Positions 1 through 33,315 of a DNA stretch of 33,315 nucleotides are shown here, in pieces (positions within the stretch are counted from its first letter, which is position 1; every line of letters begins with the position of its first letter). The translations under genes were made by a program, and so were the position numbers. The stretch lies in IMG/VR virus record IMGVR_UViG_3300049032_000027, positions 1 to 33,315 of that record; one strand, given 5' to 3'. Under the pieces are notes generated by a model. That model searched no databases, was not told where the DNA came from, and was given only the letters and a program-made list of their open reading frames with translations. This DNA comes from a virus.

Positions 1-224
1 GTTTTAGCGGCCTATGGCTTACTTATATTGGTAGCTAAGTATGAATAGTATAATCGTATATTCTCCGTACTGTTTAAAGTGCGTAAATAAAACTAGATGG
101 AAAGAAATTGAAGTTTTAGCGGCCTATGGCTTACTTATATTGGTAGCTAAGTATGAATAGTATAATCGTATATTCTCCGTACTGTTTAAAGTGCGTAAAT
201 AAAACTAGATGGAAAGAAATTGAA
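1..224. repeat. Two identical head-to-tail copies of a 112-bp unit (1-112, 113-224); the same unit recurs at 33077-33315
   Basis: Read directly: the unit gttttagcggcctatgg...ggaaagaaattgaa repeats exactly. The unit is the last 48 nt of the DUF1360-like gene plus the first 72 nt of the glutaredoxin-like gene, overlapping in ATGAATAG. Confidence 0.95.
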
Positions 225-383
225 AGGTTTGCGATCCTGAATGGATACCAACTTGAAGAACGGCGTACTAATTATTCAAAAGTATATCAACAAGAAGCCT
301 CTGAATTTTCGGATAAACTTCCAATCGTTACTCTAAAAGACAAATTCATTTCTGTTAGCGGAAATCTTGAGGATATACTGTGA
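153..383 (+). CDS. Small glutaredoxin/NrdH-like redoxin
   Basis: 76 aa. Has IIVYSPYCLKC (beta strand then CxxC), later KLPIV (cis-Pro position) and SVSG, which is the thioredoxin-fold order seen in NrdH/Grx. The start lies inside the 112-bp repeat. Confidence 0.6.
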   Translation: MNSIIVYSPYCLKCVNKTRWKEIERFAILNGYQLEERRTNYSKVYQQEASEFSDKLPIVTLKDKFISVSGNLEDIL

Positions 384-1036
384 AGTATCCTATTTTACTA
401 CCCTATGTCCATACGCAAGACGACGGCAAAGAATTAAAATATTGTCTTAGAAGCCTGGAGAATATTAAAAACTGGAATGGTAATTTATATATGATAGGAG
501 ATTTGCCTAGCTGGATTAATAAATCCGAAATAAAGCATGTGATTCCCTCTAAGAGAATGACAAATCCTTACTTGGATGTAGCAAATAAAATCTATGAATG
601 TTTCATAAATCCAGAACTTCCCGATAATTTTATTTTCATGAATGATGATATTTACATCACAGAACCTATATCGGTATCGGCTTATAATTCTGGAAATATA
701 CCAGATGTTATTACAGGAATGCACAAATCTTCTCTGTACAGAACAAAGATATGGTTACGAAAAAATGGGTATAACACTTTGAATTATGATACCCATACAC
801 CTATGGTTATTAACAAAGAAAAGTGGCTTAAAATTTACGAAGTAAACAAGTCGAACCAACAATTTATGCAGTGGCGTTCACTATATGGAAATATTAACGG
901 TATTGAATCTGAATTCATGACTGATAAAAAGACTCGAACTAATAAGTTAATGGAAGGTAAAATAATTTCCACGTTATTTTATACGGACGAGTTGAAGAAG
1001 ATGTTCCCTATAGAAAGTAGATTTAAATGCGTATAG
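380..1036 (+). CDS. Stealth CR2-like sugar-phosphotransferase (putative)
   Basis: DDGKELKYCLRSLENI...LYMIGDLPSWIN...FIFMNDDIYI resembles the Stealth CR2 pattern (ELRYSLRSL ... P.WL ... F.Y.NDD). Its start overlaps the upstream stop. Confidence 0.5.
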   Translation: MKYPILLPYVHTQDDGKELKYCLRSLENIKNWNGNLYMIGDLPSWINKSEIKHVIPSKRMTNPYLDVANKIYECFINPELPDNFIFMNDDIYITEPISVSAYNSGNIPDVITGMHKSSLYRTKIWLRKNGYNTLNYDTHTPMVINKEKWLKIYEVNKSNQQFMQWRSLYGNINGIESEFMTDKKTRTNKLMEGKIISTLFYTDELKKMFPIESRFKCV

Positions 1037-1962
1037 CAATTTATGGAAACTTCTCTGTTCCCTATTGTTCAGAAGTTCATTATGCGAACGTACTTTCTAA
1101 AATGGGGCACGAAGTTATAAGACTTCAGGAAAATACAGTGCGCACTAATGCAGCCCTTAGAGTAGGATTACAGTCAAATGTGTTCGTATGGATACACTCT
1201 CATGGATTCATGAACAGAGGGACTTTATCTATGAAGCAAGTTATTCAATCGTTAAAGAATGCTAATATACCAACCGTTGCGTACCATCTCGATCTATACA
1301 TGGGATTAGACAGATGGAAAGAATACGAAAACTCAGACTATTTCAAAGTAGAGCACTTTTTCACAGTGGATAAACTAATGGCAGATTGGTTCAATGAAAA
1401 TACCCAGGTAAAAGGACATTTCTTGCCTGCTGGAGTCTACGATGACGAGGTAATAGCTCTGGAACCACAACGAGTAGACTATGAGGTAGTATTTGTTGGT
1501 GCTAAAAACTACCATAATGATTGGCCTTACCGACCTCAACTTATAGCTTTTCTACGAGACACCTATAAAGACAAATTCTTATTAGTAGGAAGAGATGGAA
1601 TCGGAACAAAACGAGGTTTAGAATTAAACCAAATTTACTCAAATGCAAAAATTGCTATTGGGGATACATTAAATATAGGCTTTAACTACCCTTACTACTC
1701 ATCAGATAGACTATTTGAATCTATAGGCCGTGGAGCTTTTACAATTTACCCACGGATAAAAGGACTCGAAGATTACTACGAAGACGGAAAAGAAATCGTG
1801 TTTTATGAGCATGGAAACCTAGAAGACTTGAAGTACAAAATAGACTACTACCTCACTCACGATGATGAACGTGAAAAAATAAGAAAAGCTGGATTTGAAA
1901 GAACAAAAAAAGAACACCTATATTCTATGAGGTGGGAAGAAATACTGGATAAAGTATGTTAG
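1027..1962 (+). CDS. CgeB-like / GT1-type glycosyltransferase (putative)
   Basis: The C-terminal RLFESIGRGAFTIY...EDGKEIVFYEHGNLEDLKYKIDYYLTHDDEREKIRKAGFERTKKEHLYSMRWEEIL resembles the Glyco_trans_1_2/CgeB C-terminal domain. Confidence 0.55.
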   Translation: MRIAIYGNFSVPYCSEVHYANVLSKMGHEVIRLQENTVRTNAALRVGLQSNVFVWIHSHGFMNRGTLSMKQVIQSLKNANIPTVAYHLDLYMGLDRWKEYENSDYFKVEHFFTVDKLMADWFNENTQVKGHFLPAGVYDDEVIALEPQRVDYEVVFVGAKNYHNDWPYRPQLIAFLRDTYKDKFLLVGRDGIGTKRGLELNQIYSNAKIAIGDTLNIGFNYPYYSSDRLFESIGRGAFTIYPRIKGLEDYYEDGKEIVFYEHGNLEDLKYKIDYYLTHDDEREKIRKAGFERTKKEHLYSMRWEEILDKVC

Positions 1963-2612
1963 ATATTATCACCAGAGAAAATTCGCCAAGCGACCAGAAG
2001 ATAGTCGATGAAATATTCAAAGAGAACGTTTATCGTTTACATGATTATATGTACGAGGACAAGGCAATATTTTTGGATATAGGGGCAAACATCGGAGTAT
2101 TCACTTTATACGCCTTAGAGCGTGCGTACGTTGCCAATAAGAGGATTTGCGTGTATGCGATAGAACCTGAACCTCATAATTTAAACATGTTAAAAAAGAA
2201 TCTTATAAAAAATTCACACCTTCTAGAGAATGATAGCCAAGTTTTTATCTTAGAGTTAGCAGTTGGAGATAGGGAGGACATCGTCACGATTGATAATAAC
2301 CATGGTGGCTCAAGAATAGGGAAAGGAAAAACAAAAGTATCGATGACCACTCTCGATAAAATCCTCAAAATGTACAAAATAGACAAAGTTGACTTCATGA
2401 AAATGGATATAGAAGGGAGTGAAATACCCTCTCTACTAGCAGCCTCCGATGAGACAATCGACAAAATACATTTCTCCGCAATTGAATTTGATGAACAGAA
2501 TGGACTAGATAAATTTTCAAAAGTTATAAATAGATTTGCTCGTAAATGTTCTATTTCCACTTTGGGAGTTCCGTCACGAGGATGTTATTTATATAGTGAA
2601 AGGCACATATGA
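1956..2612 (+). CDS. FkbM-family SAM-dependent methyltransferase
   Basis: FLDIGANIGVFTLYA (SAM-binding G-loop), IEPEPHNLNMLKKNL and FMKMDIEGSE are the typical FkbM/Methyltransf_21 motifs. Confidence 0.8.
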   Translation: MLDIITRENSPSDQKIVDEIFKENVYRLHDYMYEDKAIFLDIGANIGVFTLYALERAYVANKRICVYAIEPEPHNLNMLKKNLIKNSHLLENDSQVFILELAVGDREDIVTIDNNHGGSRIGKGKTKVSMTTLDKILKMYKIDKVDFMKMDIEGSEIPSLLAASDETIDKIHFSAIEFDEQNGLDKFSKVINRFARKCSISTLGVPSRGCYLYSERHI

Positions 2613-3586
2613 GAATAGGATTATTAACGAGACGAGATAATTCTGGTTTAGGATACCAAACGAAAGCACTTTATGAACTGCTAAAACCTACGAGGGTTTT
2701 ATGTATCGACAGCACTCCATTTAATGGACACTCTCAAAATCTCAATTGGTACAAAGATGCAGACTACTTACAGATAACAAACGGATTCCCAACCGATCAT
2801 GATATAGACTTATTTCTAAGAGAATTAGATATTCTTATAACCTGTGAAATACCTTACAACTACACTTTATTCTCACTAGCAAAAGAACGAGGAATAAAAA
2901 CGGTTCTACAGCCAAATGCAGAATTTAACCAGCATTTCTATGGTAAAACACTCCCAAAACCAGATGCCTTTTTCTTACCGAGTAAATGGTATGAGCAAGA
3001 AACAAAAGAATTAGGTATACCAACCTACTATTGTCCACCTCCAACATTCAAAGAACAAAAAAGAAACATAACTAAAGAACAAGGAAAATTAAGAGTCCTC
3101 CATATTGGTGGCAAGAAAGCCTTTCTGGATAGGAATGGAACTGATGATGTTAGTAAAATTAATCTACCAGACGTAGAAATAACCATCTCCCAGCAAGTCA
3201 TGAGCGAGGAAGATAACAATATGGACTTGTATAAGGGAGACTATGATATCGTACTTATCCCAAGAAAGTATGGAGGTTTATGTTTACCAATGAGAGAGTC
3301 TTTAGCCTTTGGGTATCCCGTTATAATGCCGCATATACCTCCAAATAACGATCTATTACCAAAAGAATGGCTATCATCACCAAGTAGAAGAACACAACGA
3401 ATGATGAAACGTCTTATAAATGTGTATGAAAATGATATACAAAGTATAGTAAAAAGACTTGAATACTTCAGAGACATGACAAACGAAGAATACCTAAAAC
3501 AAGTAGAAAAAGCGTATACTATAAATAGACAGATAGAAAGCGATATAAAGTGGGAAGAATATCTAAAGGAGATAGTAGATGAGTAG
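2609..3586 (+). CDS. GT-B fold glycosyltransferase (putative)
   Basis: The N-terminus MRIGLLTRRDNSGLGYQTKAL and the C-terminal GGLCLPMRESLAFGYPVIMP are like the GT4 E-x7-E region. It sits in an operon with the other sugar enzymes. Confidence 0.5.
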   Translation: MRIGLLTRRDNSGLGYQTKALYELLKPTRVLCIDSTPFNGHSQNLNWYKDADYLQITNGFPTDHDIDLFLRELDILITCEIPYNYTLFSLAKERGIKTVLQPNAEFNQHFYGKTLPKPDAFFLPSKWYEQETKELGIPTYYCPPPTFKEQKRNITKEQGKLRVLHIGGKKAFLDRNGTDDVSKINLPDVEITISQQVMSEEDNNMDLYKGDYDIVLIPRKYGGLCLPMRESLAFGYPVIMPHIPPNNDLLPKEWLSSPSRRTQRMMKRLINVYENDIQSIVKRLEYFRDMTNEEYLKQVEKAYTINRQIESDIKWEEYLKEIVDE

Positions 3587-4061
3587 TAATGACATAGGAA
3601 GACCATCAGACTACACACCTGAACTAGCAGACCTCATATGTGAGCAACTTGCAATGGGTTATTCAGTTAGAACTGTATGTAAGGGCGAAGGTATGCCAGC
3701 TCCGAGTACTATTTTTAGGTGGTTGAGGGAGCATAAAGAATTTCAAGAGCAATACGCGCGCGCGAAACAAGAGTCTGCTGATGCTATGGCTGATGAACTA
3801 CTTGATATTGTAGATGATGGATCTAACGATTGGATGGTAATTAACAAAGGCGGGTACACTGCAACAGTAGTAGACCAAGAGGCAGTGCAAAGATCAAAAC
3901 TCAGAGCCGAAACAAGGAAATGGCTAATGTCAAAGATGAAACCTAAGAAGTATGGTGACAAGCTTGACTTAACTAGTGGCGGAAAGAAGATAGAGCAAGC
4001 CCCAATTGTTGTAAGTGATATTAGGCCGAGAAATGTTGATACTGAGCAAGAAACAAGCTGA
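3579..4061 (+). CDS. Terminase small subunit
   Basis: RPSDYTPELADLICEQLAMGYSVRTVCKGEGMPAPSTIFRWLREHKEFQEQYARAKQESADAMADE is the common HTH-type small-terminase N-terminus. It lies immediately upstream of the large terminase and has an AAAGGAG RBS. Confidence 0.75.
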   Translation: MSSNDIGRPSDYTPELADLICEQLAMGYSVRTVCKGEGMPAPSTIFRWLREHKEFQEQYARAKQESADAMADELLDIVDDGSNDWMVINKGGYTATVVDQEAVQRSKLRAETRKWLMSKMKPKKYGDKLDLTSGGKKIEQAPIVVSDIRPRNVDTEQETS

Positions 4062-5418
4062 AGCAGTAGAAGCAGTAAATGACCCAACGATCGACACCTT
4101 GATACTACTAGGGACAGTTGGTACTGGAAAGACTGATGTTGCAGCACATATTGTAATTTCTATATGCCATAAGTTTCCTAATACAAGGTGGCCAGTATTT
4201 CGGCAAAACATATCGACAGCCCAAGAAACAGTCATACCTTCATACCTAGATATGCTCGAAAAAATGGGGTTTGTTGAGGATGAGGACTACATATACAGGG
4301 AGAAGCCATTTTTTATCAGGTTTAATAATGGTTCAACAATTAGGTTTAGGGAGGCAGACTGGACGAAAGACCGCCGACTTACAAAGATCAAAGGTATAAA
4401 TGCTACAGGAAATCATATAGATGAGCCAGATGAGTTACACCCAGACATGCTCGTACAGGCGGTATCTCGTAAGGGAAGAAAGAACGAAAACGGACAGCCC
4501 AGCTTATCTATACTATCTCTTAACCCTACGGACGTTGAATATTTTATCGAATACTATAACAAGTTCAAATACCCCCAAGAGTACGGCGAACTTCCTTCTA
4601 ATGTTCGAGTAATAGAATTTACGATTGAAGATAGTTGGCAGTCCCAACAAGACATCGATAGCCTCATGCAACAGCCGAAATGGTGGGTCGAAAGGTACAT
4701 TAATAATAACTGGAACTATAAAGACGAAGAAAAGACAATATTCAAATCTGCACTATTCGCACGAGCTAAGACTGATAAGATTGTTCCAGGCAGGAAAACT
4801 ATGGGTTATGACGTTGCCGACGAAGGAAAAGACCGAGCCGGTGCGGCAGAATGGGAGAATTATACTCTCTATGATATAACTATTACCAAAAACCATGATG
4901 AACAGATGAAGTCAGAAGATCAAGCAGATTGGTTAATACAAAGATCAGACGAAAGAGCTATAGGGTACGAAAACATTGCCGTAGATGGCGTAGGAAATGG
5001 CGTAGGTGTAATAACCGCAGGTAGAATGAAAGGAGTTGAGTTCTCTGTATTTAAGTCTGGAATGTCGCCTGATATGTACCTTACGTTTAACGATGAACCG
5101 TTGAGCCGAGAAGAAGCACAGAAGAACAGTGAGATAGTATCGTTTAATAACCTCAGATCACAAGTAGCTTACTTAATGGCCATGGGTATGGAACAAGGCA
5201 AAGTAAAGTTATTCATGGATACCCCATTACTCAAGGAATTTATGGATGAAGCCCAGCAACACCACAACACCATAAAGGACAAAGCATTTATATTAGAGTC
5301 AAAAGAGAGCATAAAAAAACGTACGGGAAAATCTCCAGACATATTTGATATGGTTCTTATGGGATTCTGGAAACAGCTTAAGAGAGAGCATAAGATTGAA
5401 TGGGGCGGAATAAGATAA
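4015..5418 (+). CDS. Terminase large subunit
   Basis: Walker A GTVGTGKTD, ATPase followed by nuclease-domain layout, and position. The start is GTG 4015 or the in-frame ATG 4033. Confidence 0.85.
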   Translation: MILGREMLILSKKQAEAVEAVNDPTIDTLILLGTVGTGKTDVAAHIVISICHKFPNTRWPVFRQNISTAQETVIPSYLDMLEKMGFVEDEDYIYREKPFFIRFNNGSTIRFREADWTKDRRLTKIKGINATGNHIDEPDELHPDMLVQAVSRKGRKNENGQPSLSILSLNPTDVEYFIEYYNKFKYPQEYGELPSNVRVIEFTIEDSWQSQQDIDSLMQQPKWWVERYINNNWNYKDEEKTIFKSALFARAKTDKIVPGRKTMGYDVADEGKDRAGAAEWENYTLYDITITKNHDEQMKSEDQADWLIQRSDERAIGYENIAVDGVGNGVGVITAGRMKGVEFSVFKSGMSPDMYLTFNDEPLSREEAQKNSEIVSFNNLRSQVAYLMAMGMEQGKVKLFMDTPLLKEFMDEAQQHHNTIKDKAFILESKESIKKRTGKSPDIFDMVLMGFWKQLKREHKIEWGGIR

Positions 5419-5426
5419 CCCTTGTT

Positions 5427-5435
5427 TGCTATACT
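5427..5435 (+). promoter_or_regulatory. Extended -10 promoter (TGcTATACT) followed by AATAATAGATAG (late-type motif)
   Basis: TGnTATAnT followed by A/T-rich TAATAGA recurs at 8215, 12748 and (weaker) 12109 and 19664, each in front of a structural gene block. Confidence 0.4.
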
Positions 5436-5467
5436 AATAATAGATAGAATAATTTGGAAATAATAAC

Positions 5468-7579
5468 TTGAAACCACTAGAAACGCTACGAAACATCTTC
5501 AGTAGACAAGATAAAAAAGTCACCAACTCATATGATTTCGTAGGTGCCCCGTCTTTTTCTCATTGGAACCCGGGTTACTCATTGTTAGATTGTTATAATT
5601 CTGATGCCTACGCAAGCGTCTATCCTAGCATTAAAGCTATATCTAACGAGTTCATGACTATCCAGCCATTCTCGATTGGATCGAATGGTGAACCTAAAAA
5701 GTCAGTTGCAGTTGATGCGCTATATCACCCGAATAAAATCGATAGTTCAGTATCTTTTTTTGAAAAACTTGCAGTTTCTACCCTTGTCCAGAAGAAAACT
5801 TATATTCTTGTATGGCGACGTGAAGGAAAAGAAGCCAAGCCTGGCGGCCAAATTACGCCAAACAACATCGCAGGATTTACCTTTCTTGAGTATCCAACTA
5901 TATCCCGATTGAATGGTAAGACCAACTATACAGTAGGAGAAAATTCATTCACTGAAGACGAGGTAATCGTTATTCCTGGTGGAGTTGACCCTAAAGACCT
6001 TTACGGAGGTTACTCACCAAGCGAAGCGGCTCGTCGATGGGCTACACTTGATGACTACATAGCAGACTACCAAGCAGGATTCTTTGAGAACGGTGCAGTA
6101 CCAGCGGGGCAGTTTATTATTACCGCTCCAAGCGCTAAAGAGTTTGATGACATTGTAAACACGCTCCAAGCTCGCCATAGGGGTGCAGGAAAAAACGGAA
6201 ACGTCACTTACTCACACCGTCCAATCGATAAGGAAACTGGCAAGCCTTCAGATGCACAGTTGGAGTGGATTCCTTTCCAGCAGTCCAACAAAGATATCGA
6301 CTTTAAAAACCTATTTGAACAAGCTAACAAGCGAATTGATTCTGCTTTCGGTGTACCGGCGTCTATTCGAGGCGTTGGTGAGAATAATAACTACGCAACG
6401 GCTCGACTCGACCAGCAAAACTTTATTCGTTTTACAGTTAAACCACTAGCAACTCGAATTTATACTACCCTTACCCACGAGCTTAACCGAATCACTAACG
6501 GACTTGGTGTGGCAATTACTTTTGAGTTGGAACTTCCAGCAGTCGCCGACGAGCAGAAAGTCCAAGCCGAGACGAAACAGATAGAGCTAAATATGATTGT
6601 TACAGGTATTAACAATGGCTTTACTCTCGAAAGTACTGTCGAAGCGCTTAAACTTTCTAACTCTTATAAGCTCCTTAAAACAGGCACTTCTACGGAAACT
6701 AAGATAGATAACGACAAGCCTAATGTTGACGAAGGTGGCGAAGTAAACGAAAGTCCCGATCCTGAAAAAGTAGACGGGATAACCGCATACAACGAGGCAG
6801 CGAATCGCCCAAACCCAAAAGCTGAATTAACAGACTACGATAAGTTATACGCAGCCGCTCGACAGACAATGAAACGTCAAATCAATAAAGCTGTTGAAGA
6901 AATAACCGAAGATGATATCACTAACGAGTTAAACCCAGACCCGACACTCGACGAAGAGAACGAGTTTGTCGATGATATGATGTTGGTCATCACAGGAATC
7001 CTTATATCGAGAGGTGTTATCCAATACTCAAAAGGTAAGGAGTTACTTGAAAGCGCAGGGATTGATACAGATAACTTAACTGAGTTTATCTTGCCAGAGG
7101 CAGCCGAGACACGTTATCGGATGTATTTATCGAAGGTGGCTACGTCTTACATGACAGACACCGCAAATGCTATTAGGAAAGTCTTATCCAATGCAGTGGC
7201 CAATGAGTTAAGTCTTGCCGAAACAAAGAAATCTCTACGATCTATAATGGATACTGACGAGTATAGGATTAAGCGTATTGCAGAAACTGAACTTAACAGG
7301 TCACAAGCTATGGGAAGTATTGAATCAATGCGAGAGATTCAAGCACAAACTGGTGTGCGGATTCAAAAAGGATTACTACACGGAGGTTCAGATGCCCCTT
7401 GTGAATTTTGTCAGGTTCTACTTAATAAATGGGTTGATGTAGACCAGGACTTTATCCTAGAGGGTGAGGCAGTGATTGGAGCAGACGGAGGGGTATATCT
7501 AAACAACTTCGCCGCAAACGAGGGGTATGATATTCATCCAAACGGGCACTGTAGCCCAGAATATAGGGTAGTACAATGA
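5468..7579 (+). CDS. Portal protein fused to a MuF/SPP1 gp7-like head-morphogenesis domain
   Basis: The N-terminal two thirds are portal-like (FFENGAVPAGQFIITAP, AFGVPASIRG). The C-terminus has ETELNRSQAMGS ... CEFCQ ... HPNGHCSPEY, typical of Phage_Mu_F. TTG start. Confidence 0.8.
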   Translation: MKPLETLRNIFSRQDKKVTNSYDFVGAPSFSHWNPGYSLLDCYNSDAYASVYPSIKAISNEFMTIQPFSIGSNGEPKKSVAVDALYHPNKIDSSVSFFEKLAVSTLVQKKTYILVWRREGKEAKPGGQITPNNIAGFTFLEYPTISRLNGKTNYTVGENSFTEDEVIVIPGGVDPKDLYGGYSPSEAARRWATLDDYIADYQAGFFENGAVPAGQFIITAPSAKEFDDIVNTLQARHRGAGKNGNVTYSHRPIDKETGKPSDAQLEWIPFQQSNKDIDFKNLFEQANKRIDSAFGVPASIRGVGENNNYATARLDQQNFIRFTVKPLATRIYTTLTHELNRITNGLGVAITFELELPAVADEQKVQAETKQIELNMIVTGINNGFTLESTVEALKLSNSYKLLKTGTSTETKIDNDKPNVDEGGEVNESPDPEKVDGITAYNEAANRPNPKAELTDYDKLYAAARQTMKRQINKAVEEITEDDITNELNPDPTLDEENEFVDDMMLVITGILISRGVIQYSKGKELLESAGIDTDNLTEFILPEAAETRYRMYLSKVATSYMTDTANAIRKVLSNAVANELSLAETKKSLRSIMDTDEYRIKRIAETELNRSQAMGSIESMREIQAQTGVRIQKGLLHGGSDAPCEFCQVLLNKWVDVDQDFILEGEAVIGADGGVYLNNFAANEGYDIHPNGHCSPEYRVVQ

Positions 7580-7770
7580 AAGAATACGAGATTAAATGTA
7601 CACATTGCGGAAGGTTCCTCGGCGCAACAGACACCACATTTATTGGAAAACTAAAATGTTCAAATAGTTCATGCAAAAAAATGGTAAACATAAAAGTAGT
7701 TACCCCAAATTCTACAGATGAAGATTTAAGGTACACATTCCCAAAGGAGGAAGAAAATGGAAACGAATAA
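7576..7770 (+). CDS. Com-like zinc-ribbon protein (putative)
   Basis: MKEYEIKCTHCGRFLGATDTTFIGKLKCSNSSCKKMVNIK has the same CxxC...C..C layout as phage Mu Com. ATGA overlap with the portal gene. Confidence 0.45.
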   Translation: MKEYEIKCTHCGRFLGATDTTFIGKLKCSNSSCKKMVNIKVVTPNSTDEDLRYTFPKEEENGNE

Positions 7771-8197
7771 TGATTTATTGCACCAGATTGCAGGTGCAGA
7801 TCAAAGCCAACAACTAACTAATAACCAACTGCTAGAGATCATAGCTAACAATGGTGGGGGCGGGGGCGGTTCATCTGCCTCTAACGGTTTGCATGTAGAA
7901 GCCGGTGACATCAAGTTAGGGGGAGACATTACCGAAACTACTCAAATTGTCGGTAGAGGAAATAATGTTCTAATAATCAATAATCCTCTATCGGAAGTAG
8001 GAACTAATCAAGTAATGGGATTTGCAGTCAACGGTAACACATCGGCCCAAATATTAGCCCTTAGTGCTGATGGAAGTGTATCGAATGTGTTTGATATGAC
8101 TCCTACTTCAACATCTATTTGTCTATTTTCTCCAAATGGAACTAAATACCAACTAGAAGTATCCGATGAGGGAGTTGTAACCGCAATTGCGGCATAA
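7757..8197 (+). CDS. Hypothetical head-module protein with a Gly6 run
   Basis: AAGGAGG RBS; no recognisable motif. Confidence 0.5.
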   Translation: METNNDLLHQIAGADQSQQLTNNQLLEIIANNGGGGGGSSASNGLHVEAGDIKLGGDITETTQIVGRGNNVLIINNPLSEVGTNQVMGFAVNGNTSAQILALSADGSVSNVFDMTPTSTSICLFSPNGTKYQLEVSDEGVVTAIAA

Positions 8198-8214
8198 TCC
8201 ACCACTAGTCACTT

Positions 8215-8223
8215 TGCTATAAT
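8215..8223 (+). promoter_or_regulatory. Extended -10 promoter TGcTATAAT followed by ATTAATAGAAC
   Basis: Same late-type motif as at 5427 and 12748; lies upstream of the protease-capsid gene. Confidence 0.4.
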
Positions 8224-8299
8224 ATTAATAGAACAAAAGACGAACAAAGTTCATAAAGAACGTGAGACTTAGTTCTGAAACTTAATAGAAAAGGTAAGC

Positions 8300-10192
8300 A
8301 TGGATAAAAATAAATTCTGGAAATTCCAAAACTCTGTAGAGAGTAATGGACAAGAGCTTATTTTAGAAGGCCCAATTGCAAGCGAGTCATGGTGGGGAGA
8401 TGAGGTTACGCCTCAAGAGTTCCGAGAAGAACTCAAGAACCACACAAGTGACAAGCTAACCGTCGTACTAAACAGTGGTGGCGGTGACGTATTCGCAGGA
8501 CTCTCTATCTATAACGCTCTAAGAGAATTGGATGCTGAGGTTACCATTCGTGTTGACGGACTAGCCGCCTCGATAGCCTCTATCATTGCTATGGCTGGGG
8601 ATAAAGTGATTATGTCACCTGGAAGCTTGATGATGATTCATCGCCCTTCAGTATTCGCAGCTGGTAATGTAGACGACTTAGATAAAGCCAAAGATTTACT
8701 CCTAAAGATTGAAGAATCGATTACTCCAATCTATACAGAGAAAACCGGCTTGTCTGGTGAGAAGATCGCAGAGATGCTAGAAGCAGAGACATGGATGAGT
8801 GCTGAAGAAGCAGTTGAACTAGGATTCGCTGATGAAGTTATCAAGACTGAAAAAGCAAGCCTGAAGGCAACGATCCAAAATGCCCTTAATGGCAATTTCG
8901 CCTATAGCATGGAAGCAACAAAACAATCACTAGAAAGTTTTGCTGAGAAAGTACTCGAAAGCGAGAAGGAGGTAGAAAGTGTGGTTGAACCTACTGAAAC
9001 CCAAGAACCTGTTTCCACTGAACCCTCAGATGAAGCGGAGCAAACAAAAACCGAAGAACCAACAGAAGAAACTAAAGTAACTAACGAAACAAAGGAAACT
9101 AAAGAGATGGAAGAGACTAAAGCAATTGCTCAGTCACAAGTTATCGAGCCTTCAAACCAGGCTCCAGTTGAAGTAAAACCAACAGTTAAAGACTACCTTA
9201 AGACTACGGCGTCAATGGAAGCATTCGCACGTATTCTTGAGGACAACGCTGGTAAAACTTCAGAAGATGTAAAGAACGCATGGAAAGAACACCTTTCTGT
9301 AAAAATGGGTGTTACTAACCCAGAAGTATTCTTGCCAGAGGCCCTCATCACTGAGATTGAGGATGCCTTCAAGGCAGGTGGTGAAATCTGGAACCGTGTT
9401 ACTAAGACTGGTGCTGATGTGTTCCGTGCAGCATGGGACGCGGAAGACGATGTATCGAGTGAAGATGGTCGTGGACGTGGTTACAACCGTGCCACTGCTG
9501 AAGAGAAGGCTGAGCAGGTGCTTACGTTCGATGAGCGTGTACTTCGACCACAGTTTATTTACAAGTACATTACTCTTAACAAGGAAGATGTTAAGAACCA
9601 ACGGAGCACAGGTGCTCTCGTACGTTACGTATTGAGCGAACTTCCACGACGTATTGTCCGCGAAGTCGAGCGTGCAATCGTTATCGGTGATGGTCGTGCT
9701 CCAGGTAGCGCATACAAGATTACATCTTTCGTTGCTGTTAAGGCAGATGCAACCGCTAACAACGCTTTCGCAACAACTTACACCCCAGTACCAGGTGAAA
9801 CAACCTATGCAACTCTCGTAAAGGCCAAAGACCTTATCGAGGCGGATGGTTCACTCGTACTGATTGCTAAAAAGGGTTACATGAGCGGACTTCTCCTTGA
9901 AGAGAACGCTAACGGTGGATTCCTATTCGCCCCGGGTACTAACCTTGGCGCAGTCCTAGGATTTGAAGCTGTTATCGAACCAGACTGGTTGACTGATGCT
10001 ACAGACCCAGACAACGATGCTTACATCGTATCTCTGAGCAAGTACAAGACAGTTGGTGACAACTCTATCGAAAGCTTTACGAACTTCACCCTTAAGACCA
10101 ACAAGCAAGAATACTTGCAGGAAATTTGGGCTGGTGGTGCTCTTACCGCACGTAAAGCAGCTGTAGCAATCGTCGCGTCGGTAGCGTCTTAA
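8300..10192 (+). CDS. ClpP-like (S14) prohead protease fused through an acidic linker to an HK97-fold major capsid protein
   Basis: N-terminal VLNSGGGDVFAGLSIYNALR...VDGLAASIASIIAMAGDKVIMSPGSLMMIHRPS is ClpP-like. A T/E/P-rich linker follows (aa ~225-270). The C-terminal ~350 aa are capsid-like. Confidence 0.8.
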   Translation: MDKNKFWKFQNSVESNGQELILEGPIASESWWGDEVTPQEFREELKNHTSDKLTVVLNSGGGDVFAGLSIYNALRELDAEVTIRVDGLAASIASIIAMAGDKVIMSPGSLMMIHRPSVFAAGNVDDLDKAKDLLLKIEESITPIYTEKTGLSGEKIAEMLEAETWMSAEEAVELGFADEVIKTEKASLKATIQNALNGNFAYSMEATKQSLESFAEKVLESEKEVESVVEPTETQEPVSTEPSDEAEQTKTEEPTEETKVTNETKETKEMEETKAIAQSQVIEPSNQAPVEVKPTVKDYLKTTASMEAFARILEDNAGKTSEDVKNAWKEHLSVKMGVTNPEVFLPEALITEIEDAFKAGGEIWNRVTKTGADVFRAAWDAEDDVSSEDGRGRGYNRATAEEKAEQVLTFDERVLRPQFIYKYITLNKEDVKNQRSTGALVRYVLSELPRRIVREVERAIVIGDGRAPGSAYKITSFVAVKADATANNAFATTYTPVPGETTYATLVKAKDLIEADGSLVLIAKKGYMSGLLLEENANGGFLFAPGTNLGAVLGFEAVIEPDWLTDATDPDNDAYIVSLSKYKTVGDNSIESFTNFTLKTNKQEYLQEIWAGGALTARKAAVAIVASVAS

Positions 10193-10215
10193 TAAAGGAT
10201 TAATGGGGTCAAACC

Positions 10216-10839
10216 ATGACACAAGAAGATTTAGAAGCGTTACTGGGGCGACCCCTTACCCCTATTGAAGTTGAAAATCTAGACTTATATCTAGAAATTG
10301 CAGAAGAGTCACTTGAAGACTTGCTCTGTACAAACATAACAAAAGAAGATGATGCCACACGGGTATTCGAGCCGCGTGAGAATTACCACACTGTGTGGAC
10401 TGGTGTCTTCAGAAACATTACAAGCGTGAAAGTAGGCGGCGAAACGTTAGAAACAGATGCCTACTATCCCACTCAATTTGATAGTAAGAATGGGAGTTGG
10501 TTCAACTCTATTGTATTCGACTCTTTCCCTAAAGGTGAGGTTGAAGTGACGGCAGATTGGGGATTTGATCCATACCCCGCCGATTTGAAACGACTTCTTG
10601 CACAACTATTTGCTAATACATCAAAAGCTTACACAAACAGTGGAGTAGTAACAGAAAAACAAGTAGAAGACTTCAGGATTAGATTTGCAGAAGACTCTGG
10701 AACTGATGATGAGAACTTCATCGATAGTAATCGTCGAGTAATCAATAAATATTCACTATGTGACGTTCAGACGATTCGCCACGGTGATATAAAGGCTAAC
10801 TGCTACTATGGATATCGACGTATTTTCAGTATTTATTAG
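10216..10839 (+). CDS. Head-tail connector (gp6-like, putative)
   Basis: N-terminal EDLEALLGRPLTPIEVENLDLYLEIAEESLEDLL is typical of gp6-like connectors; position after the capsid gene. Confidence 0.5.
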   Translation: MTQEDLEALLGRPLTPIEVENLDLYLEIAEESLEDLLCTNITKEDDATRVFEPRENYHTVWTGVFRNITSVKVGGETLETDAYYPTQFDSKNGSWFNSIVFDSFPKGEVEVTADWGFDPYPADLKRLLAQLFANTSKAYTNSGVVTEKQVEDFRIRFAEDSGTDDENFIDSNRRVINKYSLCDVQTIRHGDIKANCYYGYRRIFSIY

Positions 10840-11182
10840 CATTCCTTACCAGTTCTTGAAAATAGAGGACACGGTAAGAGGCGATACTATTGTATCTATT
10901 ACGGACGCAACTGGCGTGTTTAAGCTCCGTACAGGCTCTGTGACGACTGCAAATGAAGAGAATAGACAATCTACGCCTACATTGCACATAAGGCCCTCAG
11001 AGAGCTTTATTTTGGCTAATGGCGGTAATTTAGTGGGTCATGGTATCCGTATAGAAGGAAAAGACTATGAAATAGTCGGACAAACTGGTGGAGATAACTT
11101 CCATAATGGAGTTCGTGAACACTATCGAGTGACGTTAGCGGCTAAAGATTTTTCTGATTACGGAGTTGTTGATGCCAGTTAA
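10808..11182 (+). CDS. Head-tail joining protein (hypothetical)
   Basis: Called on position only. Confidence 0.4.
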   Translation: MDIDVFSVFISIPYQFLKIEDTVRGDTIVSITDATGVFKLRTGSVTTANEENRQSTPTLHIRPSESFILANGGNLVGHGIRIEGKDYEIVGQTGGDNFHNGVREHYRVTLAAKDFSDYGVVDAS

Positions 11183-11498
11183 GGCCAATTTTAATAGGAA
11201 ATGGTCGCAACAAGTCCAAGATGGGCTACAACGCGGCCTTGTTGAAGTAACTACTGATATTCACCGTAGGGCGTCCATTCTTGCCCCTCGTGCATCAGGA
11301 GCTTTAGTAAGCAGCGGACGAATACAAAAGTTAGGATTCCTGACCATGCAAGTTATATTTGGTGGTGGAGGAGTAAGGTATGCACGCCGACGTCACTTTG
11401 AGAACAAAAAGAACCCTCAGACACTTCAGTATCTATATAGAGCAGGCGATGCAGTTGTAAGAGGAAATACAGATAAATACTTTAGGGGGGAGATATGA
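11166..11498 (+). CDS. HK97 gp10-like tail-head joining protein
   Basis: RASILAPRASGALVSSGRI resembles the gp10-family motif; position also fits. Confidence 0.5.
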   Translation: MLMPVKANFNRKWSQQVQDGLQRGLVEVTTDIHRRASILAPRASGALVSSGRIQKLGFLTMQVIFGGGGVRYARRRHFENKKNPQTLQYLYRAGDAVVRGNTDKYFRGEI

Positions 11499-11920
11499 TT
11501 TTACTAAGCATACTCAAGCAACTTGAAAATGATGGATTTGGAACGATTGATGCCGATTTGTTTTTAGAAGTTGCCCCACTTGACTCAAACGGTAACGCAA
11601 AAGAAGGTATCTGGATTGTTGCAAGAGGAAACGAAGTGACTCGATTTGATGTTGGAATACAGTCTTTTGATATTTATTCCAGGTATACCGATAAGTTAAA
11701 GGGACACCAGAGGCTAGACAGTATACTGAAGTATTTAAAAGAAGCTTTTGCGGATGTATGTGATTTACCCGCAGTACCACCACATACAACCCAAGAATAT
11801 TTTAACGTCCGTATTATTCCTACAAGTAGCGTGGAAAGCGCTGGAATAGACGAAGATGGAAAAGTTGTTAGAGTTATTTCTGGCGAAGTTTATTATAACG
11901 ATGTCGCCTATAGCAGTTAA
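11495..11920 (+). CDS. Tail terminator/completion-like protein (hypothetical)
   Basis: Position just before the major tail gene. Confidence 0.4.
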   Translation: MILLSILKQLENDGFGTIDADLFLEVAPLDSNGNAKEGIWIVARGNEVTRFDVGIQSFDIYSRYTDKLKGHQRLDSILKYLKEAFADVCDLPAVPPHTTQEYFNVRIIPTSSVESAGIDEDGKVVRVISGEVYYNDVAYSS

Positions 11921-12086
11921 TGCACATACGTTTAGCGTGATTTTTCTTACCACAGTACATACATACGGGTGTTGCCATTCCTAAAGTTCCTCGCCTTTCC
12001 TTCATATACATAGATCGACATAGACCTTTAGCGTAATGTTTTTCATCACAGTAATTACATAGCCTCATATTATTATTGTACGACAT
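11874..12086 (-). CDS. Small double zinc-ribbon protein, antisense to the structural operon
   Basis: Two copies of C-x2-C-x5-6-AKGLC/AKRMC-x2-3-Y (CNYCDEKHYAKGLCRSMY; CMYCGKKNHAKRMCINCY). TATAAT lies about 20 nt upstream on the minus strand. Overlaps the 3' end of 11495-11920 by 47 nt. Confidence 0.55.
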   Translation of the reverse strand: MSYNNNMRLCNYCDEKHYAKGLCRSMYMKERRGTLGMATPVCMYCGKKNHAKRMCINCYRRHRYNKLRQK

Positions 12087-12144
12087 AGGGAATATACGTG
12101 AGTAGAATTATAAGTAGAGATAATAATTAAAGGAGAAATATTAA

Positions 12145-12699
12145 ATGCAATATGAACTCACAGGAAAAGTAGACGTATCCCTTAACGGCGTCACTATTCC
12201 CGCACAATTTATTAGCGATGAGGGAGTTGTAACAACTCTCACGGAAACCGTACGAGAAATTCCGACGATGGCTGGTACAATCCGCCAGTCTACAGGTATT
12301 TACGAAGAGGCGAACGTAGTCTTTAACGTTACACTTCCAAACATGAACTACCTTGGTGTAATCTTTCCAGACCTATATACTGCGTCACAAGATCGCCCAC
12401 TAGTCGCTGGTCGCGTGGCTTTCGGCGGCGATACCTGTGTTGCTCGAACTAACACACCTTTGGTAATCCACTACACTTGTCAATCTAACTCAGATAACGA
12501 CATTTACCTTCCAAACGGTTCTGTTACCGCGTCTATTGAGATTACACAGAATGTATCTGACCCAGTCGTTGTAGCCGTCACAGTACAGGCGCAGCCAGAT
12601 GACGACGGAGTATTCGCTTATGCTGGTACAGGTTCACTCACTGGCCCAACTCTGTGGAACGCAGCTACTGAACAGTACGAACCAGTCGCAAGCAGCTAA
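12145..12699 (+). CDS. Major tail (tube) protein, putative
   Basis: AAAGGAG RBS, position upstream of the chaperones and tape measure, and followed by the strongest terminator in the window. Confidence 0.55.
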   Translation: MQYELTGKVDVSLNGVTIPAQFISDEGVVTTLTETVREIPTMAGTIRQSTGIYEEANVVFNVTLPNMNYLGVIFPDLYTASQDRPLVAGRVAFGGDTCVARTNTPLVIHYTCQSNSDNDIYLPNGSVTASIEITQNVSDPVVVAVTVQAQPDDDGVFAYAGTGSLTGPTLWNAATEQYEPVASS

Positions 12700-12717
12700 A
12701 AATCAAACAAAAATAGA

Positions 12718-12749
12718 ACACCCCCTCAATTACGAGGGGGTGTTTATTG
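12718..12749 (+). terminator. Rho-independent terminator
   Basis: ACACCCCCTC-aattac-GAGGGGGTGT (10-bp perfect stem) followed by TTATT. Confidence 0.85.
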
Positions 12750-12755
12750 TATACT
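12748..12755 (+). promoter_or_regulatory. Extended -10 promoter TGTATACT followed by AGTAATAGAAG
   Basis: Late-type motif immediately after the terminator. Confidence 0.4.
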
Positions 12756-12782
12756 AGTAATAGAAGATAATAGGAGACTTGA

Positions 12783-13148
12783 ATGCCTGAAATTAAAAAA
12801 ATTAACACTCTTAAATACACCACAGAAGGTCAAGTAGAAGTAGATGGAAAACTGTGGACTATCGTATTACCAGGAGCGGGTGATGAGTTAAAGTTATCTA
12901 AAATGCAGCGTCGTGGAAAGTTTCTTGGCGATAAGATTGATAGCGGAAATTACACAGAAGAAGATCTAGATAAATATGATGAAATTGAAGAGTATATGTT
13001 TAACTTCTTCAAAACAATTTTTAAAGATGGAACTGAAGATAATTCAGAAGTAAACGAATGGGTATATAAAACTCCAATGTCAGTTATTATCCAGGCATTT
13101 GAAGATATTAAAAGCCAAGCCGAAGAAAGTGACTTAGCAAGTGACTGA
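12783..13148 (+). CDS. Tail assembly chaperone (putative)
   Basis: Acidic 121-aa protein directly upstream of the tape measure. Confidence 0.5.
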   Translation: MPEIKKINTLKYTTEGQVEVDGKLWTIVLPGAGDELKLSKMQRRGKFLGDKIDSGNYTEEDLDKYDEIEEYMFNFFKTIFKDGTEDNSEVNEWVYKTPMSVIIQAFEDIKSQAEESDLASD

Positions 13149-13509
13149 TGAAGAACGCCAAGCGGCACTAGATAATATCTCAGAAGCAGATTTGGCAAAA
13201 ATACAAGCCAAATCTGGCAAGAAGATTAAAGTCTACGAAGAAGACTTGCTAGAGGCCGAGTTCTTATTAAAGTTTGGATGGGAAGCATACTGGGATATTT
13301 ACCCGCATAAAGACCGATCCAAAGGAATAAATACAAAAGAAATGAACAGACTAGTAACAGCAGCGAGAAAAGTTTCTCTTTCGGATGTGTATTTCAATGC
13401 ACAGTCAGTTTTATTTGGCTCGCTTTCTGCTAAGAGCAATAATCCTGGTTCAACTTTCAAGAAAATAACCTCTCGACTAGTAAAGAGTGCGGAGCCAGAT
13501 CATGGTTAG
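13141..13509 (+). CDS. Second tail chaperone-like protein (putative)
   Basis: Position; GTG start overlapping the upstream stop. Confidence 0.4.
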   Translation: MTDEERQAALDNISEADLAKIQAKSGKKIKVYEEDLLEAEFLLKFGWEAYWDIYPHKDRSKGINTKEMNRLVTAARKVSLSDVYFNAQSVLFGSLSAKSNNPGSTFKKITSRLVKSAEPDHG

Positions 13510-15295
13510 TACTGGTGATATTAAGTTAATTGCAACTATTGATACCTCGAATTATAAACGAGGTGCATCTGAAATTGAGAAAGCCAATAAGGATATTGAT
13601 ACTTCGGCAAATAATGCAGACAAATCATCTGGTAACTTGAACAGTTCAATTAACAAAGCCGCGAGCACGGCCCTAAAAACCGGTGCAGTAGCATTCGCAG
13701 CACTTGCAGCAGCAGTAGGAGCAGCAACAGTTCAGTTTGTAGGTCAGGCAAGTCAACTACAATCCACAAGAGCATCGTTTGAGTCCCTTACTGGTAGTTT
13801 AGATACAGCACGAGGAATTATTAGTGATTTAAATAAATTTTCGCTTGAAACGGCATTCTCGAGTTCAGATATAAACAAATCCGCGCAGACTCTTCTAGGG
13901 TTTGGAGTAAGAGCTGAAGATGTTCTAAATATTATGCGTCAATTAGGTGATGTCGCTGGCGCAACTGGTGGAGACTTGTCTTCTCTTTCACTAGTATCAG
14001 GACAAATATTTGCACAAGGTCGTGTACAAGCTCAGGATTACTACCAAATAATTAACTCTGGAGCGGGTAGCTTGGCAAAATCTTTACGAGAAGTAGTAAA
14101 AGAGCAGACTGGTATTAATGATATAAAAGAAGCTTTCGAGGATGGTGCGGTAACAGCCGATATGTTTGCTACAGCTCTTGACAGGGCAAATGATAAAGGT
14201 GGATTTGCATTTGAGGGAGCTATAAAGCAAAGTAAAACATTTGATGGCCAGGTAAGCAACCTTGTTGAAGGAATCAATAACGTAGGTCTTGCAATAATAG
14301 GAGTCGACCAGACAACTGGGGATATAAAAGTAGGTGGAATATTTGATACTCTTTTAAAAACCGTTTCGGCGATATCTGAATTTCTTAAGAATAATAAAGA
14401 AGCCATTGTTGGATTCTTTAAGGCAGTTCAAGATGTTACAGATAAATATGTGAAGCCATTTGTGCAAGAACTCATTAGAGTATTTGGTGAGATAACTAAA
14501 AATAAACAAGTGATGGAAGGTCTTAAGGTTATAGTTATTGGCCTCGGGATAGCCATAGGAGTGCTTGTAGGATTGTTCGCCCTCGCAGCCGTAGGACTAG
14601 CGGCAATTGTATTTGGAATAGCATGGGTAATAGGTAGGATTGTTCAAATAGTTGAAGACGCGACTATTGCAGTCCAAAATGGTCTCAATAAGATTGTAGG
14701 GTTCTTTTCTACAGCGATATCAACGATACAATCTTTGTGGGCTAATATTGGTACATGGTTCTCCGAGAGGTGGCGAGACATAACGAATGCTTTCTCAAAT
14801 ACTGTTACATTCTTTAGGGATTTGTGGAATAGAGTCGTCAATAGTTTTACAGATGCAGGTAGAAAGATAGGTGAAGCACTTGGGAACGCATTCAAGGGAG
14901 CCGTAAACGGTATTCTAGGTTTCTTAGAGAATAGAATTAATGACATTATTAATACTATCAATAGTGCAATTGATGCCATTGACCGAGTTACGCCTGGAAG
15001 CTTATCACGAGTTAGCCGTGTATCAATCCCACGACTTGCAGAAGGTGGACTTGTAAAAGCTCGACCCGGTGGTATCTTGGCAAATATTGGTGAAGGTGGA
15101 CAAGACGAATTAGTCATTCCACTGGATAAGTTTGAGGCTCTTAAAAAGGGTAACGGTGGGCAGGCGACATACCAGATTAACATTTCTGGAGTATTTGCCA
15201 CATCAAAACAAGAACAACGCCGAGTAGCCGAACAAATAGCAGCACGGCTTGAAGAAATACAGAAGTCCCGTGCATTGAATGGTGGTACAGTATGA
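13487..15295 (+). CDS. Tail tape measure protein
   Basis: 602 aa. Has LGDVAGATGGDLSSLSLVSGQIFAQGRVQAQDYYQIINSGAG (TP901-type TMP core), a hydrophobic central segment and coiled-coil character. Confidence 0.85.
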   Translation: MRSQIMVSTGDIKLIATIDTSNYKRGASEIEKANKDIDTSANNADKSSGNLNSSINKAASTALKTGAVAFAALAAAVGAATVQFVGQASQLQSTRASFESLTGSLDTARGIISDLNKFSLETAFSSSDINKSAQTLLGFGVRAEDVLNIMRQLGDVAGATGGDLSSLSLVSGQIFAQGRVQAQDYYQIINSGAGSLAKSLREVVKEQTGINDIKEAFEDGAVTADMFATALDRANDKGGFAFEGAIKQSKTFDGQVSNLVEGINNVGLAIIGVDQTTGDIKVGGIFDTLLKTVSAISEFLKNNKEAIVGFFKAVQDVTDKYVKPFVQELIRVFGEITKNKQVMEGLKVIVIGLGIAIGVLVGLFALAAVGLAAIVFGIAWVIGRIVQIVEDATIAVQNGLNKIVGFFSTAISTIQSLWANIGTWFSERWRDITNAFSNTVTFFRDLWNRVVNSFTDAGRKIGEALGNAFKGAVNGILGFLENRINDIINTINSAIDAIDRVTPGSLSRVSRVSIPRLAEGGLVKARPGGILANIGEGGQDELVIPLDKFEALKKGNGGQATYQINISGVFATSKQEQRRVAEQIAARLEEIQKSRALNGGTV

Positions 15296-15675
15296 ACATA
15301 GAACTAACAGACGGAACTACAACGGCTACGTTTACCCTCATACGACCTCCCCTCGTTATAGGCACTATAGAAGGCGCTACAGACATCGTAACGCTAGATA
15401 ACAACATGAGTACCTACTTTACCTATAATAAGCGTCAGTGGGCCGTTGAAATGGCTTATATGAGCGAAGCAGAGTTCAATACTCTTAAAGGATTCTACGA
15501 TAGACAGTGGACTTTATTCCAATATCCGCTTTTGTCTATTGATCACTTCTCTGTGGTAAACATTCCAGTTAGGATGTACCTCGATACCCAAAACGTAATA
15601 GATAATTGTGGCACCATTGAGAATGTACAAGTGCGTTTCCGTGAGTCGATACAAATGCCAGACTGGAGTTCGTGA
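15292..15675 (+). CDS. Distal tail protein-like (hypothetical)
   Basis: Position after the tape measure. Confidence 0.4.
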   Translation: MNIELTDGTTTATFTLIRPPLVIGTIEGATDIVTLDNNMSTYFTYNKRQWAVEMAYMSEAEFNTLKGFYDRQWTLFQYPLLSIDHFSVVNIPVRMYLDTQNVIDNCGTIENVQVRFRESIQMPDWSS

Positions 15676-16127
15676 TGAGGCGTATAGCACTGAGTGGCAA
15701 TGCGGGTAAAGGACTATATGCAATAGTTGATGACTTCGATTATGAAATGCTTTCTAAGCATAGTTGGTGTTTAGATGTTGGTGGTGGATATGCTATGTCA
15801 AGAGTGAATTATAAAACAATGAGGATGCACAGGATGATACTGAATCCGCCAAATGGTTTGGTAGTTGACCACATAAACCGAAATAAGCTTGATAATCGTA
15901 GATCAAATCTCCGAATTGCTACTACTAGCCAAAATATGCTCAATGCTAATAGACGTTCCAATAATAAGTCTGGATTCAATGGAGTCACCTATTCAACAAG
16001 AGACAAAAGGTGGGTGGCTCAAGTAAAATTGAACTACAAGAATATCTTACTTGGGTATTTCAAAGATAAAGAAGATGCCATTAATGCTAGAAAAAAGTGG
16101 GATTTAGATTATGCAAATAGTAAGTGA
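15672..16127 (+). CDS. HNH homing endonuclease with AP2-type DNA-binding domain
   Basis: MHRMILNPPNGLVVDHINRNKLDNRRSNLRIATTSQN (HNH_3) followed by GFNGVTYSTRDKRWVAQVKLNYKNILLGYFKDKEDAINA (AP2). Confidence 0.85.
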   Translation: MMRRIALSGNAGKGLYAIVDDFDYEMLSKHSWCLDVGGGYAMSRVNYKTMRMHRMILNPPNGLVVDHINRNKLDNRRSNLRIATTSQNMLNANRRSNNKSGFNGVTYSTRDKRWVAQVKLNYKNILLGYFKDKEDAINARKKWDLDYANSK

Positions 16128-17688
16128 TGCCTTCCATGAAATGGCTCAGAACGAGATTGTCCCAATTGACTGGGATTTTCGTGTATCGTTTGATAAGTCA
16201 TTCGACCCTAACGTAACATTCTTTATTCTCGATGTTTCATTATTGGATGGTCCAGATTTATTGGCTCCATCTGAGGATAATCCTATCATGGAGTGGGATA
16301 AGTATTCTTACAAGTCATACAAAGATAGAGTCATAGACCTTGACTGGGAAAGAGAAATAGACTTCCCTTACTCAGTTCAAAGCGCTATTGCAGACATAAC
16401 GGTAAACAACTTTGATGGATATTTTAGTCCAGAGTCTGGAAGTCCCATAAGTTCGACTGTACTTCCTAAACGACCTATTAGGTTATATGCAGGCTTTCAA
16501 ACAGTAGGAGTAGTACAAGAGTTCGTTGGTTTAACTCAGGGAATGCCCGAACTAGACGACCCAGGAAAAACAGCTACTTTTTCTGCTATGGATTTCTTGA
16601 GTGAAATGTATAATATGTCACTCACTGAAACAATAGCTATGCAAAACGTTCGTACTGATGAAGTGTTAAGCGAGCTATTCCAACAATTTGGATTAAACCC
16701 TTCTCAATATTCGTTAGGATATGCTAGAAACGTAATACCGTTCCTTTTTTGGGAGCGTGGAAAAAGCGCGGGAGAAGCGTTTCGGCAACTTATGCAGGCG
16801 GAAATGGGTAAACTGTGGCTAGATGAACAGGGAATTATCCGATTCGAGGATAGATTATATGGTGTTCAGACACCAGTAATGACGTTTAACGATAATAATA
16901 TTATCTCTATAAGAAACACAGGTGATGATGAAATTATAAATACTGTTCGTATTACCTCCAATATACGAAAAGTCCAATCCTTCCAGCCTATATTCACTAA
17001 TGCTCGTCCTGAGGAAGAAGAGATTCCAATCGATTCAAACAGCTTTATTGTTCCAGCGAGCAGCACAGCATTCTACCCTGATGCCTCTTTAAACGATCCA
17101 TCATTGACAGCTACTACTCCTACTGTAGGGAGGAAGACTGATACGTCCTGGTTCACCGCAGTCAATGCAAACACTGGTGATCCAGTAACTACTAATATAA
17201 ATATTACGTTATCTGAACTACGGACAAACTCATATGTTATGTTATTCAATAACACTAATGCCTTTCCAGTCGCAATAACTCAAGTTGAAGTATGGGGAGA
17301 GCCAGCGAAGATAGTCGATAGTATTAGGTACGAAGCATACGACGAAGATTCTGTAGAGAAATACGGACAAAAAATCTTAGATATTGACAACGACTTTTTT
17401 GGTGATTATTCAAACTGTGACTCGTTTGCAGAATTTGTATTAGATGGATATAAGGAGTTTGCCTCAGTCATTGAGATAGAGGCAAAAGGCGATCCAGCCC
17501 TTCAACTAGGCGATGTGATAACAGTTCAAACTGGATTCTATAATGATGACTACAAAATAACCAAAATTATAACAGGCATGCGGCCTAACGAAATGTCGCA
17601 GACAATAACAGCTCGTAAATATACAGTTAGGAACTGGTTTATTCTTGACCAATCATTATTAAATGGCCCAGATTTGCTAGCTCCTTAA
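16111..17688 (+). CDS. Tail/baseplate protein (hypothetical)
   Basis: Size and position. Carries the near-repeat F(I)LDxSLLxGPDLLAP at aa 37-53 and at the extreme C-terminus. Confidence 0.5.
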   Translation: MQIVSDAFHEMAQNEIVPIDWDFRVSFDKSFDPNVTFFILDVSLLDGPDLLAPSEDNPIMEWDKYSYKSYKDRVIDLDWEREIDFPYSVQSAIADITVNNFDGYFSPESGSPISSTVLPKRPIRLYAGFQTVGVVQEFVGLTQGMPELDDPGKTATFSAMDFLSEMYNMSLTETIAMQNVRTDEVLSELFQQFGLNPSQYSLGYARNVIPFLFWERGKSAGEAFRQLMQAEMGKLWLDEQGIIRFEDRLYGVQTPVMTFNDNNIISIRNTGDDEIINTVRITSNIRKVQSFQPIFTNARPEEEEIPIDSNSFIVPASSTAFYPDASLNDPSLTATTPTVGRKTDTSWFTAVNANTGDPVTTNINITLSELRTNSYVMLFNNTNAFPVAITQVEVWGEPAKIVDSIRYEAYDEDSVEKYGQKILDIDNDFFGDYSNCDSFAEFVLDGYKEFASVIEIEAKGDPALQLGDVITVQTGFYNDDYKITKIITGMRPNEMSQTITARKYTVRNWFILDQSLLNGPDLLAP

Positions 17689-17704
17689 GGGTATAATAAA
17701 AGTA

Positions 17705-17965
17705 ATGGCTATTATTAAAACAGTACAGTACACCGGCGCAAGTTCAGTATCGACATTGTCGGGAGATATTAGGCTTGAACAATCCAAGGGAAGGCTTGTG
17801 ATTTACGATCCCTCAAACCAACAGGAGCTTACTGTAGTGGATAGGACAGGGTTCTTGTTCTCTGATGGCACAGATAGGCGTATTAAACTTGGTTCATATG
17901 CTACAAGAGTCGGATTCTGGATGTCGAAGCCCGGTGAGGACGTAATCGACTTATTGGCGGCGTAA
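17705..17965 (+). CDS. Hypothetical tail-module protein
   Basis: Called on position. TATAAT ends 7 nt before the ATG and there is no Shine-Dalgarno sequence. Confidence 0.4.
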   Translation: MAIIKTVQYTGASSVSTLSGDIRLEQSKGRLVIYDPSNQQELTVVDRTGFLFSDGTDRRIKLGSYATRVGFWMSKPGEDVIDLLAA

Positions 17966-18654
17966 TGAGTCTTTCTAGCTCAAAACTAATGCAAATCGAC
18001 TCCGACTATCCGTTGGACAAGATAATATGGCTTAGGTCGGGTAGCGTGTCAGTACCCTCAATGGGATTTAACGATGTTCACATTCCACATGGATTACCAT
18101 TTATGCCACTTCCTAGAGGATTATGGACAACTGACAGTACTTGGCAGACTGCTTATGAAATGAATAGTGGCCCAATAACAACAAGCCCCACAGCACCCTC
18201 CCCCTTTACTTTTGATACGGGCATTGAAGCCAACTCAACAGAAGTAATCTTTCGCAACCAAAACTGGACAGGTTCAACTGCTACGCTTTATTACCGTATT
18301 TATGCGTTTATGCCCTCCACTGTTAATCTTGACGCACCGTTCACAAATGTAGGTGTAGATAATTTCATGATTAACTCAGATTATAACTATACAAAACTCT
18401 ATTTAGCAGGAGTGACGGCAGCATCTGGTGTAGCAAGCTCAACCGCAGTCGTTCCCCATAATCTAGGATATCGGCCTCAAGTTATGGCATGGGCCGAAAG
18501 AGACGGGACAGTTTATGACGAAACGTATACTTATGTAAATTCAGGTGTTCCAGATAGTGGATGTGACGTGAACATAAACGATCTAACTTTTACGAGAGCC
18601 TCATTTATACCGACCACGGAAAGGTTCCATTATAGAATTTATTTGGATGAATAA
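17965..18654 (+). CDS. Hypothetical tail/baseplate protein
   Basis: Called on position; overlapping stop/start. Confidence 0.4.
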   Translation: MSLSSSKLMQIDSDYPLDKIIWLRSGSVSVPSMGFNDVHIPHGLPFMPLPRGLWTTDSTWQTAYEMNSGPITTSPTAPSPFTFDTGIEANSTEVIFRNQNWTGSTATLYYRIYAFMPSTVNLDAPFTNVGVDNFMINSDYNYTKLYLAGVTAASGVASSTAVVPHNLGYRPQVMAWAERDGTVYDETYTYVNSGVPDSGCDVNINDLTFTRASFIPTTERFHYRIYLDE

Positions 18655-19072
18655 TATGACAAAACCAGAACAATTCATACTAAATTCAGATTACGCAACA
18701 TTAAAGAATGATGCAAGGAATACTATTCAAATTACCATTCCTGGAAGTATGGTAATTAGTGCGTCTTCTACATATTCAAATTCAACAATAATTACACTCG
18801 GTACTATTGGGGCGGCGATTCGTTCAAGGATAAACTCCAACAAAGACCCTAGCTTAGATATGTTGGGTTCTTCCGTAAGTTATTCAAGAACTGGAACTTC
18901 AGGAGGAGGCCCGGCTTTGTATGATGTACTTGCATGTGTAACTCGTGAATCATCTACTACTGTAAGGTTAACAGTTCTAATTCGTAATCCTTACGGTGCA
19001 ACATTAACATTAGCAGCAGGGAGTGAAATTATAACGGCAGACATAAACACGTTCTTGTCTCCGTATGCTTAG
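18647..19072 (+). CDS. Hypothetical tail/baseplate protein
   Basis: Called on position. Confidence 0.4.
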   Translation: MNNMTKPEQFILNSDYATLKNDARNTIQITIPGSMVISASSTYSNSTIITLGTIGAAIRSRINSNKDPSLDMLGSSVSYSRTGTSGGGPALYDVLACVTRESSTTVRLTVLIRNPYGATLTLAAGSEIITADINTFLSPYA

Positions 19073-19611
19073 TATCGGCTTTTCGCAAGTTCTGAGTCGA
19101 AGAAGGAACCTTTTCCACCGTATGCGTCAAGATAATTTCTTGTATTGTTGAATCGTTTAGATTCAAATGGAACACCCGTAGAACAGTAGCTAGCAAAGGC
19201 GGTTAGGGCTTTCATGTTTTTTTCACGTACATCTTCAGTAAATCGTTCAGGATACATTGCTACGATAGCATTTAAACACTCTTGGTCGTACTGAGTCTGA
19301 AACATATGAGGATAGTCTTTTGCTATTTCTTCTATAGATCGGACTGACGATGGCGCTTGGGCCTGTGCGAGTTCTGGAGTATCATCAACGAATAGCTCTG
19401 AATCACTAGGAACTTCCATAGCCGCCATTTCTAGTTCAACTGGTTTAGTTTCTTCCTGTTTAGTTACTTCGGCGTTATTTTTTACATTACTGGTAGGTTC
19501 TTCCGTCATACTACTATTATAAACTGTATAAACTTCTGTAGTGTATAAAACCCCTAATAAAACAGTCACCCACACGACTTTACTCTTTAAAACAATATTT
19601 ACTAATTCCAT
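19069..19611 (-). CDS. N-terminally membrane-anchored protein of unknown function (moron-like)
   Basis: The N-terminal hydrophobic segment VVWVTVLLGVLY is followed by an acidic linker and a globular domain. It is preceded on the minus strand by the early promoter and leader (GAAAGG-aataat-ATG). Confidence 0.6.
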   Translation of the reverse strand: MELVNIVLKSKVVWVTVLLGVLYTTEVYTVYNSSMTEEPTSNVKNNAEVTKQEETKPVELEMAAMEVPSDSELFVDDTPELAQAQAPSSVRSIEEIAKDYPHMFQTQYDQECLNAIVAMYPERFTEDVREKNMKALTAFASYCSTGVPFESKRFNNTRNYLDAYGGKGSFFDSELAKSRY

Positions 19612-19644
19612 ATTATTCCTTTCATTGCTAATAATATACTATTC

Positions 19645-19673
19645 AATATAGCACATGCTTAAATATTATGCAA
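19645..19673 (-). promoter_or_regulatory. Early-type sigma-70-like promoter (minus strand): TTGCAT-17-TATATT with AAGCATGTGC spacer
   Basis: The reverse complement reads TTGCAT...AAGCATGTGCTATATT, identical in core to the promoters at 24961, 27729 and 28779. Confidence 0.6.
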
Positions 19674-19682
19674 TAGATAATA

Positions 19683-20054
19683 ATGTATAATAAAACTAAG
19701 ATGGAAAGACTAGTGAATGCAAACATACCAGGTATATTTAGAAAGCTTCGTGGCCTTGAAGAGGACGATATACAGGTAAATAAATATGCAGGCGGGTATC
19801 CTTACAAATTAAATGGAGTTTTACGTGAGAGTGATTCTCGTACTCCTATCTATTCGTACGCAAAAAACTATAAGAAATATAATGAAATGTTTTGTATTTT
19901 TTTGTGGTCGCCAGAGAGTGACATACAGAAAATAGAGAAGTTCATGGACGATTCAGTTAAATTAGTTAAAAAAGACCAAATTAAAAAAATAGTGTCAGAC
20001 CCAGTATTTAGTAACTGGCAGTATCTCGACACTGAATACAAAGGAGACAAATAA
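19683..20054 (+). CDS. Hypothetical protein
   Basis: ORF only; no recognisable motif. Confidence 0.45.
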   Translation: MYNKTKMERLVNANIPGIFRKLRGLEEDDIQVNKYAGGYPYKLNGVLRESDSRTPIYSYAKNYKKYNEMFCIFLWSPESDIQKIEKFMDDSVKLVKKDQIKKIVSDPVFSNWQYLDTEYKGDK

Positions 20055-20638
20055 TGGCACTTCCCTATCCTGGTAAAGACGCCGTTCCATTCACCCCGCT
20101 TACTGCACAGTTTCTAGATGAAATGATTGCTAATGATGAGGCGTTAGCAGCGGGAACAGGGTTTAATAATGGTGCTATTCCAACTTCAGCTTACCAAGAT
20201 GGATCAGTGACACCCGTAAAATACTCAAATTTATATAAATTTAGTGCCACGTTTACTGCAGCACAGAGTCCCGGTGGGGCAACAAAAATAAACCTAGGGG
20301 TAGAATTATATGATACTAACAATAACTTCGATACTTCCCTGAGTAGGTATACTGCGCCCATCACTGGTCATTATCACTTTGATGCTCAACTTACTCAATT
20401 CATTGGCAACGGTCAGACACAATGTGCAATTTATAAAAACGGAACGGTATTAAAGTATGCCCCACTATTCTTTAATGCTACTGGGGGGGCACAGAATATG
20501 GGAAGTAATGTATCGGCAGATGTAAAATTAAATGCCGGTGATTATATTGAACTTTACACTGGTGCAGTTACGACGGGTGCAGCAGTAGGAGGCCAAGATA
20601 GGACCTTCCTTAATGGTCATTTAATTAGTATCACATAA
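20054..20638 (+). CDS. C1q/BclA-C-terminal-like fibre or receptor-binding protein (putative)
   Basis: ITGHYHFDAQL ... CAIYKNGTVL ... AGDYIELY follows the C1q-type jelly-roll pattern; position near the tail end. Confidence 0.45.
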   Translation: MALPYPGKDAVPFTPLTAQFLDEMIANDEALAAGTGFNNGAIPTSAYQDGSVTPVKYSNLYKFSATFTAAQSPGGATKINLGVELYDTNNNFDTSLSRYTAPITGHYHFDAQLTQFIGNGQTQCAIYKNGTVLKYAPLFFNATGGAQNMGSNVSADVKLNAGDYIELYTGAVTTGAAVGGQDRTFLNGHLISIT

Positions 20639-20710
20639 GGAGTAGTACCATGAATACAAACCAAGATGAAGAATTCCAAGGAGAAGTATTTCCAGTAGAG
20701 GAGAGCACTA

Positions 20711-21367
20711 ATGAGTAGTCTACAACAATTCAGAGAATGGTCTATATCACAGGGGCAAGTTAGCAACCCAACAACTCAAGTTGTAAACCAATATCCTGGA
20801 CAGTGCGTTTCACTTGTACAGCAGTATCTTGATAGAGTATTCGGAATTCCTTACGCTCCTAGGGGGAACGCCAAAGACTTTGTACCACCTACTTTTAGTA
20901 GAGTCTCGGGAGGTCTTCTTCCAGGTGACATAATCCGCTATGGGAAAAACTATGGTGGGGGATACGGTCACATCGGAATTATTGATGACGATGGAAAGTT
21001 CCTTGATCAAAACGGTACTGTACCACTACGTGTAGGACGTAGGGACCAACCGTTTAATGGCATTGAGAGTGTTTGGCGACCAACAAAAGCCCTCCAAGTA
21101 AAAACTCCGAGCGATCAACGTCGGACAGCGAATGGAATAGCTACTGTAATCACCATGGCATTGAATGTGAGAAGTGAACCCTCAACTTCAGCATCCGTCG
21201 TAGCTACTTACAAACGGGGTGATAGATTTACGTATGATAGTTACATAATTGCTAACGGGTTCGTATGGCTTAGTTACATTGGTAATAGTGGAAACCGACG
21301 TTATGTGGCCGAGGGTCCATATGACGGCAACCGTAACAACATATATGTAACAGGAGGAATAAGTTAA
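20711..21367 (+). CDS. Endolysin: CHAP amidase/peptidase domain plus SH3b cell-wall-binding domain
   Basis: YPGQCVSLVQQYL (catalytic Cys), GYGHIGII (His), and C-terminal NVRSEPSTSASVVATYKRGDRFTYDSYIIANGFVWLSY (SH3b). Confidence 0.85.
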   Translation: MSSLQQFREWSISQGQVSNPTTQVVNQYPGQCVSLVQQYLDRVFGIPYAPRGNAKDFVPPTFSRVSGGLLPGDIIRYGKNYGGGYGHIGIIDDDGKFLDQNGTVPLRVGRRDQPFNGIESVWRPTKALQVKTPSDQRRTANGIATVITMALNVRSEPSTSASVVATYKRGDRFTYDSYIIANGFVWLSYIGNSGNRRYVAEGPYDGNRNNIYVTGGIS

Positions 21368-21612
21368 TGAACAATACAGTAACATCCTACGTTAGAACAT
21401 ACGCCCCAATTGTAGCAGGAACGATTATTGCATGGCTTACTTCAAACGGTATCGAGACTGATGAAAACTTTAGCACTAACTTAACACTTGCTTTAAGCTT
21501 AGCGTTTTCAATGCTTTACTACCTAGTTGCCCGACTGGTTGGTAAGAAGTACCCTGTAGTTGAGAGATTTATGTTAGGCTCTTCTAAGACGCCAGTATAT
21601 AGGGAGAAATAG
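21367..21612 (+). CDS. Holin-like protein with two transmembrane segments
   Basis: Two hydrophobic segments and a charged C-terminus; ATGA-type overlap with the endolysin gene. Confidence 0.5.
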   Translation: MNNTVTSYVRTYAPIVAGTIIAWLTSNGIETDENFSTNLTLALSLAFSMLYYLVARLVGKKYPVVERFMLGSSKTPVYREK

Positions 21613-21613
21613 T

Positions 21614-21964
21614 ATGAAATTTGAAGGCGGCACATCAAGTGTAATTAGTACAGGGACTAAAACAATCCTATTAAATGACGATACGATTAATATTGATGAG
21701 GTATTCTTTTCTACAGAAGAACCTGACGACAACGCATCAGTAGGTTGGAGCAATATTACGTCCAATTATACTCGGAATCCCCTATATAACGACTCATCAA
21801 CTTCATATGCCCTGAGGCATTACAAGAATGTAGGGGGAGTAAAAACTCTCATCTTGTCTATCAATATACCTAGCACAGGATTTGATGAAGCAGGTGAGCT
21901 AACAATGACTATTAATACTGTCGTTGGAACTCCGAAGCTTTATTTCTTAGTAAAAGGAACGTAA
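21614..21964 (+). CDS. Hypothetical protein
   Basis: ORF only. Confidence 0.4.
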   Translation: MKFEGGTSSVISTGTKTILLNDDTINIDEVFFSTEEPDDNASVGWSNITSNYTRNPLYNDSSTSYALRHYKNVGGVKTLILSINIPSTGFDEAGELTMTINTVVGTPKLYFLVKGT

Positions 21965-21968
21965 AGAT

Positions 21969-22307
21969 ATGGCAAAAACACAAACAGAGCTAGAATCACC
22001 CGCAAAAGTCTACCAATTAATAGCAATCGAGACAAAAGTTGATAGCCTCTTTGAGGTAGTCAAAAAAATTGAGGCTAATACGACTGGTGTGGCTACAGTA
22101 GGATACGTAGCAGGTGCAATAGAAAAAGTTGAGGATGAGCTTAGAAAGTATATAGATAAAGAAATATCTGACACAGTAGTGAACATCCATGCTAAGTATG
22201 AACCAATGCAAAAAGAGCACGAATGGGTTAAATATACAGTCATCGGCGGAATAGCCTTACAGTTAATTGTTGCAGGTATCCTATACCTTGTAACTAAAGG
22301 GGTATAA
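21969..22307 (+). CDS. XhlA-like coiled-coil protein with C-terminal TM anchor (putative lysis accessory)
   Basis: Coiled-coil N-terminus, C-terminal VIGGIALQLIVAGILYLV, and position in the lysis region. Confidence 0.4.
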   Translation: MAKTQTELESPAKVYQLIAIETKVDSLFEVVKKIEANTTGVATVGYVAGAIEKVEDELRKYIDKEISDTVVNIHAKYEPMQKEHEWVKYTVIGGIALQLIVAGILYLVTKGV

Positions 22308-22308
22308 G

Positions 22309-22755
22309 ATGAAATTTGATAAAGGTAGAACGGTAACGTGGTTATTACTACTCTTTATTTTAATTGTCCTATTCAATATTTATACTTTGATAAAAGAACG
22401 AGATCAAATATACAAAAGTCTTGAGAGTACTATATTTAACAAAGTAATAAGCAATATTCCAGAGCCAAAAAATGGGATAGATGGCGATACGCCAGTTAAG
22501 GGTATAGATTACTTTGATGGCAGAGACGGACGTGATGGTGAGAACGGAAAAGACGGTCAAGATGGCCGTGACGGGGTAGACGGAGCACAGGGCCCTCAAG
22601 GAATTCAGGGAGAAAAGGGAGAACCAGGAGCAAATGGACTCACTCCCCAGCTTAGATGCAACAAAGAGAAGAACAGATGGGAAGTTAGGTATAGTGATGA
22701 CCAAAACTGGGAACTACTGAACGGTGAAAAAGTAAGGTGTACAAACGGACTATGA
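22309..22755 (+). CDS. Membrane-anchored collagen-like repeat protein
   Basis: N-terminal TM segment WLLLLFILIVLFNIYTLI, then Gly-X-Y repeats GRDGRDGENGKDGQDGRDGVDGAQGPQGIQGEKGEPGANG. Confidence 0.7.
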   Translation: MKFDKGRTVTWLLLLFILIVLFNIYTLIKERDQIYKSLESTIFNKVISNIPEPKNGIDGDTPVKGIDYFDGRDGRDGENGKDGQDGRDGVDGAQGPQGIQGEKGEPGANGLTPQLRCNKEKNRWEVRYSDDQNWELLNGEKVRCTNGL

Positions 22756-22756
22756 T

Positions 22757-22900
22757 ATGGAATCGCCGAACGAAATACTTACACCATGGTATGACGGTGA
22801 AACTATAGAATGGATAACACCACCAGAATATTATTCTAGGTTATTAGGAAATATAGCTTGTACTGAACTCGACATTATTATCGACTCTCCAACAGAATAG
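22757..22900 (+). CDS. Small hypothetical protein (47 aa, below the ORF-track cutoff)
   Basis: ATG 2 nt after the upstream stop: MESPNEILTPWYDGETIEW... Confidence 0.35.
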   Translation: MESPNEILTPWYDGETIEWITPPEYYSRLLGNIACTELDIIIDSPTE

Positions 22901-22936
22901 TAATAGGTGTATAATTAAAGTGTAACAAGGAGGAAT

Positions 22937-23083
22937 ATGAGTTTACTTTTAGCTTTAGTTTGTGGAGTACTAGCATACTTCGTCGCATCACTAGTTTTTA
23001 ACCAGGTAATTTCAGTTCTAATCGGAGTAGTTGTAGCATTGTCTGTTGCATTCGATTGGAGAACTGGAAGTTGGCGGAGATAA
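22937..23083 (+). CDS. Small two-TM membrane protein (48 aa, below the ORF-track cutoff)
   Basis: AAGGAGG is 5 nt before the ATG. Sequence MSLLLALVCGVLAYFVASLVFNQVISVLIGVVVALSVAFDWRTGSWRR. TGTATAAT lies at 22907-22914 upstream. Confidence 0.5.
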   Translation: MSLLLALVCGVLAYFVASLVFNQVISVLIGVVVALSVAFDWRTGSWRR

Positions 23084-23131
23084 ATAGTATAATAAAAGCA
23101 CAGTAGTTCTTGTTTCGCCAAAACATTAAAT

Positions 23132-23155
23132 AAGCCCCAGAAATGGGGTTTGTTT
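23132..23155. terminator. Hairpin terminator, probably bidirectional
   Basis: AAGCCCCA-gaaa-TGGGGTTT followed by GTTT on the + strand. On the - strand the same stem is followed by CTTATTTAATGTTTT. Confidence 0.7.
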
Positions 23156-23748
23156 AATTAAATGGGTATATTTACTAGTTTATAACTAAAGGTCCTGTAT
23201 GATGCTTTAAATCGTTAATTACGGGTACTTATTCTATCTCTAATGAATAGTTCTAAGTAAATCATTATCCTTTTCATGAAACTACGCTCAATCCTGGCTA
23301 GTTCAATGATATCTAGTATGTCTTTTTCATCCCGTTTCAAGCGGTGTGAAGTTCAACTGGTCATTACTCCATTATAACAGAAACAATTAGACCATCTCCC
23401 CTACTACTTTAGGAGCTAAACAATTCCAAACCCTTAACATCTACTCTCTATCGCTATCAATGCTCACGTACTTCTACGGCTTGCCAGTTGGTTTCTGTCC
23501 CAATAACGATATTAGTCAGTATTAGTACGGAGTAAGAGAGACGAATCGAATATTTAATCAAGGCTCGTCACACCTGTCCGTACTAAGTTTCGGCACGTTC
23601 ACTTCATTTTTCGTCCAGACCATTTTCGCCACTTTGCGAAAATGGTCATTGGGAGGGGCTACTAGTGCTCGGTGCAGTTTTGATTGAAGACAGGTAAGGG
23701 GTAGTGAGTCCAGGATCGTGCAGGAACACGATTCAGCTACTCACTCAC

Positions 23749-23810
23749 GGAGTCGGACTCGAACCGACGACCTCCCATATTGGGTGCTCTACCGACTGAG
23801 CTATCCCCTC
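23749..23810 (-). ncRNA. tRNA-like element: canonical D arm and T arm, truncated anticodon arm, no local acceptor stem
   Basis: The minus strand reads GAGGGGA-TA-GCTC-AGTCGGTA-GAGC-A-CCCAATATGGG-AGGTC-GTCGG-TTCGAGT-CCGAC-TCCGTGA. The anticodon arm is 11 nt instead of 17, and the 3' side pairs with only 3 of the 7 acceptor positions. Confidence 0.6.
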
Positions 23811-24010
23811 TAACCCCATATCCATCCTCAATCCTTGAAGACATGGTGCTAGTAGCAAAGACATGACCTACGTTTAGCCCGACGTATCAAGGCAGGCATA
23901 TGGGAGTCGTCTTACTACCCACTAACTTTCTAACCAATAGGTGGACGTGCTACTTATTACACCAGCTCTTCACGTAGGAGCATTACTACCAGCACAACTA
24001 TCTTCAAGTG

Positions 24011-24040
24011 TTGATTATAGACACTAGAGAGAGGGAGATA
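24011..24040 (-). promoter_or_regulatory. Promoter/operator-like element (minus): TATCTCCCTCTCTCTAGTGTCTATAATCAA
   Basis: Matches 25/30 ungapped positions of the + strand element at 24462-24491. Contains a perfect TATAAT and points into the ncRNA region. Confidence 0.5.
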
Positions 24041-24053
24041 ATTATTTATTTAA

Positions 24054-24440
24054 CTATGCTTTTACTCTATGTTCGGCAAACTCAAGGAGATTAAAATAAA
24101 TCTCAAATTGCCATTGACCTAATTCACCTGTATCGTCGTCAAAATGGTCAAACCACGCCTTAACAACGAACATTCCAGTAGATGATGATAAGTCTCTGTA
24201 GTTTCCTTTTGGAACGTTACGTATTATTGACTTGCCGACACTATTTACCAGTTCAGTAATGGTGTCTTGTAATTTGTACACACTAGGTATTCTATCTCCG
24301 TAATCGTATCCGAGTGACTGAAATAAGGGAGCTGCTTTGATAGCGGCTGCTTCAGTGTATTCGTTTACATAAACGCTTTCCCACCCAAGTGCGTCACAAA
24401 CTATTTCTAAATCGTTCGTAATCTTATCATGAACATCCAT
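24054..24440 (-). CDS. Acidic hypothetical protein (128 aa)
   Basis: GGAG is 5 nt upstream of the ATG on the minus strand. It is one of three minus-strand CDSs called here (with 11874-12086 and 19069-19611) and is flanked by the inverted 30-nt elements. No recognisable motif. Confidence 0.6.
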   Translation of the reverse strand: MDVHDKITNDLEIVCDALGWESVYVNEYTEAAAIKAAPLFQSLGYDYGDRIPSVYKLQDTITELVNSVGKSIIRNVPKGNYRDLSSSTGMFVVKAWFDHFDDDTGELGQWQFEIYFNLLEFAEHRVKA

Positions 24441-24461
24441 ATGATTCTCCTATCATATTTG

Positions 24462-24491
24462 TATCCCTCTCTCACTAGTATCTATAATCGA
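24462..24491 (+). promoter_or_regulatory. Promoter/operator-like element (plus): TATCCCTCTCTCACTAGTATCTATAATCGA
   Basis: Inverted copy of 24011-24040; TATAAT at 24483-24488 pointing rightwards. Confidence 0.5.
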
Positions 24492-24494
24492 TAG

Positions 24495-24606
24495 ACTGCT
24501 AAACTATCTTATGTTAAGGTATTTGCTACTTAAAACAATAACTGCTATACTATGAGTATAAGACTCATGGCTGAGCAACTGCACCCTATACGGGTGCTTT
24601 TTGTTT
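24495..24606 (+). ncRNA. Possible short terminated transcript (about 50-110 nt)
   Basis: Lies between TATAAT 24483-24488 (or TGCTATACT 24541-24549) and the terminator at 24580-24606. No ORF. Contains hairpins GATAG/CTATC and ATGAGT-ataag-ACTCAT. Confidence 0.3.
24580..24606 (+). terminator. Rho-independent terminator
   Basis: GCACCC-tatac-GGGTGC followed by TTTTTGTTTT. Confidence 0.75.
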
Positions 24607-24960
24607 TAACTAACCCCTATTCGACTCATGGCTTAGAAGAATCAAATAGTTATACCAATAATACCACAGAAGAAACAAAAGTACACCCATTAACATACAA
24701 AAGTGGAGGGTAGAATACTTTGTATAGGGTATACGATTGACTAACATAAGTCAGAATAGGGGGTATAAGGTTCATGACGAAATCACGTCACTATATTTAG
24801 TATAGCATATTTTGAACAAAACAAAAAGGACCCGTAGTGTGAGGCCCTTTAAGGATTGATGTCAAGCAATGAAAGAAAACTTTATAGGGACGGCGAAGCC
24901 GTAAAGTAATCCATCAATCATTTTTATAATAGCATATAATCATAATCTTTGTAAATTACC

Positions 24961-24989
24961 TTGATATAACTACAAGCATGTGCTATATT
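24961..24989 (+). promoter_or_regulatory. Early-type promoter TTGATA-17-TATATT (TG-extended), spacer AAGCATGTGC
   Basis: Read directly. Followed by the conserved leader CAAGTAATGAAAGG and the ATG at 25020. Confidence 0.7.
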
Positions 24990-25019
24990 AAATACACAAG
25001 CAAGTAATGAAAGGAAAAT

Positions 25020-25571
25020 ATGGAAGAATTAGATAAAAAAGAACTTGATGTAATCGATAAAGCTATTCAGAAACATGGCTCACTCACAGAATCAACGTAT
25101 AAACAGATACTTGGATTTAATCCACCACGATCAATCGTCAAACAACACAAGTTTGGAAAGTTTGATTATCTCCCAATCACTGCAATTGAACGAATGCTTG
25201 ACGGACTATTTGAGTCTTGGAGTGTAGAAGTTCTGCGAGAAGGTGTAGCGGTTAATGGATTCTACGTCGTCGTTAAATTGAAGGCTAAAATACCTTATTC
25301 GGATAAAGTATTAGTATCAGATGGAATCGGATTCGCTGAATTTCAAACTATTAAAGACGCCTCACCTACTGATTTTAGTAAATTATCTCAAGCTGCGGGC
25401 GTTATGGCGGTTCCAAAAGCACGTACAGAGGCTATTAAGAACGCCGCTAAGTCATTTGGTAATTTATTTGGTAGAAACCTAACTAGAGATGATGACCAAT
25501 GGGAGAGCGAGGAAGAAGTTGTAAGTAAAGCACGAACAAAGATCGCTAATGCACTCAAAGGGGATAAATAA
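25020..25571 (+). CDS. Rad52/Sak-like single-strand annealing protein
   Basis: DYLPITAIERMLDGLF..W ... AVPKARTEAIKNAAKSFGNLFGRNL resembles the Rad52-family core (TDA.KRA...FG..FG..L). Confidence 0.6.
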   Translation: MEELDKKELDVIDKAIQKHGSLTESTYKQILGFNPPRSIVKQHKFGKFDYLPITAIERMLDGLFESWSVEVLREGVAVNGFYVVVKLKAKIPYSDKVLVSDGIGFAEFQTIKDASPTDFSKLSQAAGVMAVPKARTEAIKNAAKSFGNLFGRNLTRDDDQWESEEEVVSKARTKIANALKGDK

Positions 25572-25858
25572 TGGCCTACTCTAATATAGAGGAAACTCTA
25601 TTTACTTATTATGATGAAAGAGAAGAAGATCTCATAGAAAGTTGGCTAGAGGAGCATGGTTATACTTTTTGGCGACCAACAGTTTGCGGTGACTGTTGTG
25701 GTATGTATGAAGAATTTTATTCAGTTAACGGTATCTGCGGGAAATGGGATAGTGAGACTGACAAACAAGAGTTTATAGAATTTGCTAAAAAGAACAATAT
25801 ACCTTTTAACGAAGAGGAAATTGATAATTATCATATAAATCCGAGGGTAGAATCATGA
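25571..25858 (+). CDS. Hypothetical acidic protein with a Cys cluster (CGDCCG)
   Basis: ORF only; ATAATG overlap-type junction. Confidence 0.45.
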   Translation: MAYSNIEETLFTYYDEREEDLIESWLEEHGYTFWRPTVCGDCCGMYEEFYSVNGICGKWDSETDKQEFIEFAKKNNIPFNEEEIDNYHINPRVES

Positions 25859-26601
25859 AACCAATCAACTTGTCCCCTAGCTTTCTCATTAAGGTGTACG
25901 AAAAGGGATACGATTATGCTGTTGGTGAAAAACTGGGACTATTCCCACATGAAGATACCAGTGCAATGTCAGACGGTCGTTTAATCCACGCCCTAATATC
26001 TGAACGATTGGGCGGCGAAAAGGCAAAGATCGCTATAATGCCGTTTGATAATTTCCGTACCAATGCCGCTAAGGAATGGCGTGATAGTCAACCAGACGAC
26101 ACCTCAATTGTGACTGAAGAAAAGATTGAAACGTTAAACAAGATTATCGATAGACTTGTAGACCACGAGAAACTAGAAAAGTTCCTAAGCAATCCGTGCC
26201 TTACAGAATTGGTAGTTGAGAAACAAGTAAACGGTCATAACGTAAAAGGTATTCTTGACTTAGTGTCCACTGATGACGAGACGACTACAGTGATTGACTG
26301 GAAGTTCGTATCTACACAGGTCTTCGATTCATTTTCCAAGAAGGCTCTGTATCAACACTACGACTTGCAGGCGGCAATCTATGATTACCTGAAGGACGCT
26401 ACAAATATTTACTTCGTAGCAATTGAAAATCAAGCCCCATACCGAATTAAAGTATTCCACTGTGACTCTAGTTTCCTTGAAAGCGGGGCTGAAAAATTTA
26501 ACAAAGCTTTTAAGATAATTGACGAAGCTAAAGGTCGAGAGCCGAACTTCAATATCAATGTTGTTGAAGAGCTTATAGCATGGGATCAATATAATGGATA
26601 A
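25855..26601 (+). CDS. PD-(D/E)XK (RecB/Cas4-like) recombination exonuclease
   Basis: GRLIHALISE ... ILDLVS ... VIDWKF ... QAAIY are in the order of the PD-(D/E)XK motifs. Adjacent to the annealing protein. Confidence 0.6.
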   Translation: MKPINLSPSFLIKVYEKGYDYAVGEKLGLFPHEDTSAMSDGRLIHALISERLGGEKAKIAIMPFDNFRTNAAKEWRDSQPDDTSIVTEEKIETLNKIIDRLVDHEKLEKFLSNPCLTELVVEKQVNGHNVKGILDLVSTDDETTTVIDWKFVSTQVFDSFSKKALYQHYDLQAAIYDYLKDATNIYFVAIENQAPYRIKVFHCDSSFLESGAEKFNKAFKIIDEAKGREPNFNINVVEELIAWDQYNG

Positions 26602-26788
26602 TAAAGAAACTAAGTTTTTCGATATTAGTAGTAAAGAACATGTTGAGAGTATAGATTACTATGATTACAAAGATAAATCCTCATTCGAGGAGCTATCTGA
26701 TAATATGAATAACCTACTAAAAGAATTATCAAGAGTGTTAAAACTAGAAGAAATAGTTCACTGGATAAATAGGAGATTAAATAAATGA
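26594..26788 (+). CDS. Hypothetical protein
   Basis: ORF only. Confidence 0.4.
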   Translation: MDNKETKFFDISSKEHVESIDYYDYKDKSSFEELSDNMNNLLKELSRVLKLEEIVHWINRRLNK

Positions 26789-27087
26789 GTGATGAACGAC
26801 GAGAAGTAAGAGCAAAAGTCCGTGCATATGAAAAAGACGGTGAAACTAAAAATGTCTACGCTACAGTAGGCACTGCATGGGTGTCTGAACATGGAAGTAA
26901 AATATCTATCCAACTTGAAACTGTGCCAGTCACTCCTGAGTGGGACGGTAGGCTATTTATAAATAAACCATACGAAAATAAAGATAGTACACCAATCAAA
27001 CAACACGAAGTAATAGAAAAAACTCGTGATAACTTACCAGATTATGATTTTGATAAACCAATTTCTTTACAGGACATCCCATTCTGA
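26785..27087 (+). CDS. Short SSB-like protein with C-terminal ...DIPF tip (putative)
   Basis: The C-terminus ISLQDIPF matches the conserved bacterial SSB tail (DDDIPF). It is only 100 aa and sits in the recombination module. Confidence 0.45.
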   Translation: MSDERREVRAKVRAYEKDGETKNVYATVGTAWVSEHGSKISIQLETVPVTPEWDGRLFINKPYENKDSTPIKQHEVIEKTRDNLPDYDFDKPISLQDIPF

Positions 27088-27088
27088 T

Positions 27089-27373
27089 ATGAAAAATAGA
27101 AAATGGGCTACTACTGAAGAAGAAAATGGTTGGTTAGTACGTGACGAAAAAGGAAGACCAAGACAATTTATCGGAAGTATAAAAGGTAGATATGGTATAT
27201 GGATGAGAGAATATAGAACGCGTATTCCTGTTAAGGTGTACGAAGAAATAACTACTGACTATGCAATACATGCTGAAGTATGTGCCTGGTGTGAAAATAC
27301 AGATATTGAGTGGGTCGATAATAATGGAAACAATACACCATACTTAATTTCATCGGTAAACAATGGCAAATAA
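27089..27373 (+). CDS. Hypothetical protein
   Basis: I prefer ATG 27089 (TGATATG junction with the upstream stop) to the track start at 27026, which overlaps the previous gene by 62 nt. Confidence 0.45.
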   Translation: MKNRKWATTEEENGWLVRDEKGRPRQFIGSIKGRYGIWMREYRTRIPVKVYEEITTDYAIHAEVCAWCENTDIEWVDNNGNNTPYLISSVNNGK

Positions 27374-27743
27374 AACACTCATTAAAAAACTAGATATCGT
27401 ATTCTCAAAGTATATACGGTTAAGAGACTCTAACAATGGAGTATTTTTGTGTTGCAGCTGTACTCAATATAAACCCTACGAACAAGCAGACGCTGGACAC
27501 TTTATCAATCGCCGCTGGATGGCTACAAGATGGCGAGAAGACAACGTCCATGCACAATGCAGATCATGTAACAGGTTTGATGAAGGAAATGCCGTAGGGT
27601 ATACGATGTTTATGATAAATAAATATGGTAAAGAGCATGTCGAGTATCTGCAGGCTATTAAAAACGGCGGCTATAAGTACAAAGACTACGAAATACAAGT
27701 GTTAATTGAAGAATATAAACAAAAACTATTGCAATTTAAGTAA
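27363..27743 (+). CDS. NinG/Rap-like recombination endonuclease
   Basis: LDIVFSKYIRLRD...CCSC...ADAGHFINRRWMATRWREDNVHAQCRSCNRFDEGN matches the lambda NinG-family pattern. Confidence 0.75.
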   Translation: MANKTLIKKLDIVFSKYIRLRDSNNGVFLCCSCTQYKPYEQADAGHFINRRWMATRWREDNVHAQCRSCNRFDEGNAVGYTMFMINKYGKEHVEYLQAIKNGGYKYKDYEIQVLIEEYKQKLLQFK

Positions 27744-27757
27744 GCATATGCTATATT
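27729..27757 (+). promoter_or_regulatory. Early-type promoter TTGCAA-17-TATATT, spacer AAGCATATGC
   Basis: Read directly. Followed by the conserved leader CCAAGCAATGAAAGG. Confidence 0.7.
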
Positions 27758-27764
27758 AAGAGTA

Positions 27765-28110
27765 CATCCAAGCAATGAAAGGATGAAAGCGACGGGATAA
27801 AGATAGACCCAAGCCAAAAACTCTGACAAGGCAGTCGCTTACAAAATATAAACTCGGTAGCCATTCACCCAGTCGAAAGCCAGTAGAATACGGCTCAGAC
27901 ACTCACGAGGAACTTAGGCTGGATGATTGGCTACTGAGATTAACAATTGAGTGTAGTAGCACAAGTAATAATAGTCCGACGGAGAGTATTACTTCGGGGA
28001 GTTTCTACGGGAACCACCACTCTTAGCAAGTAGTGTGCACACAAAAGCGGAGCAAACAAATACGTATTATTACTGGTACCATACACTCAATTACAAAAAA
28101 AAGGAGACAT
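27765..28110 (+). ncRNA. Structured RNA of about 340 nt (stand-alone ncRNA or long cis-regulatory leader)
   Basis: Nested helices 27853-27862/27929-27938 (one G-U, valid on + only), 27945-27955/28082-28092 and 27964-27973/28065-28074. No ORF of 60 aa or more. Ends about 10 nt before the GGAG of the next gene. Confidence 0.6.
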
Positions 28111-28114
28111 AACA

Positions 28115-28309
28115 ATGTCAAAAACATCAACAAACAAAACACCAAAAACAGTAGAGATTAAACTACTAATTCCTTACGCAATTATTGCAATATTAATCGT
28201 TGCAATTGCAGGACTCATCACAGGATGGTTCGTACACAACAATTACACTCAATCAATGCAGCAGGAATACAATAACGGTGTTGCATCGGTAAAAACATCA
28301 CAGAAGTAA
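28115..28309 (+). CDS. Small membrane-anchor protein, probably the N-terminal part of a split transglycosylase
   Basis: GGAG RBS and TM segment LLIPYAIIAILIVAIAGLITGWFV. The reading frame of the downstream SLT domain is open from 28276. Confidence 0.5.
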   Translation: MSKTSTNKTPKTVEIKLLIPYAIIAILIVAIAGLITGWFVHNNYTQSMQQEYNNGVASVKTSQK

Positions 28310-28431
28310 AGACTGTAGCTTCTGAGAATATAGAAACAGTCAAAGAAGAAATAGCACCTGAAAAAACTCTTACAGACTGTAGAATATCCTATAAGTACAA
28401 CTGGGATAAAAAGATAGCCTATGCAGTATGT

Positions 28432-28659
28432 ATGGCAGAATCTGAAGGCAACCCAAACGCCGCTAACATGAACGATGTTCATAACGGATGTATAGGTAGC
28501 TACGGATTATTCCAGATTGCATGTGTACATGGTGGTATATTTTACGATCCAGAAGAGAACGTAAAAAAGGCTTACGATGTTTACCTATCCCAAGGATGGA
28601 ACGCATGGGGGGCATATTCAAGCGGAGCGTATTTGAGGTATATGAATGTTGAGGTATAA
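28432..28659 (+). CDS. Lytic transglycosylase (SLT/lysozyme-like) domain, apparently lacking its own start
   Basis: AESEGNPNAAN...GSYGLFQI...W is the SLT catalytic region. The domain sequence YNWDKKIAYAVC continues upstream of the ATG in the same frame back to 28276, with no start codon. Confidence 0.6.
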   Translation: MAESEGNPNAANMNDVHNGCIGSYGLFQIACVHGGIFYDPEENVKKAYDVYLSQGWNAWGAYSSGAYLRYMNVEV

Positions 28660-28735
28660 ACTACTATTAAAGAAATACTCTGGATACAACTGGTTAAAGT
28701 TGGAACTCCAAAGGCTTTCAATACAAGATTAAATT

Positions 28736-28768
28736 ATTCGCCGACTATGCGAGGGTCGGCGAATTTTA
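28736..28768 (+). terminator. Rho-independent terminator
   Basis: ATTCGCCGAC-tatgcgagg-GTCGGCGAAT (10-bp perfect stem) followed by TTTTAAT. Confidence 0.75.
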
Positions 28769-28778
28769 ATATAAAAGC

Positions 28779-28807
28779 TTGAACTATTTGAAAGCATGTG
28801 CTATATT
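28779..28807 (+). promoter_or_regulatory. Early-type promoter TTGAAC-17-TATATT, spacer AAGCATGTGC
   Basis: Read directly. Followed by the leader TTAAGCAATGAAAGG and the ATG at 28839. Confidence 0.7.
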
Positions 28808-28838
28808 AGTAATATCATTAAGCAATGAAAGGGTAAAA

Positions 28839-29030
28839 ATGAATCTACAAACGTACGCAGACAAAGTAATTGTCGAACATGAACACACTCAGGTTAATGT
28901 ATATTTAGAAAACATTGATTTATGTGACGTACTTGCTCAATTTAGCACAGAAGAGGTATTAAAATCACTCGTAGCAAATGATAATTATTCAGATATTGTT
29001 GATTTTGTTAATAGGAGTGATGATGAATAA
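28839..29030 (+). CDS. Hypothetical acidic protein
   Basis: I prefer the start at 28839 because the track start 28779 lies inside the promoter. GAAAGG is 6 nt upstream. Confidence 0.5.
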   Translation: MNLQTYADKVIVEHEHTQVNVYLENIDLCDVLAQFSTEEVLKSLVANDNYSDIVDFVNRSDDE

Positions 29031-29154
29031 ATATGATTACATAATTTCTATATTAGGATTATTAATGATTTTACTGTATACATATTTAATGTTTTTTGCC
29101 CCATGTGAAACAATCAAAATACTAAATTTGTCTGTTCCTGGTAGATGTTTATGA
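29023..29154 (+). CDS. Small membrane protein (43 aa, below the ORF-track cutoff)
   Basis: AGGAG is 5 nt upstream. Sequence MNKYDYIISILGLLMILLYTYLMFFAP...; overlapping stops and starts on both sides. Confidence 0.4.
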   Translation: MNKYDYIISILGLLMILLYTYLMFFAPCETIKILNLSVPGRCL

Positions 29155-29543
29155 CCGATTACGACAAAGAACTAGATGAGATAATCAACGCTATCATCAA
29201 TGCTTGCGAGGCGTCGAGTATTGGCGAAATTACACCTGCACTATTTGAAGAGATGATGGACAGGGCAAAAGAGCTGCACAATGAACTCCTATACCAAGCC
29301 AAACTCGACGGTGCTATTGAGGAGCTGGAAGAGTGCTGGAACCAGGGAGTAAAAAACAACTCATTAGAACTTGAGGACGCATATCTATCAGAGCGGATTG
29401 ATATGTTGAAGAGCATGAGAGAGAACCCACACACTCATGTAATTCGTGGGCATGCGGATGGAAGTGGGCGTCGAAGCTGTGCAGTATGCCGATTTCCAGA
29501 AGACCGTCTCGCCACCCTCAAAGGGCAGAAGGAGAAGCTATGA
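29151..29543 (+). CDS. Coiled-coil protein, paralog A1 (DYDKELD family)
   Basis: Paralogous to 31831-32154 (MxDYDKELD, AKL[DN]GAIEELE, RLAxLK...KL-stop). ATG 29151 matches the paralog's N-terminus. Confidence 0.55.
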   Translation: MTDYDKELDEIINAIINACEASSIGEITPALFEEMMDRAKELHNELLYQAKLDGAIEELEECWNQGVKNNSLELEDAYLSERIDMLKSMRENPHTHVIRGHADGSGRRSCAVCRFPEDRLATLKGQKEKL

Positions 29544-29572
29544 CTGACATTTGGAAGAAGGGGGCTTAAGCG

Positions 29573-29839
29573 ATGACCACCCCACAAGATGAGTTACGAG
29601 AGTATAATATCGATTTCCTCGAATGGTTGGATAAAAACGGAGCAATGGTTTCGGTACTACCTACCGAGAAAGGTTATGCAGCACAGATTGATGACGTAAA
29701 ACTCAAGAGGTCGATAAACCGCCTCATCAACTCCGAAGTACGCCAGGCGATGGATAGGCTTACCGCGATTGGTAGCGTTCAGTACGACATTGAAATATTG
29801 CTATCTGCGATCGAAGCAGAAAGGAAGAATTATGAGTAA
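29573..29839 (+). CDS. Hypothetical protein, paralog B1 (TPQDELRE...SAIEAERKxYE family)
   Basis: Paralogous to 32151-32513. Confidence 0.55.
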   Translation: MTTPQDELREYNIDFLEWLDKNGAMVSVLPTEKGYAAQIDDVKLKRSINRLINSEVRQAMDRLTAIGSVQYDIEILLSAIEAERKNYE

Positions 29840-29966
29840 AAACACAACGATAGCCCTAATGTTATCATCGTATCTTGTATTCATAGCACTGTTATCTATA
29901 ATGGTAAGTCCATGGTTTGTACTACTAATATTACTTACAAGTTCTATTTTGAAGGGGGCAGAATGA
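29832..29966 (+). CDS. Small membrane protein (44 aa), cassette member C1
   Basis: ATG overlaps the upstream stop (TATGAGTAA). It is hydrophobic, and a comparable small TM ORF follows paralog B2. Confidence 0.45.
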   Translation: MSKNTTIALMLSSYLVFIALLSIMVSPWFVLLILLTSSILKGAE

Positions 29967-30271
29967 TACATCTCACACCACAGCAAAAAAGAGTTTTAGC
30001 ATTAATACAAAATCATCCTAGAGCCGCAAATGACGATGCCTATTTACTAGATATTTATTGGCACGAATACGACGGATGGTTAGATAACAGATCACTCTAT
30101 GACAATCTAAGCCGTGCAACTCCACCAGGTGCAATAACACGGTGTCGCAGGAAACTACACGAACTAGGGTATATAACGTATAGCAAGGAGGCAGACAAAG
30201 CCAGAGAAGATAAATTTATAGAATACAGAGACGAAAATAGCAATTATAGTGCGGTGAGATGGGCAGATTAA
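29963..30271 (+). CDS. Putative winged-helix DNA-binding protein
   Basis: GAAGGGGG RBS. LTPQQKRVLALIQ ... ITRCRRKLHELGYI is HTH-like. The track start 29912 overlaps the previous ORF. Confidence 0.45.
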   Translation: MIHLTPQQKRVLALIQNHPRAANDDAYLLDIYWHEYDGWLDNRSLYDNLSRATPPGAITRCRRKLHELGYITYSKEADKAREDKFIEYRDENSNYSAVRWAD

Positions 30272-30307
30272 ATAATGGCAGGAGATTAAATATGGTATAA
30301 TTAGTAC

Positions 30308-30898
30308 ATGCCACATATAGAACTATCAGGAAAATTAGGTCACGGAAAAGTTACATTAGTTGATGACAGCACATTAAAAAAGTATGGCAATCTAACTTGG
30401 CACTTATCAGATACAGGTTACGTAGTACGAAGGAATAAGAGCGAAGGCGGTACAGTAAGACTTCATAGGCTGGTCACAAAAGCTCCAGAAGGGATGGTGG
30501 TAGACCATTTAAATGGGGATAAACTTGATAACCGTCTATCAAATCTAAGAGTATGCACTCAAGCTGAAAATTCACGAAATAGAAAAAATACTACTGGTAT
30601 ATGTTTTGATAAGAACCGTAATAAATGGATTGTCAGATACCGCAATAAGTTTTATGGTCGGTACGAAACCGAGGAAGAGGCTAGTCGAGCCTACCAGAAA
30701 GCTAAAAGCGGAGTAGAATATGCACCAAAAAGGCGACAGAGGTACATGTTGCCGTATGGAGTAACTTTCTACAAAGGATATAAGAAACCGTATGCCGTAC
30801 GTCCACAGGTAAATGGAGTGAGACACTTTCTAGGCTATTTTGCCACAGCAGAGGAAGCAAAAACAGTATACGATAATTTTAGGCAGAAGGAGAAATAG
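30308..30898 (+). CDS. HNH homing endonuclease with two AP2-type domains
   Basis: LHRLVTKAPEGMVVDHLNGDKLDNRLSNLRVCTQAENSRN (HNH_3), then GICFDKNRNKWIVRYRNKFYGRYETEEEASRAY and GVTFYKGYKKPYAVRPQVNGVRHFLGYFATAEEA (AP2). Confidence 0.85.
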   Translation: MPHIELSGKLGHGKVTLVDDSTLKKYGNLTWHLSDTGYVVRRNKSEGGTVRLHRLVTKAPEGMVVDHLNGDKLDNRLSNLRVCTQAENSRNRKNTTGICFDKNRNKWIVRYRNKFYGRYETEEEASRAYQKAKSGVEYAPKRRQRYMLPYGVTFYKGYKKPYAVRPQVNGVRHFLGYFATAEEAKTVYDNFRQKEK

Positions 30899-30943
30899 CA
30901 TATCGCAGGTACAAAATCTGGAGGAGTAAAACTCCGAGAAACA

Positions 30944-31174
30944 ATGATTAAAAAATACGGTTCAGAAGAAAAATGGCGAGAACATATGGCAAAAAACGGA
31001 CGTAAAGGTGGACTAATAAAAACTCCTACAGGCGGTTTTGGCAGTGATCTAGTCGGAGAGGATGGACTTACAGGGCTAGAGCGAGCACGAGTGGTCGGAG
31101 CTAAAGGAGGAAGAACTAGTAGGAGAACTGTATTCCATAAATATGATCCAAGTAAAGATAGTAGAAAAAAGTAA
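30944..31174 (+). CDS. Basic Gly-rich KGG-repeat-like protein
   Basis: Contains GRKGGLIKT and GAKGGRTSRRT repeats. A third repeat (GTKSGGVKL) lies upstream of the ATG in the same open frame. Confidence 0.4.
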   Translation: MIKKYGSEEKWREHMAKNGRKGGLIKTPTGGFGSDLVGEDGLTGLERARVVGAKGGRTSRRTVFHKYDPSKDSRKK

Positions 31175-31199
31175 GCAAATAAATCTATAGGGGTATAAG

Positions 31200-31379
31200 A
31201 TGAAAACAATAAAGTGTAAAGAACTGAATGTATGGGTAGTAGCAGAATATAACCAAGGGGATGAACAACTTCCGCAGCTAACAGCTTTTAATACGCGGGA
31301 AGAAGCCCGTGAGTACACAAAGGGTAATAAACCTTCATTGTTATCAAAATTTAAATTATTCTTCGAGCTAGACAAATGA
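31200..31379 (+). CDS. Small hypothetical protein (59 aa, below the ORF-track cutoff)
   Basis: First of a chain of small ORFs joined by ATGA overlaps; I prefer it to the antisense track ORF 31076-31375. Confidence 0.4.
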   Translation: MKTIKCKELNVWVVAEYNQGDEQLPQLTAFNTREEAREYTKGNKPSLLSKFKLFFELDK

Positions 31380-31534
31380 ACTCAGGAGAAAGAATAATCC
31401 GTCGAAGGCAAATAGCTTACTATCATTTTGTAGAAGACTATGATATTAAAGAACTAGAAATAATGTTCTCAGTTCCAATCAAAGCAATTAGACAGGCAAT
31501 TAAAAAGTATAAGCATTTGGATTGGAGTGAATGA
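31376..31534 (+). CDS. Small HTH-like protein (52 aa)
   Basis: ATGA overlap; ELEIMFSVPIKAIRQAIKKY is helix-turn-helix-like. Confidence 0.4.
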   Translation: MNSGERIIRRRQIAYYHFVEDYDIKELEIMFSVPIKAIRQAIKKYKHLDWSE

Positions 31535-31686
31535 TGGGAGAAATAATTCATCTACCCAAGCGGGAACTCACTACAGAACAAGAACAATACTGGTATGAAA
31601 GACTAGAAGTAGCCCAAAGAATGGCGGAGTACGCTATGAGGATGTTGGGATTAATTGAAGAAAAAGGAGTGAATAATGAATCGTAG
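31531..31686 (+). CDS. Small hypothetical protein (51 aa)
   Basis: ATGA overlap with the upstream ORF. Confidence 0.35.
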   Translation: MMGEIIHLPKRELTTEQEQYWYERLEVAQRMAEYAMRMLGLIEEKGVNNES

Positions 31687-31834
31687 TTTTAAAACGTCTG
31701 TTATTGGTTCAATGCTGGTTATTCTATCCTGTTTACCAACTAATGAACTTATGGAAATACTACTATCGATACTAGGGATTATATACCTAGTGTGGTCAAT
31801 CGTATTGCAGATTAAAGGAGATAGTTTAATATGA
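31676..31834 (+). CDS. Small two-TM membrane protein (52 aa)
   Basis: AAAGGAG RBS upstream, hydrophobic segments, and an ATGA overlap with the next gene. Confidence 0.4.
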   Translation: MNRSFKTSVIGSMLVILSCLPTNELMEILLSILGIIYLVWSIVLQIKGDSLI

Positions 31835-32154
31835 ACGACTACGACAAAGAACTAGATGCTCTATGGGTCGCTATGAACAGGGACGATGACCCCATGGGGA
31901 AACATGACTATAAGCAACGCCTCAAATCCCTCCTGGATAAGGCGTATGAGCATGGTCGCATAAACGAGGCAAAGGCTTGTGAGAAAGCAAGACGCCACGA
32001 CTATAGGACTCTCTTAGCCCAAGCCAAACTCAACGGTGCTATTGAGGAACTGGAGAAGATGGGTGATGTAGAGTTTGAAGAAGTACCAATAGACATTATC
32101 AAATGGAGATACGAGCGTCTCGCCGCCCTAAAAGAAGAAAGGAGTAAGTTGTGA
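31831..32154 (+). CDS. Coiled-coil protein, paralog A2
   Basis: See 29151-29543. Patches of near-identical DNA, e.g. ga(t/c)tacgacaaagaactagatg. Confidence 0.55.
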   Translation: MNDYDKELDALWVAMNRDDDPMGKHDYKQRLKSLLDKAYEHGRINEAKACEKARRHDYRTLLAQAKLNGAIEELEKMGDVEFEEVPIDIIKWRYERLAALKEERSKL

Positions 32155-32513
32155 GCCGTTTTGATGGGATTGACCCCACTACGGGTAAGCCATTGCCTAC
32201 TGAGCATGAGGTAATACAAGCACTGGAAGACTACGCAAAATCGAAGCCACGTTCCACTCCACAAGATGAGTTACGAGAAAGTGTATTGGACACCTCTATA
32301 GCTACTTCGTATTTTTACAGATTTGACAATGAGTTTATTGATAAATTTTTTAATGATGATGGCAAGGCAGCAATCAGAGACTATGTCAACTCAGAAGTAC
32401 GTCAGGTACTGGATAGGCTGGAATCTCAGAGCGATAGAGCAATGACTGGAAAAGGGGGCATTGTTGAAGTCCCAGTATCGGCTATCGAAGCCGAAAGGAA
32501 GAAGTATGAATAA
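32151..32513 (+). CDS. Hypothetical protein, paralog B2
   Basis: GTG start after AAAGGAG. Shares ccacaagatgagttacgaga and the ...SAIEAERKKYE end with B1. Confidence 0.55.
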   Translation: MSRFDGIDPTTGKPLPTEHEVIQALEDYAKSKPRSTPQDELRESVLDTSIATSYFYRFDNEFIDKFFNDDGKAAIRDYVNSEVRQVLDRLESQSDRAMTGKGGIVEVPVSAIEAERKKYE

Positions 32514-32592
32514 CTTTTTCATAGGACTATGGTTCGGGATTATAATCATGGGATTGCTAGCATTGTTAATCAGCTTGAAAGAAAATAAATAA
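32506..32592 (+). CDS. Tiny membrane peptide (28 aa), cassette member C2
   Basis: ATG overlaps the end of B2 exactly as C1 overlaps B1. Sequence MNNFFIGLWFGIIIMGLLALLISLKENK. Confidence 0.35.
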   Translation: MNNFFIGLWFGIIIMGLLALLISLKENK

Positions 32593-32598
32593 AAACCT

Positions 32599-32627
32599 TT
32601 ACAAACCAAAACCTAACATGCTATAAC
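32599..32627 (+). promoter_or_regulatory. Promoter TTACAA-17-TATAAC (TG-extended); the ATG lies 7 nt downstream, suggesting a leaderless mRNA
   Basis: Read directly. There is no Shine-Dalgarno sequence before ATG 32635. Confidence 0.5.
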
Positions 32628-32634
32628 ATAAAGC

Positions 32635-32895
32635 ATGCAGGTGGTAGAACGATACAAAAGAAACGGATTTGAACTTGTATTAACCACCGATAAAACACTT
32701 GTACGCACACCGCTACAAGTGTTTTTACTTACAGCACAACAATATTCACACGGAACATATATCGATACAATCCGTATGAGCGCAGAGAAAGGGGAGATAA
32801 AAGACATGAACGAACTATGTGGAATGTTCTACAAAATAGGAACAAACGAACGGGTTATAAACATGATACCAGTAAGAGAATGTTGGTATGTTTGA
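32635..32895 (+). CDS. Hypothetical protein
   Basis: ORF only. Confidence 0.45.
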   Translation: MQVVERYKRNGFELVLTTDKTLVRTPLQVFLLTAQQYSHGTYIDTIRMSAEKGEIKDMNELCGMFYKIGTNERVINMIPVRECWYV

Positions 32896-33124
32896 GTTAT
32901 TGATTGTTTTTTTGTCCGTATACGGTATTTCAAGTCTTCTAGTGGATTATGACGGTCCATTTGGTATATTCTATCGACTACGAAATTTAAATCGATTACG
33001 GAGCGTCCTACGTTGTCAGGTGTGTACAGGTTTTTATCTAGCACTACCGTTTTTACTATTTGTTCCTTTTTATATTGTTTTAGCGGCCTATGGCTTACTT
33101 ATATTGGTAGCTAAGTATGAATAG
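32888..33124 (+). CDS. DUF1360-like small membrane protein
   Basis: DGPFGIFYRLR......LRCQVCTGFYLALPF resembles the DUF1360 pattern. Its last 48 nt lie in the 112-bp repeat. Confidence 0.55.
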   Translation: MFELLIVFLSVYGISSLLVDYDGPFGIFYRLRNLNRLRSVLRCQVCTGFYLALPFLLFVPFYIVLAAYGLLILVAKYE

Positions 33125-33315
33125 TATAATCGTATATTCTCCGTACTGTTTAAAGTGCGTAAATAAAACTAGATGGAAAGAAATTGAAGTTTTAGCGGCC
33201 TATGGCTTACTTATATTGGTAGCTAAGTATGAATAGTATAATCGTATATTCTCCGTACTGTTTAAAGTGCGTAAATAAAACTAGATGGAAAGAAATTGAA
33301 GTTTTAGCGGCCTAT
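33077..33315. repeat. 2.13 copies of the same 112-bp unit (33077-33188, 33189-33300, 33301-33315)
   Basis: Identical to 1-112. 33189-33315 equals 1-127, which closes the circle. Confidence 0.95.

Follow-up and report, generated by a model that had tools for sequence, protein, structure and literature searches.

What does a long phage region with many helices and no recognizable genes encode? The question is raised by region 23130-24050 of the window, the whole stretch of 33,315 nt from virus record IMGVR_UViG_3300049032_000027 that was analyzed. The earlier note on this DNA described the region as a helix-rich unit of about 0.9 kb on the minus strand, with no ORF of at least 60 aa, and put it forward as a candidate giant ornate RNA that is GOLLD/ROOL-like or belongs to a new class. 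The absence of genes was confirmed. Neither strand has an ORF of at least 45 aa, and the largest, of 41 aa, starts with TTG and lacks a Shine-Dalgarno sequence. The region is non-coding.

Fold energy alone does not identify the strand because both strands of the region fold better than shuffles. The minus-strand reading is instead fixed by G-U pairs that are conserved across the family to which the first domain, cassette A, belongs. At two positions of its inner helix, G-U is kept in 26 of 27 and 23 of 27 sequences, and these pairs would be A-C mismatches on the opposite strand. The strongly structured part spans 24008-23392 of the minus strand. Structure is therefore genuine, with the size reduced to ∼615 nt from 0.9 kb, because shuffles fold as well as the 3' 270 nt do (23400-23130; z = -0.67). 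Five of the six helices listed in the earlier note are present in minimum-free-energy (MFE) folds. Covariation among homologs, proposed there as a check, supports the first helix pair, which is that of cassette A, as well as cassette D and the UUAGUACGG/CCGUACUAA helix. It does not support the ACAGAAAC/GUUUCUGU helix (23498-23491 / 23384-23377), which has no counterpart in three homologs and is absent from the consensus fold. Features of the region, and of a second array on the plus strand, are listed in table 1.

Table 1. Features of the two non-coding arrays, in window coordinates; minus-strand features are listed in the order in which that strand is read.
Feature	Position	Strand	Detail or basis
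TATAAT hexamer	24014..24019	-	Read from sequence; -10 box or part of A/U-rich linker UAUAAUCAACA
Cassette A, member of the CCA-stem (type A) motif	23834..24008	-	Fold z = -5.24; arms in 27 distinct sequences
Cassette A outer helix	24008-23999 / 23843-23834	-	10/10 positions paired, one U-G
Cassette A internal loop	GUU 23998-23996 / CA 23845-23844	-	3x2 loop
Cassette A inner helix	GUGCUGGUAGUAA 23995-23983 / UUGCUACUAGCAC 23858-23846	-	13 bp, G-U and U-G wobbles
Cassette A insert (cargo)	23982-23859	-	124 nt
Cassette A A-CCA end	23847-23844	-	3' strand of inner helix terminates in N-CCA
Cassette B	23682..23833	-	Fold z = -3.08
tRNA-like body	23749..23806	-	Rfam RF00005, 38.6 bits (gathering score 29), E = 4e-6, model positions 5-66
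Hairpin 3' of tRNA-like body, AGUGAGU/ACUCACU around AUCGUG-uuccug-CACGAU	23703..23745	-	MFE and centroid fold
Perfect 12-bp spacer hairpin between cassettes B and D, GACCAUUUUCGC-aaagug-GCGAAAAUGGUC	23618..23647	-	MFE
Cassette D, ∼200 nt, includes helix 23586-23578 / 23530-23522	23392..23592	-	72% identical to L097 3163-3342
A/T-rich 3' tail, no structure detected	23149..23391	-	z = -0.67
Intrinsic-terminator-like hairpin, CCCCAUUUCUGGGG then U-rich tail	23135..23148	-	Terminator scan
Second, variant CCA-stem cassette	27946..28091	+	Sequence; fold z = -2.90

Cassette A belongs to a motif found in ∼50 IMG/VR and MAG contigs. Constant in this CCA-stem are a leader-trailer helix, 10 bp in length and covarying, then an internal loop (GUW/CA) and a 13-bp helix (GUGCUGGUAGUAA/UUGCUACUAGCAC) that is near-invariant and has an N-CCA end. 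These enclose a variable insert, 29-272 nt in length, with almost no similarity from copy to copy. Cassette A has all of these elements, and its inner helix matches the family consensus at all 26 positions. Both helices that the earlier note had paired in this first domain are real, with an outer helix of 10 bp rather than 8 and an inner helix of 13 bp. The end of cassette A resembles the acceptor/T minihelix of a tRNA (∼12 bp) in which A is the discriminator and CCA is encoded.

Copies of the motif were collected from both arms. A scan of IMG/VR with a 16-mer of the 3' arm yielded 72 loci, and a matching 5' arm is present within 600 nt in 33 of them. Independent scans of IMG/VR based on the 5' arm added 19 loci, ∼16 of which are true cassettes, and such scans identified six MAG contigs with a clear 3' partner and two with a variant or truncated arm. 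The invariance of the inner helix stems in part from this design, as scans relied on exact matches to one arm. Of 16 copies ascertained by their 5' arm alone, 13 have GCAC-CA-U. N-CCA is also kept in variants that were not ascertained by these matches and have different inner helices, namely the second cassettes of loci L092 and L048, those of L090 and L119, and the one on the plus strand of the window. In one variant cassette, the U-A at the -1/73 pair is swapped to C-G.

Across the arms of 27 distinct sequences, 98.9% of cells are paired. The outer helix has changes on both sides in eight of 10 pairs and a covariation score of 0.321 (0.117 in shuffles, with 0 of 500 reaching 0.321, and ≤0.067 in slid controls). 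The G, U, and CA of the internal loop are invariant in the same alignment. Inserts are hypervariable. When 54 distinct inserts were compared using blastn, 49 had no match to any other, and the 124-nt insert of cassette A had none among the remaining 53. Two near-identical relatives, L097 and L203, have closing helices in common and different inserts. Comparison of these copies indicates that the CCA-stem is a widespread phage RNA family that is new to Rfam 15. No description of it was found in Rfam 15 or in the literature searched, the supplement of one IMG/VR catalogue apart (PMC10690425). That automated catalogue, built from the same data source, lists ∼8,500 candidate structured RNAs and includes many tRNA-like ones without names, 29-151 nt in length. 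Its pipeline would have difficulty capturing a CCA-stem cassette because of the variable insert.

Cassette B holds the tRNA-like module that the earlier note had recognized, and the match to RF00005 exceeds the gathering score. The body has canonical D and T arms. The anticodon position (CCCA-AUA-UGGG) forms a 4-bp stem with a 3-nt loop rather than a 5-bp stem with a 7-nt loop, and it has 3 nt where RF00005 has 9. Likewise, the acceptor is a stub in which only 3 bp (GGA/UCC) pair, rather than a free-ended stem of 7 bp, and its ends continue into a junction and a closing helix of ∼19 bp. ARAGORN predicted neither a tRNA nor a tmRNA in the region. The closing helix consists of 12 bp, a 1x1 loop, 2 bp, a second 1x1 loop, and 5 bp that include three G-U pairs, and it encloses both the tRNA-like body and the hairpin 3' of it. 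No homolog of cassette B itself is present among the data searched. The layout of its closing helix (type B) recurs in L008 (three copies), L007, L097, and L203; these copies were picked by eye and are thus supporting evidence rather than an independent test.

Cassette D and cassette B are separated by the spacer hairpin. Its only exact matches elsewhere, in L002 and L003, are inside unrelated high-GC coding sequence and were dismissed as chance. Cassette D was aligned to its counterparts in L097, L203, and L202, and RNAalifold predicted 48 pairs for the four sequences, 15 of which have compensatory changes. Gaps in this alignment are 1-2 nt in length, which argues against coding. Judged from this alignment, cassette D is a conserved structured RNA common to the three other contigs. 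The 3' tail has no homologs among the data searched. It carries TGTTATAAT (23379-23371), which is extended -10-like and could be the start of a separate short transcript.

The domains are modular. They recur independently of each other, in other combinations and orders, in L008, L097, L203, L202, and L119. A class-II tRNA-like insert is present under type-A closers (L005, L084, and L086), type-B closers (L008), and perfect closers (L119), and in L107 it is inside its own short acceptor-like stem. Bodies that are tRNA-like and have a replaced or truncated anticodon arm recur in several lineages, and a scan of 44 related loci found almost no bona fide tRNAs. Next to the array of L119 are genes for tRNA-Thr and tRNA-Tyr. 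Neither has the GCUGGUA acceptor sequence, and mimicry of a host tRNA acceptor was rejected for this pair.

The TATAAT that the earlier note described as pointing into the region is present, and the sigma-70 scan made no promoter call because a -35 element is missing. The hexamer overlaps an A/U-rich linker, AAUCAACA, similar to the (C)AUUAACA linker that precedes the same cassette type in many phage loci. Alternatively, transcription may start upstream, jointly with the 128-aa ORF. The arrays of relatives are directly behind good sigma-70 promoters. At the other end, the terminator hairpin proposed to close the region was called by the terminator scan; the minus-strand array ends there, has no downstream gene, and is convergent with the lysis-side genes. 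The trend in GC skew shifts near 23100. A comparison of the array to the phage's own genome for antisense targets yielded matches at chance level only.

The second array is on the plus strand (27745-28095), downstream of a NinG-like gene (27363-27743, Pfam). Its variant cassette is laid out as AUUGAGUGUA-GUA-GCACAAGUAAUAAUA...UAUUAUUACUGGUAC-CA-UACACUCAAU and has the position of canonical cassettes in other phages. The latter follow a promoter that lies 160-230 nt downstream of NinG/DUF1064 genes, and the genes after them are not conserved. Within 5 kb of cassettes, there is no conserved protein partner and no universal one, and NinG or DUF1064 genes are often upstream. Several carriers are contigs of Candidatus Saccharibacteria, and one of these is inside a chromosomal contig of 147 kb. 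Among the cultured phages of INPHARED, there is no relative of the window, the canonical cassette found nothing real, and the region matched only ordinary tRNAs in tRNA arrays of mycobacteriophages. As for synteny, L001 has a homolog of the 128-aa ORF without an equivalent array downstream of it, and no relatives were found with a lysis-side ORF as query.

Identity to GOLLD or ROOL was not borne out. In a cmscan of 22700-24500 with permissive filters, there is no match to GOLLD, whose model includes a conserved 3' region, at E ≤ 10, and none at the gathering threshold in the whole window. Matches to ROOL, which has a multi-pseudoknot core, are likewise absent from 22700-24500 at E ≤ 10, as are Rfam matches to OLE, HEARO, raiA, and tmRNA at this E value. 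The models that the earlier note had named (GOLLD, ROOL, HEARO, OLE, and tmRNA) are thus all without a match. Besides tRNA, Rfam returned only chance-level matches that are far below gathering scores (SpF41, mir-320, and IS009). Nine loci with the canonical motif have no known family at E ≤ 1, and six related arrays have none at E ≤ 0.5. Over all of these Rfam scans, matches were to tRNA or at chance level. The note had also allowed for a new class, and here it was right in that the locus falls outside of any catalogued family.

We consider it probable that the region is an array of at least three autonomous, locally closed RNA cassettes (A, B, and D), together with a spacer hairpin, an unstructured tail, and a terminator, possibly acting through tRNA mimicry. 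Transcription, processing sites, and function are what we infer from this organization. The array would be transcribed as one or two units, and host nucleases that process rRNA and tRNA would excise cassettes, with RNase III as a candidate for cutting the long leader-trailer helices and RNase E/Y for the A/U-rich linkers. RNase P could cleave between U23994 and G23993, and 3' trimming is predicted to stop at the CCA (A23844). The products would be stable small RNAs that display a tRNA-like end or elbow and could engage tRNA-handling factors as decoys or sponges. Alternatively, the tRNA machinery might serve only maturation and stability, and the variable insert would hold the specific activity. 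The CCA is separated from the tRNA-like bodies by a helix of 12-13 bp instead of 7, and these RNAs may therefore be rejected by enzymes that gauge tRNA geometry. Partial pairing of the CCA with the leader makes the precursor a less than ideal substrate for RNase P. Alternatively, a protein might recognize the conserved CA as a bulge, or RNase III might cut there and leave a 2-nt 3' overhang. A bolder and doubtful version treats the CCA-stem as scaffold and the insert as cargo. Here, the A-CCA minihelix mimic would recruit universal tRNA machinery of the host (RNase P, CCA-adding enzyme, and perhaps a synthetase or EF-Tu), and the insert would be swapped or diversify rapidly among related phages as a decoy or aptamer in an arms race with defense or translation factors of the host, possibly Saccharibacteria/CPR. 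The locus would then be an RNA-only one for counter-defense or takeover.

The findings also bear on other readings of the region. It is unlikely to be a single giant ornate RNA from a new class like GOLLD/ROOL, acting and perhaps multimerizing as one molecule of 0.6-0.9 kb. The contiguous structured stretch with one possible promoter and one terminator would suit such an RNA, as would the advantage of the whole region over shuffles (z = -3.7) and the tRNA-like module in a phage setting, since tRNA islands are frequent neighbors of GOLLD and ROOL loci, and GOLLD may carry tRNAs in its linker region (PMC12286853). However, apart from the failure of either model to match, each domain has a closing helix of its own and folds alone as it does in the full length, domains are separated or reordered in other phages with inserts swapped, and no long-range helix that joins domains has comparative support. 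The 3' third is also unstructured, and the single 0.9-kb unit of the earlier note is not supported. Rather doubtful, too, is a cis-acting leader that controls antitermination or late genes, as do rrn or lambda nut elements, using boxA-like linkers and hairpins. The placement of canonical cassettes between a promoter and the next genes is consistent with a leader, and the linkers (C)AUUAACAA appear to resemble part of the E. coli rrn boxA, UGCUCUUUAACAA. But the boxA core GCUCUU is absent, the genes after canonical cassettes vary, and the minus-strand array of the window, like those of L097 and L202, precedes no gene. Hypervariable inserts would also be unexpected in an element bound by RNA polymerase or Nus factors.

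Decay of a tRNA island, in which the tRNA-like pieces are pseudogenes and the remainder is neutral spacer, could account for the truncated anticodon arm in the RF00005 match and the silence of ARAGORN, and phage tRNA clusters are common at comparable positions. It is nonetheless very unlikely, given that dozens of divergent phages preserve the closing helices and cassette D through compensatory changes, that bodies with altered anticodon arms recur across lineages, and that related loci have almost no bona fide tRNAs. We regard as extremely improbable that the region is a DNA-level element (an origin, attP, or recombination hairpins) or encodes unannotated small proteins. The region does sit between divergent and convergent gene modules, has inverted repeats, and is near the change in GC-skew trend. 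Yet G-U wobbles are conserved on one strand only, a search for iterons and families of direct repeats found none, and there is no integrase among the ORFs scanned (Pfam and PHROGs). Indels of 1-2 nt among homologs and the lack of any ORF above 41 aa argue against small proteins.

If the tRNA-mimic array is correct, a conserved RNA family in ∼50 contigs of uncultivated phages and MAGs has been overlooked by Rfam. Its design would be unusual, with a near-invariant, CCA-ending stem of 13 bp around an insert without similarity between copies. It would provide a testable handle on how phages use machinery that processes or binds tRNAs by means of non-decoding RNAs, and a pointer to phages of poorly studied hosts (Candidatus Saccharibacteria). 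The short and defined CCA-stem also makes in vitro tests of processing, CCA status, aminoacylation, and binding partners feasible in the absence of a host culture. More generally, a long ORF-free and helix-rich phage region need not be a giant RNA of the GOLLD/ROOL type, and in this case an attractive label is corrected.

Stable RNAs other than tRNAs exist in phage tRNA clusters, as exemplified by the species 1 and 2 RNAs of T4. Like the large RNAs GOLLD (>800 nt) and ROOL of phages and prophages, the array is structured, non-coding, and of phage origin, and it includes a tRNA-like element, as GOLLD may include tRNAs. Unlike them, it is modular, with independently closed, exchangeable cassettes and no core conserved across the region. 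A tmRNA combines a tag reading frame with a tRNA-like domain whose acceptor has G3-U70 and a CCA; the G-U of cassette A would sit at 4:69 rather than at 3:70. Similarities to Y RNAs (YrlA/Yrn1, bound by Rsr/Ro60) are a conserved terminal stem combined with an effector domain that is variable or tRNA-like, adjacent genes for several distinct copies, and tRNA mimicry without free anticodon function. The 6-bp core of cassette A, GCUGGU/ACUAGC, is also presumably that of the Ro-binding helix of vertebrate Y RNAs. TruB, DusA, and RNase P act on YrlA, which is circularly permuted in the order Rsr-binding stem, (V), T arm, closed acceptor stem-loop, and D arm (PMC4201824). Cassette B, in contrast, has the normal order of D, anticodon position, and T, and cassette A encodes a CCA end that YrlA lacks. 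By eye, the only candidate for the GNCGAAN0-1G motif, which YrlA has near its 5' end, is GACGAA (∼23614-23609), a spacer sequence that continues with AAAUG and has no G within one nt. Bacterial Y RNAs are encoded at most ∼4 kb from an Rsr (TROVE) gene of the same strand. Pfam identified no TROVE/Rsr domain in the five window ORFs of at least 450 aa, which are a terminase, a portal, a ClpP-capsid fusion, a tape measure, and one without an assignment. Identity to YrlA or Y RNAs was rejected on topology, motif, and the absence of an Rsr match in these five ORFs.

In the TMERs of murine gammaherpesvirus 68, a non-decoding tRNA-like body is joined to a hairpin, and the tRNA part recruits host enzymes that process tRNAs. 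Cassette B has a similar layout, with a hairpin directly after the tRNA-like body. TMERs differ in that they are of a eukaryotic virus, are transcribed by Pol III and cleaved by RNase Z, and have no sequence relationship to cassette B. The array also resembles the leader-trailer helices of pre-tRNA and pre-rRNA, in that flanks form long helices, linkers are A/U-rich, the arrangement is polycistronic, and N-CCA occurs with a U at -1. In contrast to these precursors, the closing helix of the CCA-stem is near-invariant across phages of very different G+C, and the RNA it encloses is hypervariable and usually neither a tRNA nor an rRNA.

The region proposed by the earlier note to encode one ~0.9-kb ornate RNA, of the GOLLD or ROOL kind or of a new class, is an array of cassettes that was mislabelled, although its RNA biology is real and unusual. 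Rfam models of GOLLD and ROOL have no match at E ≤ 10 with permissive filters, and neither do those of OLE, HEARO, raiA, and tmRNA. Other expectations held. Protein-coding frames are absent from 23130-24050 (no ORFs of at least 45 aa), a terminator is present at 23148-23135, and the tRNA-like module corresponds to an Rfam tRNA match at 23806-23749 (minus; 38.6 bits), the sole family at gathering threshold. This body has a 3-nt loop in the anticodon-loop position and received zero calls from ARAGORN. The TATAAT hexamer at 24019-24014 (minus) is present, but a promoter scan makes no call on it. G+C content is ~0.52 at 23600-23900 versus ~0.37 in the flanks. Fold energies are better than those of shuffled sequences for cassettes A (24008-23834; z = -5.24) and B (23833-23682; z = -3.08) and not better for 23400-23130 (z = -0.67).

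Cassette A belongs to a widespread family with a conserved stem and variable inserts. In the consensus, the insert is enclosed by a 13-bp inner helix (GUGCUGGUAGUAA/UUGCUACUAGCAC), which a GUW/CA internal loop joins to an outer helix of 10 bp; the window copy matches the consensus at every inner-helix position and pairs at 10 of 10 outer positions. In a set of 27 distinct arm pairs, base pairing holds in 98.9% of cells, and both partners have changed in 8 of 10 outer pairs. Covariation scores 0.321; shuffles score 0.117, with none of 500 reaching 0.321, and slid partners score no more than 0.067. Wobble pairs are conserved at two positions, fixing the RNA strand as minus, as had been argued from a single wobble. 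Of 16 copies found via the other arm only, 13 have a 3' strand that terminates in N-CCA. N-CCA is also kept in variant cassettes never used as queries, despite their different inner helices, and one of them has U-A replaced by C-G at the discriminator-pairing position. Insert length varies from 29 to 272 nt, and 49 of 54 distinct inserts lack detectable similarity to any other. Within the spacer, GCACUAGUAGC at 23653-23663 (minus) is pairable over 8 bp with the cassette A 3' arm (GCUACUAG, 23856-23849); it may be what remains of an orphan 5' arm, or a partner for alternative or intermolecular pairing.

The compared loci (L numbers) are IMG/VR phage and MAG contigs. Those related through the Rad52-like protein (L004-L009) lack nucleotide similarity to the array region. 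Nevertheless, L008 has a 1.9-kb stretch without ORFs that contains helices of the form GUGCURGUAG...CUACUAGYAY, and the cassette A 3' arm occurs elsewhere in the genomes of L001 and L005. A scan of IMG/VR with the 3'-arm 16-mer TTGCTACTAGCACCAT yielded 72 loci, 33 with a complementary 5' arm within 600 nt. Scans with the 5' arm only added 19 IMG/VR loci (~16 true) and, in MAG contigs, six with a clear 3' partner and two with a variant or truncated arm.

Closing helices and inserts occur in different combinations. The cassette B closing helix (12 bp, loop, 2 bp, loop, 5 bp) has the same layout but different sequences in L008 (three copies), L007, L097, and L203. One recurrent insert, a tRNA-like body of class II in which the anticodon arm has been replaced, is present under cassette A-type closers (L005, L084, and L086), cassette B-type closers (L008), and perfect closers (L119), and with its own short acceptor-like stem in L107. 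The near-identical contigs L097 (2882-3141, plus) and L203 (3920-4144, plus) have a common promoter, linkers, and closing helices, yet in two adjacent cassettes unrelated inserts lie between the same closers, which looks like cassette replacement. Cassette D (23592-23392) shares 72% identity with L097. Its RNAalifold consensus (window, L097, L203, and L202) has 48 pairs, 15 compensatory, and backs the previously listed helix UUAGUACGG/CCGUACUAA but not ACAGAAAC/GUUUCUGU.

Canonical cassettes lie 160-230 nt 3' of NinG or DUF1064 genes, in the orientation of their neighbors and with a promoter ahead. The minus-strand array lies between lysis-side genes (plus, ending at ~23083) and a 128-aa minus-strand ORF (24440-24054); like those of L097 and L202, it has no downstream gene and converges on opposite-strand genes. 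The window has a second array, with a promoter-like sequence, a leader with GGGAUAAAGAUAGACCCAAGCC common to L090, and a module closed by 10 bp (CUCGGUAGCC/GGCUACUGAG). Separately, the 21-mer CAACGUUUUAGGCUAUCGUAA is identical in ORF-free regions of L001 (7320-7340), L007 (4943-4963), and L008 (5407-5427), all minus, where it adjoins a module closed by a stem (GUUAUAGA.../...UCUAUAAC). The window lacks this 21-mer even when up to three mismatches are allowed.

The 33-kb genome is siphophage-like, and no close relative was found among cultured phages. Two glycosyltransferase-like ORFs occupy its left end (1027-3586, plus). The 580-nt gap without ORFs at 24440-25020, which separates the Rad52-like gene from the 128-aa ORF, has promoter-like sites in divergent orientation and three hairpins resembling terminators and thus may encode further short RNAs.

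Genes and noncoding features identified in the window
Feature	Position	Strand	Remark
Glyco_trans_1_2	1027-1962	+	
Glycos_transf_1	2609-3586	+	weak match
Portal			
ClpP-protease/major-capsid fusion	8300-10192	+	630 aa
Tape measure			
CHAP+SH3_5 endolysin	20711-21367		
Collagen-repeat protein	22309-22755	+	148 aa; N-terminal membrane segment; among lysis-side genes
Terminator-like hairpin	24581-24597	+	
Terminator-like hairpin	24775-24790	+	
Terminator-like hairpin	24850-24825	-	
Rad52-like annealing protein	25020-25571		
PD-(D/E)XK exonuclease			
NinG-like protein	27363-27743		
Second noncoding array	27745-28095	+	3' of NinG-like gene
Variant CCA-stem cassette	27946-28091	+	directly 5' of small membrane-protein gene (start 28115)

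In a related array of ~1 kb in L119 (4731-3790, minus), perfect helices of 12-23 bp close each of six RNA modules. The array is in a 147-kb contig of Candidatus Saccharibacteria. Immediately 5' of it are tRNA-Thr, tRNA-Tyr, and two housekeeping genes, holB and one for a pseudouridine synthase; small phage-like ORFs come after it. The portal and NinG-like proteins of the window are homologous to proteins of motif-bearing loci, including Saccharibacteria MAG contigs. Saccharibacteria may be the host of this phage.

The cassettes of six related arrays have no match among known RNA families, and we found no description of the CCA-stem motif in the literature, with one automated IMG/VR catalogue left out of the comparison; the cassette A family is apparently undescribed. 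Its constant stem looks like a tRNA acceptor/T minihelix. The acceptor-like stem begins at G23993 and extends ~12 bp to the junction, with a U at -1, discriminator A23847, and CCA at 23846-23844, and is embedded in the leader-trailer helix; A/U-rich linkers separate the cassettes. Host RNases would cut out and trim the cassettes, and the products would be stable tRNA-mimic RNAs that may act as decoys or merely use the tRNA-processing machinery.

What the first reader, a model, noticed from the sequence alone, without database searches (positions are those of the whole stretch)
23650..23810. tRNA mimic that keeps the elbow (D and T arms) but lacks an anticodon arm, with a possible distal acceptor strand followed by CCA
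On the minus strand, 23810-23749 reads GAGGGGA TA GCTC AGTCGGTA GAGC A CCCAATATGGG AGGTC GTCGG TTCGAGT CCGAC.

The D arm, variable loop and T arm are textbook. The anticodon stem-loop is only 11 nt (CCCA-ATA-TGGG or CCC-AATAT-GGG). The 7 nt after the T arm (TCCGTGA) pair with only 3 positions of the 5' acceptor strand.

About 90 nt further on, CCCCTC (23658-23653) is fully complementary to GAGGGG and is followed immediately by CCA (23652-23650). The intervening stretch folds into the 23745-23703 stem-loop. This pattern suggests selection for the tRNA elbow rather than for decoding. Bacterial and phage Y-RNA-like YrlA tRNA mimics are a known precedent. A permuted or insert-containing tRNA, or a decayed tRNA gene, are alternatives.
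Basis: partly seen in the sequence, partly recalled or inferred. Interest (0 to 1): 0.7.

Follow-up and report, generated by a model that had tools for sequence, protein, structure and literature searches.

The report
Acceptor-less tRNA-like fragment in a phage
A small phage genome carries a piece of tRNA that keeps the two arms forming the tRNA "elbow" but has no anticodon loop and no acceptor stem; it is real, but it occurs only in this phage, so it is more likely a recombination relic inside a heavily folded untranslated RNA than a working tRNA mimic.

Summary
On the minus strand, 23810-23749 holds a textbook D arm, variable loop and T arm, an 11-nt mini "anticodon" hairpin, and only 3 of 7 proximal acceptor pairs. 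Rfam tRNA scores 38.6 bits and ARAGORN calls nothing.

- **Not a YrlA:** the arm order is wrong, the complete 33.2-kb genome has no Ro60/TROVE gene, and the Ro60-module motif is absent.
- **Distal CCCCTC+CCA acceptor not supported:** it has no discriminator base, occurs in about 0.5% of shuffles (chosen post hoc), and has about zero pairing probability in the full transcript.
- **Stronger partners exist:** GAGGGGAUA is more complementary to the stretch just after the upstream gene's stop codon. That stretch is one arm of a stem bracketing the 128-aa gene, and this bracket covaries in all homologous loci.
- **Origin of the "5' acceptor strand":** it looks like a duplicated bracket arm joined to a tRNA fragment at GGAUA.

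The element lies in a GC-rich, strand-specifically folded 3' untranslated stretch. It is absent from 11 related phages and from 9 loci carrying the upstream gene, and no homologue was found. Best reading: a lineage-specific tRNA-derived relic (about 0.5). A functional elbow module is not excluded (about 0.25).

The parts
23749..23810 (-). tRNA-like core. Contains GAGGGGA (23810-23804), U8A9, D arm (23801-23786), 4-bp/3-nt mini anticodon hairpin (23784-23774), variable loop AGGUC (23773-23769), T arm (23768-23752) and UCC (23751-23749).
   Evidence: Rfam RF00005 at 38.6 bits. No ARAGORN call. Direct reading. The cloverleaf-core structure is -16.6 kcal/mol against a local MFE of -19.4.
23703..23745 (-). 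Hairpin H2 directly after the T arm: 7 bp, an internal loop, then 7 bp.
   Evidence: Present in every fold.
23813..23833 (-). Arm X''. It can pair either with the post-stop arm X' (extending hairpin H1) or with 23702-23682. Together with the linker UAGAGGGGAUA it resembles the 5'-UTR arm X.
   Evidence: X':X''+linker is -28.7 kcal/mol, z = -3.6. The X versus X''+linker alignment is reached by 8 of 500 shuffles.
23682..23702 (-). Arm X'''. A possible 3' partner of X'' that would enclose the tRNA-like core and H2. Weakly supported.
   Evidence: MFE of the 901-nt transcript; -25.9 kcal/mol, z = -2.2.
23650..23658 (-). Probably coincidental.
   Evidence: Direct reading. Chance 10% for CCCCTC and 0.5% with CCA. 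Pairing probability about 0 in the long context.
23834..24008 (-). Hairpin H1, a long imperfect hairpin between the gene's 3' arm and the tRNA-like core.
   Evidence: With X'/X'' it makes 88 pairs at -98.1 kcal/mol, z = -6.45, on the minus strand, against -66.4, z = -2.4, on the plus strand. It has 13 G.U pairs and no A.C among its single-base mismatches.
24013..24040 (-). Arm X', the 3' bracket arm just after the stop codon of the 128-aa gene.
   Evidence: Inverted repeat I1. X:X' is -37.5 kcal/mol, z = -8.9. The bracket is conserved by covariation in all homologous loci.
24054..24440 (-). 128-aa gene of unknown function with a good AGGAG ribosome-binding site, upstream of the element on the same strand.
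   Evidence: 15 homologues at 47-79% identity. No Pfam or PHROG hit. AlphaFold2 pLDDT 86, with no fold match in PDB or BFVD.
24462..24489 (-). Arm X, the 5'-UTR bracket arm of the 128-aa gene. It ends in AGAGGGAUA.
23618..23647 (-). Hairpin H3, a perfect 12-bp palindromic stem with a 6-nt loop and no U tract on either strand.
   Evidence: Not listed as terminator-like.

Best explanation
**What it is.** 23810-23749 (minus strand) is a genuine tRNA-derived core: D arm, an 11-nt mini-hairpin where the anticodon arm should be, variable loop and T arm. It has lost both acceptor strands. It is not a decoding tRNA gene, not a YrlA-type Y RNA, and not a CCA-ended mimic.

**Where it sits.** It lies about 245 nt downstream of the stop codon of a mobile 128-aa accessory gene. 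The orientation is the same and no predicted terminator lies between them. It is inside a GC-rich untranslated stretch of about 450 nt that folds very stably on this strand only.

**Most likely history (inferred).** A fragment of a tRNA gene, or of a tRNA-like gene that already had a short anticodon arm, was joined by illegitimate recombination to a duplicated copy of the stem arm that brackets the neighbouring gene. The junction is at the shared GGAUA. This replaced the 5' acceptor strand, and the 3' acceptor strand was lost at about position 68.

**Most likely behaviour (inferred).** It is transcribed as part of the long 3' untranslated region. The D and T loops can still lock into an elbow. 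Without an acceptor helix it cannot be cut by RNase P or RNase Z, receive CCA or be aminoacylated. It is therefore most probably a lineage-specific passenger, and at most one more compact folded block in an already highly structured 3' region.
For: **Shown: the core is real but incomplete**
- The core is real. It has only 3 of 7 acceptor pairs and a 4-bp/3-nt arm.

**Shown: the GAGGGG strand has better partners than the distal CCCCUC**
- Pairing to the post-stop arm X' is -28.7 kcal/mol, z = -3.6.
- In the full transcript the distal CCCCUC gets about 0 probability.
- X' belongs to a 5'UTR/3'-flank bracket found in every homologue of the gene (L106, L108, L109, L110, L111, L112, L113, L115). 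The arm sequences differ and show compensatory changes, z from -3 to -8.
- X and X''+linker both begin GAUU and end AGAGGG(G)AUA, with alignment p about 0.016.

**Shown: the element is unique to this phage**
- It is absent from 9 loci carrying the 128-aa gene (L106-L110 checked with ARAGORN and Rfam; all by BLAST).
- It is absent from 11 relatives sharing the adjacent Rad52-like gene at 63-73% identity.
- The viral, metagenome and plasmid searches returned no homologue.
- The only other copy is 100% identical over 7 kb.

**Shown: no partner genes and no traceable donor**
- The genome is complete (127-nt terminal repeat).
- It encodes no integrase, TROVE protein or tRNA-handling enzyme among the 30 ORFs scanned, which include every ORF of 300 aa or more.
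- No cellular donor tRNA was identifiable. Genomes with the same D and T arms hold ordinary tRNA-Thr, Asn and Lys with different acceptor and anticodon stems.
Against: - The core shows no point-mutational decay. All three stems are perfect Watson-Crick and every tertiary residue is canonical. A neutral relic would look like this only if it were very young.
- The 4-bp/3-nt arm has the same format as a recurring class of phage and metagenome tRNA-like units whose acceptor stems are clearly maintained. The short arm may therefore be a design feature rather than damage.
- The element sits in a GC island (50% against 35-38%) with strongly strand-specific RNA structure on its own strand.
- A compact 33-kb phage keeps about 0.9-1.3 kb without ORFs here, identical in two independent samples.
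- The recombination-junction argument rests on a modest similarity (p about 0.016).
Confidence: 0.5

Rival explanations
1. Functional elbow module. The core is kept because its D-loop/T-loop elbow is read by a host or phage factor, such as the RNase P specificity domain, TruB, TrmA or Dus enzymes, T-box stem I, or a tRNA-targeting defence nuclease. Alternatively it acts as a rigid block that protects or punctuates the long 3' untranslated RNA. The flanking long-range helices (X''/X''' or X'/X'') would replace the acceptor stem.
For: - Tertiary residues are intact and all stems are perfect.
- The cloverleaf core is within 2.8 kcal/mol of the local MFE.
- It has the same 11-nt (4 bp + 3 nt) arm format as other units in a class where 59 of 82 distinct units keep at least 6 of 7 acceptor pairs with unrelated sequences.
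- It lies in a GC island with strand-specific structure on the same strand.
- No terminator was predicted between the gene and the element.
- Bacterial Y RNAs show that tRNA-like modules without a free CCA end can be functional (PMC4201824).
Against: - It is a singleton, absent from 11 relatives and from all loci carrying the upstream gene.
- No covariation is available.
- The candidate closing helix X''/X''' is weak (z = -2.2), and three alternative partners compete for the same strand.
- No partner protein is encoded nearby. The 128-aa protein has no recognisable fold and occurs widely without the element.
Confidence: 0.25
2. One reading: an insert-containing tRNA mimic. GAGGGG (23810-23805) pairs with the distal CCCCUC (23658-23653) across a 90-nt insert holding hairpin H2, giving an acceptor-like helix that ends in an encoded CCA.
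For: - The 6-mer complement followed directly by CCA is present.
- It occurs in only 0.5% of shuffles.
- The pairing appears in the MFE and centroid structures when 23815-23640 is folded alone.
Against: - The helix has 6 bp with an A.G mismatch at position 7, and CCA abuts the helix with no discriminator base.
- The isolated fold is not unusual (z = -1.85).
- In the 901-nt context the pairing probability is about 0.
- The GAGGGGAUA strand is probably part of a duplicated bracket arm rather than a tRNA acceptor strand.
- The feature was selected post hoc, and no homologue exists to test covariation.
Confidence: 0.05
3. A domain of a new large structured phage RNA. The whole ORF-free stretch from about 24045 to 23150 or 23600 would be one ornate non-coding RNA with an embedded tRNA-like unit, analogous to GOLLD RNAs that carry tRNAs in their linker region.
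For: - The 501-nt fold has z = -6.7, and 23660-23130 has z = -2.8.
- The G.U bias is strand-specific.
- About 0.9 kb without a credible ORF follows the gene.
- GOLLD and ROOL are phage-borne, lie near tRNAs, and GOLLD sometimes holds tRNAs in its linker (PMC12286853).
Against: - No Rfam family other than tRNA matches, even at E up to 10.
- No homologue exists anywhere, whereas real ornate RNAs form families.
- Much of the stability comes from one long hairpin, and part of that reuses the gene's bracket arm.
Confidence: 0.1
4. A remnant of a phage attachment site or a captured host tRNA gene. This would be a leftover from an ancestor that integrated into a tRNA gene, or from an imprecise excision.
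For: - It lies between the lysis module and the early genes, where temperate siphoviruses usually carry attP and the integrase.
- L111, a locus carrying a homologue of the 128-aa gene, has an integrase nearby.
Against: - The complete genome has no integrase.
- By established knowledge, attP sites carry the 3' part of the tRNA, whereas this fragment is the 5' and middle part without the 3' end.
- No matching cellular tRNA was found among 185,579 species representatives.
Confidence: 0.04

Closest known systems
tRNA pseudogenes and tRNA gene fragments in phage genomes
   Same: It scores above the Rfam tRNA threshold, has canonical D and T arms, and cannot decode. It is a singleton acquisition in one lineage.
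   Different: Both acceptor strands are missing while the interior is flawless. The anticodon arm is a neat 4-bp/3-nt hairpin rather than a mutated 17-nt arm. It is embedded in a strongly structured, same-strand untranslated RNA.
YrlA and Yrn1 bacterial and phage Y RNAs (Chen et al. 2014, PMC4201824; Wang et al. 2018, bioRxiv 10.1101/312249)
   Same: They are tRNA-like modules with D-arm and T-arm mimicry and no free CCA end, embedded in a larger RNA. The D, stem-loop, T order is shared with D. radiodurans Yrn1.
   Different: - YrlA has the permuted order T arm, closed acceptor stem-loop, D arm.
- Y RNAs lie next to a Ro60/TROVE gene and carry a Ro60-binding helix.
- None of these features is present here.
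GOLLD RNA with tRNAs in its linker (PMC12286853)
   Same: A phage-borne, large, highly structured non-coding region containing a tRNA-type unit.
   Different: There is no match to the GOLLD or ROOL models. The embedded unit here is not an intact tRNA. No family of homologues exists.
Short-anticodon-arm tRNA-like units in viral and metagenome contigs
   Same: The same D-arm and T-arm consensus, with an anticodon arm cut to 10-13 nt. Several have exactly 4 bp + 3 nt.
   Different: 59 of 82 of those units keep a 6-7 bp acceptor stem, and some have G3:U70 plus A73. The window's unit has 3 of 7 pairs. No sequence relationship goes beyond the generic tRNA core (at most 88% over 52 nt).
mascRNA/menRNA and gammaherpesvirus tRNA-miRNA-encoded RNAs (eukaryotic; from my own knowledge, plus the title and abstract of PMC11693755 listed)
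   Same: A non-decoding tRNA-like fold placed in or at the end of a longer transcript and followed by hairpins.
   Different: Those have a complete acceptor stem that RNase P and RNase Z cut and that receives CCA. This element has no acceptor helix. The similarity is an analogy only.

Membership tests
tRNA (Rfam RF00005, canonical cloverleaf) | Score at or above the curated gathering threshold | tested here: met
   38.6 bits against 29
tRNA (Rfam RF00005, canonical cloverleaf) | 7-bp acceptor stem formed by the 5' end and the strand directly after the T arm | tested here: not met
   Only GGA/UCC, 3 of 7 pairs. The Rfam alignment covers model positions 5-66 only.
tRNA (Rfam RF00005, canonical cloverleaf) | 5-bp anticodon stem with a 7-nt loop | tested here: not met
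   CCCA-AUA-UGGG, 11 nt. ARAGORN makes no call.
tRNA (Rfam RF00005, canonical cloverleaf) | D and T arms with the conserved elbow residues | tested here: met
   U8, A14, G15:C48, G18, G19, A21, G53:C61, U54, U55, C56 and A58 by direct reading
YrlA (Y RNA-like A) | Encoded next to a Ro60/Rsr (TROVE-domain) gene | tested here: not met
   The genome is complete. No TROVE hit in any ORF of 300 aa or more, nor in 20 smaller ORFs.
YrlA (Y RNA-like A) | Permuted tRNA-like module: T arm, closed acceptor stem-loop, D arm | tested here: not met
   The order here is D arm, mini-hairpin, T arm. Only one D-loop motif and one T-loop motif occur in 23100-24060.
YrlA (Y RNA-like A) | Ro60-binding stem formed by the 5' and 3' ends, with the GNCGAAN0-1G motif | tested here: not met
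   The motif is absent on both strands of 23100-24060, although 29% of shuffles contain one.
YrlA (Y RNA-like A) | Binding to Ro60; modification by TruB or DusA | not testable with these tools
   Needs immunoprecipitation and modification mapping.
tmRNA (one-piece or permuted) | tRNA-like domain with an acceptor stem plus a tag reading frame | tested here: not met
   ARAGORN finds no tmRNA. No tmRNA-clan match in Rfam.
GOLLD / ROOL large phage RNAs | Match to the family covariance model | tested here: not met
   No match at the gathering score over the window, nor at E up to 10 over 23000-24500.
attP carrying a tRNA gene fragment | Adjacent integrase, and a fragment identical to the 3' part of a host tRNA | tested here: not met
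   No integrase in the complete genome. The fragment is the 5' and middle part. No matching cellular tRNA was found.
RNase P / RNase Z substrate (tRNA-like processing signal, t-element or mascRNA type) | Coaxial acceptor/T-arm helix of about 12 bp with a single-stranded 3' tail | tested here: inconclusive
   There is no proximal acceptor. The distal 6-bp option is disfavoured in long-context folds. Cleavage itself cannot be tested here.

The most novel reading that the evidence does not exclude
The core is a deliberately anticodon-less and acceptor-less tRNA elbow, displayed on long-range helices within a phage 3' untranslated or non-coding RNA. It would serve as a decoy or handle for a factor that recognises tRNAs by their elbow, for example a tRNA-cleaving defence nuclease, the RNase P specificity domain, T-box leaders or T-loop-modifying enzymes. 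It would be one extreme of a wider, undescribed class of phage-encoded tRNA-like RNAs with short anticodon arms. Most of that class keep an acceptor stem, and some carry Ala-type identity.
Probability: 0.15. Interest if true: 0.7.

Novelty: new variant of a known kind. Interest (0 to 1): 0.4.

Why it matters
- **If it is a relic:** it is a neat example of how phage mosaicism can splice a tRNA fragment onto a duplicated RNA stem arm. It is also a caution that a high Rfam tRNA score does not mean a tRNA.
- **If it is functional:** it would show that a phage can use the tRNA elbow alone, without acceptor or anticodon, as an RNA module. The only bacterial precedents for that are Ro60-linked Y RNAs.
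- **Two by-products may matter more than the element itself:**
  - The 128-aa accessory gene family is always enclosed by a covarying stem between its 5' UTR and 3' flank.
  - Phage and metagenome contigs hold a recurring class of tRNA-like units with intact acceptor, D and T arms but a 10-13-nt anticodon arm, which standard tRNA finders mostly miss.

Tried and rejected
- **Searching for homologues of the element**
  - A pattern scan of IMG/VR and of JGI metagenomes for cores with a short anticodon arm gave 104 and 45 contigs. None is related beyond the generic tRNA core.
  - BLAST of 22755-24053 against all 312 fetched loci (2.5 Mb) gave nothing outside the core.
  - INPHARED searches gave no relative of the region: the distant search returned only ordinary tRNA hits, and the near search of 15000-33315 found nothing. 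PLSDB gave no match.
- **Synteny route**
  - 9 loci with homologues of the 128-aa gene and 11 relatives found through the Rad52-like gene all lack the element.
- **Donor tRNA**
  - The genome scan for the same D and T arms gave 112 ordinary tRNA-Thr, Asn and Lys with unrelated acceptor and anticodon stems.
- **Myrna and ScoobyDoobyDoo "tRNA-OTHER" hits**
  - These are an ordinary suppressor tRNA inside a tRNA array.
- **The 128-aa protein as a clue**
  - No Pfam or PHROG hit. The AlphaFold2 model is confident, but no PDB or BFVD fold match reaches E < 0.2.
- **Family E (L016 and 7 others) as a comparable acceptor-less unit**
  - All copies are identical, so it is uninformative.
- **Strand bias of the bracket stems**
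  - Inconsistent: 4 loci favour the sense strand and 3 the antisense strand. RNA-level and DNA-level function of the brackets therefore cannot be separated.
- **Literature**
  - No description of genome-encoded phage tRNA mimics with short anticodon arms in the searchable library.
- **Considered and rejected from the sequence**
  - Permuted or split tRNA, intron-containing tRNA and class II long-variable-arm tRNA. The anticodon position is a closed 11-nt hairpin, with only 16 nt between the D and T arms.
Full report

Read on the minus strand, 23810-23749 is GAGGGGA-UA-GCUC-AGUCGGUA-GAGC-A-CCCAAUAUGGG-AGGUC-GUCGG-UUCGAGU-CCGAC-UCC.
- Rfam's tRNA model matches 23806-23749 at 38.6 bits (gathering score 29; E = 7e-5 over the window and 3e-6 locally). 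It aligns a 3-nt loop in place of the anticodon loop and only positions 5-7/64-66 of the acceptor.
- ARAGORN finds no tRNA or tmRNA in the whole window.
- By direct reading, every residue that builds the tRNA elbow is canonical: U8, A14, G15:C48, G18, G19, A21, G22/G46, G53:C61, U54, U55, C56, A58.
- The D stem (4 of 4), mini-hairpin (4 of 4) and T stem (5 of 5) are all Watson-Crick.
- The cloverleaf-type core is within 2.8 kcal/mol of the local minimum free energy.

**2. What is the genome?**

The window has a 127-nt terminal direct repeat, so it is a complete, circularly assembled phage genome of about 33.2 kb.

Gene content:
- small terminase, portal, a protease-capsid fusion and a tape measure;
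- a CHAP/SH3_5-type endolysin and a holin;
- then, after the region of interest, Rad52-like and PD-(D/E)XK recombination genes, NinG and HNH endonucleases.

There is no integrase, no TROVE/Ro60 protein, no tRNA-handling enzyme and no other tRNA. A second assembly from an unrelated run (L117) is 100% identical over 7 kb. No deposited phage is close. Relatives have endolysins with a Zoocin A target-recognition domain, which suggests a Streptococcus-like host.

**3. The surroundings change the picture.**

The element lies on the same strand as a 128-aa gene (24440-24054, good AGGAG ribosome-binding site) and about 245 nt downstream of it. No terminator is predicted in between.

Composition and folding:
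- The stretch 24000-23550 is a GC island, 50% against 35-38% around it.
- Folding 24060-23560 on the minus strand gives z = -6.7.
- The dominant feature is a hairpin of about 240 nt (24041-23801): -98.1 kcal/mol, z = -6.45 on the minus strand, against -66.4, z = -2.4 on the plus strand.
- It has 88 pairs, 13 of them G.U, and no A.C among its single-base mismatches. That is a signature of selection for RNA pairing on this strand.

**4. The bracket.**

The partner of that strand, UAUCUCCCUCUCUCUAGUGUCUAUAAUC (X', 24040-24013), lies just after the stop codon. It is also the 3' arm of a 28-nt inverted repeat whose 5' arm (X, 24489-24462) sits in the gene's 5' UTR.

I fetched nine loci with homologues of the gene (47-79% identity).
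- In every one, the 5' UTR and the stretch after the stop codon form a 25-35-bp duplex (z from -3 to -8).
- The arm sequences differ between loci and carry compensatory changes, for example GUGAG/CUCAC in L111 against GCGAG/CUCGC in L115.
- The bracket is therefore a conserved property of this mobile gene cassette, and the usual partner of X' is X. X:X' is -37.5 kcal/mol, z = -8.9. X':X''+linker is -28.7, z = -3.6.

When the whole transcript 24500-23600 is folded:
- X' pairs with X (23.6 of 28 nt).
- GAGGGG pairs with neither X' nor the distal CCCCUC; both have probability about 0.
- 23833-23813 then pairs with 23702-23682, enclosing the linker, the tRNA-like core and hairpin H2. That helix is only weakly above chance (z = -2.2).

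X and the stretch leading into the core both start GAUU and end AGAGGG(G)AUA (local alignment reached by 8 of 500 shuffles). In X this is followed by the 5' UTR, and in the second copy by GCUCAGUCGG.

The simplest reading is that a copy of the bracket arm was joined to a tRNA fragment at a GGAUA microhomology. On that reading GAGGGGA was never a tRNA acceptor strand.

**5. The distal acceptor plus CCA.**
- CCCCTC occurs in 10% of dinucleotide shuffles of the 149 nt downstream, and CCCCTC followed by CCA occurs in 0.5%. This is nominally rare, but the feature was chosen after inspection.
- The helix would have 6 pairs with an A.G mismatch at position 7, and CCA would abut it with no discriminator base.
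- It forms only when 176 nt are folded alone, and that fold is unremarkable (z = -1.85).
- I give this model about 5%.

**6. Is it conserved?** No evidence of that could be found.
- The nine loci with the upstream gene lack any tRNA-like unit.
- Eleven relatives that share the adjacent Rad52-like gene at 63-73% identity have no tRNA hit (Rfam E up to 0.1 or 0.5, and ARAGORN). They show no similarity to 23100-24050, although several also have ORF-poor gaps of about 1 kb at that position.
- Pattern scans of IMG/VR and JGI metagenomes, BLAST against INPHARED and PLSDB, and BLAST against everything fetched (2.5 Mb) found no homologue.
- A scan of 185,579 species genomes for the same D and T arms returned ordinary tRNA-Thr, Asn and Lys with unrelated acceptor and anticodon stems. 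No donor can be named.
- Covariation, the test that would settle function, is therefore unavailable.

**7. Comparison with known systems.**
- **YrlA.** The module is permuted (T arm, closed acceptor stem-loop, D arm) and encoded beside Ro60 (PMC4201824). Here the order is D arm, mini-hairpin, T arm. Only one D-loop motif and one T-loop motif exist within 1 kb, the GNCGAAN0-1G motif is absent, and the genome has no TROVE gene. Membership fails on every testable criterion. Only the general idea, a tRNA-like module without a free CCA end, is shared, and the arm order resembles D. radiodurans Yrn1.
- **GOLLD.** GOLLD RNAs can carry tRNAs in a linker (PMC12286853), but no GOLLD or ROOL model matches.
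- **attP.** The fragment is the wrong part of a tRNA for an attP site, and no integrase is present.

**8. A class-level observation that cuts the other way.**

The pattern scans returned 82 distinct tRNA-like units with the same D-arm and T-arm consensus and an anticodon arm of only 7-13 nt.
- 43 have a perfect 7-bp acceptor stem and 16 more have 6 of 7 pairs, with unrelated sequences.
- Many of the short arms are tidy 5-bp/3-nt or 4-bp/3-nt hairpins, and several units have G3:U70 and A73.
- ARAGORN misses most of them, or reports "tRNA-???" with a 2-nt anticodon.

Short anticodon arms are therefore a recurrent and apparently selected design in phage-associated tRNA-like RNAs. The window's 4-bp/3-nt arm fits that format. 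So the short arm need not be damage. What is exceptional here is the missing acceptor. I found no description of this class in the searchable literature.

**9. Verdict.**

Shown:
- a real tRNA-derived core without an anticodon loop or acceptor;
- its embedding in a strand-specifically structured 3' untranslated stretch of a stem-bracketed mobile gene;
- competing and better partners for the supposed acceptor strand;
- uniqueness to one phage lineage;
- failure of the YrlA, tmRNA, GOLLD and attP membership tests.

Inferred:
- origin by recombination at GGAUA;
- co-transcription with the gene;
- inability to be processed or charged.

| Reading | Weight |
|---|---|
| Lineage-specific relic or passenger | about 0.5 |
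| Functional elbow module | about 0.25 |
| Domain of a new large RNA | about 0.1 |
| att-site remnant | about 0.04 |

Interest is moderate (0.4). The element is unusual and clean, but it is a singleton with no comparative support.

Noticed in passing
window 24489-24462 and 24040-24013; L106, L108, L109, L110, L111, L112, L113, L115 around the homologous gene: The 128-aa gene family is always enclosed by a 25-35-bp duplex between its 5' UTR (ending just before the ribosome-binding site) and the stretch right after the stop codon. Arm sequences differ between loci and carry compensatory changes (z from -3 to -8). Strand bias is inconsistent, so I cannot say whether it is an RNA stem (for example an RNase III site) or a DNA-level inverted repeat of a mobile cassette.
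   Followed up: partly
L002-L105 (viral contigs) and L156-L200 (metagenome contigs); e.g. L175 4003-4047, L007 5742-5776, L002 8843-8874: There are 82 distinct tRNA-like units with normal D and T arms but an anticodon arm of only 7-13 nt. 59 keep 6-7 acceptor pairs with unrelated sequences, so the acceptor is maintained. Several have G3:U70 plus A73 (Ala-like identity: L002, L013, L043, L063, L083, L100). ARAGORN misses most of them. No description was found in the searchable literature.
   Followed up: partly
L011, L022, L061, L071, L099, L194: High-GC phage contigs in which a short-arm unit (GCCC-AAA-GGGG) is followed directly by a small hairpin and then the D arm of the next tRNA-like unit. 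The arrangement T arm, hairpin, D arm is the YrlA topology.
   Followed up: no
L114 1250-1540 (same in L113 1349-1640): Directly downstream of the 128-aa gene homologue there are three very stable hairpins (-134.6 kcal/mol over 321 nt, z = -7.8; one has 23 contiguous pairs). They are unrelated in sequence to the window's hairpin.
   Followed up: partly
window 23618-23647: A perfect 12-bp palindrome with a 6-nt spacer (GACCATTTTCGC-AAAGTG-GCGAAAATGGTC) and no U tract on either strand. It could be a protein-binding site or an RNA hairpin.
   Followed up: no
window 22937-23083 (+) and 23135-23148: A 48-aa strongly hydrophobic ORF after the tail-fibre genes, followed by a GC-rich hairpin that reads as a terminator on both strands. 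It may be a small membrane or lysis-related peptide, and the hairpin the convergent end of the plus-strand and minus-strand transcription units.
   Followed up: no
window 24581-24607 (+) and 24850-24815 (-); inverted repeat 24589-24607 / 24818-24836: Two terminator-like hairpins with nearly the same sequence (95% complementary arms) face each other upstream of the 128-aa gene, each preceded by a promoter-like site. The minus-strand one would stop transcripts from the 24955 promoter before they reach the gene. A 138-nt stretch here (24521-24652) is the only part of the region with similarity to a relative (L315, inverted, 71%).
   Followed up: no
window 32586-32607 and 33019-33040: A second small ORF (32635-32895, 86 aa, no Pfam hit) is flanked by a 22-nt inverted repeat (86% complementary). 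It may be another bracketed cassette.
   Followed up: no
window 380-3586: The phage carries a block of sugar-modification genes: Stealth CR2, a Glyco_trans_1_2 glycosyltransferase, an FkbM-type methyltransferase and a 325-aa protein with no hit. A related phage (L318) has a similar block next to the Rad52-like gene.
   Followed up: no
window 1-127 and 33189-33315: An exact 127-nt terminal direct repeat, so the contig is a complete circularly assembled genome of about 33.19 kb.
   Followed up: yes
L318 3419-3470 (-): A sub-threshold match to the Rfam 6A RNA motif (33.3 bits against a gathering score of 41.2, E = 0.01) inside an HTH_36 gene region of a related phage.
   Followed up: no

Follow-up and report, generated by a model that had tools for sequence, protein, structure and literature searches.

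A chain of four predicted RNA modules, two of them optional, in the leader of a phage membrane-anchored transglycosylase gene

Comparison with related phages indicates that the DNA preceding a membrane-anchor/transglycosylase gene in the window, by which we mean the whole 33,315-nt stretch of viral DNA analysed here, encodes a leader that is a chain of four independently folding RNA modules (A to D), two of them optional. Judged from the same comparison, A, present in every leader, and B, present in 11 of 13 copies, are the gene-specific core. An earlier note on this DNA had described positions 27765-28110 as a single fold of about 340 nt; the stretch instead resolves into four autonomous modules in series, with the helices flagged at the time belonging to C and D. 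The "conserved leader" of 27765-27842, undervalued in that description, holds hairpin A and domain B, which are conserved best within the family. Our best explanation, held tentatively and at slightly less than even confidence, is that 27765-28114 represents the 5′ leader within a short early transcription unit that consists of promoter, leader, membrane-anchor/transglycosylase gene and closing hairpin (Table 1), for which we infer a 5′ stabiliser (A, perhaps B) followed by processing cassettes (C and D).

Table 1. Positions and predicted features of the leader, its promoter and gene, and a second cassette of module D type in the window.
Feature	Position	Strand	Description
Sigma-70-type promoter	27729..27757	+	TTGCAA 27729-27734, 17-nt spacer, TATATT 27752-27757
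Module A, hairpin	27765..27785	+	CAUCC / GGAUG stem, 5′ end of transcript; pairs in 12/12 leaders
Module B, three-way junction, 54 nt	27787..27840	+	MFE fold and comparison
Module B P1	27787-27793 with 27834-27840	+	
Module B P2	27794-27796 with 27808-27810	+	loop AUAAAGAUAGA
Module B P3	27813-27815 with 27830-27832	+	loop AAAAACUCUGACAA
Module B candidate 3-bp loop-loop pseudoknot	27805-27807 with 27822-27824	+	
Linker	27841..27852	+	A-rich, single-stranded, ACAAAAUAUAAA; P(unpaired) 0.82
Module C, optional hairpin cassette	27853..27938	+	P1 27853-27862 (CTCGGTAGCC) with 27929-27938 (GGCTACTGAG)
Linker AUUAAC	27939..27944	+	UUAACA-type spacer, recurrent between modules of relatives
Module D, helix-framed cassette	27945..28092	+	P1 (outer helix) 27945-27955 (AATTGAGTGTA) with 28082-28092 (TACACTCAATT); P2 (nested helix) 27964-27973 (AGTAATAATA) with 28065-28074 (TATTATTACT)
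A8 run, GGAG ribosome-binding site and ATG of membrane-protein gene	28093..28117	+	unpaired
64-aa single-pass membrane protein ORF	28115..28309	+	0 frame of recoded gene
SLT_3/SLT lytic transglycosylase-domain ORF	28276..28659	+	-1 frame, without start codon
Closing hairpin	28736..28764	+	conserved loop CUAUGCGAGGG; scored terminator-like
Second D-type cassette	23834..24008	-	on other early transcript; P2 UGCUGGUAGUAA / UUGCUACUAGCA-CCA

The promoter carries a TG at 27749-27750 in front of TATATT, yielding a TG-extended -10 element (TGcTATATT), and the same layout is found by sequence comparison upstream of every related leader. At the other end, the A8 run (28095-28102) is followed by GGAG (28103-28106) and the ATG at 28115. 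The membrane-protein frame overlaps that of the transglycosylase domain (Pfam SLT_3, E = 4e-9), with an A5 slippery run at 28291-28295 in the overlap, and this -1 layout with slippery runs is shared by all 10 loci, comprising nine relatives and the window. The loop of the closing hairpin is also present within the RNA arrays of three other loci (L060, L104 and L008), where the stems differ yet are complementary and the T-run is absent. A CHAP+SH3_5 endolysin together with strong GGAG ribosome-binding sites in the sequence suggests a Gram-positive host. Pfam and PHROGs searches of the window revealed no encoded RNA-handling, RNA-modifying or RNA-ligating enzyme. The same promoter cassette also stands at the head of two other early operons in the window.

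No terminator was detected within the leader, from module D to the gene, or from NinG to the promoter. More specifically, 27744-28114 contains no terminator-like site, helix D being succeeded by the A8 run rather than by U, and the leader has no G+C-rich hairpin with a U-run on the transcribed strand of the kind that defines an intrinsic terminator or attenuator. This speaks against the stand-alone primary transcript that had been put forward, and since no terminator separates module D from the gene, separate RNAs could arise by processing only.

In total, 12 related leaders were recovered, all from uncultivated phages, giving 13 copies with the window and approximately 10 distinct sequences. 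All 13 are located behind a TG-extended sigma-70 promoter and upstream of a small membrane-anchor gene, which in these loci extends into a cell-wall hydrolase by way of the -1 frame. C and D are missing from the minimal leaders of this gene (L085, L077/L079, L086 and L101), which proceed from A and B to the ribosome-binding site, with an A-rich linker of the 27841..27852 type leading directly into the latter. Moreover, the ribosome-binding site of the window, GGAGACAUAACAAUGUC, is nearly identical to that of L085, which directly follows module B. Thus, considering these minimal leaders and the matching site, C and D are insertions in the linker. Further searches added little: BLASTN against 50,697 phage records gave no match, exact-pattern scans of IMG/VR returned 0 matches for the window's own 27-mer and 0 for the B pattern of L101/L102 type, and the module B pattern had six matches in genome contigs, all by chance and inside unrelated genomes. 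In IMG/VR, 71 loci with NinG relatives of 60-70% identity showed no such leader after NinG, the apparent 89-nt gap at this position being a small membrane-peptide ORF, and a locus search by the transglycosylase recovered one distant, uninformative locus.

In each of 12 leaders, module A begins 5-8 nt past the -10 box, and stem sequences vary but complementarity is kept, as exemplified by the compensatory swap of ACCC/GGGU in L087 vs UAGCC/GGCUA in L091. Its purine-rich loop holds a ribosome-binding-like GAAAGG box, and the 3′ arm includes the ATG of MKATG, which adjoins the box and opens a 5-codon ORF only. Congruent with the view that the stretch contains no gene, this MKATG-stop (27783-27800) has its sole start codon.

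Module B folds as a compact junction, the two conserved loops of which probably touch via the 3-bp pseudoknot, as judged from a covarying pair (AU in four sequences, CG in four). The pairing of modules B to D was assessed by Python counts on hand alignments, used in place of MAFFT/RNAalifold, which misaligned the 3′ arms of the raw module sequences. In these alignments, N-padded and fitted to the structure so that the percentage paired is inflated, and drawn from a small family of about 10 distinct leaders and 11 D-type modules, 99% of the module B cells are paired with 10 of 17 pairs changed on both sides (8 distinct sequences), P1 of module C has 39 of 40 cells paired with compensatory changes at 8 of 10 positions, and the D-type helices have 54 of 55 (P1) and 43 of 43 (P2) cells paired, all 10 P2 positions being compensatory. 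For module B, pairing falls to 38-39% when the partners are slid by one column, and 0 of 500 shuffles match. The three helices flagged earlier are hence retained in homologues through compensatory changes. A covariance model of module B (R1) matches only the 11 B-bearing leader copies within the 549 kb searched; the leaders of L080 and L075 are without a recognisable B. A hammerhead-like reading of CUGAYAA in this module was discarded, as the module lacks the core G8 and none of the ribozymes in Rfam gives a match.

Modules C and D have relatives of their own. Homologues of C occur in L080, L102 and L075, sharing the inner block AGUAGAAU. In module D, an internal loop places GUAGCACA (27956-27963) opposite GGUACCA (28075-28081, with CCA at 28079-28081), and the interior is branched and variable. 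D-type frames are found in L094 (two copies), L087/L091/L092, L075, L060, L104/L105 and L008, as well as at 24008-23834 (-) of the window, P2 of which is identical to that of the second copy in L094 (L094b). Such a cassette comprises an 11-bp flank frame helix, a GUAG/(A)CCA internal loop and a 10-13-bp tRNA-acceptor-like helix (...A-CCA). The interior is freely exchangeable: one and the same frame helix surrounds unrelated interiors in L087 vs L094b and in L060 vs L008, and in some relatives the interior is a tRNA-like RNA. An (A)CCA follows P2 in module D of the window, L094a, L094b, L060, L104 and window 24008-23834 (-), a recurrence that is partly ascertainment considering that some search patterns required CCA, and the CCA could simply belong to the conserved internal-loop motif. 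With the Rfam tRNA model, only two elements reach threshold: the cargo of L008 at 38 bits, and the tRNA-like window 23749-23806 (-) at 38.6 bits, with an anticodon loop reduced to 3 nt. Arrays of several modules, 600-900 nt long, are present in L060, L104, L008 and window 23120-24030 (-).

All coordinates and sequences that had been quoted, from the promoter to the ATG at 28115, are exact, including the single G-U at 27856/27935 in the helix of module C and the core elements of module D (GAGAGT at 27982, CTTCGG at 27992, ACTCTT at 28019 and the palindrome GTGTGCACAC at 28033-28042). One distance is to be corrected: the outer helix indeed ends 10 nt before GGAG, but it lies 2 nt, not about 10, before the A8 run. 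The palindrome is correctly placed, but a 10-nt GUGUGCACAC is on its own not beyond chance (about 0.3 expected in 346 nt), and it resides in the non-conserved interior of module D.

The structured plus-strand RNA behind a conserved promoter proposed in the earlier note is genuine, folding far better than shuffled sequences. The whole leader reaches -94.7 kcal/mol vs -68.3 +/- 5.0 for shuffles (z = -5.3), and modules folded alone yield z = -5.0 (C), -3.1 (D) and -3.1 (B). Similarly, the 346-nt stretch has three perfect 10-nt inverted-repeat pairs against a shuffle mean of 0.02, any such pair arising in 36 of 2000 shuffles. Folding energy cannot identify the strand, as the minus strand equals or exceeds the plus strand in folding stability. 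The G27856-U27935 wobble, earlier regarded as a marker of the plus strand, is present but weak alone, and the strand was assigned from the relatives: in the promoter orientation, the D-type helices of 11 modules contain 15 G-U and 0 A-C pairs, pointing to RNA on the plus strand and selection at the RNA level.

As to known identities, the comparison with Rfam called for previously left the leader region without a match to any family in Rfam 15, among them tRNA, GOLLD, ROOL, YrlA, 6S, the self-cleaving ribozymes and the known leaders. Searches up to E = 10 of 27600-28350 gave only chance-level matches (E 2.5-3.3), permissive thresholds returned nothing in seven relatives, and overall (the whole window at gathering threshold, the region and nine relatives permissively) only tRNA matches elsewhere were obtained. 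Module D of the window does not match the Rfam tRNA model, and ARAGORN called no tRNA in the window or in 22 loci, none of the modules being recognised. A protein gene or pseudogene was rejected: a 79-codon stop-free frame is without start codon and homologue evidence is lacking, with a single weak match (E = 3e-5, in four short stretches) against 1.84 billion representative proteins. TGA read-through or an alternative code for this frame was likewise dismissed, given that the other genes are normal in table 11 and the frame is without homologues. An insertion flanked by an AAAGGA direct repeat, as in a mobile element, was set aside since the relatives display A-rich linkers and not duplications, and a miniature inverted-repeat transposable element is not indicated, the window and the loci showing neither flanking or target-site duplications nor near-identical copies. 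Finally, a late leader of the lambda PR'-6S/tR' kind was excluded by the missing terminator and by the promoter cassette shared with early operons.

How may such a chain work? Non-initiating ribosome-binding-like sequences near the 5′ end, termed STAB-SD in cry3A of Bacillus thuringiensis, block RNase J1 (PMC4113751), and according to references cited in PMC3997798, 5′-terminal stem-loops stabilise mRNA. In our best explanation, module A and perhaps B would protect or mark the 5′ end of the long untranslated leader against 5′-end-dependent decay, resembling such stem-loops and the STAB-SD of Gram-positive mRNAs. Module A is predicted to be non-initiating and to sit within a few nt of the 5′ end, about 0-2 nt from a start placed by the promoter position, as do STAB-SD elements and the terminal stem-loops of ompA, papA, ermC and aprE. 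Its GAAAGG box, without usable start codon, heads a long untranslated leader in STAB-SD manner; unlike STAB-SD, the box is partly inside the hairpin, the loops of L077 and L101 have no GG, and module B has no counterpart in stabilisers of this type.

Modules C and D would in turn be processing cassettes, cut by host double-strand or tRNA-processing RNases such as RNase III and RNase P. The mRNA of this potentially lytic gene would thereby be detached from transcripts that read through from the recombination operon upstream, and stable small RNAs would be set free as well. Phage leader hairpins processed by RNase III are known from the T7 early sites and the lambda N leader, and C4 RNA of P1/P7 and M3 RNA of phi80 are RNase P substrates. 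As in phage tRNA arrays and processed leaders, the modules are strung between early genes with short A/U-rich spacers and comprise two coaxial helices, about 22 bp, split by an internal loop, with an acceptor-like helix followed by A-CCA and some tRNA-like cargo. The frame-plus-acceptor stack is, by our analysis, a generic RNase III look-alike only. Unlike tRNA arrays, the modules are ARAGORN-negative, most cargo has no D, anticodon or T arm, and the frame helix sequence is conserved while the cargo is exchanged. Some findings argue against our best explanation: L080 and L075 have no recognisable B, and the tRNA-like cargo of L087 and L008, without CCA and with an acceptor stem directly continuous with the frame helix, is a poor RNase P/Z substrate. 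In addition, the conserved loops and pseudoknot of module B look, from sequence, like a ligand- or protein-binding fold, which a pure stabiliser role leaves unexplained.

Other RNA layouts share part of this organisation. Bacterial Y RNA (YrlA) carries a tRNA-like domain at the tip of a long helix formed by the 5′ and 3′ flanks, and in L087 and L008 a tRNA-like domain similarly tops a long flank helix. Contrary to YrlA, permissive Rfam searches (window, L087, L094, L008 and L060) gave no match but one tRNA, the window proteins scanned include no Ro/Rsr (TROVE) gene, and module D of the window has no tRNA-like domain. GOLLD and ROOL are phage-borne multi-domain RNAs of unknown function that often contain or adjoin tRNA-like elements (PMC12286853), and the multi-module arrays are reminiscent of these; however, no Rfam match to GOLLD or ROOL was obtained, and the modules here are autonomous and vary in number and order, without a fixed architecture.

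It is doubtful, albeit a serious contender, that D and perhaps C are instead genes for trans-acting small RNAs riding in the leader, processed into helix-framed mimics of the tRNA acceptor arm that target host factors recognising the ends or elbow of tRNAs, for instance as decoys for tRNA-targeting defence nucleases or as substrates for CCA-adding or aminoacylation enzymes. The swappable, sometimes tRNA-like cargo, the further tRNA-like element of the window, D-type frames upstream of NinG, after a membrane-protein gene and in the untranslated minus-strand array of the window, and, in L094b, L060 and window 24008-23834, a P2 that has G1:C72-like closure and terminates in A-CCA would fit such a role. 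On the other hand, interiors are unconserved between modules, so that any trans target would differ each time, the modules have no promoter or terminator of their own, and neither the ARAGORN result nor the absence of RNA-modifying or RNA-ligating enzymes in the window agrees with it. Rather unlikely is the broader proposal of a previously undescribed phage small-RNA cassette system, in which frame helices of the AUUGAGUG...CACUCAAU type and the GUAG/ACCA junction would present exchangeable cargo, either anticodon-less tRNA-like RNA or a long mimic of the acceptor arm with A-CCA at its end. Enzymes that process tRNA or dsRNA would cut this cargo from the leaders of early mRNAs, and it would act in trans on tRNA-recognising machinery of the host, for example by decoying an anti-phage tRNA nuclease, while module B would represent a new regulatory fold, small and pseudoknotted, dedicated to the frameshift-made, membrane-tethered transglycosylase. 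A lesser chance is given to module B as a cis-acting sensor or effector and real regulator of the operon, with C and D as passengers, be it a small riboswitch-like aptamer, an operator for a phage RNA-binding protein or a put-like polymerase modifier. B is strictly tied to this operon, directly after the promoter, and its conserved loops, covarying stems and candidate pseudoknot are typical of ligand- or protein-binding folds. With 0 to 250 nt between B and the ribosome-binding site, its action must be distance-independent, fitting an effect on polymerase or decay. The put RNA of HK022, two short stem-loops near the promoter that act distance-independently in processive antitermination, is alike in these respects; unlike put, module B has a third, closing helix, terminators between B and the gene are absent, and there is no sequence similarity. 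The fold of B is conserved, but neither an expression platform nor alternative pairing with the ribosome-binding site nor a terminator after B was found, Rfam models of riboswitches, ribozymes and leaders give no match even with E relaxed to 10, and in L080 and L075 the gene is driven by a leader that has no recognisable B.

The model of the earlier note, with the entire fold of about 340 nt as a riboswitch- or thermosensor-like leader gating translation of the transglycosylase, is disfavoured and in our view highly improbable. The leader is certainly long, highly structured and immediately upstream of the gene, but the A8-GGAG segment (P(unpaired) 0.71-0.91) and the start codon lie outside all helices, predicted open, and no alternative pairing of the segment with any module was found. 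Furthermore, the modules fold independently and recur elsewhere, interiors are unconserved, and the three helices are missing, with C and D, upstream of the same gene in four minimal leaders. As D-type modules are found in other contexts, C and D cannot be an obligatory sensor for the gene. Equally faint is the prospect that the inverted repeats act as DNA, whether as an origin of replication, as hairpins for recombination or as a miniature transposable element, or that the stretch is a decayed gene. Perfect inverted repeats around variable interiors do resemble small mobile elements, the two strands fold equally well, and a 79-codon stop-free frame is present; yet the excess of G-U over A-C is unexpected of DNA hairpins, a conserved promoter lies directly upstream in the same orientation, target-site duplications and near-identical copies within the genome are absent, and the frame, which lacks a start codon, is without homologues apart from the one weak match. 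We thus retain, tentatively, a 5′ stabiliser with processing cassettes. Since the ribosome-binding site is constitutively open, control would be via RNA stability or processing and the frameshift, not via occlusion.

Structured RNAs of phages are poorly catalogued, and the family defined here, with covariation support, is absent from Rfam. What looks like one ornate fold proves to consist of interchangeable modules. On the conservative reading, the unit of about 900 nt offers a compact natural test bed that combines a conserved -1 frameshift with a 5′-end stabiliser and exchangeable cassettes. Should the processing or decoy reading be correct, the leader would represent a new way for phages to pack tRNA-mimicking RNAs into mRNA leaders, and a new small pseudoknotted element tied to the control of a potentially lethal cell-wall enzyme.

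The leader 5' of the membrane-anchor gene is far more structured than expected by chance, with a minimum free energy of -94.7 kcal/mol (z = -5.3), z-scores of -3.1 to -5.0 for its individual modules, and three perfectly matched pairs of 10-nt inverted repeats, where 2000 shuffled sequences average 0.02 such pairs. The three helices proposed by an earlier note were recovered exactly (27853-27862/27929-27938 with one G-U pair, 27945-27955/28082-28092 and 27964-27973/28065-28074), as were the GAGAGU/ACUCUU pair and the CUUCGG motif. The palindrome GUGUGCACAC of the same note is likewise present, a 10-nt palindrome by itself however being at chance level. Folding energy is uninformative on the strand, since the reverse complement folds equally well or better. 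The real evidence for an RNA on the plus strand is provided by the helices of 11 D-type modules, which in promoter orientation comprise 182 Watson-Crick, 15 G-U and no A-C pairs. Aggregated, we consider it very probable that the leader is a real, conserved and modular plus-strand RNA, composed of four units, A to D.

Coordinates of the leader modules and adjacent features in the window
Feature	Position	Strand	Remark
Promoter	TTGCAA 27729-27734, 17-nt spacer, TATATT 27752-27757	+	TG at 27749-27750, extended -10
Module A hairpin	27765-27785	+	5' end of predicted transcript
Module B three-way junction	27787-27840	+	
Module C	27853-27938	+	Homologues in L080, L102, L075; common inner block AGUAGAAU
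Module D	27945-28092	+	Frame helix, GUAG/(A)CCA internal loop, second 10-13-bp helix
Ribosome-binding region	A8 28095-28102, GGAG 28103-28106, ATG 28115	+	
Single-pass membrane ORF, 64 aa	28115-28309	+	3' of leader
-1-frame SLT_3 transglycosylase domain	open 28276-28659	+	Without start codon
Closing hairpin	28736-28764	+	Ends transcription unit, just 5' of next promoter

NinG relatives in IMG/VR at 60-70% identity lack the leader element. A protein search for closer NinG relatives, the contigs of these, and scans with patterns of the conserved core led to related leaders, in loci from uncultivated phages denoted L075/L076, L077/L078, L079, L080, L085, L086 (same sequence as L093), L087, L091/L092, L094 (same sequence as L103), L101 and L102. 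Each is preceded by a TTGAC(A/T)/TTGCAT promoter whose spacer is 17-18 nt long and whose -10 is TG-extended, and has a homologous membrane-anchor gene 3' of it; the helices flagged earlier keep pairing through compensatory changes in those homologues that carry them.

Module A starts 5-8 nt past the -10 hexamer in 12/12 leaders, i.e. at the predicted transcript start. Its stems vary yet always pair (CAUCC/GGAUG, ACCC/GGGU, UAGCC/GGCUA, CAAUC/GAUUG, AGAUUC/GAAUCU and others), and the loop is rich in purines, with GAAAGG in most. The ATG abutting the GAAAGG box, correctly positioned in the earlier note, is therefore reread as the 3' arm of this 5'-terminal hairpin. The promoter-plus-leader cassette occurs three times in the window (24974, 27742, 28792); in its first and third copies the box serves a real gene as ribosome-binding site. 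As previously noted, the leader itself holds no real gene; a coding role was excluded, the sole start-codon ORF being MKATG-stop (27783-27800).

In module B, 99% of cells (individual pair positions across aligned sequences) are paired, a figure leaning toward the structure as the alignments were N-padded by hand; 10/17 pairs are changed on both sides among 8 distinct sequences, none of 500 shuffles performs as well, and sliding the partners by one column reduces pairing to 38-39%. Even so, the raw sequences themselves show the compensatory changes. Within 549 kb of DNA searched, a covariance model of B matches only the 11 leader copies carrying this module, L080 and L075 having a divergent element at this position. 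Two loops are conserved (AUARAGAUAGA or AUGNUUAGAGC; ..CUCUGAYAA or ..CGCUACAA), and a triplet in loop 2 could pair with the last three bases of loop 1; at the variable pair, four sequences have A-U and four C-G. The loops and this candidate pseudoknot suggest an additional specific partner, perhaps a ligand, protein or RNA polymerase. In L086 (11435-11509) and L101 (about 2785-2850), module B is separated from the membrane-anchor gene by a short ORF (21-24 codons) that has a ribosome-binding site of its own. The window lacks this ORF, which could be a leader peptide.

Modules C and D are insertions in an A-rich linker, since in the minimal leaders (L085, L077/L079, L086, L101) this linker runs from module B directly into the ribosome-binding site, and the site in L085, GGAGACACUACAAUGUC, hardly differs from that of the window. 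The outer helix of module C is paired in 39/40 cells, with compensatory changes at 8/10 positions. The full module D layout is shared by L094 (two copies, a and b), L060, L104/L105 and window 24008-23834 (minus), and the frame helix alone by L087/L091/L092, L075 and L008; D-type P1 is paired in 54/55 cells and P2 in 43/43, compensatory at all ten positions. The same frame encloses unrelated interiors, as in L087 (GGUUCGAAUCC T-arm) vs L094b, or L060 vs L008, the last reaching 38 bits with the tRNA model of Rfam. P2 of the GUAG/CCA type has the closure of an acceptor stem with A-CCA after it, e.g. U|GCUGGUAG...CUACUAGC-A-CCA in L094b and window 24008-23834, with the caveat that two search patterns demanded CCA. 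From these exchangeable interiors, the tRNA score and the acceptor-like P2, the frame acts as a leader-trailer helix would, enclosing tRNA-like or acceptor-mimic cargo.

Further tRNA-like elements were observed. One recurring in L085 (2340-2790), L060 (2425-2600) and the L104/L008 arrays opens with an acceptor and a D arm in the manner of a class II tRNA (GUGAGUGGCGGAAUAGGUAGACGC), continues with a 150-200-nt insert and then the complementary acceptor strand, and received no tRNA call. Window 23120-24030 (minus), about 900 nt without ORF 3' of a 128-aa minus-strand ORF (z = -3.6), probably represents a large ncRNA array of several modules, resembling those of L060, L104 and L008; it includes the D-type cassette, a second, AUUGAG-framed module around a tRNA-like element (23806-23749, minus; Rfam tRNA 38.6 bits, anticodon loop cut to 3 nt, no ARAGORN call) and a terminator-like site (23148-23135). 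The 128-aa ORF (24054-24440), without Pfam or PHROG matches, is flanked by a 28-nt inverted repeat (24013-24040/24462-24489, 86% complementary).

The window belongs to an uncultivated phage with a siphovirus-like genome; an identical contig is present in a single Logan assembly only, and no close isolate phage was found. Small and large terminase, structural genes and a CHAP+SH3_5 endolysin (20711-21367) precede an early region with a Rad52-like protein, a PD-(D/E)XK nuclease and NinG (27363-27743). The 5' glycosyltransferase, Stealth-CR2 and FkbM-methyltransferase genes (380-3586), just ahead of the small terminase, are an unusual load for a phage of 33 kb. A diverged duplication of about 700 nt (29145-29840 vs 31830-32513; 76-96% identity in blocks, about 2680 nt spacing; repeat families D3-D5, D7, D12, D18, D20) covers two early ORFs, and a perfect 112-nt tandem repeat (33077-33315; two full copies and the start of a third, running off the window end) may reflect true iterons or else an artefact of assembly at a terminal repeat.

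The promoter, A8 run and GGAG read earlier all check exactly. Downstream, the membrane-anchor ORF stops, and in the -1 frame a muralytic domain without start codon carries on, in 10/10 loci (window 28115-28659, L085, L087, L092, L094, L077, L086, L075, L101, L080). The two overlap by 19-31 nt (by 151 nt in L080), and the shared stretch holds A- or U-runs, e.g. A_AAA_AAC, U_UUU_UUA or A_AAA_AAA, the slippery A5 of the window lying at 28291-28295. The layout is kept even when the domain family varies (SLT_3 vs a Cys-rich GCKGLGQDC domain), and suggests a programmed -1 frameshift or transcriptional slippage, conserved among the loci, rather than sequencing error. The closing hairpin, with an 11-nt conserved loop, CUAUGCGAGGG, scored as a terminator in the window; the loop recurs on different, covarying stems (GCCGA/UCGGC vs GGCGG/CCGCC) inside the RNA arrays of L060 (about 2600-2640), L008 (about 2460-2490) and L104, without T-run.

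The leader matches no Rfam 15 family in the window or relatives scanned. For module A the nearest analogues are 5' stabilisers, namely 5'-terminal stem-loops (stabilisers of mRNA according to references in PMC3997798) and STAB-SD, a non-initiating ribosome-binding sequence blocking RNase J1 (PMC4113751). In layout, modules C and D resemble arrays of phage tRNAs and leader hairpins processed by RNase III/P; L087 and L008, where a long helix bears a tRNA-like tip, resemble YrlA-type Y RNAs, and GOLLD/ROOL are analogous as multi-module phage RNAs, without Rfam match here. Assignment to any one of these groups either fails or would rest on analogy. One large survey catalogues unnamed phage RNA candidates by the thousand, tRNA-like ones included (PMC10690425). 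We rate the leader as a structured phage leader carrying tRNA-like cassettes, a variation on known kinds.

The riboswitch- or thermosensor-like leader put forward in the earlier note does not hold where it would occlude the ribosome-binding site, as this site is predicted open (P(unpaired) 0.71-0.91) and C and D, missing from the minimal leaders of the same gene, are dispensable in those relatives; a single riboswitch is hence scarcely credible. Equally little weight is given to DNA-element or pseudogene models, a DNA-level repeat being excluded by the G-U asymmetry and the lack of duplications or repeated copies. A terminator or attenuator within the leader was excluded by terminator scan. 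Module B as true sensor or effector, congruent with its conserved loops, appears improbable, and tRNA-mimic RNAs acting in trans, somewhat less so, are still unlikely.

Our tentative preference, held with slightly less than even confidence, is stabilisation plus processing. By analogy, module A, perhaps with B, would stabilise the 5' end of the 350-nt untranslated leader, while C and D would represent processing cassettes, substrates of dsRNA- or tRNA-processing RNases. No terminator was found between NinG and the leader promoter. Processing may release stable small RNAs. It would also make the mRNA of the enzyme, which is potentially lytic and limited by frameshifting, independent of transcripts reading through from the upstream operon.
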